Shown one piece after another: positions 1 to 64,000 of a stretch of DNA of 64,000 bases. The translations under genes were made by a program, and so were the position numbers. Source of the stretch: Protoeuglena noctilucae (Eukaryota). The stretch's first letter is position 1, and every line of letters starts with the position of its first letter. The notes under the pieces are model-generated. The model was not told where the DNA came from. It saw only the letters and a list, made by a program, of their open reading frames with translations, and searched no databases. Location: positions 310,001-374,000 of the forward strand of contig OY253685.1 in NCBI GenBank assembly GCA_958009085.1. The letters run 5' to 3'.

Positions 1-3000
1 GCAGTGGCGGAAGAGGAGGGCACCCCCGACTGGGCCAGCGCCAACACCGACCCATTCCGCGTGTCGCTGACACGGCACTTCCTCACGGGCGGCAACGAGC
101 GGCCGAGTTCGCCCTCATCTTACGCGCGATGGGACGGGAGCGGGGCGCTGGGGCAGGGAGAGGCGAGCGCGGAGCGGCCGGCTTCCCCACTGCTCCCGGC
201 CGCCTTCCTGGGTGGTGACGGGGCAGAGGACGCGCCCACGACCTCGTTGCCTGACCCTGGATCAGAGACAGCCACGGGGTGGGCAGCGACGGGGCGTGAG
301 GCACCGGCAGCTGCGGGGGCGACGGCGGGACTGGGGGTGGACGTGAGGGGGGCGTCGGCGTGGCGTTGGGGCGCGCAGGGGGCGGGGAGGAAGGAGGGCG
401 AGGGCGCGGGAGATGGCGACGTGGTTGGGGCCGAGGTGCAGCTGGTGGAGGAGATGCGATTGGAGGACCCCAAGGTCCGCGACGAGGGGCTGAGGAGGGC
501 GCGGTCGCAGGCGAGTGGAAAGGGAGGGTTTGACTCCTGGTTGGAGAATGACAGGGGAAGTGTAGCTGGCGGTACTGCGTTATGTCACGTGGTGAGCCTG
601 CTGTTTCTTGTGGTCCAACACCCCCTGCCGAGCACCTGTCAACAATGATGAGAGGGCCACTCAACCCGCACATGCTTTCCGGTCCTCCGCAGACCTTCAT
701 CATGACGCCCCCGGCGTCCCCCGGCTTCCTCCGCCTCTCCGCCCAGCAACTCAACTACGTGGCCCAGGCCGATCCCGCCGACGCGTCGCCAGAGCGCGTG
801 CCAGAAATGCAGGGGGACCTCTACCCCGGGACAGGCGCCCTGGACCCCGCCCGGCTGCTCCCCGACTCGGCGCAAGGCTCGCGCGCCTCGCCGACGGGGG
901 TGATTAGCAGAGGACACCCCACCGCCTGGCGACGCCCGATGTCAGCATCCAGCCTCAGCCCCACCCGCCACGCCTGGCCGGCGTCGGCCCCCGTCCGCAG
1001 CCGCGTCCCCGCTCCGTCCCGCCCCTTACCCGACGTGACCCTGGGCGCCGTCGACGGGGCCGCCAGTCTGACGGACGTGGCGGTGCCAGAGAGCGCCAGT
1101 CCCATGGGCAGCGATGCGGACGCCGCTGACACGCGCACACCCGACAGCCAGGGACAAGAGATGGACGGTTTCGGTGACGTGGCTGGGCCCATGGCTGCCC
1201 AGTCACGGCCGCAGTCGTCCGGCGGCCCACGGTCACGGGCAAGGGCCCTGCAGTCGCAGTGGGACCGGGGGACTGCCTCGCCGAGCGCCGTGGAGTCGCT
1301 GCAAGGGGAGGGGATGGGCGGTACGGAGGGAGTGGGTGTGGTGGGAGGAGCGGTGGGGCGCGGTGGGGGGGCGTCCCGACTCAGGCGCCCCTGGTCTGCG
1401 GCGGCAGTGGTGGACCGGGAGAGGAGTCGGGAGAGCGCAGACCACAAAGATGCAGCGGGGGGTAACGGTGAGGGGCGTGGCAGGACGACCGAGTGCTTTC
1501 CTTGCTGACTCCGCCCAATCTCTTCCCTCTGTCATTCCCATCCATCTGCGCCGCCCCCGCAGTCGCCGCAAGCGCCTTCCGGCCCCGTTCAGCCCAGCGC
1601 CCCGCCCCAGCAAAGACCTCCGGCGATGCATCCCCGTCCGCTCTGTCCAGGCACCCGTCCTGGCCCCATCGAGCCCCACACCGCGCGAGCCAGGCAGGGG
1701 CCACCACCTCACCACCTCGGGCCAGAAGCCCCCCGGCGTTCGGACTCGCATCGGCGCTGTCACCGAAGGAGAGACCTGGCAGCGGGGGCATCCAACGGGG
1801 GATCGAGACGGAAAGGATTGAGGGGCGCGGTCCGATGCGAGTGTCGGCGGCGAGCGTGCTGGAGGGCGAGGGGGCGCGGGTGGGGGACGCAGGGGGCCCC
1901 GTGGAGGGTGGAGTGAGGACGGGGGTGACAGCAGAGCGAGAGATGGGGCAGCCTGATCGGGGCTCGCCGGGCCGTGGAGTGGGCCGGCAGGAGGGGGGCT
2001 CGTCAGGGCATCCAACGGGGAAGGGAGATGGCAAGGGGGAGGGGGTCCCGCAGGATCGGCCGGGGCGCGGGCAGCCGGGCGCGGAGATGGGCTGGGACGA
2101 GCGGCAGCGTGCGATGCGCGCCGGTGCGCAGTCGCCACCCCGGGCGGGCCGCGCTGGCGCCGGTCCGTCCCAGGGCGACCGTCGCGTCGGTGCGGCCAAG
2201 GGCGACTCGAAGCCCCAAGAGTCGCTTTCGGAGGACAGCCCCGCGCGGTATGAGCTGTCGGTGCGCCTGCATTCGGCGGGGAGCCTGGCCGGGTGGCTGT
2301 TTGACGTCTATGTGACGGACCTGACTCAGCCACGGCACGGCACGGTGCGCGTGGCGGGGGCGGTCCCCGTGGACCCCCGCACCAACACCGTCCTGGTGCC
2401 GACCGGGCGGAGTGCGACAGCAGCGCCTGTGGAGCGCGGGGCCCCGCTGCTGGGTCTGCGTGCGCGGCCCGAGTCGGCGGTCGGGGTGCGTGGCGTAGGG
2501 GAGGACCTGAGCCCCGTCCTGGACCCCACGAGGCTGCTCCCGTGGGTACAGCGGCCGAGGGACCTCGCCAGGTGACCTGGATGCAGGGCAGGGCCACGTC
2601 ATGCCAGGAGAGAGCGGCTTGGAGTAATGCCAAGAGTTGCTGTCCGTGTGTGACCTATGCTACTTTGGCCAACCTGGCTTGCACTCGCTCACCGCGTCGG
2701 CTTCCTCGTGATTGCAGTAGCGTGCTGCGGGTGGAGGTGGTGGCCGTGGCACCCCACCACCGCAAAGTCGCCACGCTCGAGGTGTCGTGCGGTGACAGGG
2801 TGCGCGTGGCCCCTCAGGCGCGCGACCTGCTCCCCGAACTGTCCACTGGGGACGTGCCCCTGCCCCCGGGACTGTCGCAGCACCTGGCTCACAGGAGGTG
2901 AGGCCTGACACTACATGATCCTGAACGGCTGCCTGGTTTTTAGGGATAAACGTGTTTGGCACGCACATGGACGGGACGATGGAGTGAAGGGCTTCTCGTC

Positions 3001-4670
3001 TTGATTCAATCGATGACATTCATCGCAGGTCGAGCAACGCGTACGCGGCGGCTGCCGAGTCAGCCACTCCCCGCCGCGCCGCGTCGACCCACGCCGCCGG
3101 CCCTGCGCTCTCGAGGCCGCCCGCCAAGTCCGACCGGCCCCTCACATCGGCGAGGAAGACCCGGAAGAAGGCCGAGGGGGAGGTCGCCCTGGAGAGCCAG
3201 GCGAGGCTTTGAGTTGCAGTCGTGTGCTGAGGGCCGTTGAGTGCAGCTTCTCATACACCTAGGCATCGATATACATGCAAAGCCGCCGTGTCGCTCTGCT
3301 AGACGACAGACACCGCCTGCCTTGTCCCTGCAGGCTCCCTTCTCCATCACGCGCATGGGCCCGTCCTCGCCACCCCGCACAGCGGACCAAGGGCAAGCCC
3401 CGGTGCAGATCGCACGTGCCCCTCTCAGCCCCTCCCCGGCCGTCGAGAGGTGGACTCCTGACTCGGGCACCACGGCGGGACCGAGTGTCCCGGCCGGCGG
3501 CGCCCTGGGCAGGACGCGCGTTTCTGGCAAGACGGCGCTGGCGGACGGCGACGATTCCATCGACATGGCACCGTCGCCCATGCCGAGCGGGCCAGCAGAC
3601 GCACCCTCGACGGGGCTGCCCCCCCGCCCGTTGTCGGCGGCGGCGGCGGTGCGGCCGAGAGTCTCAGGCGCGGACTCTGCCGTCTCCCGGCTGGGCTCCG
3701 TGGGCGGAGAGGAGGTGCGTGGCGCTTTCAATGAAGGCGGCAGGACAAGGGGCAGCTCGTGTGACCTGCCTGGACAGGCGCGCGCTTGCAGCGACTGCAT
3801 CCACACCTCACCTCTGCTGACTTCGCGCCCCCAGGTGCACGCCACTGCGCCAAACCTCTCAGAAAGCCTTCGCAACCGTCGCCCGAGCACTGCGCCGTAC
3901 CGGTCAGCGCCACAGGGCCCGCAGCCTGCGAATGGCGCGACGGCAGACGACCCTGCTTTGCTGCAGCCTCCGTCGCCAGGCGCCACTGCCAAGGGGGGTG
4001 CCAGAAACGGCAACGGTGCCTTGCCTGGGCTCCCCGCGCACCGAGGGGCCAAGTCCTCGCTGCCGCTCGTGCCGAGGACGGCTTCAGGGTCGTCAAAGGG
4101 GGCCCGGGCAAGTCTGGGTGGCACATCGGGGCGGCAGGTGCTGTCGGCGCAGCCGGGGGCCAAGGACGGGCGCCTGGGGCGCGATGGGTCGTCTGGGAGA
4201 GAAACACTAGTGAAGAAGAGGAGTGGCGAGATGACGGCAGCGGGAGCAGGAGAGGGGGATGCGGGGGCGGGGCTAGTGAGGGTGGCGAGCGTCCGTGCTC
4301 AGAAGGGAGCGGCCGGGGTGCAACGGAGGGCCGGGGCACCTTCCGAGAGCGGCGGTGTCCGCGAGGGGCAGGGCCGAGCGCCGGCGAGCAAGGGCCCTGC
4401 ACCCTCGCAGCGCCTGCCTGCGCGTGCTGCCAGCGCTCTGGCGGCAGTAACGGCGGGCGACTGGCAGGGATGGGGTACGGATGGCGACGACCAGGGGCCG
4501 GCACGATTCGAATTCAAATCGACGCCGCCACGCAAAGCAGGTGAGATGGCGTTGGGCAAGCGCTTGCGTGGCTTGGCTTGACACGAGGCGCGGTCACTGA
4601 CTCCTAGTTCAACACCTTGCACTCAGCCACGAGGACGGGGGCGGCGGATTTCAGGCTCGATGGGTGGTAG
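1..4670 (+). CDS. 5'-partial multi-exon gene, large low-complexity protein of unknown function
   Basis: ORF pieces can be spliced in phase (introns e.g. 2899-3028, 3201-3333 GC-AG, 3716-3834, 4541-4626) to a TAG at 4668-4670. One globular-looking block (RYELSVRLHSAGSLAGWLFDVYV...VLRVEVVAVAPHHRKVATLEV) at ~2245-2880. No family recognised. Confidence 0.5.
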
Positions 4671-4782
4671 CGGATGCGAGATTCATAGAGGGAATGGCCG
4701 GATCGCGATGCTGTGATGCACGCGTTGTGTAGACATTGCTGTTGTGGCCCATGCCAGGCCGGGTAGCAGCTATGAGTAGCAG

Positions 4783-6066
4783 TCAGTCGGCGGCGGTCCC
4801 TTTGGCGCGCACGTAGTCAGTGAGGCGCATCATGCGCACGAACTTGCGGTAGATGCCCGGGTTGATGTCCGCGACGAGGCTGAGGGGCGGTCGTTTTCCA
4901 TGGCGCGCCGCGTAGGCATCCAGCCACGTCATGATCTCCCGCTTGATCGCCACGAGCTCGACCATGGCGCCCTGCAACTCAGCACGACGCTCCTTATCGC
5001 GTCAAGGCACAGAGATGACTCGGCAACGACACGGCACCGCCATGGCAAAGCAAAGCACGAAGGACTCGCCTCCGCCACCAACTCGTCCCACTCAGAGCTC
5101 TTCGGATCACGCTCCGTGCCCTGCCACTCCGCCACGTCCCGCTGCCGGCGCTGGAGCTCCTGCGGACCCACAAAGCACCCGGATGGCCGTCACCCATGCA
5201 CGTGCACCCGACAGCCCCGCATCCCTGACCAGAGCACCCGGCCGCACCTTCGCCAGCCTCTGCTCCTCGAAGTAAGCCATGACGCTGCGCTTGATGGCCA
5301 GCTTGTGCTCCAGACTCTTCGCCTGGCCCTTGCGAGGCCCCGGCCGGGCCCCCGGCACCCGTGCCCGGCGCGGGGGGACGGGCCTGGCCCGGTCCGCGAT
5401 GCCCAGCGCTCTCGCCACGCGCACCGACGCGTCCTCCGGCCCGCCATCCTCCGACAGCAGGGCACCCAGCGCAAGGCGCTTGGCCAGCAGGCGCGTGCGG
5501 AGTCGCTTGGCAGCAGGCGCCGAGTAGCTCTCGGGCGGCCCCCGCAGCTCGAAGTTTGCCGGGTTGACGACGCCTAGCGCCCCTTTCTCTGCACTTTCGC
5601 CGCTGGTCTCCCTCCCACCACCCTTGGGTAACACCTTTGCTGCTCGACTGCCTGGTGCCGCCCCCGTGGCCCGCCCTTGCCTCCTCCCGTCCCCCGCTGC
5701 CACTGGTTCGGACCCGTCCGCACCAACGTCCTTCCTCCCTCGATTCCGGGGCTTCTTCGTCCGCATCGCGGGTAGTTCGCGGTCAATGGACGGACCCAGA
5801 CCTGGTCGCCCAGCAAGCCGCTTCTTGGGCGGCTTTTCGCGGCCCTTGCGCACCGCTCCATCTACCTTGGGAGCGTTTGCGGCGACGGGGTTCACTCCCT
5901 TCACCTGCCCTGCCCGAACGACGCGCGCAGGCGCGGGTGTGCGGGCGCGTGGTGGCAGTGCTCCATCGCCAGCGCCACGCTGCGCGCCATCCCCTCGGTC
6001 AGACGCGTCGGCTGTCGCGCGCGCTCTCCATGTGCGCCGCTCCCCTTGGTTTCCCCTCGCCACCAA
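4783..6066 (-). CDS. Hypothetical protein with helical C-terminal domain (KREIMTWLDAYAARHGKRP...IYRKF, FAM13A C-terminal-like); start uncertain
   Basis: Three exons splice in phase 0 (EEQRLAK|ELQRRQ...ELVAE|GAMVEL); TGA at 4783-4785. Domain resemblance is from memory only. Confidence 0.5.
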
Positions 6067-6540
6067 ACGCGGAGGCCTGCGTGGATAAAAAAGCCTCCGT
6101 GCTTCGTCTGCTGCGCGCCAGAAGCCATGTACTGCTTCGCGACGCAGTCATGTCACACGCTACGCGTCGTCCTCACCTTGCGAAGACCGGCCGGGTGCGC
6201 GAGGCCAGGGGGGTGCAATGGACGCACCACTGGGCCATCCACGCGCGTCCACCACAACCCATGCGTTCCTCTCGTCGATCTCCACCGCGCTCGCACCTTG
6301 TCCACGTCGGAAAGCGTGGGAAAGCATTTACCCTACCCGGGCCAGAATCTGCCGTGCGCTTTTCCGGAGCGTCACCAGTTGGCGGGGCGGAATGTCATCG
6401 CCCATCGCCGCCCTCGTCGCTGTCCTCGCATTCTTCGCTGCTTGCTTGGAGATCGCGAGAGAAGCGCGACCGCGGTCTCAGGGCCCTCCCGAGCCGCGGG
6501 CCCGTGGCAGGGTGGCCCGCTGGAATTCGTCCGCGGGACC

Positions 6541-8492
6541 ATGGTGAAGCGGGGGTACGCGGAGGGGGTGGAGGGGCTGGAGGATGGCGCAAGGGGCCCG
6601 GGGTCGCCATGCCCGGCCTTTTACCCGTCCAAGGCCGAGTTCTCACGTCAGTTCGCGGGCTGGGTGCGGCAGAAGTTCCGGGAGCACCCGGACCTCCCGA
6701 TGCTGCGCGTGGTGCCCCCCGCGGGCTGGTCGCCCTCCCGAAAGAGGTTTCCGGACCTCAAGTGAGTGTCGGTGCAGCTCTTTGGACGTCATTCAATGCC
6801 TCGCCCGTCCCCCCGGGATGCGTCCACCCACGCCGCGCCTTGCCTCGAGCCGCGATGCAGGTCGGTGACCATCGCCACGCCCATCAAGCAGCGCGCGCTG
6901 CTCGGGACGTCCAAGGGCAACTTCCAGTGCTACCTGACGGAGGAGAAGGAGCTCACGGCACACGACTTCCGGCGACTCGCGGACTCTGAGGCCTACCGGA
7001 TGCCGCAGAAGGTGCAGGACAACGAGGACCTGGTGGAGCGCGCGTTCTGGTCCTCGCTGACAGGTGACGCGCATGGGACAGCGTTCTTTGGCGCGGAGCG
7101 CATCTCGCGAGGCCGCGCAGGCCCGCGTGGGGTCCCGCTGCGGCCCGCAGCACGGACACCTCGTCACGTGGTCCTCTCTGCCCTCGCAGTGAACCCCCCC
7201 ATCTACGGGGCCGACACGCCGCAGTCGTTCTTCGACGAGAAAATTCCGTGGGGCTGGAACCTGCGCAATCTCTCGGGCGACCTCCTGCGCAAGGCGCGCC
7301 TCCCGGAGGTGGTTGGCGTGACGACGCCCATGACGTACTGGGGCATGTGGCGCGCCTTCTTCTCGTGGCACGTGGAGGACAAGGACCTGTACTCAATCAA
7401 CTACCTCCACTTCGGCGCCCCCAAGATGTGGTATTGCATCCCGCCCTCGGCGCGGCACAAGTTCGAGGAAGTGTGCCAGAACCTGTTCCCGGAGAACTTC
7501 GAGCAGTGCCCGGCCTTCCTGCGGCACAAGAACATCATGCTGTCGCCGGCCCAGCTCCGGCAGTGGAGCATTCCCTACGTGACAGCAAAGCAGAGGCCGG
7601 GGGAGTTCATCGTGCTCAACTCGGGGGCTTACCACTGGTGAGCGCCGGCGGCATGCCTGACAGGCGTGATGTGGGCTCGCAGGGCTTCACGCGATAGGGC
7701 AGCTGACGGCGCTGCGTCTGCATCGCCCTTTCATCGGACGTGCGCACCCGCCCCGTGCCCGCAGCGGGTTTAACCTCGGGTTCAACTGCGCGGAGGCGAT
7801 CAACTTCGCCACGCCCGAGTGGATCCCCCTAGGCCGCGTGGCGGAGGTGTGCGAGTGCAAGCCCGACACGGTGCGCATCGACATGCGCAAGTTCAAGCAG
7901 TGGTGCCCGAACTGGGACGATCTCTACGTGAGCGGCGAGGACACCGAGTCCGACAGCGACGAGGAGGGGGACTCGGAGGAGGGGAGCCGCGGGGGGCGGC
8001 GGTCGGGGGCCACGAGCGACACGCAGGCGCTCGACTCCCGCGCCGAGTCGGGGTCGACCGCGTCGTCTTCGGGGGAGGAGGTGAGAACGAGCGAGGAGGT
8101 TGGTGGTGCCTAGTAGTGTGGGGCTGAGCAGAGGGCGATCTGCGATTCTCCGGCCTCTGCAGAGCGACGGGGAGGGGGCCCGTCCGTCCAAGCGGCCGCG
8201 GACATCTCGAGGGCGGGGGGCGAGTGCGGGGCGTGGCGGGAGGGGGAGCGGGGAGGCGCAGGGTCGGGGGAAGGGGAGCGGGGAGGCGCAGGGTCGGGGG
8301 AGGGGCCGGGGGTCGCCCAAGGGCGGGTCGTCGGGGGGCAAGGGCAAGGGTGCCGCGGCGGCGTCGGGGGAGAAGAAGGGGCGCACGAGCATGTTCTCCA
8401 CGGCGCTGACCCGCATCTACGAGGCCTTCCTGTCCCGCAAGAGCAACACACGCCGGACGCTGCGGCAGCGCCGCCTGGCCATGAAGAAGTAG
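6541..8492 (+). CDS. JmjN+JmjC histone lysine demethylase (KDM4/JMJD2-like), 5 exons; start may lie further upstream
   Basis: JmjN-like CPAFYPSKAEF...RVVPPAGW; JmjC PPIYGAD, FSWHVEDKDLYSINYLHFGAPKMWY, FLRHK, YHCGFNLGFNCAEAINFA (HxE...H iron ligands). Introns 6762-6860, 7064-7189, 7638-7764, 8081-8162. Confidence 0.92.
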
Positions 8493-8933
8493 TTCTCTTT
8501 TGTTTGTCCAGCTCGCCTGAGCGTGCAGCTTTGACCCCGCTGTCGTGGCGCAGCAGTAAGCGTATTCTTCCCAGGATCTTGAAAGTTTTGGTCCATCAGA
8601 AAAGTGTGTACCCGCAAGTTGGACCAAAAAGAGGTCGAAGGAGCCTTTTGGGCCCGCAGCTGCGTTCCATAGGCTAATATTCGCGCAAGCGTCGTGACTG
8701 CATTCCATTCGGGGGCCCAGATCGGCCGGAAAACGTTTCGGAAATCTCTTGAGGCCCGGCCGTCCCGTGCCTTGCCGCCATGTCGGGCGGCAGGACGGAC
8801 TACGTCTTATCATACGATGCACAAGGGGCGGGGCACTTCGATGACGGCCTCCACGACGGGCCTGACCCGACGGGGGTCAGCGAGGGCCAAAGGGCGAGTC
8901 GCAGGGGGCCACCGCATTTGCAGTAGCTAGAGG

Positions 8934-11900
8934 ATGACTGTACGATTGCTGCGGCCTCCTTTTCCGGAAGATCGGCGAGCCCGGTCTCACGGGGAGGGGC
9001 CCGTCAAGGTCGTGTCTCCCGCCATCTCGCCGCGATCCATCCGGGCCCGAACTCGAGCATTTGGAGCGCCGCGCATCTGTTGTGACCGCAACGCCACGAG
9101 CCGATTGGAATCCACCCCCGTTCCCGCGGTTCCCACCCCACGCAGGTCAAGGTGCGCCTGCGGGTGCAGTTCATGACCGAGTGGGGCCAGCGCGTCGTCA
9201 TGATCGGAGAGGGACCGCTTTTGGGCGACTGGGATCCGCACCACGGATGGAAGGCGCGTAGACGCGGCATGCGCGCGGCCCTCGGGCGCCCGCACGCGGC
9301 GCAACCGACATGATCGCCTTGGCAGCGTCCCTGACACGCTTGTCGCTTTGCGTGTCGCAGATGGAGCCCGTGCACCTCAAGTTCCCGTCCGCGCGAGATG
9401 GAGAGACGGATCAGGCCCTGTGCTGGCAGACCGAGGTGCCCGTGGCCCAGGGGGCCGAGATTCGCTACCAGTACCTCGTCCTGGACTCGCACGGGCAGGC
9501 CGTGCACCGGGAGTGCCAGCGGCGGAGCGTGCGCATACCGCAGAACGCATCGCCGGGGGACATCGGTGCGTGCGCACCACACGGGTGCACGAGATGACCG
9601 ACGGGGTGCCCTGCCAGTGGCCTCCCACGGCGCCCACCCGCTCGCCCGCAGTGGAGATTCGCGACGCGTGGCTGGATCGATCCGCGGAGCACCACATCCT
9701 GACCAAGGCCGCGTTTTCCGACGTGATCCTCCGCCGCCCGCGCCCGCCCCCGTCCGACCCCGCCCCCGCCCCGCGGCCCGAGCGCGGCGAGGTGGTCGTG
9801 CGCTTCCGCATCGCCACGCTCGTGCTGCTCCCCGGCCAGGAGATCTACGTCACGGGGTCGGCCCCGCAGCTGGGGTCGTGGGTATCCGACATGGCCCTGC
9901 CGCTGTCCGAGACGGCCTCGCCCTACTGGGAGGTCGAGCTGACGCTGCCGCTGTCGGCGCTGGCGGGACCGGGCGTGACGTACCACTACGCGATCCGCAC
10001 GGGCGGGCCCGAGCCGATGGTGCACGAGACGGGCAACGCGCGCCGGCTGTGCATGGAGGACCTGAAGGACACGGGTGCGTGGGTGGGGCGCACTGGCATG
10101 GCGAGGCTAGCGTGGCTAGTTTGCCGCGAACAAGGACTGTAGAGTGCGTGCGTTACGAGGCCGGCGTGCACTTCAGAGGACTGGGCGAGGGCATCGCATC
10201 CTGCCTCGCCGCCCCCGCAGCCCCCTCCGACCCGTCCGTCAGCAAGACGCGGCTGCCGTCCGTCCTGGTCTGCAACGACGGCCACTTCCGCCACCCCGCC
10301 CAGTGGCGCGGCGCAGGCGTCTCCGCGCCCCTCTTCTCCCTCCGGTCCCGCCGCAGCCTCGGATGCGGGGACATGGGCGACCTCTGCAAGCTGGTCGACA
10401 TGTGCAACAGCTGCGGCTTCAAGATCCTGCAGCTCCTCCCCATTAACGACACCAGCGTCTACCGCACCTGGCGCGACTCTTACCCCTACGCCTGCAGTGA
10501 GCAGCGCAGCGCAGGGCACCCTGCGCCCCCGACCCTGCCATGAAGATTGCTCCCGCAGCCGCAGCCGCACCCACCCCGCCGACACTGACCCCTGCCTTGC
10601 TCCCCCCGCAGTCTCCGTGCACGCCCTGCACCCGCTGTACCTCTCGATGGACATGCTGCTGGAGCGGTGTCACTCGGACCTGACTCAGTGCGCCCGCCAA
10701 GCTGGCACCGGGGGACTGCGGCACAGCACGGACGAGTACGGTGCCGGCGGGTCAGGGCTCAAGGCGCAGGACGGGAGGGTGGGCGTGCAGCGGCGCTCGC
10801 ACCGGGACGTGTGGGAGAGTCTGAGGGGGGCGGGAGGGCGCATGTCTGCGAGGGGCCAGGAGCGACCTGAGGGGACCAGGCGGGGCGCCAAGGTGGAGTG
10901 GTCCGCGGTGAGAGGGCGCGGGCAGCTAGGGCGTGGCGTGCCGCGTCGGGCAAGTGAGGCCTGGCTGGGTCGCCGGTGGCTCGCCGACCCACTCGCCCAG
11001 GTTTTGGGTCTCATCATCGCTGCCACAGGTGCAGCTGGCAGTCATGGGCCCATCTCGCGTGCTCACCCGTCTTGTCTCCCTGCCTCTCAGGTGGAGTTGG
11101 CCATGGACCCCGTGGTGGTGCCTGCGGGGGGCGAGTGCACGGTGGAGGACTTCATGCGCTTCCGTCTCGAGCTGGACCAGGAGCTGGACGCGAAGAGGGC
11201 CGAGCTGGACCTGCCCGAGGTCGATTACGAGGTAAGGAGGCGGCATGGGGTGCACCGGGTGTGTCTGGTGGGGCAGGTTAGTGCACGCATCCTCACCCTG
11301 CCCAAGGTCCGTCACTGGCTCCCATCCATCAAGGTCACTCGCCCCGTTCAACTGACCTCTCCCAATCCTCCCCGCAGGCGACCATGACGGCCAAGATGGC
11401 TGCGGCACGCCGCGTGTTCGACACGTGCGGGGCGGCCGTGATGTCCACCCCCGCCTTTGCCGACTGGTTCCGGGACAGCGCGCCGTGGCTGCGACCCTAC
11501 GCGGCCTTCTTAGCCCTGCGCGACATCTTTGGCACCGCGGAGCACTGGCGGTGGGGCGCCCTCGCCACCCCCACGCCCGCCGACATCAACCGCCTGACCT
11601 CCCCCGCCGCCGCCCACTACCGCGCCGTCGCCTTCACCTTCTTCCTCCAGTACCACCTCCACCTGCAGCTCAGGTGACGCGCGTGACGACGCTACACGGG
11701 CGTGGGCTCCCACGCAGCCCCGCCCTTCTGGAAGGGCCTCGACTGCCAGCAGCCGCCTTCTGCACTAACGTTCGCCCGTCGCCCCGCATTCACTCGCACC
11801 ACACCCTCCCCACCCCGACTTTGACCCTCTCTCCCTCCCAGCCACGCCTCCCATCACGCCGAGGCCTCCCACGTGGCCCTCAAGGGCGACCTCCCCATCG

Positions 11901-14256
11901 GCGTGGAGAGGCGCTCCGTGGACGTGTGGGTCCACCCCCACCTCTTCCGCACCCATGTGTCCCTCGGGGCGCCCCCCGACTACTTCAACGCCTCCGGACA
12001 GAACTGGGGCTTCCCCGGCTACCACTGGGACGCCATGGCACGCGACGGGTACCGGTGGTGGCGCGCGCGGCTGGGGTGCATGGCCCGCTACTTCCACGCC
12101 TACCGCATCGACCACGTCCTGGGATTCTTCCGCGTGTGGGAGATACCGGCGGGGGAGGTGAGCGGGGCGTTGCTGTGTGCGGCAGGCGAGGCGGTACGCG
12201 TGGGGCGTGGTGGGGGCGTGCGAGGGGGTGGGGGTCTTGCTAGCTTAATGAGGGTACTTGAGCACGTGCTGCGTGATGCTTGGGGTGCTGGAACACGGAA
12301 GGTCCAGGCCACTCTGCAACCGCCAACCCCCTCCACCTCGCCCCTGCTCGCCCCGGCCACGCAGGTCACGGGGATGCTCGGCCGCTTCCGCCCCGCGCTC
12401 CCTCTCACCCCGGACGACCTGCGATCGGCGGGGTTCGACCCCAGGGACCCCGCGGACGTTGCCAGACTGGCGGACCCCCACGTGTCAGAAACGGCGCTGG
12501 CGGAGGCGTTCGGGGGCGACGAAGCGCTGCTGGCAGAGGCGAGGGACAAGTACCTGGAGTGGGTGCCGAACGGGGCGGGGGGAGCAGTTGCGGGGGGCGC
12601 GGCAGCTGCGGCAGCTGCAGTGGGCGCGGCAGTGGGGACGAGTGGCGCGGGGCGGTGGGCGCTGCGGCCGCAGTGGTGCTCGGAGGAGCGGCTCAAGAGC
12701 CTGCAGGGCCCGCTCGCGCTGCGTGACGGCCTCATGCGCCTCCGCCAGAACGTGCTGTGCGTGCGGGACCCCGACAACCCAGACAAGCTGCACCCGCGGT
12801 GAGGGCCGGGTGCAGACAAACCCACTTCATCTCTGCGCCCGTGTCGTGCTGCGTCATCCTGTAAACCTCACCTGCAACAGCTGAGGATGCACGAGCCTTA
12901 ACCGTACACCCTGCCACCCTCCCTCACCCCACCTGGCCCCGCCCCACTCCCAGCATCGGCCTCGACGCCACAGAGTCTTTCCGCGCCCTGCCTGAGACCC
13001 AGCAGGACGCCCTGCGCCGCCTGCACGACGCCCACTTTTTCGAGAGGCAGGAGCGCGTGTGGCGCAGGCAGGCGCACGCCACCCTCCCGGCGCTCCTCGA
13101 GGCCAGCAGCATGCTGGTGTGCGGGGAGGACCTGGGCATGATCCCAGGTGAGGCCAGCAGCATGCGTGCTTGAGTGCGGACAGGACCCACACACCATCTC
13201 ACCTGCGCGCCACTCTCTGCCCTCTCGCCCTCAGCGTGCGTGCCCCCCGTGATGCACGAGCTGGGCGTGGTGGGCTTGCGCATCCAGCGCATGCCCTTCA
13301 AGCAGGGAGAGGAGTTCGCGCACCCCAAGGATTACACCTACATGACCGTGTGCCAGCCCACGTGCCATGACGTGGTGCCCGTGAGGTGAGGGGCGATGAC
13401 TGACGCAGTCCGTTCCTGGCCTCCGGCAATCAGGTAAATTACTTACATCTGAGTGGTTAAATAGGTCCCATGCATCACCACTGCAACTTTGCTTCGACTC
13501 CTGACCACCCCGGCCCCCTGTCCCGCCCCAGGCTGTGGTGGGAGGAGGAGCCTCGCCGCACGGCGCGGTTCGCCTGGCAGATGTTCAAGCTTTGCGACGT
13601 CCCCGACAAGTGCAACCCGGACGTGCTGCAGCTCATCGTCAAGCAGCACCTGGACTCGCCCTCGGTGCTGTGCATCCTCCTCATCTCCGACGTCCTTGCC
13701 CTCATCCCCACCTACGCGGGGAGGTGAGGCGCGGTGCTTAGAGACCTGGCACGGCGCTGATCTGCGGGGATGCTGTAGAGGTGCACAGTACGCAAGCGGA
13801 TTGGTGTAGAGAGGATGCCCCACGGCGCCTCCCTTGCAACCCATCGCGACCCCACCCAGTACTGCCTTAGGTCCCACTGCAACTGAACTCGACTGACCTC
13901 TCGGTGTCCTCAGGGACGCCCGGGAGGAGACCATCAACGACCCCACCAACCCCCACCACTACTGGCGCTACCGCATGCACGTGCCCCTGGAGACGCTCCT
14001 GGATGACGACTGCTTCATCGGGGACGTGCAGGAGATTTTGTTCGGGTCGTCGCGCATCGCCGCCGAGGACGTGCGCAGGTTCTGGGAGGAGCGGGAGGCG
14101 GGGCAGATGAAGCGGAACAGCTACCCAGGGACCATCCAGTCGGTGGATGTGGGAGGGAGGGGCGCGGCGGGCGGGGCCAGGGGGGGCGTGGTGGTCGGGA
14201 GCGCGGGGGCGGTGGAGGGGGAGATGATGGGGTCCCTGGGGGCTGCCAGAAGCTGA
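8934..14256 (+). CDS. DPE2: 4-alpha-glucanotransferase DPE2 (two CBM20 domains + GH77), ~14 exons
   Basis: CBM20 motifs (FMTEWGQRVVMIGEGPLLGDWD; GQEIYVTGSAPQLGSW); GH77 motifs WRGAGVSAPLFSLRS, QLLPINDT, LKGDLPIGV, GAPPDYF, GQNWGFP, YRIDHVLGFFRVWEIP, CGEDLGMIP, TCHD, INDPTNPHHYWRYRMH. Confidence 0.95.
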
Positions 14257-14661
14257 GGGACTGAAAGGGGAGGGACCTTGGTTGCGCGTGCTACCGTCAG
14301 CCATGTCTCGTGGCGCCCAAGCCGTGCCTCGGAGACGGGCTGCTGTGGTGGCAGTGCGATGCGTGGATGGCAGTTCGTACTCCTTTCGCAACAAACGTTC
14401 CAACCGTGGATTTCGACCCACGGTTAGATAACAAAGTGTCTTTGCTCCAGGCTGCCCCGGACGGACTGCAAAGGGACGCAGTCATCAGTTTTCCACTTTT
14501 GAAGTCGAGTGACGATATCGCAGCCATTTCTGATTGGCGCTGGACGAGACCAGTCCTACCCCTGGCATCTCCGCTTACTCCAGCAACGTGCCTTGACAGG
14601 AAGTCTCATTTACGGGGCTCGCCATCGATGTACATGCACCTGCGTCTGTCATGGCAGTTCC

Positions 14662-17064
14662 CTACGCCCTCGTGGCCATGCCCAGCTCCCTCGCCAGCTG
14701 ACTCATGCGCAGGGACGGGGGCACGTCCCTGACTGCGCCCTCCTCCAAGCTGTCCGTCGTGGCAGGGGACAGGGCCTCCGAGTCCGTGTCTGCCGCTGCG
14801 ACAAGAGCAGCGACAAGGCGAATGAAACAAGCCAGAGCCAGTCACAGGTACAAGTTGCGAGACTAAGGACCCTGACGAGGACCCTGCGTTGGCCATCTGT
14901 CTTCCACTCACCCGCCCCGCCCAGGGTCTGCAGCACCCTCTGCACCTTGTCCCGCATCCCCGGCTGCCCCTGGAAATACTCCTGCAAAGCACGGTCCCGT
15001 CCCGCAGCAGACAGCTTCCCCGCCCGCGCCAGCGTCTGCAGCATGTCCACCTCACGCCGCAGCGCGTCCTTCTCCAAAGACGTGGCGCGCGCCTCCTCAC
15101 TCAAAGCTGCAGGAGAACAAGCGGGACGAGACGGGCATGAGGCATGGCCGAGCAGGCAAGGGCGACGCGGACAACGCAACGTGAACAACGCAGCTGGGGG
15201 ATTGCAGAAGCGATGTCACGTAGGTCCAGAGCACCCCAGTCTTTCATCTCAACAGCGTCGCAGTGCCCGTGGTAACAACAGGTGTTTAGCCTGGGCTCCC
15301 ACCCCACGCGCCAGTCTCATGTCCCCGCCCGGCCTCTCACCCGCTGCGGCGTTCAGTGCCCTCTCCTTCTCCTGCTCCATGGCTCGCAGCTTCTCGACCA
15401 TCACCGCGTGGCTTGCGTCTTGCCGGGAGATGACCTCCTCCACCTGCTCCAGGCGCTTCAGCGTGCTGCAGAGGGTGTGGTGCCAATGGATTGGCTCATG
15501 ACCACTGTAATTTGAAAGAAACCCCTCCCATGCCCCACTGCAGGAGTACACGTACCCATACGCATACCTCGTGATTGAATGACACCGGGGCCACCTCACC
15601 TCAGCAGGATAGCCTTGAGCTCGTCCCTCTCCAGCCGCGTCTTGGCCAGCTCGTCCGCGTACCGCTGGCGCGCCCGCAGCGTCATCTCCTCCGTCTCCCG
15701 CGATCGCATCTCCGCCTGCCGAGCCCTGCAAAGCCACAGCGACACACGCCAACTCAGGGGACACGGCAGGGTACCTGAGCCAATGATCCACGCCCGCGCC
15801 TCTGCTCTCTGCCAGTCCACGCTCTGTGTGTTGTCTGCCAATACCCACGCCGGCCCCACCCCACATGCACCACGCGTCAAAGCCCCACCTGTGCTCCCTG
15901 GCGTCCAGTGCCGCCTTCAGCGCGCTCTTCTCCGCCCCTCGCGCCCCCTCCCGCGCCCGCAGCAGCTCCGCCTGCCGCTCCAGCTTCGCGCACTTGGCCC
16001 GCACCGCCGCCGCCTCCCGGCGCAGGGCCCCGACCTCCTCGGCGCGCTCCCTGCGCAGCGTCTTGATCTCCTCTTGCAGCACGCGCACGATGGAACGCTG
16101 CGGGGGCACAGAGTGACGTGGCGTCGCATGGCAGCAAGGGTCCGCAACCGTGACCGTCAGCACGACTCATGGGCAGCCAGGTCCCGTAAGCAAGAGTTGT
16201 CAGCGCAGCGAGTTACTAGGAAGGAATCAACAGGCAGGCAAGCGTGGCAGCTTGCCTCGGAGGCCGTCGCCTGGCGCTCCCGAGCAGCCGCCGCGTCCAG
16301 CCCATCGTAACCAGGGGGGATCCACGGCTCCGGGGCCGCCCCACCGCGCGCGGGGCTGGGACTGGCCGGGCGCGACGCGCCGGGGACGTCCGGCGGCAGG
16401 TCGAAGCGGCCGGCCCTCCCGGGTGACGCGGAGGCCGGGCGCGGGGCGCAGGGTCGGTGGCCCCTGCCAGGTGCCGCGGGGCTCCCCGGCTGGCTGAGGA
16501 GCTTGCGGACGGTGGTGGCGGAGGAGCGGAGCTGTGCGAGAGCCTCGGCGGCCTTGGCCCCGATCTCGGCCTTGTTGATCAGCCGCTCCGCCTTGTTGCA
16601 GCCCCTCACGACCCGCAGCAGCTCCTCGCGGTAGTGGCCCCGCGTGCTCAACTCAGTCTCGGAGCTGGAGGCCGGTCCGGTGCCCGGAGCGGCGTCTGCG
16701 ATGCCCGAGGCCTCAAAAACCCGGGCTGCTGCGGGCAGGTCAAGCGGGAGGGGCGGGGTGCTCGCAAGTGCGTCCGGGCGCGCTTCGGAGGTCGCTGTCG
16801 GTTCGAGCGCAGCCCATCTGTTGCGATAAATATGCGGCACAGCGGAGGATGGGGCCGCGGTCCCTGGATACGGCGCGGAGGGCCGCGGAGTCCTGTTGTG
16901 ATGGCCGACGCACCTGTGGACGTGAACGCGCCCGGGTCCTGCAGCCCGAGGTTCACACCGAGTCTGGCGAGACGGAGTTTCAGCTCGGTCACGTCCAAAT
17001 CACCCAGCGCGTCCGCTACGGTTTCCAGGTCTGCCCATCGCAACGCGTCGGACGCCTTCGTCAT
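14662..17064 (-). CDS. Coiled-coil protein of unknown function, ~7 exons
   Basis: ATG at 17064 (MTKASDALRW); E/R/A-rich heptad exons bounded by splice signals; TAG at 14662-14664. Confidence 0.6.
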
Positions 17065-17484
17065 GGCGCCGGCTTGGAAGACGGCTCCCTTTAAGCGAGG
17101 TAAGATACAGTTCACTATAGGGCAAGTTCGGGCGAGCGATTGGACGGGGCAGCGGCGTGCACGGGGGACGCCCTGTCGTTGTTACCCAGCAGCAGCGGGA
17201 GGGGCGAGCACAGGACTACCGGCTGCGCGAGGTGGCTCGCGTGATCATGCACACGACCAGGACGGCATCTACAATCGCAGTGCGCCCGCAGGCCGTCTGC
17301 TGTCCCCCACAGAACCGGGTTTAACCCCGCACGAACACGGTGTCAAAGGAATGACGGCGCTCCTGAGGGCTGCAGCGGGGGTGGGTGCGCTTATCCGGTG
17401 CCTCTTCATAATCTTCGTCGGGAGCCCAGGCTGTTTGGCTCAAAAGCTCTGCAGTGGGGCGCGGAGCGAGACGACTCGCCGGCT

Positions 17485-19328
17485 ATGAGCGCCCAGGAAG
17501 AGGACGCGGGGCAGGCTTACGGCCAGGATGATGACAACAACATCGAAGCGCACTTGAGGGACGAGGAGCCCCAGCAGGTGCCATGCCGGATGATTCCTGT
17601 CCTTGCCGAGCGCAATGCGTCGCTGATCGTCACCAAGTCCGATGTTGGAGTCGTCACGGCCGTGTATCTGCTCTTAGCCGCGTTCCCGGGTCCTTCTCGC
17701 GTCCGCGCAGGAGGAAAACGAGGACGACAACGCCGGAGACCAGACGGAGGGGAAGAATGAGGAGGACGACACTCCGGAAGCCATGAAGGCGAGGGGGGCG
17801 AGGGTCGGGCGGGGCGCGGGGCTCCTGTCCCACGCTGTGCACGCGACTGCCGTGGCTGGGAGCACCGGTGCGGGCCCTTGACCGCCGCAACGTCGCGATG
17901 CGACCCGATCCAACCTGCCATGCTGCCCACCGGCCCCGCAGGCGGGAGCGCTGGACGACCACGGGACCGCGGGGGGCAGCGGCGGTCATCAGGAGGCGCG
18001 GGACAGCGATGCGCCGGGGACGCGCATCTTCCTCGGCGGCATCTCGGGCAACACCACCGAAGAGGGGCTGAAGGTGCGCGGGGTCGCGTGCGCGCCGCGT
18101 CTGCCATCCCCGCGCCGGTTTCCCAGCTGACCTGCCCGTGCCCCGGCCCCCGGCCCCGCAGACTTTCTTCTCCCAGCACGCGAACGTGCTCCGCGTAGAG
18201 ATTCCGCGGGATCGCGAGACCGGCAGGCAGAAGGCCTTCGCGTTCCTGACGGCTGCGTCCGAGGCCGATGCGGCCAAGCTGGTGGGCAAGACGTTTGAGA
18301 TTGACGGGCGGCCCGTGGACGCCAGGCAATCCAAGCGCAAGGAGGAGACGGTAACCAAGTCGCGGAAGATCTTCATCGGGGGCACGCCGCCGTCCACCAC
18401 AGGTGCCGTGGGCGAAGGCCATGGCCTGGCCTCCCGCGCCTCTGCATCTGCCCTGCCTACACCGTCTGACCCTGACCCTGCCTGCAGAGAACGACGTCCA
18501 GACGTTCTTCTCCAAGTTCGGCGAAATCGAGGGCATCGAAATCCCCGGGGAGAAGGACGGCCGGCCGCGTGGATTCGCCTTCATCACGTTCACCACGAGT
18601 GAGCAATGACACAGGGTTTTCTAGACAGTGCGTCGCACGAATGCTTCAGCAGCATCTAGCCACGGTCGGTGTCTTTGTGCGTTGCCTGTGTGTATGGTCG
18701 ACGATCTCGCCTTTGCCTGCCGACCCCTCGCATCCTTGCCCGACGCCCCACCCTCGCAGTCGAGGCGGCGGACAAGTGCCGCGCCGCGGGGCGTTTCCAG
18801 GAGTTCATGGGGAAGCGCGTGGAAGTGAAGGACGCCACGCCCAAGTCCCAGTCCGTGCCGACGGGCGGAAGGGGCGGCGCCGGTGGGCGGGGGATGGGCA
18901 TGGGGTACGGCTATGGATACGGGATGCCCTACGCGCAGATGGGGATGATGGCGCCGTATGGCATGATGGGGTACGGCATGCAGCCGATGATGCCCATGGC
19001 CATGGCTGGGATGGGAATGGGTGGCGCAGGGGGCGTGGGCAACATGGGCATGGGCGCGATGGGGGCGATGGGTGGCGCGCCTGGCATGTACGGGGGCATG
19101 TACTGGGGCTACGGAGGGCAGGACAGCGGCATGGGCGGAGGCGTGGGGGGCGGGGTCGCGGGTGGCATGGGCGGCATGGGTGGGGCAGGCATGGGTGGGG
19201 CGGGCATGGGCGGGGGCGGCGCCAGCGGGGGCAGGTACCACCCTTACGGGGGTGGCGCCGGGATGGGGGGAGGTGCGGCGCGTGGGGCACCTGCGGAGCA
19301 GCCCAACTGGTATGCGGGGAGGAGGTGA
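17485..19328 (+). CDS. RNA-binding protein with two RRMs and Gly/Met/Tyr-rich tail (hnRNP A/Musashi-like)
   Basis: RNP2/RNP1 motifs RIFLGGI...KAFAFL and KIFIGG...RGFAFITF; KRVEVKDATPK; low-complexity tail containing RYHPY. Confidence 0.88.
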
Positions 19329-20566
19329 TGGGCGCGCATGGGGTGGGTGCTGCTGCATGTGGGACCCTTGCGAGCCTCGACAGGTGCGGGTCGGGGGCGG
19401 ATCATACTTTGGCCAGGCCATCTCCGCCCGCCGGCCTTCGCTCGGCTTTTGGTACCTGCTGGGTGCGCACTGCGCTGGCAGCGGTCGTCTCCGGACGCTA
19501 TTGGGGCAGCTGCCGTGCTTTGGGCGGTGCAGATGTGCGGGGGGGTGCGTGGCGTCCTGCACTCGTGTGATGTCGCAGGGCATCGAGTATGGACGCCGTG
19601 GTACCGGTTGCCTCTCTTGTCGGGGCTTTGTCTCCGGGCCTTGAATGCTCCTTGTTGTCACTTGCGTCGCTGCCCTCCGTTGGTCTCGCTGGCCCGGTTC
19701 GATTACCATTGGCCCCGAAACGCGGTAGTCTCTTCCGAAGGTCAGTCGAGGCAGGCCAGGCTGCCAAGTCCGCATAGCCGGTTGCCAGCACCGACTCTGC
19801 CCATTGCTTGGGAGCAACTCGGGAGGCGCTTGCCTTGCAAAGCCTCGCCATCTGCGCCGCACCGGCCGCTGCCGTCGCCTCGTGAGCGCTGCTGTCGACA
19901 GTAGCAATGGCCAGCCGCTTCGGGTGCGCCGGCCATCAAACCCAGGTGAGTGCATGGCCATGGGCCCATCTTCCACCACGCAAGGCAGCGCGTTGACTCC
20001 GCCACCGTCGTCACAAGGCCTTTTGTCCAGCTACGATTGCTTAAGACCGTTGGGGCTCTACTCCTGAAACTACGGCGTGGGCAGGCACCCCTAGGTAGGC
20101 TTCTGTCGCCCCTTAACGTTTGAGCCTCACCTGAAATGGGTCTCACGAAAAGCGGGTCGCCAAACAAACAAGGGCGGTAGAAACCGAGGGGACACCGCCA
20201 GATGAAAGATGCTGTCGCGGAGACGTCAGACTCGTGTGCCGGAGTGGCAGAAAGGGCCGGCAACGACGCGGGCAACGCGGCGCCATCCTACTACTGCATC
20301 GCGCGGCGCGGCTGCAGAGGGCGTGACGGGGCACAAAACACATTGCTCAATGGAGCGAAATGAGGAATCCTGTGCACGCCACTGGACAGGGAAGGGGAAA
20401 GAGAGCGCCGGGCACGTGCAGCGGCCCGTCTATGGCTGCGGCATAGGCTCGATGGCGTCCGTCCCCGCCTCATTCACGTTCGCCTCGTTCTCGGCGCCGT
20501 GGGTGCTCTGTCGGGAGCCACGAGGGACCAGCCTGAGCGCACTGTGCCTGGTGCAAGCGTCCCGTG

Positions 20567-22783
20567 TCACCCTACAGGTGCCACCCCGTCTCTTACCTCC
20601 AAGGGCCGGAACCACACCACGACGGCAGTGATGTCGTCCACCACGCCGTCCTCTTCCTCCTGCTCTTCCCACCGCTTGTGAGCCAGCGCCACGAGGTCCT
20701 TGCACGCCTGCTCTGGCGACCCGGCAGCCACCACTGCGACGGCGTGATACATGTGGGGCGGTTCAAACACCAGACATGCCGGGACGCGCGGGAGCCAGGA
20801 CATTCTTGCCCCGCTGGCTCACCTACGTCGACCGCCTCCTGCGAGGAGATGAACTCCCACACGCCGTCCGTGGCTAGCACCGCAAACTGGTCGCGCTCCC
20901 CGATCTCGGCATGCGTCACCTCGGGCGTGCTCGTCACGCCAATCTGGTGCGCCAGGGAGTCCCCGAGCGCCCTGCGAGTCAGGGAACAGCGAGGGCGGGA
21001 TCGCACCGAGGAACGCATCGCGACAAGTGCTGTTCTGCAAGCGCCAAGGACTCGTCCCACGCAAGTCGCCCCATGCAAGTTGCCTGGGCCCCCCATCCCC
21101 CGCACCTGGACATGGCCAGGCCCGGGATCCAGGCGTAGGGCATCCAGATGCGCTCTGGCCCCACGCGCTGGCCGTCCTCGTCCACCAGCTGCTCCACGCG
21201 GCCCCCGCAGGCTTCGATCCGCGACCTCTCCTTGGGGTCGCCCGGCTTGTGGTCGCGGGTCAGGTCCACGGCCACCACCCTGTCCGAGCTGGGGTCGGCC
21301 GTCCCCAGCACGGCACGCGAGTCCCCCACCCATGCCACCGTGAACTGCGAGGGCGGGTCAGCGGGCGGGGCCTAGCGGGCACCGCAGCGACGGTAGTAAC
21401 GGGCGTGCGACCATGGCAAGAGTAATCAAGTGAGGAGACCCCCTCCGACTCCGCCCATGGGTTGCACGACGTGCCCGGAAGCACAGGCACCGGGGTACAC
21501 GGGTCCCACCCTGGGCTCGCACGGTGGTCTGGCCCCGACGCACCTGAGACCCCTTGGCGTACATGACGACGGCCGTGGTGCCGGAGAACTCGCAGTCGAC
21601 CTGGGAGCTGTTTAAGGCGCGGTCCACCTGGGCGTAGGTCTCCATGAGGAGCTGCCGGGGCTCGGGGATGCTGCCGCTGAGCTGGGCGAGGGAGGCGGGG
21701 AGCTGCTTTTTGACGAACCCCGAGACGAGATGCCCGCAGGGTCCGTGGCCGTCGAAGGCCCCGAAGAGCGACTGGTCGTCCGTCAGGTACCTTTCGAAGG
21801 CGAAGCACGAGTCCTGGTTGATCTTCTTGGCATCCCCCTCCTGCCCGGTGCGCGTCACGCACGCGCCGTGGCACCGGAAGCCGCCCGAACCCCCCGTGAT
21901 CTCCTCCTGCGGCTCCGTGGTCGTGCCGGACATGTGCTGCGCCCCATCCACCTGCTGCCCGTTCTTCTTCTGCGCACGAGAGCGGCGGGAGCGACATTGA
22001 CAGAAGAATGGCGGATACACGGCGATACCACGGGTCGGGCGTCGCGGCGATCGGCGCACCTGGCCGACGTAGGAGAGTCGCCGTGCTCGTGCCCCCTTGG
22101 CGTCCGGCTTCTGCCCCACGGGCACGCCCTTCCCGGGTGCATCGGAGCTCTGCGGGGCGGGGAGATCGCGCGCTCCCGATGACACGCAGCACCAGCAGCG
22201 GCAACCATTCCCGGCGCGCCATGCAGCCACCTCCCACGACACGCGTTGCCCAAAGGGCGCCGGGAGCACAGAGCGAGAGTCCACAAAAGGAACAACCGCG
22301 ACGTCCTATCCCGCACGGTCCCCCGCGGGGGCAAGGAGGGGACCCTGCCATGCAACGTGAAAAGAGGCATCCAACTGGGGAACGACGAGTGAAATGCGGC
22401 TCGGTTTCTGGACTATCGAATTACATATAAAAACCAGGAGACGCGGCGGGCGCTGGGAAGGGTCCCCGAGTGCGGAAAACCGGAAAATACGAGGGCTTGC
22501 CACCCCCCCGCCTCGGAGAGGGACCTGTCGCCCCTCATGTCGCGCCTCCCCGTTTGTTCGAAAGGAATTCGACACCTCGCCGACCCAAGGGAGGCCCCAA
22601 ACTCACCAGGGCGCCCTTGACCGTCGGGGTGCTGAGCCTCCTATTCCTGGCGTTCTTCGACGCCTTCTTCTGCGCCTCCTTGTCGTTTCCGTTATACAAG
22701 GGGTCGCTGCCGGAGCCGTTCGCCGGCAGAGTCGCGGGTTGGTCGGCGTCAACCCTTGCGCCCCGGCTGGCGCCGCACCCCAT
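20567..22783 (-). CDS. PP2C-family protein phosphatase with N-terminal MGCGAS acylation motif
   Basis: [62 protein letters not shown]. Confidence 0.92.
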
Positions 22784-23189
22784 CCTGGCGAGCCCCGCGA
22801 CGCGCTAGGCCGAAGCCACTGATCGCTCGCGGCCCAGGAGACGGCCGAGCGGCTGCTCAGCTGGGAACCGCCACGAGTACAAGCAGCGGGGCGCGGCAGG
22901 GCTGGCCGACGAGCGCTGCTCAACAAATGTAGGCGTGTCGGGGCCGGAACCCGCCACATGTCGGCGGTGGTTTCTGACACGCTCAGTCCGACTTACGGGC
23001 TGGTGGCCGCTGACCGGCGCTCGTGCACGGCTGATTTCCTAGGATCGCCCAGGGACGCGCGGCAGTCTGGCTTCGCTTGCAAGGTGGCGAGTCGCCCGCC
23101 TGGCGTCGCTGGGGCGCTGTGTTGCCGCAGATGGTCCTGTTCCGCATTGCCCCTTGATTGAAGTTGCGAAATTGCGCATCGGGGAGGAA

Positions 23190-26100
23190 GATGGCGGCTC
23201 AGGACGTGGAGGGCGTCGAGGTGAGGACTGGCGTAGCTCTCACGAACTTCTCTCCGCCCTTTCGCCGGTTTCCGGCAGCCACCCGTGCGCATGATGGCGA
23301 CGTGGAGATGGGCGTCCAGGATCAGGCCTCGGTGTCCGCCTCGACAGCGCCCGGAAGCTCATCAGGGACGACGAAGGCAACGGCCAGCCATCGCGCTCCG
23401 CCGCCGCTTTCCCGCAGGACCTCCTCGGGAACGAAGACGACGACTATTACTATGGCGCGGGGGACGAGACGGACGAGCTGTGGAGGAGGTGGGCGCGGCG
23501 CGGAGTGCCCAAATGCGTGTCGCGGTTGTGCTCCGGCTGCGGGTGGCGGGTGGGGGGCGAGGTCTCCGCGGTCTCCGAGCGCCGTACCTCGCTTATGCTG
23601 CAGGGATGCGCACATGCGCGACTCGGCGTCGGAGGACGGCCGGGGGGCTGATCGTGGCTCGCCCCCGGGCAGCCCGCAGTCCCGGGACGCGGGCGACATG
23701 CCTCGCCCCGGGGCGGAGAGCCAGGAGGACCCCGCGCTTCGTCGCGCGGGTGGTCGCGAGGGTCCCCGTCACGCGATCTTCCTGAACCGCCGGGTGGGGG
23801 AGCGCGGGCCGGGAGGGGACGAGCACGCGGGCCCGCGACCCCACCGTCCGGACGGGGTGCGGCCCCCTGCTCCGCGCGATTTCGACAGAGACCGTGACTG
23901 GGACCGCCGCCCGCGCCCCCGACCGGGGGACGGCCCGCCGCCCCGCGACCGGGACCGCGAGCTGCCTCGCGTGTTGAGGGAGTTTGCCCACATCCCAGGC
24001 GCCTGCGAGCGGTGCGGCCGCCTCAACCACGTCCTCGCCGACTGCGCCGCCGTCAAGAACATCCACAACGCCTACATACGCGACGACTACCTGGCGTCCC
24101 GGCAGGCGCGCATGAGTGCCGTGTGGGGTCCCAAGCCGCTCATGTGTCACCGCTGCGGGCGCAAGGATCACCACGCGGGCGAGTGTTTCCACAAAGCCGA
24201 CGTGGCTGGGGGCGAGATCCGCACCCCGCCGGGCGTCGTGCCCCGCTTCGCCCCCGGCGACCCCGTCCCCTCCTTCCGGTGCCCCCGGTGTTTCCGCACC
24301 GGCCACGCCTACGACGAGTGCACCTTCAACCGCAACGTCTACAGGGACGACATCCCGGGCCCTCCCCCGCGCCGCTACGTGCCCCCCAGCCGCCAGCTGC
24401 CCCCGGGAGACTACCCCCCGGGGCGGGAGCCCCACGGCGCGGCCCCTTCCGGCCCCGTGCCCGCCCACCGCCCTGACCGCAGCCCCCGCGTTCCCCCGGC
24501 GGAGGAGGGCTCCACCCCTCCGCGCCCGTCGCGCCCGCCGCAGCGCTGGCAGCCGGGGCCGGACCGGCCCGCCCGCGGAGGCTCGGAAGTGATCGACGAT
24601 GCCTCAAACCCCAACCCCGCGCCCAGGACGGCGTCTGGCGGGGAGGACATGCGGGACGCAGGTCACGGCCCTCCGCTGGACCCCGTCCGCCCCGCGATTA
24701 ACGCCCTCGACGCGCCGCCGCTGCCTGTGGAGCGCCCCCCCGGCGACCGCCCTGGGCACGGCGGGCGGCCAGGGGTGGCTCGGCAGGGCTTGGCGGGTGC
24801 GACGAGGGGTCCTGGGCCTGGCCAGGAGGAGGGTCTGCCGCCCGTGGATCACGTAGCGATGCTCGGCGACGCGGGGGCCACTGAGAGGGGCGGAAGCGCG
24901 GGCGCTGCCGGTACCGCAGATGGCGCGGTGGACGCTCGTGGGGAGGGGGTGTCGGGGAAGGGTTCCAGTGAGGCTGGGACGGGGCCCAGGGGAGCGGCGG
25001 GCAAGGAGGCCAGGGCGGAGGCGCGTGTGAGCGCGGAGCAGGGGCGAGCGGTGGGTGGCACTGGAGTGCAGGCGGGGGCGGGTGGTGCCGGCGGGGCGAG
25101 GGAGGGTCCTGGCGCCAGCGCTGCTGGTGGCGCTCCAACGGGCGGCGTGATGGCAGCGGGGGCGAATGCGGGGGCCCCTCAGGTCCCTAGCACTGCCGCG
25201 GCGCCGCCCCCCATGCCCGCCCCTCCTCAGCCGTACCCTGGGGGCATGGCTCTGCCCTTCGCGCCTGCCCCGGCCCCCGCTGCTCTGTCGCCGGACGGCG
25301 AGCAGCTGGTGCAGCTGCTGATGCGGACGGATACCCGGGAAGCGGTGCGGTACCCGGTGGTTTTCGACTTTGACCTCGGGTGCCTGCGCAACCGCCACGG
25401 CATGGCGCTGCCCATCTTCACGGGCGACCGAGCGGTGATGCTGGCGGCGGAGGGGCGGAGCCTGGGGGAGATCCTCGAGGGGCTGGTGGCCGAAGGGGTC
25501 GTGGCGTGGGGAGACGCGGCGTTGTCGGATGGGGAGGGAGACGACACGGACGCCAGGTGAGCCGCGGTGCCCGTGCACAACGCTCGATGGTGCTTGTTGG
25601 CTCGTTGCCAACGCACTCTCTTGCGGGTTGTCCTGTCATGAAATGCTCTTCCTGTGCCGCAGCCAGTCGCTCCCGCTTTACCAGCGCCCCTGGATGCACG
25701 GCCCGGACCCCGCAACGGTGGCCCTGCACCCGCCCCTGGCTGTCGCCATCGCGGGCGACGCGGGGGGCCTTTCGCGCTCTGGCGTGGCCCACACGGACAA
25801 GCAGGAGGCTGGGGCGGGCCCACAGGAGCCCGCGGGGACGGGGGAGGTGATGCTGATGAGGAGGAAAAGGGGCGAGGGCGATTCGGGGGCTGCGGCCGAC
25901 GAGGCCGGCAAGGGGAAGGGACAAGCGCAGGGGTCGGCGAAGGCTGCTGCGGCAGGGACCCAGAAGGCCGGCGTGAAAGCCACTGGCGCTGGTGCCAAGG
26001 GCGGCGTGGCGAAAAAGGGGGCGGGGTGGACTCCCCCTCCGATCCAGCCCCCGCCCAGCGTGGCCCGCGCGCAGAAGGCCAAGGCAGCGACTGGGCCGGC

Positions 26101-27768
26101 GAAGGGCGCGTCGGAAGCGCCCAGCGCGGGGGGCAAGAAGGCCAGTGCTCCGGCCAAGGGGGCCAGCGCGCCAGGCGTGGGTGGCAGCGCACCAGCCAAG
26201 GGTGCCAACGCGGGTGCCGCCGGAAGGGCGAGCGTTGGGGTCAAGAAAGCGGTGCAACCGCAGTCGGGCACCGTGGGGTCCGTGGCTGCTGGCGGCGGGG
26301 CTGGTGCGACGAGCACTGCGGCAGGCGACCCGGGTGACAGCGGAGACGAGTTGGTCCACAAGGTGCTTAACACACAGTCGGGCATGGAGGACGCGGACGA
26401 GACGTCGATGTCGGGGGACGAGCGGGACGGGACGAGTGGGGCGGCGGCGTCCGGGGGTCTGCTGCTGGGCGATGCGGGTGGCGCCGACGGCCCGCCACGC
26501 CGTGCAGCGCTCCGTGTGGGCCCGCCCGTGAGCGACGTGACGTCTCCGCCGCGCAAGCGCAAGTGGAGCAACAGTCTTGCTGACGAGGACGGGGACGACG
26601 ACCTGGGGCCTCCCCTGGAGCTGGACAGGCGAGGCGCAGGGCGAGGGCGGTCACTGCTGCTGTCAGGGTATCGCTGGGGCGTGCGACTTGATGCGCGGCA
26701 TGATTGCTGGGGTTGCGGCTGCGTGTCTGGTCTCGTGGGGTTGTGATTGGCGCCCTCACGTGCTGCTCCCAGGGAAGGCCGGGCGTACAAGTACAGCGGC
26801 ATCCCTGGCGTGTGCGACAGGTGCGTTCGTGTTGCGTCTGTGGCACACATTGCTGCATGTGCAGGGTCGAGCCAGAGACGCGACGCCCTGGCCTTGTGTT
26901 GCGTGTGTTGCAGATGTGGCCGGAACAACCACGTTCTCGCCCAGTGCACGGCGTACCGTGATGTTGATGGGGTGGACATCCGCGACCTGCCCCGGCCAGG
27001 TGAGGGCAGAGGCTGGGCAGAATGGAAGGGGCCGGCGCATGCTCCCTCGGTCGCCGCCTATCCGGCCTGGTCCATCTGCCCAGTCCGCGCTCTGCTGCGC
27101 TTTTTACACCTGCGACCACCAGCTGCCCTCCGCGCCTGCAGGCATGCGGCCCACAAAGCGCAAGGTGCGGGGCCAGCAGGCACCGGTGGCTGATGAGGAC
27201 ATGGGAGCGGAGATCCCGCTGCTCATTAAGTCGAACGGAGCGTACGCGTACGACCGGCACTCCCGCGCGAACGACCCGGGGGCGGACTGGGCCGCGCCCC
27301 GCTGGGTGGAGCACCCGTTTGCAGAGGAGGGGCAGCAGGACGTGGAGTGGGCTGAGGATGGGTGGGTCATGGGGGAGGAGGAGGAGGACGGGGGTTATCA
27401 CGAGGAGGTGAGGGTGCGATGGGGTCGCATTGTGGGGTTGCAGCAGTCGCGCGTCGTCATGTCTTCCGTAGGTTTGCTCCCGGATGCTTACAGCGCATCG
27501 AGCGCGACTCAATGCGTCAGTTGGCAGCCGCTTTCCCAGGCCAAGCATTTGCCGGACTGACACGCGGACTTCTGTTGTGGGTATTCTGCAGGAAGCGCCG
27601 GTGCAGGCGTGGCAGCCCGTCTGCCACCGTTGCGGGGCCCCGGGCCACATCGCCCCGAACTGCCCGGATCTCTACAGCGGGGCTGATGCGCCTTCTGGAG
27701 GCCGGGGGAGGGGGCGGGGCAGAGGGCGGGGCAGGGGCCGGGGACGGGGGCGGGGGCGGACTTACTGA
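23190..27768 (+). CDS. Large protein with five CCHC zinc knuckles and an RG-repeat C-terminus; one spliced gene joining ORFs 23158-25560, 25529-26746 and downstream exons
   Basis: CERCGRLNHVLADC, CHRCGRKDHHAGEC, CPRCFRTGHAYDEC, CDR|CGRNNHVLAQC, CHRCGAPGHIAPNC. The phase-2 intron at ~25558-25662 joins the two long ORFs. Ends GRGRGR...TY*. Confidence 0.75.
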
Positions 27769-28569
27769 GTGCACGAGCCGCACATCGAGCTTTTGAGGTG
27801 ACTGACTGGCGTTGAGAGGGCGGGGAAGAGCTGCGCGCAGGCTGGGCCTTGCAGCTGGTTGGGTGGGGTGCGGAACGCAAAGTGGCAGCCTGTCCCAATA
27901 CGACACCCCGACGACTGTCTCCCTCGCAGGCTGCCCCGACGTCTTCAGTGCATGCCATGGTGCATGCCATACGCATGGAGATCTCCACATGTCTTCATGC
28001 GACCGCGACTGTGACCTTGCGACATCCGACGGTGCGACAGGACCTGAAGGTAGCATGACGGGGACGATTCCTCGTAGCTTGGAATGCAGACGGTATGGCA
28101 GATGGGTCAACCGACGGAGGGGTCCGACGACGGACGACCGTGTGCATGCTTGGGCAAGAGCTCCGTCCAGCGACTGAGTTGATCGAATCGTCATACACAT
28201 ATCGGCAGAACACGTTCTATACTGACGTACGTGACGCACCAACACATGCCTGAACGGGGCATGGCCAGGTGGCGCCAGCAATGTCACCTCCCACATCGGT
28301 GTTACTTCAGCTTCATGCTGACGGACAATCACTGCAACGGTGTCACTGATTAATCACCATCACTGACTTACGATCGTCACGCTGACGGCACAGGACGATT
28401 GGGTCGCATGGCACGTGACAGTCACTTGTCTGTTCGGCCGGCACTCACCAACTTTGACCACGATACTTGCGTCACGATGGGGCGCGAACTGCACATCCTT
28501 CAACACATTAGCGGCCTGCGAGACGCTGGACACACATGCAAGACTCGCATCCCGCTTAGACGGCCACCT

Positions 28570-31500
28570 CTAGACACGTTCTCTCGCATCCACTGCACAC
28601 GTCCCCGTCACTCTCGCGGGCAGCTGCAAGTGCAGGGGCCCCGCCAGTCGCCCCGCCCACGTGGGACCGGGAACGCCGTGCTGGGTCTGCTGGATGGGCC
28701 GCAAGCTCCCACGCACCGGCGACGGCGACGCGGCACCGGGTCGGCCACGGCCCAAGCCGCACCCTGCCGCCGCCTGCATCCCACTGGCACCACCATCTGG
28801 CACCAGCGCCAGCGCGCCGTCGACGCTGGAGGACACCACCCCGCGCCGGGAGCGGCGGCGCTGCTTCCCGCCCTCGGCCGTCCCAGGCCGCTGCGACCCT
28901 TCCATGCCTCGCGCCCCCACACCGCTCCGACTGTCCCCCACGTTCCCTCGCCCATCGTCGTCCCCCTCCTCCGCTCCGCCGTCACTCTCCACGGGAGCCC
29001 CCAAGCTCCGGCGCACACCACCCCTCACGCCCATGCCGTGCAGTGGAGGCAGAGGGCCCGGATGCTCCCTCTGGCACGGCGCGCCCACAGGGGAATGTGC
29101 GCCGTGGCCTGAGGGTCCCGTCCCGACCTCCACGCACGACAGCGCACCCTGGCGCCCACGCTCGCCCCTCGCATCCAACGCCTCGGCCTGTGACAGGGCC
29201 GCCCGTGGCCCCCGCGCCAGTCCCCGCCGGGCCAGAGGTGGGGGGAGGTGCGGGGGGCGGCCCTGTCCCGGCGCCCGTCCGTCAATGCCGAGCCCCAGGA
29301 CGGCAAGGCCCCCATCTGCGCCCCCTGCCCGCGGCCCCTCCTCATGCCCGTCGCTGAACCCCCGCTGGGTGCGCCGCACACGCACACCCTCCACACGCGT
29401 GACGGACCCCTCGCGTGCCTCCGCCCGGCCGCGCTCCGCCGCCGGAGTCACCCAGGGGCCGTCCGACTCCCCCTCGCTCGCCCGCAGCCCGCTTCCCTCA
29501 TCGCTGACGCGCTGTGATCGCCCCGCCCCCTCTAAGGCCATGCCGGTGCCCAAGGGGTGCCACCCAACAGGAGGGCTGCCCAACAGGGTGAGTGTGTCGA
29601 GCTCGCCCACCGCGTCCCCCGCGTACTCGGACAAGGCCCGGCGGTGTGCGGTGGACGGGCGCCCGGTCCTGGCACGGGCACGCACGGGCGGGAGGGCGTG
29701 GGCGGGGTCGCGCCCAGAGACGGACGATGGGGCGGACGGGGTGCGGGAGCTGGGCGCGGTGGGTGAGGGCGACGCGTGACGGGTCGCCCCGCCCAGCGCC
29801 ACAGCAAGTGGCGGGAGGGGTGGTGGGAGCGCAGGGCCCTCGGTCAGGCGCCAGTGCAGAGTGACAGGCACCGCGCTATCCAGGTGGCCATCCGCGGTGT
29901 CATGGAAGCATGCCGGGAGTGCAGCGGCGGAAGCCCCCTGGCGCCCTCTGCCCGACGCCATCAGGCTGACGTCAGGCTGCCAGTCCCTTTCGCACGGACT
30001 CGGGGCGGACAGGAAGCTCTCAACGACGTCCCCGCCCGTTGCCCGTTCGCAGGACGCCCTGCCGCTGCCGTGACTTTCGCCGCGGCCCCCGCGCCCCTTT
30101 TGTCCCCTCTCCATGCCACCCGCAGCCTCACTCGACATCGTCCCCAGGGACAAGGACCGCAACATCCCGCCGACGCGCCCGTCCGCAGGCCTTTCCGTAA
30201 GCCCCGCAACCTCAGACGGCCCCGCGCTGGAACCTCCCTCGGCAGTGCCACCGCCAGCCCCTGGCTCGGCATCGTCGTCACAGGCCCGCGAGTCGTGACG
30301 GTCCATGTCCCGCACAGCCGCCTCCCCTTCGTAAAAGTCAGCCTCCGTGATGTATGCCTTCGCAGGCTGCACCCTGCAAGCGCGGAAAGACGAGCAATCG
30401 TCAGGAAACACCAGGACGCTGTGCTACGCTGCCTTCATTCGAGGGATGCATGGCTGCCAGAGCAGCTGCAGCTCTTGCCTGGGATCGTTGCCCTCCCACG
30501 ATGTCTCCGGCTGCAGCAGGTCCAAGACTGGGTTCGGCTTCTTGGGCTGCAAGTGGAACTACACGCAGGCCGTCCTCATCACCGGCAAAGACCGAGAGGG
30601 CCAGCTGCACGGGTCAGCATTTGCATATCCTGCCGCTCCTCACCGGCGCTGCCTCCGGGGCACTAACTTTGGCAGGGGAAGCGCTGTCCACCTCCTCAGC
30701 GACAGGCAAGGCCCACGTGGGGTCGTCGCGCTGGCTCGCCACCTTCCGCCCATCGCGCAGCTGCCCGCGCCCGGGGACGTCAATCGCTCCGGCAGAAGCA
30801 CGCTGCAGGGGCGCCGGTGGTTGCGCAGGTGAAATTACATTGCACACAGGGCATAAGATATTCAAAGGGACCTACATCGCGACGGGTGTCACCTTGACTA
30901 CGCGCTGCCTGGGCGTGTTGTCGGCCCCCACCGCCGTCGTCTGTCGACGCGCCAAGAGTGCCACCCGAGGGACGCCGGCAGCATCCGCGGGGGGCGCTAC
31001 GTCCGGGATCGGCACTCCCAGCTCCGCGGCCTTGGCACTGGGGGCAAGGTCGCAAGGGGCGCTTGGCGGGTCGAAGCTGAAAGCCTATCGCCTCCCAGCT
31101 GCGCCGATGCATGGCAGGCAAGTCGCCGCACGCCACCGAGTAACAGAACGCAGCCGGCGCGCTCACTCACCGCACGGCCTTGAGCTGGAGGAGCCCGGCT
31201 ACGTCGGGACGCTGGGCAGGTCGGCGCTGGAGGCACCGACGAACGAAGGCGACGAGGTCTGGTGAGTAACCCACCACCGGAGGGATGGGGGAGCCCATGA
31301 TGGCGAGGACGAGCGCGGCATGGTTTGTGGCCTGTGAGGGAGGACGGAGGCGCAGGTCGTCTGCTAGCGCTGGCATGGGGCAGGACTGGCGGGGCGGATG
31401 GCGCGGTGGCGGCCTCACCTGGAAGGGGAAGGAGCGCATGCACATCTGGAACGCGAGGACGCCGACCGCCCACACGTCCACCTTGGACGTGTAGGGCTCA

Positions 31501-32201
31501 TTGCGGCAGAGCTCGGGGGCCAAGTAGAAGGGCGTGCCCACGACGGTGCGCGCCAGGCTGGTGCTCGTGCCCAGCACGCGTGCCACGCCCATGTCGGCCA
31601 GCTTGACGTCGCCGCGGGCGTCGAAGAGGACGTTCAACGCCTTGACGTCTCGGTGCAGCGTGCGGTGCTCGTGGTGCATGTGGTGCAGCCCGCTTAGGAT
31701 CTGCAGGAGCACGCGCCAGATGGCCTCCTCCGGGATGGGCTGCAGGTGAGGAGGGCAGCGTGTCATGCGGATACTTGGCCGGAAGCTCCCTTCATGCTTG
31801 TCCGCGCACCTTGCCCTCCCGCGTCGCTCGGTCAATGAGGCTCTGCAGAGACCCTCCCTGGGCATACTCCATGACGATGTACAGATTGTCGTCGTGGAGG
31901 AACGAGTCGTAGAAGCGGACGATGTAGGGGTTGTGCATCCTCGAGAGGACTCTGCACTCCGCGACGCAGTCGTCGCGCTCCGCGTAGGACATCCCGGAGA
32001 GCGCGATCTCCTGCGGTCGCGACCAGGCTCGCTCGGATATGCGCTCCGTTGGACAGTGCAGCTGGGAGCTGGCTGCGCGCTCCGCACCTTCAGCGCGTAC
32101 AGCTTGCCATCGTGTCGCCTCCGGACTGCATAGACGCAGCCGTAGCTCCCCGAGCCTATGCGCGAGACCCGCTCGAAGTCGCTATACTTGGAACGGCCCA
32201 T
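28570..32201 (-). CDS. NIMA-related (NEK/CNK) Ser/Thr kinase with long disordered tail
   Basis: IGSGSYG, YALK, HRDVKALNV, DMGVARVL, ARTVVGTPFYLAPELC, KVDVWAVG. Confidence 0.9.
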
Positions 32202-32914
32202 GGGGCTGCCCCAGGTGACCCGAGCCCATCGAGCAAAGGCAGGTTGGCGCTAAGGCGCTAACGTCGCCTTCGACACCAGCTCCGAAACGATAGGATCCAG
32301 ACCGGCAGGGGTTTGTGTCACCCGCGTCCGTGGGTCGCACGCTACGCCAGCTGCACCATGTTATCAGCCATCCGGCATGTGAGGCGTCTCAGGGAGCAAT
32401 CAAAGGCTACTCGCTTCGAACGCACATTACGTTCAGCGAGAGGCGTCGAATATCGACGCGTGAACGGCTCAAACAGCGTTCCCTGTCCCCAAAAACGCGT
32501 CCCCGAGCCAAGGCGCCTAAACCGCGGAAGCAAGCGGCACGCTGAGGCGCCTACGACAACACCGATTTCGAATGGCACACACGATGGAGTCGCGACGGCT
32601 GAAAACCGGTCCCGGTCGCCGCGCGGGCGCGCGCCAGCTGGCACCCGTACCCGAGCACGAAGGTCTGACAGCCGTTAATCGCGGGCCACATCCAGTCCGC
32701 CGACGCTGTCGCGTGCAATTGTCATAGTTGCGACATCAGCAGCTGAGAGCCTGGATCGCTTGCCTCATTTGGATACCGGTGGCAGAGTGAAGCTTTCGCC
32801 GATCTGCAGCTGCCTTCCTGTCGCTGTGGGCCAGCAAACCTTCGGTGCCCAGCGGCGGAGACAGGGGAGGCGCCTGCCTCAAGGGGGGGGGGAGCGTGAC
32901 GCACGGCAGCAGCC

Positions 32915-33586
32915 ATGTCGATCACGAAGGACGTCACCACCGATGAGAAGTGGAGGGAGGAGGTCTTGGAGAGTCCGGGGGGATTGAAGGGTGACGCCTA
33001 TGCGGATGGCGGGCATGCGGGCGGGGCAGCACATGGGCAGGCAAAGTGAAGGTCACGGTTGCATGCCCGCTGGTTCCACGCAGTCGTGGAGGTTTACCAG
33101 GACTGGTGTGGACCGGCCAAGTCCTTGGAAGCCACGTTCAAGGTGAACTGAGGGCGGCCTGCCTGCTTCCCTGCACACGCATGTGAACGGCCCCGTCCGT
33201 CGCGCAGCAGCCACGCGGCGCAAGAGCGTCGTTCACGCATGTAGAGGAGCGTAATTGCATCCAAACCCGACCTTTCCGGCAGCGCTTCTACTTCGACAAC
33301 TCGACCAAAGCCATCGGCTTCATCACGGCGAGTTCACGCGGCATCAAAGACCTGGCCAAGTACGCGGACGTGTGCGAGCCGGTGTTCCAGTTCTACATCA
33401 AGGTGAGGGGCTCCAACCGATTGCAGCCCATCGCGGCTGTCGTCTCTCGGGACCATGGATTGCGTCACGTTTCAAGGCTCGCCGTACCCGCAGGGGAAGA
33501 AGGAGGCGGAAGTCACGGGGTGTGACCTGCCGAAACTCATGAACACGCTTAACGAGATGGCCGCGAGACCGGAGGTGGCTGGCTAG
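32915..33586 (+). CDS. Small thioredoxin-fold protein resembling outer-arm dynein thioredoxin light chains / the NME8-9 TRX domain; absent from the ORF track
   Basis: Four exons (32915-32990, 33084-33142, 33283-33402, 33494-33586) give MSITKDVTTDEKWREEVLESPGGLKVVEVYQDWCGPAKSLEATFKRFYF...KYADVCEPVFQFYIKGKKEAEVTGCDLPKL. Confidence 0.85.
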
Positions 33587-33597
33587 CCTCTTGGGTG

Positions 33598-36503
33598 TCA
33601 TGCGCCCCAGCTGGGCAGGGCACCCGCCTTGGGCAGCTGCGCTTTCTTCTGGCCCGGCGACGCGGTCTCCGCCGGCCTCTTGGCGTCCGGCTCCGCGTCC
33701 TCGGTGTGCTTGGGCTGCTGCGGCTGTTGCGCACAAGGGAGCGGCCGTGTGAGCTTGGTGAACAGGGCACTGTTGTCGTGAACCACCCAGCACGCGTCCG
33801 GACAACTGTCCCTGTGAACGCCTCACCAAGCTGAACTCAGACGCCCCCTGCAACTCCTTGCGCCAGTCGTCCTTGACCGCTGCATCCCCAAACGTGATCC
33901 CTGCGGCCGCGTCCATTTGCTCCAGCATGCGGATTCTGGCAACCAGATCCGACCCCAGCGCAGCCATGGCTCCTCCCGTGCCAGCGATCTCTGCCATGCG
34001 ACCTGAGATGGTCTGCGGAGGCAGAGAGGGGAACACATGACGCCCGAGAGCCCAGCTTCAATGACGGCCACAGGCATGGCATTACCTTGTTCAGAGGCGC
34101 CTTGCCCGCGTGGGGCCGGTCCACGCGGGCCGTGGCGCGGACGGACCGGGACAGGCTCGCCGCAAAGGCGGGGTCGTCATCCCACGTGGCGGCCGGCTCG
34201 TTGCGCCCGAGCACGAACTTGTGCTTGACGCTCCCCGCCGCAAAGTACACGGCGTGTTCCTGGCCCTCGAGGTCGAGCCGGACGCCGAGATGGTCGTCCA
34301 GGGCGTAGTCCCGGCACCCAGCTCCCGGTCCCCCCCTCAGCGTCTCTGTGATCTCGCCGGCGCGCGACAGAACCATGCCCGTGCCTTCCAAGGCGTTGTA
34401 CGTGACCATGAGCTGCCCGTTGGGGTACTGCACGCACCCGCTCCCGTCCACGTCGAAGGTCAGTGCCAGGGAGCCTGCGGGGCAGACACGAGGGGGCGCT
34501 ACGTGACTAGCTTAGCTTCCCTCGGCGGGGCTGATGATACCGCGTCCCTTGCACCACCCCAACCGCCACTGCAGATTGCCCCTTGCCTGAGTTGCGGTAC
34601 ATGGCCATCATGGAGTAGACGACGCGCCCCCCCGATACGGACGAATTCACCGACACGGCCATGGCGTCATCGGGGTAACGCGCCATCGCCGAGCCGTCCC
34701 CCTTCACCATGACCGCCTGGGTGCCGGCGCTTTCGCCCTCGTACTGCAAGGGAGCGGGACACGTGGTGCCTTAAAAATGCAGCGGCAATGGCGGTGATCT
34801 TGCAGGCGGATCCGCGGCCACCTACGCACCTTGGCCTCGAACTTGACGGCGTGGGCATTCGGGTCCATGTCGGCCGTGACGATGGCGCTGCTGAGCTTCT
34901 TCGGGTCGCGAGCCACGCGTGGGGGGCCCTTGATGGAGGGGTCCGTGAGAGCAGGGAGGATCCCCTGAACCAACTCCAGCGCTGCGACCCAGCGCAAGGG
35001 GCATGGTGCGTCAGGCCACGGGACCCACACCACGAGCATGCTTGGCTTGACCCACCCCTCACCGTTCACGCCCTCGGGGACCTCGATGACCTTCTCCTGG
35101 CGCGGCCCCGCCTTGGCTCCTGTGTCTGCAAGAGGGCACGCCAGCGAGCGAGCGTGAATAGTCCACGGCGTTCCCCGCCCCGCACGCGATGCAGCGCTTC
35201 CGTGACCAAGCGCCGCACTCATGTGGCGTTCTCACCGATTCGGCTCTTGACGCCCGTGTACAGACCCTTCCTCGACACGTTGCCCCCCGTAGTCGCGAGG
35301 TTGCGCTCCAGGAGGCTTCGATCGAAGCTGGGGGAGCGAGTGCAGAGTTTGAAACGATCGGATTGCAGTCCCTTGCCCTCGGCGTCTCCAGCTACTACAG
35401 AGGCACAAGCGCCTCTGCCTACCTCTGCTGCTTGGCGAGGCGGAGGTCCTCCGCCGTGCGCTCCAGGGTGCCTTCCACGGCACTCGCGATGCCGGGCGAG
35501 CCTGCTGATTCTGGCGCGCTGGACACCTGAGGCGTGAGATGCGGTCATGTCGGGCATCGCACACCCTCTGAGGGTGGCACATGCCACAGTGCCACCCAGC
35601 CTCAGCGGCCGACCCACCTGGTGTGCGGCCAGGGCGGAGAGGTCTGGCGCGCGCTCTGCCCCGGCCCGCTCAGCCGCAGTGATGGGCTTGCCGTCCAACA
35701 GCTCAAGGTCTGGGCACGCCCTTGCCACCGCTGCCCTGTAGGTGGGCTCGTCAATGGCGTCGACACCAGGGTTGGGGCGCAATGCGAGGGCACGCAGGCA
35801 GGGGCATGCGCTCAGCCGTTGGAGCTCGCCGATGTCCGTGATCTGCACTCAGATCACAAACGGGGGTTGAATGAAAGACCACTTGCAAGACTGTTCGGCT
35901 GCAGAGGAGTGGGCCGGCACAATCTCACCTGGTTGTTGTTGATCCACAGCTCTGCAAGCGCTGGCAGACCCTCGAGACCTTGGAGGGACGACAGCGCGTT
36001 GAAGGACAGCTTGAGGACGCGCAGCTCGGGCAAGCTGGCTCCCTCCAGCGACCGAATCTTGTTCCTGCGTGAGGCCTCGTGCCCCCGTGTGTGCGGGGCA
36101 GATTCCCTGCACCTCGCGCTCAGTTAAGCCGCGGCGCTCACCTCATCGCGTTCAGGGTCCGCAGCTGCTTCAGGCTCAGTCCCGCCAGGCTCCTCAGGTT
36201 GTTGAGCGCAACGTTGAGCGACTGCAAGTTCTCCGCCTTCTCCAGGTCTCCGATGTCCGCTATGCCCTTGTTCGAAAGCGTCAGCTCTTGCACCGTTGCC
36301 AAGCTGGCGCCGAACGACGCCTCCCGGACCATCTGGGGGCCAGCCAAGTCGCGACATGGCTGAGGAAATCGACCTAGAGCCAACCGATGGAGCACGAGCA
36401 CGCCATGGCGATGTTAGGGAATTGATGTCACGGGTGCGATGCACGAGCGCGTCGCCCGCGACCCCGGACGCATCGGGGTCCTCGCCTTTTCCGTGACGCG
36501 CAT
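33598..36503 (-). CDS. Leucine-rich-repeat protein with C-terminal FAM194/ERICH6-like beta domain
   Basis: SDS22-type LRRs (LTLSNKGIADIGDL, LNVALNNLRSLAGL) and LRR cap (LRPNP...YRAAVARACPDLELLDG); C-terminal ARYPDDAMAVSV...LALTFDVDGSGCVQYPNGQ. First exon is tentative. Confidence 0.72.
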
Positions 36504-36905
36504 GGTGCCTAAAAATCCGCCGTCGGCCGTTGGCCGGGCAGGTCACCGCAGGCTAGAGTACGCCTCCCAACCCTCTATGCAGCTTTCAGAGAATTGCTGG
36601 GCACGCAATCTCTTGCGTGCACTCCGAGGCACAAGCCTCGTCACTTGCGCGTGTTCGTGGACCAAAGCGTTTTCGACAAAGCTAGATATAGCCACCGCTC
36701 CTTGGGTTTCGCCGCGCGTGGTCCGAGGAACGCCAGCACTGCGCCAGTACAAGTGCGCGCTCGTAGCAGCGAACCGAGGCACCGGTACGCGCATCGCCGT
36801 GGAGTTCGGGTCTAGTGGCTTCCTCGTCCGTCGCATGGGGCTGTCCGGGGCCGAGGGTGTCGGTGCCGGCGTGGCGGGGGAAACGGGAAGTCCCCGAAGC
36901 CAGGC

Positions 36906-38246
36906 ATGACCCACAGTCGCGCTACGTACATCTTTCATGAGGACATTCCCTGCCAGTCCACGGAGGTTGACATTTTGGTGAGCCAATCTCGCGTGCAGGG
37001 TCTCGCATGCGCAGCGGTGGAAGAAACGAAGCGCCTGGGCATCGTTGCTCGTGGGTTTAGGACGGTTAGAGGAAGGATTTGGGCAGTTTCGTGGGCAGCA
37101 TCTGCCGCAGGACAGCCTGGACCACGCGATGACGTCGATCGAGTCCTTCCGCCTGGCCCTGTCGCGCCAGCGCAAGGGGGAGGCATGCGACGGGAAATCT
37201 CGCGAGGAGCAGCCCACTGGCGACCGGCGATGGGACGAGGAGGTCGCCGACGTCATGATGCGGGGCGCCTCCACGTCCGGCTGCCGGCCCACTCTCAAGA
37301 CCCGGATGCCGGGCAGACGCTTTCATCGCCTGGCTCAGTCGCTGTGGAGGGGCCTCCGCCACTGCGCCGCCAAAACCCTAGGCGAGACTTTCTCTCACCA
37401 GGCTCCCATGTGCTCCTGTGCCAGGGGGGCACCACATCACCCCCACCAGTACATTTTTTGCCCCCAGAGGACGACGACCTGGCGAAGGACAAGCCGCTGG
37501 CAGCGGCCGAAATGCATGCGCAGCGGTGCGCAAACATGGACATCAAAGGCTGCTCGACGGGTCCAGCATGGGGCGAGGAGGACGAAGGCAGCGACGCGCG
37601 CGTACCTGCCAAGGACACGTTCCCCTCGCTCCCCACCTCGCCCTCCGCGCAGCCCGTGCAGGACAACTCGAGCAGCGACGAGGGTGCGGTGGCGCATGAG
37701 GAATGCACGTGGGGTTTTCGCCTCGGCATGGCAGAAGTTGCACACATACTTCCGTGACCCCTCCAGGGACCAGCTCCACGCCATCGCCCGTCGATCAGCC
37801 AGGCGACCCCCCGTCCGAGGACGCGAGGAGCTCTCCCGAGCCACTGGCGGCCAGGGACGTGTCCCCGCAGAACCTCGACCATCACTGGCAGGACGCTGCG
37901 GCCTGCGAGCGTGAGGCAGCTGCTTCGCCTCCGATGCCCCTGCACACCATGAAAGCCATCCTCGGCGTCGCGAAGGGGGCGAACGCCAGCCTGCACAAGG
38001 AGGTCCGACGGATGGAGGAGGAGGACCGCGCGCGCTGCCTGGGCCTCGGGCGATTTGTGGCCCACGACGCCAGGTCTGAGCGGATGCAGGTGGCGCGCGC
38101 CCTGCACGAGGAACTGTCGCGCGAGATTGAGCTGCGGTGAGGGGAAGGGTCGCATGCGCTGCATCTGCACGCTTGTGCAGTCACGCCCACGGCTCTCCGG
38201 ACCGCCGCTGCCGCTCGCCCTCCCAGGGTCCGGAAGATGGAGCTGA
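36906..38246 (+). CDS. Hypothetical multi-exon protein
   Basis: Coding-like exons with splice signals (DSLDHAMTSIESFRLALSR; HKEVRRMEEEDRARCLGLG...LHEELSREIEL). Boundaries are uncertain. Confidence 0.45.
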
Positions 38247-38723
38247 CCTGGCTCGCCCGGCTGCACGATTACGCGGGGCAGGCGCTGTTCCGGCGGGAGT
38301 TCTGACGCTCCAATGTCAGTACACAGCCGCGGATCAAAAAGGCGAACATCGACGCTCGCCTCCTGTAGCCCGCGTGGACACGCCGCGTCGCAGGCGTGCT
38401 TTGCCACGGGCCTGGGGCCACAGCGCACGGAAAACCGGCCCCAACCGACTTCGCACGCACTGCCCTGCCTATCGCATCGTGAATCGTGATTTACTTCCAT
38501 GATATGCTACGAGCCACGCTGAACCCCCTCCAATCCTCGAGCTCTGAATTTTAGCGGGCTCGGCGGCACGCAGCAAGCGCACCGCAGCCCCCTGGACCCC
38601 TCATACAATCGTGAGTATCGGAAAATACGTGGGGGGAGGATACCCGCAGCGGGGTCGCGTGGGGTTGGTCGTTTATGCATCTGGGCTTTCACACGTGGCT
38701 TTCGCGCAGGGTTGGTGCAAGAA

Positions 38724-41700
38724 ATGGCGTGCTTGCGTCGATATCTGGTGGCGCTCGCCCTCGCCGTGCTGGCGCTGGCCCTCGCCATGGGGCCGCGTGG
38801 CGTGGGAGCATCGCCCCCTTCCCTCATCCAGCTGTCCAGCTCCAGCCTCGCCGACCACACGTGCGCGACGGACATCACGGGTGTCGTCAAGTGCTGGTGC
38901 GGCAAGCCCGCTCCGTCGCCCGAGCAGCCCGCCGCGGGCCCATGACGCGCGAAGAGTGTGCATGCATCGGCCCGCGCCGGCCCGCCCTCCGCAGGGGATC
39001 CAACAACTACGGGCAGATTGGAGTTGGCGACAAGACCACCGTGCACGGCAACAACTCGGATATGGGCGCCAACCTGACGGCCGTGGACCTCGGCGGGATG
39101 CAGGCTCAGGTGAGCTTGCTCTGCAGCCGCTGCGCGGGCCGCCGCCACGGAGCGGAGCGCCGGTCTTCTTTGGTCGATCACGTCTGCTGTCCTGACTGCC
39201 CCGGACCAGTCCCGCTCCGCCGTTCCTGCAGAACGTGCAGGCCGGCTACGGCTTCTCGTGTGCCTTGCTCGTCACGGGCCCTGCCAAGTGCTGGTGCGTC
39301 GAAATTTCGCCGCCAAGGATGTACAATGGCTCTGCCTGTCATAGGACAGCGTCTCAGAATGCTCCCCACGCCGCGCCGCGCAGGGGCCAGAACGCGAACG
39401 GGCAGTTGGGTGTGGGCGACACGACCAACCGCGGGCTGCAGGCCTCCGACATGGGAGCAGGGCTCGCCTCAGTGACGGTGGGATCCACGAATACGTTCAC
39501 CGTGCTGTCCGCGGGCGGGGGCCACGTGTGCGGGCTCCTGACAAACGGACACGTGGTGTGCTGGTGAGCGATGTGCGCCTGCCGAGGGCTCAGGGCACTG
39601 ACGGCGCCGTTGGGCGCAGAACACGAGTCTGTGCGGCTCTGTCGCATGTCGACCCAGCTGTGCCGCATCCGCTGCGACCTCGCAGGGGCTTGAACAGCTC
39701 GGGCCAGCTGGGCCAGGGCGACACGACCAACCGCGGCGGCACGGCGGCCTCCCAGAACGTCAACGTCGTGTACCTGGGCTCCCAGACCACGACCACCGTG
39801 GACGTGACCACGGGGTCGGCCTTCTCCTGTGTCATGACGCAGATTGGCAAGGTCAAGTGCTGGTGCGTGGCTGCGGCCACCCACTGGGGGGACCACTCGC
39901 ATTTGTGCGCGTCGGGGAGGGCGGCACCACTCTGGCGCATCTACCGCTCGCCCCGCCCTGGCTGCCACGCAGGGGCCGCAACAACGCGGGCCAGCTGGGG
40001 CTGGGCGACACGATTAACCGCGGCGACAAGGGCACGAGCACCAACATCCTCGCGCAGATGGGTGACAACTTGCCCTTCGTGGCCGGTCTGGGCAGCAGCA
40101 CCGTCGCCAAGGTCCGCTCGGGGGACCAGTTTGCATGCGCCCTCACCACGGACGGCGAAGTCAAGTGCTGGTGAGCACGGCTCAAACACCCCACCCTCCA
40201 CAGGCACATGCCCGCTACCCGCCCGCCGCATGTTTGAGTGCCCCTTGGTCCGCAGGGGCTACAATGCCAGTGGCCAGCTCGGGGTGGGCGACACGACCAA
40301 CCGCGGGGACACGTCGGCGACGCTGACCTTCGCGGCGGTCAACCTCGGCACGAACCGCAAGGCCACGGACATCGCGGTCGGAGGCCAGCACGCATGCGCC
40401 ATCCTGGACGATGGGTCACTCAAGTGCTGGTGAGCTGTGGATGCTTGGTTCATCAAGCCGCCCGTCACTAGGGCATGTGGTCTGGGATCGCTGAGCGTGC
40501 TGCTGCTGACACCACGCGACGCAGGGGCTCAAACACCTCCGGCCAGCTCGGAGTCGGCGACACGGTCGCACGGGGCGGGAAGGCCTCGGACATGGGGGAC
40601 GCGCTGCCGGCCGTGAAGCTGGGCACCACCGTGGTGGTGGCAGCGGTCGCGACCGGACGAGCCCACACGTGTGCCACGCTTCTCGACGGCACCGTCAAGT
40701 GCTGGTGAGTCCGGGCACGGAGCTCGGCCTTGGGTGCTGGCATGCGCGGCCTGAGCGACTGCGACGGTGGCCCTCTCGCGCCCCGCCCGCAGGGGCACGA
40801 ACTCGCTCGGCCAGCTCGGCTACGGCGACGCTACTTCCCGGGGGTTGACGACGGCGTCCATGGGCACGGCGCTGCCCGCCGTGAACCTCGCGCTGCAGGC
40901 GGCGGCGGTGGCACCCACGCCCGACTCCGCGCTCTACAAGGTCACGGCCACATACACCTTCAGCACCACGGCGGCCGTGGACTCCCAGGCAAGTGAAGTG
41001 CCCCTCGTGCTTCTGGTGCGTGTTGCCCGCCCGAAGAGGCCGGGGGCCAGGCAGCCGCCCTCTTCACGGCTCCCGCAGACGCTGCTCACGGCGTGCAAGG
41101 CGGCGTTCGTGGGCCTGTTCAAAGTCGTCCCGGCGTCGGTGGCGGTGTCCGTCCCTGGGGGCAGCAGCACGGCCACTCCTGCGTCGTCTGCCACGCCAGC
41201 GGGCACGGCCACCCCCAGTGCCTCCGCCACGCCTGCATCCACCGCCGGCGGGACCGCGACCCCCGCTGCGTCCGGCACGCCCGCTGCCTCCGGCACGCCG
41301 GCGGCCTCCGGGACCCCCGCGTCATCCACCCCGGCAAGCACCCCGAAAACCACGGCTGCCGCGACCCCCACGCCAAAGTCCACCGCCACGTCGCGGCGCA
41401 TGCTGCTGCAGAACAGGTGAGCGGTGGATGACATGCCCTGGGTCGCCACCCCATGCACTGGTTCCTCGGCACGCCCACCCGCAATGCGCGGTGCTCCCCA
41501 CTCGCAGCACCTACACTGTTACTGTCGCCGTGGCCGCCAGCTCCCAGGCGGATGCCACGAAGCTCCAGTCCACGGTCGCGGCCGTGTTGCCGCAGTCGGT
41601 GGTGACGGCCCTCACGCAGCAGAGCGTGCCGGTCACGGGCACCGTCACCGCCTCGAACCCGGCTCTCGTGGCGCCCACGCCGCCGCCCACCCCCCCGCCG

Positions 41701-44004
41701 ACCCCCGCGCCTACCTCAGCCCCTGGCAGCGCGCCCGGCCCTTCCGGCCCCTCCACAGACACGGGTGCAGGCCCCTCTGGCAGCCCGGGGGGTTCCGGGT
41801 CCCCGAGCTCCACCGACGCCGCCAACGCGGGCAGCTCCAGCGCCTCGACGACCAAGAAGAAGTCCGGGGGACTCTTCGCGTCCACCTGGGCCGTCTACGC
41901 CGGGGGAGCGGTGGCCTTCATCCTCATCCTCGTCTTCGGGGCCCTGGGGTACCTGACGTTCCTGCATTTCCAGGTGGGATGGGAAGCGAGGTGGCGCCAT
42001 AACGAGCTGGCGTCTTTCCCCTGGATAACTCCAACGAGCTGGACGGGGCGCCTACAGCGTGCCTGCTGACCCCTGAGTGCGCTCGTTCCTGCAGATCAAG
42101 GCGAAGAAGCGTATGATTGCCTCGCGGCCGGCCGTGAGCGTGCCGGTGCGCGTGCTGCCGGGGCCCAACAAGGGCGACCTGGCGATCGACATGGGCGACG
42201 GCGACGAGGGCGCCAACGACTCGAACGGCACGACGACCGCCTCCGGGTCGGGGGCGGGTCGGGAGGAGGGCGAGGGCCAGGGCGTGGAAGAGCGCCCGCA
42301 GTCGCCGACGTACTCGGGGCACCTGGAGGTGGCTTCGGGGGAGGGGCAGGAGCAGGCCGACGTGNNNNNNNNNNNNNNNNNNNNNNNNNNNNNNNNNNNN
42401 NNNNNNNNNNNNNNNNNNNNNNNNNNNNNNNNNNNNNNNNNNNNNNNNNNNNNNNNNNNNNNNNNNNNNNNNNNNNNNNNNNNNNNNNNNNNNNNNNNNN
42501 NNNNNNNNNNNNNNNNNNNNNNNNNNNNNNNNNNNNNNNNNNNNNNNNNNNNNNNNNNNNNNNNGGTGTCGCTGTGGCGGCGTCCCGGCCCGGGTCGGCC
42601 AGGCCTGGGGCCGTGGTGGCGGGCGCGTCCCGCCCGGGGTCCGCCAAGCCGTCGTTGGGCGTGCCAGAGGAGGAGGCAGCGCAGCGTGCTGCGTCACGCC
42701 CTGCGTGAGCCAAGACGCAGGCAGATGCGCACGTGCCGGCGCAGGACGCACGGGCTCCGTCGCGCCCTGCCTCCGCCAAGCTGCACCCGGACGTCGCCGC
42801 GCCTGCGCCGGTGCACCAGGCACAGACGCCGTCCCGCCCCGCGTCGGCAAGGTCGCAAACGGGCGCGGTTACGGCACCGCAGGGCGTCCCGCCGGCAGCG
42901 GCTGCGTCACGCCCTGCGTCGGCCAAGCCACTGGCGGATGCCTCTGCAGCGGCTGTCGGAACGCCGGCTGCCTCACGTCCGGGATCTGCCAGGCCTCAAG
43001 CAGCAGTGGCAGCGGCAGCGGGGCCTACAGCGGCACCGGCTGCGTCTCGGCCTGGGTCTGCCAGGCCGCAAGTGGAAGCGGCGGCGCCGCAGCCTGCAGT
43101 GGCACTTGCCGCCTCGCGTCCCGCTTCGGCCAAGGCGCAGAACGCGCCCGTGGCGCCAGTGCAGGCTGCAGCAGCGCCGGCAACATCGCGCCCCGCTTCG
43201 GCGAAGCCGCAGCCGCGGGCTGACCCGGCGGCGGGGCCACCTGCTGCCCCTTCGCAGCCTCCTAGCGCCGCGCCAGCTGCCGCACCTGCTGCCGCGCCTG
43301 CGCCAGGGAACGCGGCGCCGGCCGCCGAGGGCGCGGGTGGCTTGCTGTCTGCGCAGCGCTCGTCGGTGGACGTGATGCTCGAGGCGACGCTGAGCGAGAA
43401 GAACGCCTTGGCGGAGCGCATCCGGCAGCTGGAGGCCATGCTTGCAGCGCAGATGGCCACGGCTGCCGCACCTCCCGCTCCCCAGCCCAGCGCGGAGGCG
43501 TCGACCAGTGAGATGCGCGCAATGCCCTCATCCCTGCATGCCTGCATGTGCTCCCCCGACTCCTGCGACCTCCCGCCCCGTGCGCCCACCCCAGGTGCAG
43601 CCCGCGCCCCCCCGAAGCCCGCACCCGTCGTCCCCGACGAGGAGGAGGAGGAGGGGGACGAGGAGGGCGAGTTGGAGTTTGACGAGGGAGAGCCGTCGCA
43701 GGCGCTGTCGGACGGCCGGCTGTCGCCCAGCAAGCGCCGCGTGGCCAAGAAGGGATCGAAGAAGCCCGGCAAGCGCCGGAGCAACAAGCGGCTGGAGGCG
43801 GAGGGCGACGCGGGGCCGAGCGCGGGCCCGGTGCCAAGCAAGGCCCGGTCGCGGTCGTCGGCCAACCCGCTGGCATCGCCACCCGAGGGCGTCCCCGCAC
43901 CGTCGAAGTCCAACTCCCGCACGGTCCGCACGTCCCCGACCGTGAGCCGCACCGTGTCGCGGAAGCCGGAGAAGGGCGACTCCAAGCGACGGATGCCTCA
44001 GTGA
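38724..44004 (+). CDS. Type-I membrane protein: signal peptide, RCC1/BLIP-II-like beta-propeller repeats, S/T/P-rich stalk, one TM helix, repetitive cytoplasmic tail
   Basis: MACLRRYLVALALAVLALALA signal; seven C..(K/V)CWG.N..GQ(L/I)G.GD repeats; TM WAVYAGGAVAFILILVFGALGYLTFL at ~41887-41964. Interrupted by an N-gap and an in-frame TGA at 42706. Confidence 0.85.
42365..42564. other. Assembly gap (200 N)
   Basis: Run of N. Confidence 0.99.
42565..43210 (+). repeat. Coding peptide repeat (A/T/P)SRP(A/G)SA(K/R), about 10 copies
   Basis: Translation shows recurrent SRPGSAR/SRPASAK separated by A/P-rich spacers. Confidence 0.85.
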
Positions 44005-44405
44005 AGGGAAGGGACACGGCTGCTGGCGCCGCTAGCTTGCCACCCTTACATTTGTACAGTCCCCTACACTGCTTGTTGAGATGAGTGTCCTGCGTTTCCT
44101 GTTGAGTTCTGACGTGTCCATGCCTGCGTTTGACAGTTGAGGACTGCAGTTGAGTGCCTTGTGCGGAGGATGAGGGGTTGTACGTTGTTCGTGCCGCGTG
44201 ATCCAGCTGGATGATGTCGAGAGCAGACCTTTGTCTCATCGTTCATGCGCTGCTGTTCTTATCGAGTTCCGTGGCTCAATAACCACCACCAGATTGCTCG
44301 ACAACTCTTGAAGCAAGAAACATGACAGCCGCTCTTCGCAAACGTGCAAATGCGCCCAACGCTGCAGCATGTGCGCGGCAACATCCAAGCTTTAGGCACA
44401 TCCAC

Positions 44406-45771
44406 TCAGGCGACCCACTTGCTCTCCACCACGCGCTCCATGGCCTCGTCTCGCTCCGCCACCGTCGCAAAGCTTACGCGACGCCCGTGGCCCGGGAGGA
44501 TGTGCAGGAAGTCCAGCTCGTGCAGCTTGCGCACGCTCGCTTCCTGCGACGACACATCGGGCGGCCCCGGTGAGGCGCGCCCCGCGCCTGCCAGCCACCA
44601 TCAGGGATGGCGCGTCGCCCTCGCCTGCTCCGGGACGCTGTACCAGTTGAACCCGCGGTGGATGGAGAGCCCCCGCTCGTCCTCGCTGAGGCTGAGGTGG
44701 TCCCCCGTGAAGAGGGCGCGGGCGGGGCGGAAGAGCAGGCAGCAGTGGCCGCGCGTGTGCCCCGGGGTGTGGACAATGACCACGTCCCCCTCGTCGTCGA
44801 TCTCCCACGGCCCCGTGCCCGTCAGCCACCGCTCGATGCCCTGGAACCGCGGCTGCCGCTCCCGCTCGTGCATGACGCGCTGGGCGCCAAAGTGCTCGGC
44901 CCACTTCTCATGGTCACCCACGTCGTCCTGGTGAGTGAGGAACATGAACTTGACCCCCCCCATGTCGGCGATGCGCTTAACCTGGAGGGGCACGACGTCG
45001 TGCAGGTGAGGGCCTGGAGCCAAGCGCTGGATGGCATATGCTAGGGGTGACATATGCAGGGGCGCCGCGCCTCACCAGGGTGGGGTTGAAGCGAGGGCTG
45101 TCCACGAGGATGTTCCCCGCCGGGCGCTGGATGAGGTACGGCGTGGCTGCGTAGGAGCGCTCAGTGTGGTAGCCCGTGTGGAAGACGCCCGGCACGCCAG
45201 GGACCGGCGCGGGGAGGCTCTCCTTGGCGGCTTGCAGGAGGTCCTTGGACGACCTGCTGGCGTCCCCATCGGCGTGAATCGAGAACGTTGGGCACGACAG
45301 GAGTGCCTGGGCGCACGCCAGCTCCTCCTCCCTCGTCTGCGGCTGGCGCGTCACGGCGCTCATTCCGCCCACCTCCGTGAACATCCCCTTCGCCATCCAC
45401 CTGAAGTGGGCTAGAGGCGTCGGACATTGATAAGGACACAAGGCCGGTGGAGTGAGTTCATGGTTGGCCAACAGCAGCAATTACCACAGTAGTTTTGCTC
45501 GCCAGTGCAGCGAGTTCTACGACCCCAAGGGCCATGAGTGGCATCGTTGCAATGAATTCAGCCACCCGGCGTGACCTTGCCTGCATGTATCGCAGTCGAT
45601 ACAGGTGCGATCCACATAGAACTTCCCCGCCACGTTCTCGCGCCGAGGCTGGCGCGCGGGGTCTCGAGCCCCACCCGGCCCAGCCATTGCCACGATGAAA
45701 GACCGTGGCCGGGGCCTCGCGGGTCGGAAGCGCTGCACTAAGCAGCTAGGGCTCGTATGTAGTAAGCGCAT
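44406..45771 (-). CDS. Ferredoxin-like domain + metallo-beta-lactamase-fold hydrolase (cyanobacterial/plant type) with putative transit peptide
   Basis: RRENVAGKFYVDRTCIDCDTCR|WMA, ALLSCPTFSIH, GNILVDSPRF, FLTHQDDVGDH, HTPGHTRGH, LFTGDHL, ILPGHGRR. Confidence 0.9.
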
Positions 45772-45948
45772 CGGTGCGTTCCTCTGGCTTCGATATCTCC
45801 AACGATTGAAACGCCTCACGCGAGGAGAACTAGCGACGATGGTCGCAGAATGTGTCGCTGGGCTGATGGGGGGATTCAAGGGGATTAGGAACCAAAAAAA
45901 CCCTGCCAGTGTTGCGACATCCAGCTTCACACGACACGTCTGCTCTCG

Positions 45949-48485
45949 TCAAGACTTGGGGGAAGACAATCGCGCCTGAAACCTGCTCAGCAAGTACTGC
46001 GGGGGGGGGCGGGCGAACACGGCTGGCCATCTCGCCTCGTCTTTTGCGAACGATGCCGAGGCAGCCCCAGCGGCCTCACCCCCGTACTGCTGCTCGTGGC
46101 GATGTGGCGAAGGAGGCAGCCGCGGATGCCCCACGTGGCGTACACGAAGGTCGCGAGCGCAAAAGCGACCAGCTCCACCGAGGACAGGCCCGTGGCCAGG
46201 AAGCCCTGCCACATGGGCGGGGGCAGCTGCGAGGACGGGCCATGCGCATGCTCACTGCCGGCGCGAGGCTGTCCTCTGCACGCGCTGACGCTACGCGAGC
46301 GGGACTCACGCGGAAGAAAGTGATGAAGAACTCGGAGAGCATGCGTATGTCGAGGGAGGCGAGGAGCTCCATGCCGAAGATCTGGAAACTGCGCTGCGCC
46401 CGCCGCTCGTCGTCCCAGAGCCACTCCCACGCTGCGGGGACCGTGCGGGCCACGCTGGGTCGGAGAGGCAACGCGGCGGGGCCAGGCACGCTCGGCAGCT
46501 ACCAGGCTGCAGAGTGCGACATCGCATGCGGGCGCTTGCTGGTGCGCAGCCGCGTGGCGCGTACCCTGAAGCGCAACGTCGGTGAGGTCGCTGCCGTCCT
46601 TGGCATCCTTGAGGAGACTCGCGACCTTGCTGGCGAATGCGTCTGCCTCCAGCATCGACCGCGTGACCGAGTACCCCGTGGCGGGGTGCACCATGTTGGC
46701 CGCCGCGCTGAGGGCAGAGAGCGAGCGTCGTTACTGCAACATGACCCCGCGTATAGAGCCCCGCGGTCGTGGCCTGCCCTGGCAGCAGGCGACGAGCCTC
46801 ACCCAAACGCGAGGACGCGGTTGGTCGGGAGGGGCAGGGGCCCCCCCAAGGGAATGTAGCTCCACTCCTCGTCGTGTACCTTCTTGACCTTGATGCCGAG
46901 GGCCGTCATCCGCCTCTCAAGGCGCCGCTTCAGGACGCTGAAGGGCAGCGGCGGCCGGGACACGAGGCACGTCTCCTCTACAAACACGCGGAGGGTGCCT
47001 GGCTCGGACCCTGGCCCGAGGCACATGGCGTAGTTGAAGGAGGGCGTCTCGCGATATGTGCCCCAGTCGTTGTTGCCCCCGTTGACGAAGTTGTCTGGGA
47101 CGATCTTGGTCGCCGTGCCCTCCCACACGCCTGCGCAAGGAGACGGGCCACGGGCGGTCGCCTCCCTCCGCATGCGCACGAATCACCGGCAGCAAAGACC
47201 CCAGCGGCCACCCCACCCGTGTGGTGTCGCCGGAAGTCCATGAAGATCATCTTGCTCGGGTCGTACGCCCCCTCGTACCCCTCCACATCCGCCTCCACCC
47301 CGTACGCCGTTTGCGCAGCGACGCTCGGCACGCCCGCCTCATACTCCAGCATGTTGGCTCCGCTGGCACCTGGGGGAGTGGAGAGGAGGCCTCAGATGGA
47401 GCCCCTTATGCGCATGAACCTGGCAGCTGCTTGGGGAGAGCTAGCAGCACTTCTGGGGTGAAGCAAGGACGGCATCCACACCGGTGCGTGAGGAGCTCAG
47501 AAGTCTCACCAGAGCATAGGATGACGACGCGCGACGAAATCACCCTCCCGCTCCCGCACGTGACCACTGTCCTCCCGTTCTCGAGCTGAGTCTGGATGTC
47601 TTTCACTGCGCAGAGGCATGCGTGCAAGCAGTGTTTCTACCCGCAAGATGACGCACGGGGAGCTGCGTGAGGTGAGGTCGCCGCATGCATGGCTGGGCTG
47701 GCACAGCTTGCGCCCTCTCACCCTCGTCAGCCATGAACGGCACCTTGGCCTCCCGGCACCGCCTGGCGAGCTCGGCCCGCAGCTTCCCTCGGTCGAGACG
47801 AGCGTACCGCCGTGGGATGACGACACGACGACCTTCGCCAAAGTAACTGCAGGCCTGATTGACACCATCGTCGGGGAGGGGGTTTTGCAGACATACATGG
47901 GGCGCCCCGGGAACTGAGATTGCGTCGCCAAGAGCTCACCAATCGCACGAGTCCCATTCCATGTCCACGGTCCCCTGCAGCCCCAGCCCCTTGAGCTCCT
48001 CAATCCACACGCCGTAGTTGTTCGTGAAGGGCGCATCGCGCCCCACGACAGCCACCTTCAGCCCCTCCTTCGCCAGGCTGTAGGCAAGCCGCAGCCCAGC
48101 TGGACCAGCCCCGACCACGGCCACGTCCAGGACCTCCTGCAACACCAGCTCGAGGCAGCAGTGCCGTCTCGTGGCTCCCAATGCTATCGGGCATCGTTTC
48201 GACCATCCCCCTTGAGCGCTCCCCGTCGCCTGCATATGAACTCACCGCGCCGGGGCTGTAGGGCTCCATCATCCCCGCCAGGGGCTCCTGGGCCTCGTCC
48301 TTGTTCTGCTGCATCTCCATGTAGCGCGTCTCGGAGCCTCCCATGCGCGTCTGCCGATTCGACCGCGCTTGGTCGACCGGCTCGGGCCGCACCTCGGCGA
48401 GGGCGCGCCGGCGGACCGACGCGCGCGTGTGCAAGCCCCTTGCGCTCCCCCAGTGTCGCAGATGCTGCGAGAGTCGGGACCTCAC
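45949..48485 (-). CDS. LCYE: Lycopene epsilon-cyclase; 5' end uncertain
   Basis: FAD motif DVAVVGAGPAG, FTNNYGVWIEE, QTAYGV. EETCL, EEWSYIP and AFGAAANMVHPATGYSV are the epsilon-type rather than beta-type signatures. Confidence 0.88.
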
Positions 48486-49109
48486 GCTGAGTTCATGCGA
48501 GCCTATATGCGTGTTCGAAATCGTGCCCGATCCGCGGGGGACCGCAGAGCCCCCGGGGCGTGAAAATCGCGCGGATGAACCGCGTACACGAACCGGCGAT
48601 GCAAATCAGCGGCCTTGCAGTCACCGCCGAGGGAGTGAGCACCGCGCGTTAGCGCATCTCGCACCTTGAGAGACGAAGGTCCCGAGGCGGCCTCAGACGC
48701 GCCCAGCCGGCGGCACCCGCATGCTGTCGTGGCCATTCCGCACCGTCCCACCCTGCCGATGCGAGCGTCCGCGCCCACGGCCCCACCGCTGCAAGCTCCA
48801 CTGGCCACGGACTCTCAGAGACCTCGCGCCTGCGAAGCCGATTCGTTCCTCGCGCCGATTTCTGGCAACAGCGGCGCGTCGACCTGCGCGCTCTGCGCCG
48901 CTTACCCGCGTGCACTTTTGTCGATGAAGCGTGAGGGACCTTCACTTGCCGTCCCTTTGCACTCCGCTCTCTCCAGGCGCGCCAAGGGCGGGGAGGGTCC
49001 ACCTTGCCGGGCCCCGAGCGCTCAAGCGAGCAGTCCAGCGCCAATTGATTTGCACAAGTAACGAGCTGAGACCTGACGACCCCCCAGCCAGCCCCTGCCC
49101 GAGGCCGAC

Positions 49110-51155
49110 ATGGCGGACCGAGGGCGCAAGGCGAAACCATGCGGGAACTACCTAGTTCAGACGAGGTTCGATGAGGTTAGTGCGTGCAGTAGGAGCCAGG
49201 CAGCATGTGCCCGTCGCACGGCCCGGGTAGGCCGTGCAGCGGACCTGCCATGGCGCGAGCGTCTCCGGTCGCCCCCCGCAGTACTGCATGCGCATCCACC
49301 ACTCCCGGCTTAATAAAATGGCCCGGACGCCTGTGCGGTGCCAGAGCATGGACAACAGCATGCCTGCGTCCATGCTCCTCTCGCACCTGAAGACCCGGGG
49401 GAAGAAGCGCCAAATGGAGAAGGAGTGGAAGCAGCGGGTCGAGCGGGACAACTTGACGCTGTTGGCCAAGATGGAGCGCATCATGCACCGCACCATGGAC
49501 GACATCTCCAAGGTCAGATGTCGGGGCATGTTGGGGTGCCCAAAGAACCTCTAGGGGACAGCACCCAGGCACGACGAGTCCCCCCAGCACGCTCGCAGCC
49601 TGCCACCTTCAGGACGTCGATGGCGTCCGCGACCAAGCAGTCTGGCGTGGCTCTGGACCCCACCCAGTACCCGTATGTGGACTGCATCCTCAAGGAGCCG
49701 CACGCGCCCATCAGGAAGGGCAAGGGCCACGAGCGTGCCTTGGCGGCCAAGCAGGCGAGGGCAGCGACGCCCCCTTGGTGGCTGCGTAGCTGCTGGGTTG
49801 GCGGACCTGGGCTTCGGGCGACGCGGCAGTGTCTGCGGTGCGCAGGTGATCGCGGAGAACCACAAGATGCTCTACCGCATCCGTGACGCCCGGCCCATCA
49901 TCACCCAGGACGAGCACGTCATGTTTGAGGAGGCGCAGGGGCGGTACAGCCGCATCGCAAGGAAGCCGGAGATATCCCGACTGGCCCACGACCTCCCCAG
50001 GTGAACGGTGGCAGGCGGGACCCTGCTCTTGTGGCGGCGAGCGCCCCTGTCGATGCATAGCCTCAACGACCTCTGAGGTGTTGCGATCCGCAGACAGACG
50101 GCTCCCAGGAATAGCCTCATGTTGGCTGCGGCTCAGTCGAGCCTCGACATCAACGCGTCGATGACGGGGACCGCCAAGTCGGCTGCCACGCTCAATGGGC
50201 GCCCCGAGTTCGACTCGACGCCCTTCATCGCACAGGTGCTCACGACTCCTCACGGGCTGCTGGCAGCCTGAGTATGCATCGCCTGGCCAGCCCCCTGACC
50301 TGGCGCCGGAACCCCCCGCAGGCACGACCCAAGACGTCGTCCGTCGCGCTCGTCCCCACGTCCCAGCTGCACGGCTCCCGGTCGCAGCCCGTCGCAGCGG
50401 GGCGGCCTGCCACGGTGCTGGACGAGACGGCCTACGCTCGCCGCCTGGATCTCATGTATAACACGGGCCGTCCCTTCGGCTTCCGCCCCGACTCGTACGC
50501 CGCGGGGCCTACCAAGCTCAACACCAAGGTCACGGAGGCCTCGCTGCCGGCATTCCCGTCCCCCAAGCAGTCGCCTACCCAGGCGATGGCATCTGTCAGC
50601 CCCGGCGACCGTGCGCGCGCCGCGGCTCTGCGGGCCTCCCTCAGCTCGGCGGCTGCTGCCAGCCCAGCCCCGGCGCCACAGGACACTCGCCCGGGGGACT
50701 CCGCGCCAGCCCTGCCCACCCCTGTGGCCCAAAAGCCGGCGAGAGAGGTGGAGAAGAAGGTCAGCAAGAGCCCCTCGAAGGGCCGCAGCCGGGGCAAGGG
50801 CGGCGAGGCGACTGTCGAGGCCTCGCCCCTTCCCGACAAGGCTGCGGGCGAGCCTGCAGGGCAAGCCCCCGACATGGCTGCGGATTTGACGAAGGCCGAC
50901 AAGCCGGAGACGAAGAAAGTGACGCAGACGGCAGACCCGGCAGCTGAGGAGACGACCGAGGCCCCGTCCGAGCCGCCGGCAGACCCGCCGCAGACGGCGG
51001 CCCTCGAGGCAGAGCCGAACAGCGGCGAAGCCACTGAGGGTGCGGGTGAGGCCGACGCGCCGGCGGACGAGGGCGTCGCGGCTGCGCAGGAAGACCCCAG
51101 CGGCGGGATGGACCCGGCCCCCACCGAGGGAGGCGTGGAGGCGGCAGAGGCGTAG
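49110..51155 (+). CDS. CFAP97/KIAA1430 (Hemingway)-domain ciliary protein with acidic tail
   Basis: HHSRL...MDNSMP...HLKTRGKKRQMEKEWKQRVERDNLTLLAKMERIM and a second repeat KQ|VIAENHKMLYRIRDARP. Confidence 0.75.
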
Positions 51156-51464
51156 CGCATGACCTGTCCCTGCGTTGCTTTGCGAGCGCGGTGTGCACCA
51201 TCCCAATCCATCGCGTTTCTTGACTTGCACACATCCAAGCACTTTGAACTGGCGATCCCTTAAACCTTCAAAACTCTGGCACGTCGACAGGCAGGCGTGA
51301 GTTTGAAAACAAGGCCAGCGCGAGGCTCAAGACTGCAGTGCGGGGGTAGCTTCTCATCACTTTGTTTCATTGCGAGCATACGCGCCCGGGTGGGATGTCC
51401 TGAGGGGCCGCGGCGGGTTTGCGTCCTACCTCCCTCGAGGTGCTGCGACCTGAGACGCTGTGCC

Positions 51465-54400
51465 ATGGCCGACAGGGGTGGGCCGCGGCAGGCCCTGGAC
51501 ATCAGTCCGGAGGAGGTCGTGTTCCGGGGCGTCGTGCAGGGCCAGGTGCGTAGAGGAAGGGGTGGGAGCACTCTTTGAGTTCTCGTCCGCTCTCGTGCGA
51601 CGCGGCCAGCGATATCGCAGCGCAGCTTCACTCCAAGCTCCTGTAGCACTGGTTTTGTCGGGTTGTCCCTCTCCGCGTGCCAACAGGCCTTCGCAACACT
51701 GTGCTGGGACGCGTTGTCACGGGGAGATGCATCGAGCTGCCCGTGTGCGAACAAGCCGCGAATCACTCCGGCACCTCGTGGCCAGCCGCATATTTGCAGG
51801 AAGGCACGGCTTGTGTCCGGGGAAGTTATTGCGCCCGGCCCTCTCCATGGAAAGCCCCTCGTTCTCCTTGCAGACGTACGAACAGGTGCTCTCCGTCGCG
51901 AACCGCCTCCACGCGCCGCTCGAGTGCACCATTCGCCCGGCGGGTTCCGAAAGGTACAGCGTCGAGCCATCAGACTTGCGTCTGGGCCCAGGCGAGACCG
52001 GGCGCGTCGTCATTCGCCTCAAGGTCGTCCGCGTGCCGAATCGAAAGTGAGCGCCCGGCTTGGCCGCCTGTCGCTGCGCCCCGGTCCTGGCCAGTGACTT
52101 GCGGTGATGCGATTGCACCGCGCACGCTCTCCCGCCCCCAGGAAGGCGGTCGATCAGGGCATACGTGACGTCTTCCACGTCAAGAGCAAGTACTTCGACC
52201 AGATATTCCACGCAACGTTCTTCCTGGATCCGCTCGATCCCGCATCCGACGCCCGCCCCCCCGCGGCGGGCCCGCCCCGCAGGCCTGCGCCGTTGCCACG
52301 GTCTCGCCAGGCGTCGCCCCGGAGGGGCCAGGGAGGCCCGGAGGCGCCTCCCCCCCTCGGGGCGGCCGAGGCACCGGCGGAGGAGTACAGCATGGTGTTT
52401 GATGAGACTCGCGAGGGGCCTGCTATCATCCGGGGCGTGCCGCCAGGCGCGGGTGGGTCGGAGGCCTGGGCGTCCCAGGTGGCGCGGCTGCGGCAGGAGC
52501 TGGACGCCAAGGCTGGGCTGGTGGAGACGCTGGAGAGGAGGCTGGAGGTGGGAGACGGGAGGTGGGCGTGCCAGCCGGGTGCGGGGTGAGGTGGAGGATG
52601 AGGAATGCGCCCTTCCCTGTCCGCAGCTGGCCCAGACGATGAAGGGGGCGACGCGGGCGGCCGACCCCGAGGAGGTGCGGACGTTGCAGGGCCGGGTGCA
52701 GGAGCTGCAGGGGGCCCTGCAGGTGGCCAGGGGGCGTGCGCGGGAGCTGGAGGGCGACAACGCCGCGCTGGCTGAGGAAAACGGCTGGCTGCGGCGAGTG
52801 CAAGACGAGATGCAGCGCGCCCATCCCGATCTCCATCGCGCAGCAGAGGCGAGGGCCCGCCTGCCCAGCTCACCTGCTGCCTCTCGGCCCTCTCCGCGCC
52901 TTGGGTGATACGTCACCGTCCAGCTTTCCCTCACGTATGCGCAGGCCTTGCTGCACCGGGAGCGCGCGCAGCAAGAGGCCCGGAACGCCAAGGTGCTCGA
53001 GCTGCTGGCGGCCAAGGACGAGGCGATGCGGGCGTTGGAGGCACGCAACGACGAGCTGGGGCGGGAGGCGGCGCGGGCGCGGGGTGACCTGGCAGAGGTG
53101 GCGAGCAAGGTGAGCGTCCAGGGCATGGGCAGGAGGACGCGACTGGGGTCTGGAGCATGGGGGCGGTGCAGGCGGGTTCTCTGGGTGGTGCAGAGCTGAG
53201 TTGGGGACCCCGATGCACGCTCATCCCAGCAGCTCTCTCGCTCATTGCAGCTGGACGCCTCAGAGGCGCGCGTCGCGGACCTCCTCCAGGTGAAGCTGGA
53301 CTTGCAGCGGCAGATGGACCGACTGTCGCGTGAGGCGGCGCACCAGGCGGCTCAGCTGCGGGCGCGGGTTGCGGAGGCCGAGGGAGCGGCACGGGCCGCG
53401 CGAGACACGGCGGGGTCGCAGCGGGCCGAGCAGGAGGCCCGGTCTGCGGCGGACGCACGGGCGGCCCTCGAGTCCAAGACGGTGGCGCTGGAGCATGCGC
53501 TGGCGGAGCTGGAGGGGCTGCGCGCGGCCCTGGTGCGGCCGGGACCTCAGGGCGCGGCGGGCGATGGCAATGCTGTGCGAAACAAGGCAGGGCAGATGGC
53601 GCCGACTGTGAGGGACGATCGGGACCGGGAGATTGCGGCGCTGCGGCAGCGCGTCGCGGAGCTGGAGGTGAGGAGAAGGACATGGGGTGTTTACGGACCC
53701 GCGCCAGTGCCGCGATCGCTAGGAAGGACCTGTAAGCACTTGCTCCCGCCGGTGTGCAGGCGCAGGCGAGGGAGGCGTTCAGCAAGGCTGGCAAGGGCGG
53801 CGACCCTTCCTCAGTGCCGCCCCTGCCGCGGGACATGCAGGGTGCCGGGTGGGAGGCGGCACAGCGCCTGAGCGCGCGTGTGACGGAGCTGTCTGCGTCT
53901 GAGGCGGCCCTCCGTGCCGAGGTGACTGCGCTGCGGGAGGCGGCGGAGCGGGAGGAGGCGCGGCAGAGGGAGCGCGACCGGACGGGTGCGGGTCCTGGCG
54001 GGGCGGGGAGGGTCGATGACGGCCTGGGCGAGCTGCACGCCAAGCTGCTGTCGTGCCTGGAGGATAGGCGCAAGGCGGAGCGGGAGGTGAGGGTGTGACT
54101 ATGGCAGCATGGTTTGAGGAGAAATGGGGTAGGTGTGTTCATGGGCACCCACGTTTGGCTGACAGGGACGGGGGCCGTCGCTGGCAGTGGGGTGCATGGC
54201 GTGTGCGGGCCGACAGGGGACACTCGGGACCCGGCTCTCTGCTCGCAGCTGGAGGAGAGCAAGCGGGCGTGGTCGTTCGAGAAGGAGGGCCTGGAGGCAG
54301 ACGCGCGGAGGGCCCGGCTGGAGGCGGCGGCACGCGTGCGCACGCTCGAGGACGCGGTGAAGGCGCTATCGTCGCGCGGGGACCCCCAGCTCGAGATCGA

Positions 54401-57400
54401 GCGTCTGTGTCGGGAGATGGACGCGGTGCGCCGGTCCGAGGCGCGCCTCCAGGACGAGCTGGCCATGGCGCGGCAGCAGGGGGCGCGCCTGGCGGCGGAC
54501 CTGAGGGACGCGGAGGCGCAGCTGGCGGCGCTGCGGGCGCGGGACGAGGAGTCCGCCGCGCTGGATGCGGCCGTGAGGGCGGCGGAGGGGCGTGCGGGGA
54601 CCGCGGGCCCTGTGGCTGCGGCGGGGGACGCTCTGGCCGTGGTGCGGCAGCTGCAGCGGGACAGGGAGGAGGACCGGGCGAGGCACGCGGCGGAGGTGGC
54701 GCGGCTGCGAGCGCGGGCGGAGGACGCGGAGCGGCAGGAGAAGGAGGCGAAGGCGGGGCGTGGGGCAGCGGAGCGCGGGGGGGGGAGTCCCGCGCCCGTC
54801 CCCGGCGGTTCGGATCGGCGTGAGGGGGGCGTGGAGGCTTTGGAGGAGGCGCTGGAAGCGGCGCAGCTGGAGGCCGCGAGTCTGAGGGCGGCGGTGGCGG
54901 AGGCGAACCGGGAGGTGGCGGAGGTGCAGCGTCGGTGCGAGGAGATGTCGCGGGTGGCGCACGCAGCACGGGAGGACCTGGCCGCAAGGGGGGTGGAGGC
55001 GGCGGGGCACCACAGCGCCGAGGTGGCGGCGGCGACGGCGCGGGCGGCGGACGCGGAGAGGAGGGCGGCGGCGGCCGAGGCGGGGAGGGCCGAGGCAGAG
55101 GCGACGTCCCGGGCGGCGCAGCTTGAGGTGTCGCGGCTGCGGTGAGGGCGCGGGACTGCAGCTGCCCTGCCGCAGTGCCAGCCGCACAGACCCCGCCTGC
55201 CGCTGCTGGCGTGGGTGCGCCTGCCTAGTGACCCCGACTTCCATGACTCGCTCATGTCTGAGTGTCATGATGCGCGCAGGGCGGAGGTCGAGTCCCGGGA
55301 GCGCAAGTTGCACGCGGTGCGGCGGCAGGCGGAGACGGCGGCGGAGGAGGCGCGCGCGGCGGCCGCGGCGGCGGGGAGGGGGCGCGATGCGGCGGAGGCG
55401 CAGGCAGAGGAGCGCCGGGTGCAAGTCGCGGTGCTGATGGACACGGTGGAGGCCCTGCAGGCCGGGAGCGGGAGCGAGCGGGACCAGCGGGTGGTGACGC
55501 TGACGGCGCAGCTGGCTGCGGCGCGGGCCGTGGAGGGGTCGCTGGAGCGGAGGGCGACGGAGCTGCTGGCGGAGGTGGAGGCGGCGCAGGGGGCGGCGGC
55601 GCGCGCGGGGGAGGCGGCGTCGCGGGCGACCGAGGACCTGGCGGCCGCGCGGGCGGAGGCGGCGGGCCTGCGGGGCCACGCGGAAGCGCTGGCGGGGGAG
55701 GTGGCGCGGGCGCGGGCGGCGGCACGGAGGGTGGAGGAGGAGGTGGCCGGGCTGGCACGCAAGCTGGACGTGGCGCAGGAGTCCCTGCGACGCAGCCAGG
55801 CCGACCTCAAGGGCACGCAGGAGGCGATGGAGACGGCCAGGTAACACCCGGGGGGGTTGCAGCAGACAGCGCAGGGTTCAACAGCACATGGGGTATTTAC
55901 CAGGCATCGGCCGCCTGACGTGGACGGTCCTGCGTGTATCGCGTCTCCCCGACTCATGGACTTTGCAGGGCGCGCCACCTGGAGCAGCTGTGGAGGGAGA
56001 GGTCGGACCAAGCAGAGGCGCTGCGGGAGGCGAAGGAGGCGGCGCTGCGGGCAGCCACGGCAGGGTCGCCCGAGGCGGAGGCGGCGTGGGAGGAGCTGCA
56101 GAATCCGGCGCTGGTGGCAGCCGTCAACGCCGTGGCGGAGGCGATTAGGCGAGCGCGGATGGGCCGGGGGTGGCTGGTGAACGGGAGCGGCGCCGCTGTG
56201 AGGCTGCCTGCCATGTTCATGGGCCACCTTCCCACCTTTCCAAGCGCAGTCGCGTCCCCGCCCGGCGAGTCCCTTGCCCGGCACGTGCCGCGCGTGGTGG
56301 AGCGCTACCGGGCGACGGTGTTGGGGGCCGAGCGGGGCGCGCCTGCGGGCCGAGGCGGACGCGCGGATGGCGCGGTGGGAGCTGGCGGCGTGCCAGGCTC
56401 GCCTGCACTCCGCAGAGTCTGCGTTGGAGGACAACCTCTGCCGCCGGGAGGTGGCCGAGTCGGCGCGGGCGTCGGAGGGCGCGATGGCGCGCGCCCAAGT
56501 GCACGAGCGGCAGATGCACATGCAGGAGCGCCTCGATCTGGCGCACCAGCACATCGATCAGATGCACGCGGCCCTGCAGGCGAGATCGGGCGGATGACCG
56601 CCCTGCAGACGCCCTGGCTGGGTGGCCGACGTACATTGTGCAGGCAGCTGTGTCACCTTCCTCCGCCCTCGCCTTCCCACAGGACACTGCACAGAAGCTC
56701 GCCCACAGCCGAGTCCCAGGCGGAGGCTTCCACGGCAGCCCTGGAGGTGGAGCGGGGACCGCGCCGANNNNNNNNNNNNNNNNNNNNNNNNNNNNNNNNN
56801 NNNNNNNNNNNNNNNNNNNNNNNNNNNNNNNNNNNNNNNNNNNNNNNNNNNNNNNNNNNNNNNNNNNNNNNNNNNNNNNNNNNNNNNNNNNNNNNNNNNN
56901 NNNNNNNNNNNNNNNNNNNNNNNNNNNNNNNNNNNNNNNNNNNNNNNNNNNNNNNNNNNNNNNNNNNTGATGTAGATGCAACGGGCTGCACCGGCTCGGA
57001 CGCGCCCGCAGGAACTGGAGGGTCGCGTGGCAGCGGCGGCGGAGGCACGCACGCGTGCGGCGCTGGGCGGTCAGAGCCCCGCCGAGGTGGCGTCGGCGCT
57101 GGGGGCGCTGGAGAGCAAGGCGGCTGCCCTGTCGCGAGAGTGCGAGGTGCTGGAGACGCGGCTGTCGGAGCAGCGCGCGGCGGCGCAGGCGGAGCTGGCG
57201 GCGCGTGACCAGGCGTGGGAGGCGCGTGTGGCGAGGGCGCGGGACGCGGGGCGGGGGGAGCGCCGGGAGGCAGAGGCGCGGGCGCTGGAGGCGGAGCGGC
57301 GGCTGCGGGCGGCGGGGGAGGAGGCGGCGCGGGAGCGGAGGCGCGCGGAGGAGGCGGAGGGCGAGGCGCGGCGGGCGCGTGCCGAGGCAGCTGAGGCGCG

Positions 57401-59293
57401 GGCGGCGGGGGAGGGGGAGGCGCGGGCAGCGGCGGAGCGTCACGCGGCGGCGATGCAGGAGTTGGAGGCGCGGATGGAAGGGGAGCGGGCAGCGCTGCGG
57501 CGCGAGGCGGAGGCAGCAGCCGCGCATGCCGAGCAGCGGGGGCGGGCGTCGTCGGACGTGGCGGTGGCAGAGGCGCGGGCGCGGGCGGCGGCAGCGGAGG
57601 CCGAGGCGGGTCAGCGTGCACTACGGGCGGAGGAGCGCGCGGCCGAGTGCGCGAGGCAGCTCGAAGCGTACCGGCGCTTCCGGGAGCAGGAAGTGGCGGC
57701 GCTGGAGGCGCAGCTGCGGGCGGCCTTGGGAACGCCCCGTGGCGACGGTGGTGGCGGCGGCGGCGGCAGCGGCGGGGAGGCTTGCTCGCTGCCGTCGAGC
57801 GTGGACGACGCGGTGCGCCGTGTGCGGGAGGCGCTCGAGTCGGACGCGGTGGGGGCGGCGCTGCGTCAGGCGGAGCTGGAGGCTCTGCAAAGGGAGCGCG
57901 CCGAGGCGTCGGCGTCTGCGCTGCGTCGGGAAGTGGAGGAGCTCCGGGCGCGCGCCAAGGCTCAGGCCCGGGAGCTGCGGGAGCGGGTGCAAGGGGAGGC
58001 AGGGGCACGGACGGCGCGGGCGGAGGCGGAGGAGCTGCGGGCGCGAGTTGAGGAGCTGGAGGGGGCGTTGGGGCAGGCGCGACGGGAGAGCGCGAGGCGG
58101 CTAAGGGCGCTGCGTGAGGTGCAGCAGCGGGCGGACGGCGGCGGTGCGGCGGGTGAGGCGGAGGCGGGGCTGCTGGCGCGGGTGGTGGCGGAGCGGGAGG
58201 GGCGGGAAGGCGCGGAGGCGCGGCTGAGCCAGATGCGAGCGGAGGGCCAGCGGAAGGACGCAGTCGTGGCGAGCCTGCGTCGGCGCGTGGAGGAGCTCGA
58301 GGGCCAAGCGCGGGCGGCGCAGGTGAGGAATGCACCGTCGCGGAGTGCAGCACGCGGCGATGACTCGGGGGGCGGGCTCCTCAGTTGTAATGGCAAGCGC
58401 CTGACCGCAGGAGGCGGACTGGGAGGGCAAGTGCGCGGCGCTGGAGGCCCGGATGAAGCTGCTGCAGGCGGAGGTGGGGCGGAAGCAGGAGATGCTGCAG
58501 CAGCTGCGGGAGCGCGTGGACGGCCTCGTGGGGTCGGCGCAGGAGAGGGCGGCGCTGCAGGAGCAGGAGAGGGCACAGGTGACGACGACGGGCGGCGGGG
58601 GTGCCAGAGCGGCAATGTGCCTGCACCTGGCCGACGCCTGGCTGTGAAGTCCACCCTCGCAGGCGGCCCTGACCAAGGTGCGGGCGGAGCTGCACCGCAA
58701 GCAGGGGCAGGCGCGGACGCTGCAGGCTGAGGCGGACCGCCTGCGTGCCGAGGCGGGGGAGCTGAGGAGGGCGGCGGAGGAGGCGGCCAAGCGGGAGGCC
58801 GCGGGGGGCCGGAAGAGCGCGGCGGAGGCCGCGACGCTGCGGGGGCGCGTGCAGGAGCTGGTGTCGTGCGCGCGGGGCCTGGCGCGCGCCGTGGTGCAGG
58901 TGTACGACGCGGCCACGCACGCCCTGCAGCGGCACCGGGGACCCGACGCGGTGCAGGCGGCGGTGCGGGTGAGGCAGGAAATGGCGCTGCGATCAGAAGC
59001 TCCTCCGTCCCCCCGGCTTGTGTGCTGGGGCGCCTCACATGGTCCCGCTGCCACGCCTGCAGGGAGCGCGGCTGGACGAGCTGCAGGCAGTGCAGGCGCC
59101 CCCTTCGCCGCTGCCGAACGCATCGGCGCGGGCGCTGGCCGAGGTCGTCGCCGACATGCTGCTTCGGCTGGAGAACGCGGCCATGGCGCCCGTCGGGGGC
59201 ACGGCGGGGGCGTCGGGGCCGAGCGCGGAGGCCCTCCTCGACTGCGCGGGCCGCGTGGGGAGGGCGGTAGAGGCATGCCTTGCCGCTCTCTGA
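51465..59293 (+). CDS. Large centriole/basal-body coiled-coil protein (centlein-like motif) with N-terminal ASH/MSP-like Ig domain
   Basis: N-terminal beta domain LDISPEEVVFRGV...VLSVANRL...SVEPSDLRLGPGET; HPDLHRAAE|ALLHRERAQQEARNAKVLELLAAKD recalls centlein; extensive heptads. Contains an N-gap and probable sequencing indels. Confidence 0.65.
56768..56967. other. Assembly gap (200 N)
   Basis: Run of N. Confidence 0.99.
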
Positions 59294-59354
59294 GGAAGAG
59301 GATTGGGGGTCGATGACACAGTCCTTGCGTTAAAGTGGTCCGAAAGTCTGAGTT

Positions 59355-60060
59355 CTAGAAAAGTTTCAACCCCTGGTGACCATGTTGACTAAGGACTTGG
59401 CCAGCACCCCTGCCTCCCTCGACAGGTCCTGCGACGCACAGGCAAGCATTGGTCAGAGCGGCAGAGTGCTTCAAGGACACGCCGTTGACCGTTGCTGGTG
59501 CAGCGCGCACCTGGTGAACGCGCAGAGCTGCGGGAGGGATGATGGTCCATGGCACGATGCGGCACAGGGCTGAGGCCCACAGCCCCGAGGCACCAGCCAG
59601 CAGAATGGGCACGGGGTAGCTCATAGCTACGTCAGGTATCACGCCCGTCAGGAACCAAAGGCAGGTGCAGGAAACCTGGAAGACAAGGACCGGGCCAAAC
59701 TGGCCGGGCTCGTAGATGCCGCACAGGGAGCCGAAGGCGAGCACGAGCGCACCCGCCCCAATGAGCCTGCGGGGAGGACACCTGGGGATTCCGGACACCC
59801 CCAGCGTCACGAGGCTCGCGGACACGGCCCATCACGACGCGGCCGGACCTCATCGCGGGCCCCGGCAGCCACGCCTCCCCGTAGACATGCAGGGCGGCGG
59901 TGCGTGGGCTCGTGAGCGACAGAACCCCGACGCCGGCATGCAGAGCGGCGTTAACCGCGAAAGCATAGCGCAGCAGCAGATCCGGGGCGTAATTCCCCAG
60001 GAGATGGCCGCCGGCTGCCCATCCTGCAATCAAAAGGGGGGCTGCAGTGATGTGGACCAC
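59355..60060 (-). CDS. Small multi-pass membrane protein of unknown function; both ends uncertain
   Basis: Two hydrophobic ORFs joined by a phase-2 intron at ~59766-59848 (PAMR|LIGAG); 4-5 hydrophobic segments. Confidence 0.6.
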
Positions 60061-60612
60061 GCGGTGGTAGTCCAGGACGCCATGCGGCTCTCAGCAAAGG
60101 TACTACGAGTCACCTACAAGGGCGCACGCGGCGATGGCCAGCGCGCCAACTGCGGAGGAGGCCGCAACGGTACAGCCGTTGTACCCAGCCGGGTACACGT
60201 TGCTCCCCTTGCGCATGGGTCGTACCGGGATGCCCCAGAGATGCTCTCTCGCGTGTCCCGGAGAGGTTCCGCGGCCCATGAGGTGTGCAACGGCGCCAAA
60301 ACTGGCACTGAAGGGACTGGCGCTGGTGATCCGTGGCTAGGTAGGACGCGTGGGTCGACGCCACGGGCAGGGTGGGATCGTGCGGGTGTCGCCCACGACT
60401 GGTGTGTTGCGGAAGCCTCTTTTGCCGTGCACGTCACAGAGTGCCCGCATTCAGCTCAGCGTGCGCTGCCAACGGAGGCCAGGTTGGCCTGCCGAGGGGG
60501 TTTCTTGGTGGCTCGGGTAGGGCACCCGCAGCCGACGTTCGCGCTGGAGGAGGGAGGGGCTTCAGCCGCTGTCCCGGCGAGGGGGAACTGAGGCCCGACT
60601 GGGGCGCGCGCG

Positions 60613-61839
60613 ATGGCCGTCGCCGGGGGCCGGGTGACGCATGGCGTCGGCTCCAATCTCATCGGGATCCACTCCCAGGCCCGCAACCAGGAGGCGACGC
60701 TGTACGTGGGCAACCTGGACACGCGGGTGACGGAGGACATTTTGTGGGTGAGGAGCCCCAGGAGCGACGGATGCCGGGCCGCAGATGCCTTGATTTGCTC
60801 GCGCCGTCACACGCCGCGTGGGCGGCGCGCGCAGGAGCTCTTCATCCAGGCGGGCCCGGTGACGAGCGTGTACGTGCCCAAGGACCGTGTGACGAACGAG
60901 AACAACGGGTTCGGGTTCGTGGAGATGAAGACGGAGCGCGACGCGGACTACGCCGCCAAGGTGGGGAAGAGGGGATCGCCCCAAGCGGACGAGGGAGGGG
61001 GCGGGGCTGATCAGCTGGCGTCGCGGCGCTGCCAAAGCCCTCCCACGCCGCCCCCCCCGGCCGCAGGTCATGAATATGATCAAGCTGTTTGACAAGCCCA
61101 TCAAGGTCAACAAGTCCGCGACGGACCGGCAGACGCTGGACGTCGGCGCCAACCTGTTTGTGGGCAACCTCGACCCTGACGTGGACGAGAAGGTCCTGTA
61201 CGACACCTTCAGCGCCTTCGGGGGGATCGTCGGCCAGCCCAAGATCATGCGGGACCCGGAGACGGGCAACTCGAAGGGGTTTGGCTTCGTGTCGTTCGAC
61301 ACGTTCGAGGCGTCGGACGCCGCCATTGAGGCCATGAGCGGGCAGCACCTGATGAACCGGCCGCTGGTCGTGCAGTACGCGTACAAGAAGGACACCAAGG
61401 GGGAGCGCCACGGGACGCCGGCGGAGCGCCTCCTCGCGGCCCAGCGGCGCGCGCTCATGGAGACCGAGGCGGCCACCGCGCGGCCGCACACGCTCTTCTC
61501 GACCGGGCCGCAGCCGCTCGGGCCCGCCGCGCCGCCGCCGGGGTCCGGCCCGGGCATGCCGCTCCCGCCGATCCCGCCCATGATGGGCTTCCCGCCCCCC
61601 GGAATGGGTGAGGGCGGCCGCGGGGCAGCGGGGGGGCTGCACGAGCGACGCGGGCGGTATGGCATGGCTGACATTGCTCTTGTTCTCCTCCCGCTGCAGG
61701 TGGCCTCCCCATGCCCCCCCCGCCCATCCCCGCATCTATGGCTGGGCCCCCGCCGGGCGCCTGGCACGGCCCCCCCGGCATGCCGCCCCCGCCCTTCCCC
61801 GGGGCGTACCTCCCGCCTCCGCCCCCCGGCTACTCCTGA
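60613..61839 (+). CDS. SF3B4: Splicing factor 3B subunit 4 (SAP49)
   Basis: [87 protein letters not shown]; Pro-rich tail; TGA at 61837-61839. Confidence 0.96.
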
Positions 61840-62264
61840 TCGTGCCTGGCGACGGCAGCGTGAGATCCTGGCTGAGTCTTGGGGACGGGCAGCGCGTTGA
61901 AGCCGACGAGGAGTGCGCCTGCGCGTCTGCCACGCGGCAGCAGGTTGTGAGTCCTACGCCGACGTCTGCGGGCGTCGACAGGGTGCGCCAGCTCTCTCGT
62001 GACTGCCGCCGGCACTGGTCACGCGTGCGGGTGGCAGCGGCCCTGGTGGGCGGCGCTGGCGGGGTGTGGACGACCGCCCGCATCTCCCCGGGCCTTGTCA
62101 TAGGTCCTCAAGGCGTGGGTGACCGCGTCCTCATGGCGGCACTGCTCTCCTGGCGCACCACAGGGCACCAGCGTGTCTGATGCGCCCGGGAAGTTTGAGG
62201 CTCAAGAAATGGCGATTCTCTCACCCCCCCCCCCCCTCCCCCAAGGCGACGCCCGTCTTTGTCT

Positions 62265-62916
62265 CCCCCCCCCCCAAGACTCAAGGCGTAATGGTTCAGC
62301 CCGAACACGTCTGACACCGGCAGGGTCAGAGCGTGGGTCAACCGCGGCACGAGGGTGCGCACACCCTTCGTGAACACTGAGCACGGCTTCAGGGTCATCA
62401 TAACCAGCCAAGAGCGCCGGGCACAGGGGGGCGAAACCCCCCACTGGCCCCTTGGGAACCACACTCCCAGAGTGCGTGGGGGCTTTGCAAAGCGTCCCGG
62501 GGGCGGCAGCGTCGTAAGGCCACCTGAACGCGTGCGGTGAAGGCAGCGGCAGCCCCAAGGGACTGGGGGGACCGGATCTCGGGGACCTGGGTCCCCCGCT
62601 CTGTCCCACAAGGGGGCGCCAAAGCCGTACCAGCACTCCGAACATGACGTGAAACCCTCGGCCACCGCCCCCGACTCTGCTAGGCCCCCGCCCACCGGCG
62701 CCCGCCCGAGGTTTCCTTGCGGGCACCCCGTGACGAGCACCGACGGGCAGCCGGCTGTCCCGCGGGGCCGAACCCGGGCTTTAGAACCCTGGAGGGCCGG
62801 CGACCTTGAACTCCTGCACGTCCAGGCGATACCGCAATGTGAAGTACTCACCACGTCCCGCGCATGCGCGAGCAGGCTACCCACACCATCACAGGAGTGC
62901 CATCTAGCAGACCCGG
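62265..62916. mobile_element. Element E1: non-coding retroposon-like insertion starting with a C11 run
   Basis: Left flank acgcccgtctttgtct (62249-62264) recurs as acgccccgtctttgtct (63524-63540). The 301-nt core 62416-62716 is homologous to 63208-63508. Confidence 0.7.
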
Positions 62917-62931
62917 TGCTCCCACGCCCCG

Positions 62932-63048
62932 AAAAAAAAAAAAAAAAGGCTCGCGGCGGGATCGGAGCTCGACACGTCAGCACCTGGTGCCAGACGCGGG
63001 TGCCTCTCACTTCTCTGGACACCAACCGTGACCCGTGAGGGACCACGA
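62932..63048. mobile_element. Element E2: heavily truncated copy (A16 + 101 nt)
   Basis: 62948-63048 matches 63078-63178 with one mismatch; TSD tgctcccacgccccg at 62917-62931 and 63517-63531. Confidence 0.75.
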
Positions 63049-63060
63049 CCATTGCTCCCA

Positions 63061-63506
63061 AAAAAAAAAAAAAAAAAGGCCCGCGGCGGGATCGGAGCTC
63101 GACACGTCAGCACCTGGTGCCAGACGCGGGTGCCTCTCACTTCTCTGGACACCAACCGTGACCCGTGAGGGACCACGATCTCGAGCTCGTCATTTCCCGC
63201 CGCGGGTGCCGGGCACAGGGGGGCGAACCCCCCCACTGGCCCCTAGGGATCCACACTCAGAGAGTGCGAGGGAGCTTTGCAAAGCGGCCCGGGGGCGGAA
63301 GCGTCATCAGGCCACCTGAACGCGTGCGCTAGGGGAGTGGCGCGCCCAAGGGACTGGGGGGACCGGATCTCGGGGACCTGGGTCCCCCGTTCTGTCCCAC
63401 GAGGGGGGCACCGCAGCCTTTGCAACACTCCGAACATGACGTGAAACCCTCGGCTACTGCTCCCGACTCTACTAGGCTCCCGCCCGCCGGCGCCCGCCCG
63501 AGGTTT
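63061..63506. mobile_element. Element E3: A17-18 + terminal hairpin module + shared core, truncated on the right
   Basis: Perfect 18-bp TSD ccacgaccattgctccca at 63043-63060 and 63507-63524. Confidence 0.8.
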
Positions 63507-63674
63507 CCACGACCATTGCTCCCACGCCCCGTCTTTGTCTTTGATGGTCGTGAAGCTCTGGTACGAAAGCAGCGAGCGCCGGGCATGCCAGGACGGAGAG
63601 TTGCTGTCAGAGTACCTGATGCCAATCCTTTTGCTAAATTGTTGCAGCATTTCGACTTCCGTTGTCGAAGACGT

Positions 63675-63748
63675 TCCGGCTTAGCTCAGTTGGTTAGAGC
63701 GCACGGCTGTTAACCGTGAGGTCGCAAGTTCGACCCTTGCAGTCGGAG
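63675..63748 (+). tRNA. tRNA-Asn (GTT)
   Basis: Cloverleaf: acceptor TCCGGCT/AGTCGGA, D arm GCTC/GAGC, anticodon arm CACGG-CTGTTAA-CCGTG, T arm GCAAG-TTCGACC-CTTGC, discriminator G. No encoded CCA; TTTT follows within ~10 nt (Pol III terminator). Confidence 0.97.
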
Positions 63749-64000
63749 CAAATCTTTTGGTGTGCCCAAGGATTACCCTACCGGGTATTGACCTACCCGC
63801 CTTCGGAGAGAAAGTCACCTACACTGCGCATGTGTAGGTACCTGTGTAGGTCAGCGCGAGCGCGAGGTCGCAAAACCCGTGCCGTGCCAAATGCACTGCA
63901 ACGATGGAAACCCCGGGGTGTCAGCTGCCCCGGGGGACGGCACTTCTGCCGCAAGGCGTGGCTCTGAGAGTCATAGCACCCCTCGACTGTTGAATCGCTC

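Follow-up and report, generated by a model that had tools for sequence, protein, structure and literature searches.

Serial retroposon insertions stacked upstream of a tRNA-Asn gene in a GC-rich marine eukaryote suggest guidance by the tRNA gene

The textbook survival route for retroelements in gene-dense genomes is to target tRNA genes. The 64-kb stretch of DNA analysed here (the window) comes from a GC-rich (68%), intron-bearing eukaryote present in marine metagenomes, and carries three related elements, E1 (62265-62918), E2 (62932-63048) and E3 (63060-63508), stacked a short distance upstream of a tRNA-Asn gene. This raises the question of whether the tRNA gene guided the elements to their position. 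In the portions of PMC5006619 and PMC5911963 considered here, tRNA-gene targeting is listed for yeasts and dictyostelid amoebae alone; the word 'alga' is absent from both papers and 'plant' from PMC5911963, and a literature search found no algal or plant case of tRNA-gene targeting.

The features of the locus are collected in Table 1. Alignment confirmed the proposal of the initial annotation that the three elements are related and share one orientation: E2 is 99% identical to the first 117 nt of E3, and positions 131-452 of E1 are 87% identical to positions 127-446 of E3. The lengths present are ~117 nt for E2, ~449 nt for E3 and ~654 nt for E1. Four of the five homopolymer runs of at least 10 bases in the window fall inside the array, where they sit on the side of the elements away from the tRNA gene and read A or C on the plus strand. 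The sense strand of E1, E2 and E3 is therefore the minus strand, so that their 5' ends face the tRNA gene and their 3' tails are oligo(T) (T16 and T18) or oligo(G) (G11) rather than poly(A). RNA folding of module B of E3 gave −76 kcal/mol with a z of −5.0, as good a value being reached by none of 200 shuffles, and module A of E1 gave a z of −1.3. A fourth micro-remnant, E0, had also been proposed. Its C-run and aaggcg are present, with 79% identity to the start of E1 in a repeat search of the window, and no target duplication could be recognised for it.

Table 1 Features of the array, its target and the adjacent tRNA gene
Feature	Position	Strand	Description
E0, possible micro-remnant	62224..62248	-	C13-T-C5 run and aaggcg; in sense, CGCCTT and a G-run; putative
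E1 left target duplication	62249..62264	.	acgcccgtctttgtct; one C fewer than 63524-63540
E1 3' tail	62265..62275	-	C11 on plus strand, G11 in sense
E1 3' module A	62276..62394	-	Unrelated to the 3' module of E2 and E3
E1 core	62395..62716	-	Common to E3, 87% identity
E1 5' region	62717..62918	-	Cut off at 62918; other copies continue
E2 left target duplication	62917..62931	.	tgctcccacgccccg; takes in the end of E1 and the filler
5-nt filler ctccc, E1 5' junction	62919..62923	.	Putative; seen when other copies are compared with the window
E2 3' tail	62932..62947	-	A16 on plus strand, T16 in sense
E2 3' module B	62948..63048	-	5'-truncated after ~100 nt; 99% identity to E3
E3 left target duplication	63043..63060	.	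ccacgaccattgctccca; opens with 6 nt from the 5' end of E2
4-nt filler ccat, E2 5' junction	63049..63052	.	Putative
E3 3' tail	63060..63077	-	A18 on plus strand, T18 in sense
E3 3' module B	63078..63186	-	RNA closed by a ~12-bp stem directly before the tail
E3 core	63187..63508	-	5'-truncated at 63508
34-bp target	63507..63540	+	Right-hand copies of the three duplications; −168 to −135 from the tRNA gene
Unique spacer, target to tRNA gene	63541..63674	+	Inside a single 434-nt public contig
tRNA-Asn(GTT) gene	63675..63749	+	ARAGORN, Rfam; TTTT run a few bases downstream

A repeat search revealed that every spacer in the array is an exact or near-exact copy of part of the 34-bp target, the copies overlapping one another, as the initial annotation had claimed. 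The direct repeats are exact for E3 (63043-63060 and 63507-63524, 18/18) and for E2 (62917-62931 and 63517-63531, 15/15). For E1, an exact repeat of 13/13 (62252-62264 and 63528-63540) extends to 62249-62264 and 63524-63540 with one C fewer, giving a duplication of 16-17 nt with one indel. None of the three spacers occurs again anywhere in the 64-kb window. Exact repeats in 200 shuffles of 62100-63800 were at most 14 nt long, a length obtained once, with 15 or 18 nt never reached. Homology between E2 and E3 stops at 63048, and the ccacga present in both copies of the 18-mer therefore derives from E2, in agreement with the earlier observation that the duplication of E3 includes these bases. The nested duplications thus give the order of insertion as E1, E2, E3, with the newest copy nearest the tRNA gene.

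An array of this kind could also be produced by misassembly, or by local duplication or recombination instead of retroposition. The window assembly contains two 200-N gaps, 63051-63087 was masked in the comparison with public contigs, and, among the matches listed, independent contig support is confined to the two outer junctions. Both of these are crossed: the left by an X1 contig covering 61400 to 62294, and the right by an identical 434-nt contig over 63479-63912 found in X1, which may be the sample behind the window's own assembly, and in the marine metagenome X6. Mis-joined repeats, however, would not produce spacers that tile the tRNA-upstream sequence exactly, with both copies of the 18-mer carrying 6 nt of E2, and the 3' module and tail of E1 are not those of E3. 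An origin of the array by such routes is therefore considered very improbable.

Local duplication is further ruled out by copies elsewhere, since the E1/E2/E3 family is multi-copy and dispersed. Read as a depth and not as a copy number, coverage in X1 is 39 for the unique flank contig versus 502-1043 for element contigs, and in X6, with the same reading, it is 14 for the unique flank versus 76-160. Fifteen ORFs, called spuriously over family copies, were recovered from public assemblies; seven of them (P0003, P0004, P0006, P0008, P0011, P0014 and P0015) run across the tail into the flank, and none of these tail-side flanks equals that of the window. The A-module copies P0004, P0006 and P0008 also finish in G runs. 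In P0003 the B module is joined to a 5' region and core of E1 type, demonstrating one family with two 3' modules. The copies of the array are truncated relative to others: loose contig ends behind 62918 in X1, X6 and X7 indicate copies extending beyond E1, and an X7 loose end behind 63508 carries on as E1 does. Ahead of the first residues of E1, P0001 extends by 80 residues and P0003 by 90, and P0013 continues 107 residues past the end of E1. Full-length copies thus have at least 240-320 nt more on the 5' side, and the known non-coding length is at least ~900-975 nt (654 + 240-321).

Stacking occurs at at least two other loci. In P0006 a T-rich run and ~18 nt precede a 5'-truncated A-type copy, and the contig joint 63267->62269, whose two sides are 14 letters apart, consists of a truncated copy, a spacer and the tail of the next copy. 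The joint 63008->62709 (+CACCT) was considered as a stack and more plausibly represents a B-type variant with an internal deletion. A core 25-mer gave 0 matches in viral, metagenome and genome contig collections, and a B-module 27-mer gave 0 in the viral contig collection. The ORF profile A3 gave 236 pattern matches in metagenome contigs and 36 in genome contigs, of which 0 were confirmed. A 559-nt metatranscriptome contig, unstranded and possibly representing DNA carry-over, matches E1 with 19 differences, and metatranscriptome cover over E2 and E3 was not found.

The anatomy of the array is that of non-LTR retroposition. Target duplications of variable length (18, 15 and 16-17 nt) flank each copy; the copies have a common 3' end, a simple-sequence tail that is not poly(A), and variable 5' truncation; and the 5' junctions of E1, E2 and E3 carry 4-5 nt of filler or 2 nt of microhomology. 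Together with the nested duplications, these features bear out the earlier description of the insertions as serial and retroposon-type. Terminal repeats within single elements were not found and the duplications are 15-18 bp, which argues against an LTR retrotransposon. A search of 62224-63540 revealed no tRNA-like match (ARAGORN; Rfam, E ≤ 1). A B-box-like GGGTTCGGCCCC was noted by eye in the 5' region of E1, the true 5' end being absent from all three copies, and the length of at least ~900-975 nt argues against a typical SINE, usually under ~600 nt.

As the initial annotation had stated, the array lacks a reverse transcriptase or endonuclease ORF: no relevant Pfam family was hit at E ≤ 0.1 by any of its 12 stop-to-stop ORFs. 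Three longer ORFs from other copies likewise gave 0 relevant families at this threshold, and no long reverse transcriptase-bearing protein with element sequence was found, six representatives all being ≤262 aa. The family consists either of non-autonomous elements or of the long non-coding 3' part of a LINE, and a reverse transcriptase encoded elsewhere may mobilise it in trans. A contig joint skipping the array, corresponding to an empty site, was not found in X1, X6 or X7, contigs being prone to drop rare variants, and a protein search with P0017, an ORF across E3, spacer and tRNA gene, was negative (0 of 76 candidates). Since no empty site was seen in two marine metagenomes, mobility is deduced from anatomy and not from polymorphism.

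ARAGORN placed the start of the tRNA-Asn gene where it had been annotated, with an Rfam score of 66.8 bits, and called no other tRNA in the 64-kb window. The distances of 135-168 bp from the array's target to the tRNA +1 were also confirmed on the sequence. The only family copies in the window are those of the array, so that the sole tRNA gene and the sole family copies of 64 kb lie within 168 bp of each other, in favour of a link between the two. A-type and B-type subfamilies were both inserted at this same spot. Another multi-copy repeat, R (63883-64000), is found 134 bp downstream of the tRNA-Asn gene and is truncated on the side facing it, which also favours such a link; a 30-mer from R gave 0 matches in the viral contig collection. 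The motif CTCAAGGCGT in the left flank, with 8 matches at ≤1 mismatch versus 5.3 expected, was attributed to chance.

The neighbourhood allows the pile-up to be viewed as a product of selection and not of aiming, with random insertions surviving only in harmless intergenic spots. Such sites would be few, since genes with Pfam support are densely packed all through the window, and an expressed RRM gene, itself a possible alternative landmark, ends near 61900, ~320 bp before the array. Selection, however, cannot put three independent insertions of the same orientation into 34 bp, and no family copy was found in the rest of the intergenic region (62000-62220, 63541-63674 and 63750-63880). We regard survivorship of this kind as improbable.

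A different possibility is that the serial insertions are real and the tRNA gene is a bystander, the machinery preferring the junction of an existing copy, a pyrimidine-rich tract or the open chromatin behind the RRM gene, with the duplications regenerating the target each time. Consistent with this, the duplications of E2 and E3 each span the 5' junction of the preceding element, the plus strand of the 34-bp target has 25 pyrimidines (counted on the sequence), the stacks at other loci (P0006 and the joint 63267->62269) are without a demonstrable tRNA gene, and the distance at this locus is outside all known tRNA-targeting windows. Yet the three junctions hit have no sequence in common, the initial annotation having described the target windows as sharing little, making a sequence-reading endonuclease unlikely. 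Pyrimidine-rich stretches are common at 68% GC, yet 62 kb are without another copy. The first insertion, whether E1 or E0, was still 135 bp from the sole tRNA gene in 64 kb, and a second repeat family adjoins the same tRNA gene on its other side. Taken together, a bystander role for the tRNA gene is a serious contender that we nevertheless judge unlikely.

The flanks of other copies were searched for tRNA genes and none was demonstrated, the only tRNA-like flank being that of P0015. This candidate was rejected: its D arm is poor, position 33 is C, and ARAGORN called no tRNA on the best back-translation. Its cloverleaf-constraint score was 16, compared with 15 at most among 400 random peptides from the window and with 15-23 for codon-degenerated forms of the window's real tRNA, and in an ARAGORN null control a tRNA was called in 4 of 250 null peptides.

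Our preferred reading, to which we assign a probability of roughly 55%, is that one family gave rise to E1, E2, E3 and perhaps E0 through separate, independent events of target-primed reverse transcription (TPRT), with the tRNA gene acting as a distance guide. Guidance by the tRNA gene is suggested at one locus, which was picked for its striking look. We think, by analogy with Dictyostelium TRE5 and yeast Ty1, that the landmark fixing the distance is probably the tRNA gene.

In the proposed pathway, the element RNA, transcribed from the minus strand, would comprise the 5' region, the common core, one of the two 3' modules, and a homopolymer tail of G for module A and U for module B. An endonuclease would nick the plus (tRNA-sense) strand after 63540 (−135), 63531 (−144) or 63523/4 (−151), and the freed 3' OH would prime cDNA synthesis on the RNA tail. 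The opposite strand would be cut 15-18 nt further upstream, and reverse transcription would end early. After each insertion the tRNA-side copy of the target would be retained and older copies displaced outward; with this copy in place, the next element would insert at the same distance, so that the newest, shortest-travelled copy would adjoin the tRNA gene. The distance landmark would be the Pol III-transcribed tRNA gene, acting through its transcription complex or a nucleosome that it positions.

Among known systems, Dictyostelium TRE5 (TRE5-A/DRE) and the dictyostelid TRE3, NLTR-A and NLTR-B resemble the array in being non-LTR elements located at a fixed distance from tRNA genes, with elements to either side of a tRNA gene. 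In the available portions of PMC5006619 and PMC5911963, the upstream windows of tRNA-targeted non-LTR elements are 2-6, 39-64 and 40-54 bp, and 31-98 bp across TRE5 families. The 135-168 bp of the array lies outside all of these, which speaks against a tRNA link. Within the same portions (PMC5006619, PMC5911963), Spaller et al. give distances just for elements directly adjoining the tRNA gene, since further tRNA-specific elements may intervene; stacking, therefore, would occur in dictyostelids too. The array differs from TRE5 in this distance, in its oligo(T) or oligo(G) tails, and in its scope, the array locus alone and not a genome-wide set; its host is a GC-rich marine eukaryote and not an amoebozoan, and the element is known from non-coding sequence.

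Yeast Ty1 and Ty3 have in common with the array the safe-harbour logic of insertion upstream of tRNA genes. Ty1 has a broad upstream window tied to nucleosomes and not to the transcription start, which would fit the ~150 bp distance of the array. Ty elements have LTRs and depend on an integrase that leaves 5-bp duplications, whereas the array is without LTRs and has 15-18 bp duplications, tails and 5' truncation. Ordinary 5'-truncated LINEs (APE-type TPRT, L1-like) resemble the array in their variable 15-18 bp duplications, truncation, filler or microhomology and 3' homopolymer. They differ from it in that the array has three hits in 34 bp, non-poly(A) tails and two swapped 3' modules, and standard L1-type machinery does not leave T and G tails. 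Plant SINEs of tRNA origin that end in poly(T), such as Au SINE, are similar in their 3' oligo(T), target duplications and non-coding nature. As described in the available part of PMC4223381, Au SINE carries a short poly(T) at its 3' end as well as A and B boxes, and is reported in A/T-rich regions, not beside tRNA genes. In contrast to Au SINE, no tRNA-like head was found by ARAGORN or Rfam in the parts of the elements present here, the length is at least ~900-975 nt, and one subfamily is G-tailed.

A broader interpretation, which we hold tentatively and at somewhat less than even odds, is that of a retroposon system measuring about one nucleosome (−135 to −170) from Pol III genes instead of adjoining TFIIIB. 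Such a system would serve at least two lineages with a common core, different structured 3' modules and U or G tails in place of poly(A); with repeat R, tRNA genes would be the main landing pads in this genome, and the strategy of Dictyostelium and yeast would have been invented independently in another eukaryotic lineage, with a new geometry. If copies genome-wide proved not to be tRNA-linked, the array would be a local retroposon hotspot of modest interest. The non-A tails and swapped 3' modules bear on template recognition by reverse transcriptases. If guidance by the tRNA gene is true, the array would be a new variant of Dictyostelium-type tRNA targeting, and its different spacing could indicate which landmark the machinery recognises: a positioned nucleosome and not TFIIIB. 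The marine picoeukaryote would then represent a further independent origin of tRNA-gene targeting, and would offer a naturally occurring system for insertion at defined positions in a host that is ecologically abundant.

The array upstream of tRNA-Asn is a stack of insertions made by target-primed reverse transcription (TPRT). The inserted copies belong to a family that is dispersed and multi-copy, has two 3' modules and, unusually, bears non-A tails. ARAGORN detected a single tRNA gene in the 64-kb window, tRNA-Asn(GTT) at 63675-63749 on the + strand (Rfam 66.8 bits), with a TTTT run a few bases 3' of it. Alignment confirmed the three related elements of like orientation that the initial annotation had placed upstream of this gene. 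Over its first 117 nt, E3 is 99% identical to E2, and E1 and E3 share a common core of ~320 nt with 87% identity, while their tRNA-distal 110-120 nt are unrelated, corresponding to an A module in E1 and a B module in E2 and E3. Only five homopolymers of at least 10 bases occur in the 64 kb, four of which are the C11, A16 and A18 runs and a C13 run at 62224.

Retroposon copies of the array upstream of tRNA-Asn
Element	Position	Sense strand	Start on + strand
E1	62265-62918	minus	C11
E2	62932-63048	minus	A16
E3	63060-63508	minus	A18

A gene encoding an RRM domain (61070-61900, + strand) ends ~320 bp before the array, and its 92-nt GT..AG intron (61607-61698) is spliced out in a metatranscriptome contig. 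The region 52000-60000 differs from the rest of the window in its GC content of up to 76% and its strongly positive GC skew (0.16-0.29), and two exact runs of 200 N mark assembly gaps at 42365-42564 and 56768-56967.

A repeat search together with direct reading bore out the claim that all spacers are partial copies of the 34 bp at 63507-63540. The E3 duplication is an exact repeat (63043-63060 = 63507-63524, 18/18), as is that of E2 (62917-62931 = 63517-63531, 15/15), and the E1 duplication (62252-62264 = 63528-63540, 13/13) reaches 16/17 when lengthened, its left copy lacking one C. Among 200 shuffled versions of the 1.7-kb region, exact repeats peaked at 14 nt, a length seen once, and repeats of 15 or 18 nt never appeared; the array is more than chance. 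The spacers have no further occurrence anywhere in the window. By alignment, the opening bases of the 18-mer, ccacga, are E2's final 6 nt, and the 15-mer opens with E1's final 2 nt followed by 5 nt foreign to both the element family and the E1 duplication. This nesting gives the insertion order E1, E2, E3, in agreement with the earlier proposal that every newcomer landed on the tRNA side. A misassembled array appears very unlikely given the self-consistency of the nested duplications. No empty site was seen in public contigs or in the protein search.

The homopolymer end is kept in all copies, and the opposite end varies. Other copies continue past 62918 in contigs from three public sequencing runs (X1, X6 and X7), and also past 63508, where the X7 continuation is the same as in E1. 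Synthesis therefore starts at the homopolymer, the tRNA-proximal end is the truncation, and the sense strand is minus. Read in sense orientation, the elements end in T16, T18 and G11 tails and have their 5' ends directed towards that of the tRNA gene. To our knowledge, no G-tailed retroposon has been described. Filler (ctccc, ccat; 4-5 nt) or a 2-nt microhomology is present at the 5' junctions; together with the 15-18 bp duplications and the 5' truncation, this gives the anatomy of TPRT. Under the TPRT model, the + strand would have been nicked after 63540, 63531 and 63523/4 (−135, −144 and −151 from tRNA-Asn), with the second cut 15-18 nt further upstream of the nick.

The B module (63078-63206, minus strand) is framed by the arms of a perfect 12-nt inverted repeat (63080-63091/63195-63206), and its RNA is predicted to form a compact domain with a ~12-bp closing stem immediately ahead of the tail (−76 kcal/mol, z −5.0, matched by 0 of 200 shuffles). 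Such a fold would be expected of a 3' module recognised by the reverse transcriptase. For the A module, folding is unremarkable (z −1.3). In P0003, a protein predicted over another copy, the B module follows a 5' region and core of E1 type, and A and B are thus alternative 3' modules of one family. In X1 and X6 contigs from another locus, a joint 63008->62709 links the B module to the core end via five letters (CACCT), probably representing a B-type subfamily with an internal deletion.

Public-run contigs were placed at ≥80% likeness, yielding 151 for X1, 92 for X6 (a marine metagenome), 56 for X7 and 15 for X11. Contigs matching the elements exactly have depths of 502-1043 (X1) and 76-160 (X6), and the unique left flank 39 and 14, respectively; the family thus has many copies, the depth not being a copy number. 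Other copies were found as spurious gene-caller ORFs in public assemblies: the E1 minus-strand frame gave 9 proteins among 877 candidates, a plus-strand frame 4 among 129, and an all-length search 6 representatives, in total 15 distinct proteins. P0001 and P0003 run 80 and 90 residues ahead of E1's first residues, and P0013 107 residues past its last ones, where the outermost part may be flank; the family extends at least 240-320 nt further 5' than E1. Seven of the 15 proteins cross the tail into flank, with G runs in P0004, P0006 and P0008 and T or A runs in P0003, P0011, P0014 and P0015. Their flanks do not match the window flank and differ from one another by eye, and the copies therefore lie at different loci. 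In P0006, a T-rich run and ~18 nt are followed by a 5'-truncated A-type copy, which is the E2/E1 architecture with another truncation point and flank. An X1 contig joint (63267->62269, 14 letters between) comprises a truncated copy, a spacer and the next copy's tail, and is a further case of stacking. Searches of viral, metagenome and prokaryote-genome contigs with element patterns and an ORF profile returned nothing.

For P0001, P0003 and P0007 and for 12 stop-to-stop ORFs taken from the array, Pfam searches at E ≤ 0.1 found no domain, upholding the view that the array lacks an RT/endonuclease ORF. The only match, to the Spt5 CTD (E 0.021) and below its own cut-off, was dismissed as noise. 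The known 900-975 nt of the family are non-coding, and it may be SINE-like, though long, or may represent a LINE's 3' end. Elsewhere in the window, an 800-aa ORF (23158-25560, + strand) contains a gag-type CCHC zinc knuckle (PF14787, E 1.2e-7), and its neighbouring ORFs contain no RT domain; it could be what is left of a retroelement or could encode a host CCHC protein.

E1-E3 are the only family copies in the 64 kb, all within 168 bp of the sole tRNA gene. The same 34 bp were struck by two subfamilies, and the three target junctions have no common sequence. Random insertion followed by selection cannot give three insertions within 34 bp, so some aiming exists. Transfer RNA genes are a known landmark for retroelements, and we know of no mechanism that aims, without reading sequence, at an older copy's 5' junction, which counts against a hotspot independent of the tRNA and makes it the less likely source of the array. 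Guidance by the tRNA gene is therefore the best but unproven explanation, to which the local evidence lends a probability of roughly 55%. The local evidence also includes a second, far more abundant repeat (63883-64000, running off the window end), which lies 134 bp beyond the 3' end of tRNA-Asn on the downstream side, with an X1 depth of 2047-12009 versus 39 for the unique flank. Loose ends before 63883 reveal that other copies continue leftward, so the window copy is truncated on the tRNA side. The window contains this repeat only once, and Rfam gave no match to it; it recurs next to the P0003 copy, ~46 residues (~138 nt) past that copy's T tail (16/18 residues identical). The flank of another B-type copy (P0015, residues 1-30) was considered as a tRNA: it resembled the T arm and acceptor stem of an antisense tRNA, ~168 nt from the tail, with the peptide PGLEPG fitting the T arm, and it beat 400/400 random peptides in an ad hoc cloverleaf score. 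It was discounted for a poor D arm, a C at position 33 and rejection of the best back-translation by ARAGORN.

The Pol III-targeted retrotransposons tabulated in a review are yeast and dictyostelid elements only, the non-LTR ones listed there inserting either upstream of tRNA genes, at 2-6, 39-64 or 40-54 bp, or downstream of them, at 40-150 bp (PMC5911963); for TRE5 families, 31-98 bp is given (Spaller et al., PMC5006619). The array shares the logic of TRE5 but lies outside its distance range. The word 'alga' is absent from both papers, and full-text literature searches yielded no described tRNA-gene-targeted retrotransposon in algae or Micromonas. The T tails of E2 and E3 resemble the 3' poly(T) reported for a plant tRNA-SINE, the Au SINE (PMC4223381). 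If confirmed genome-wide, the system would be new in lineage, spacing and tails relative to known tRNA-targeting systems.
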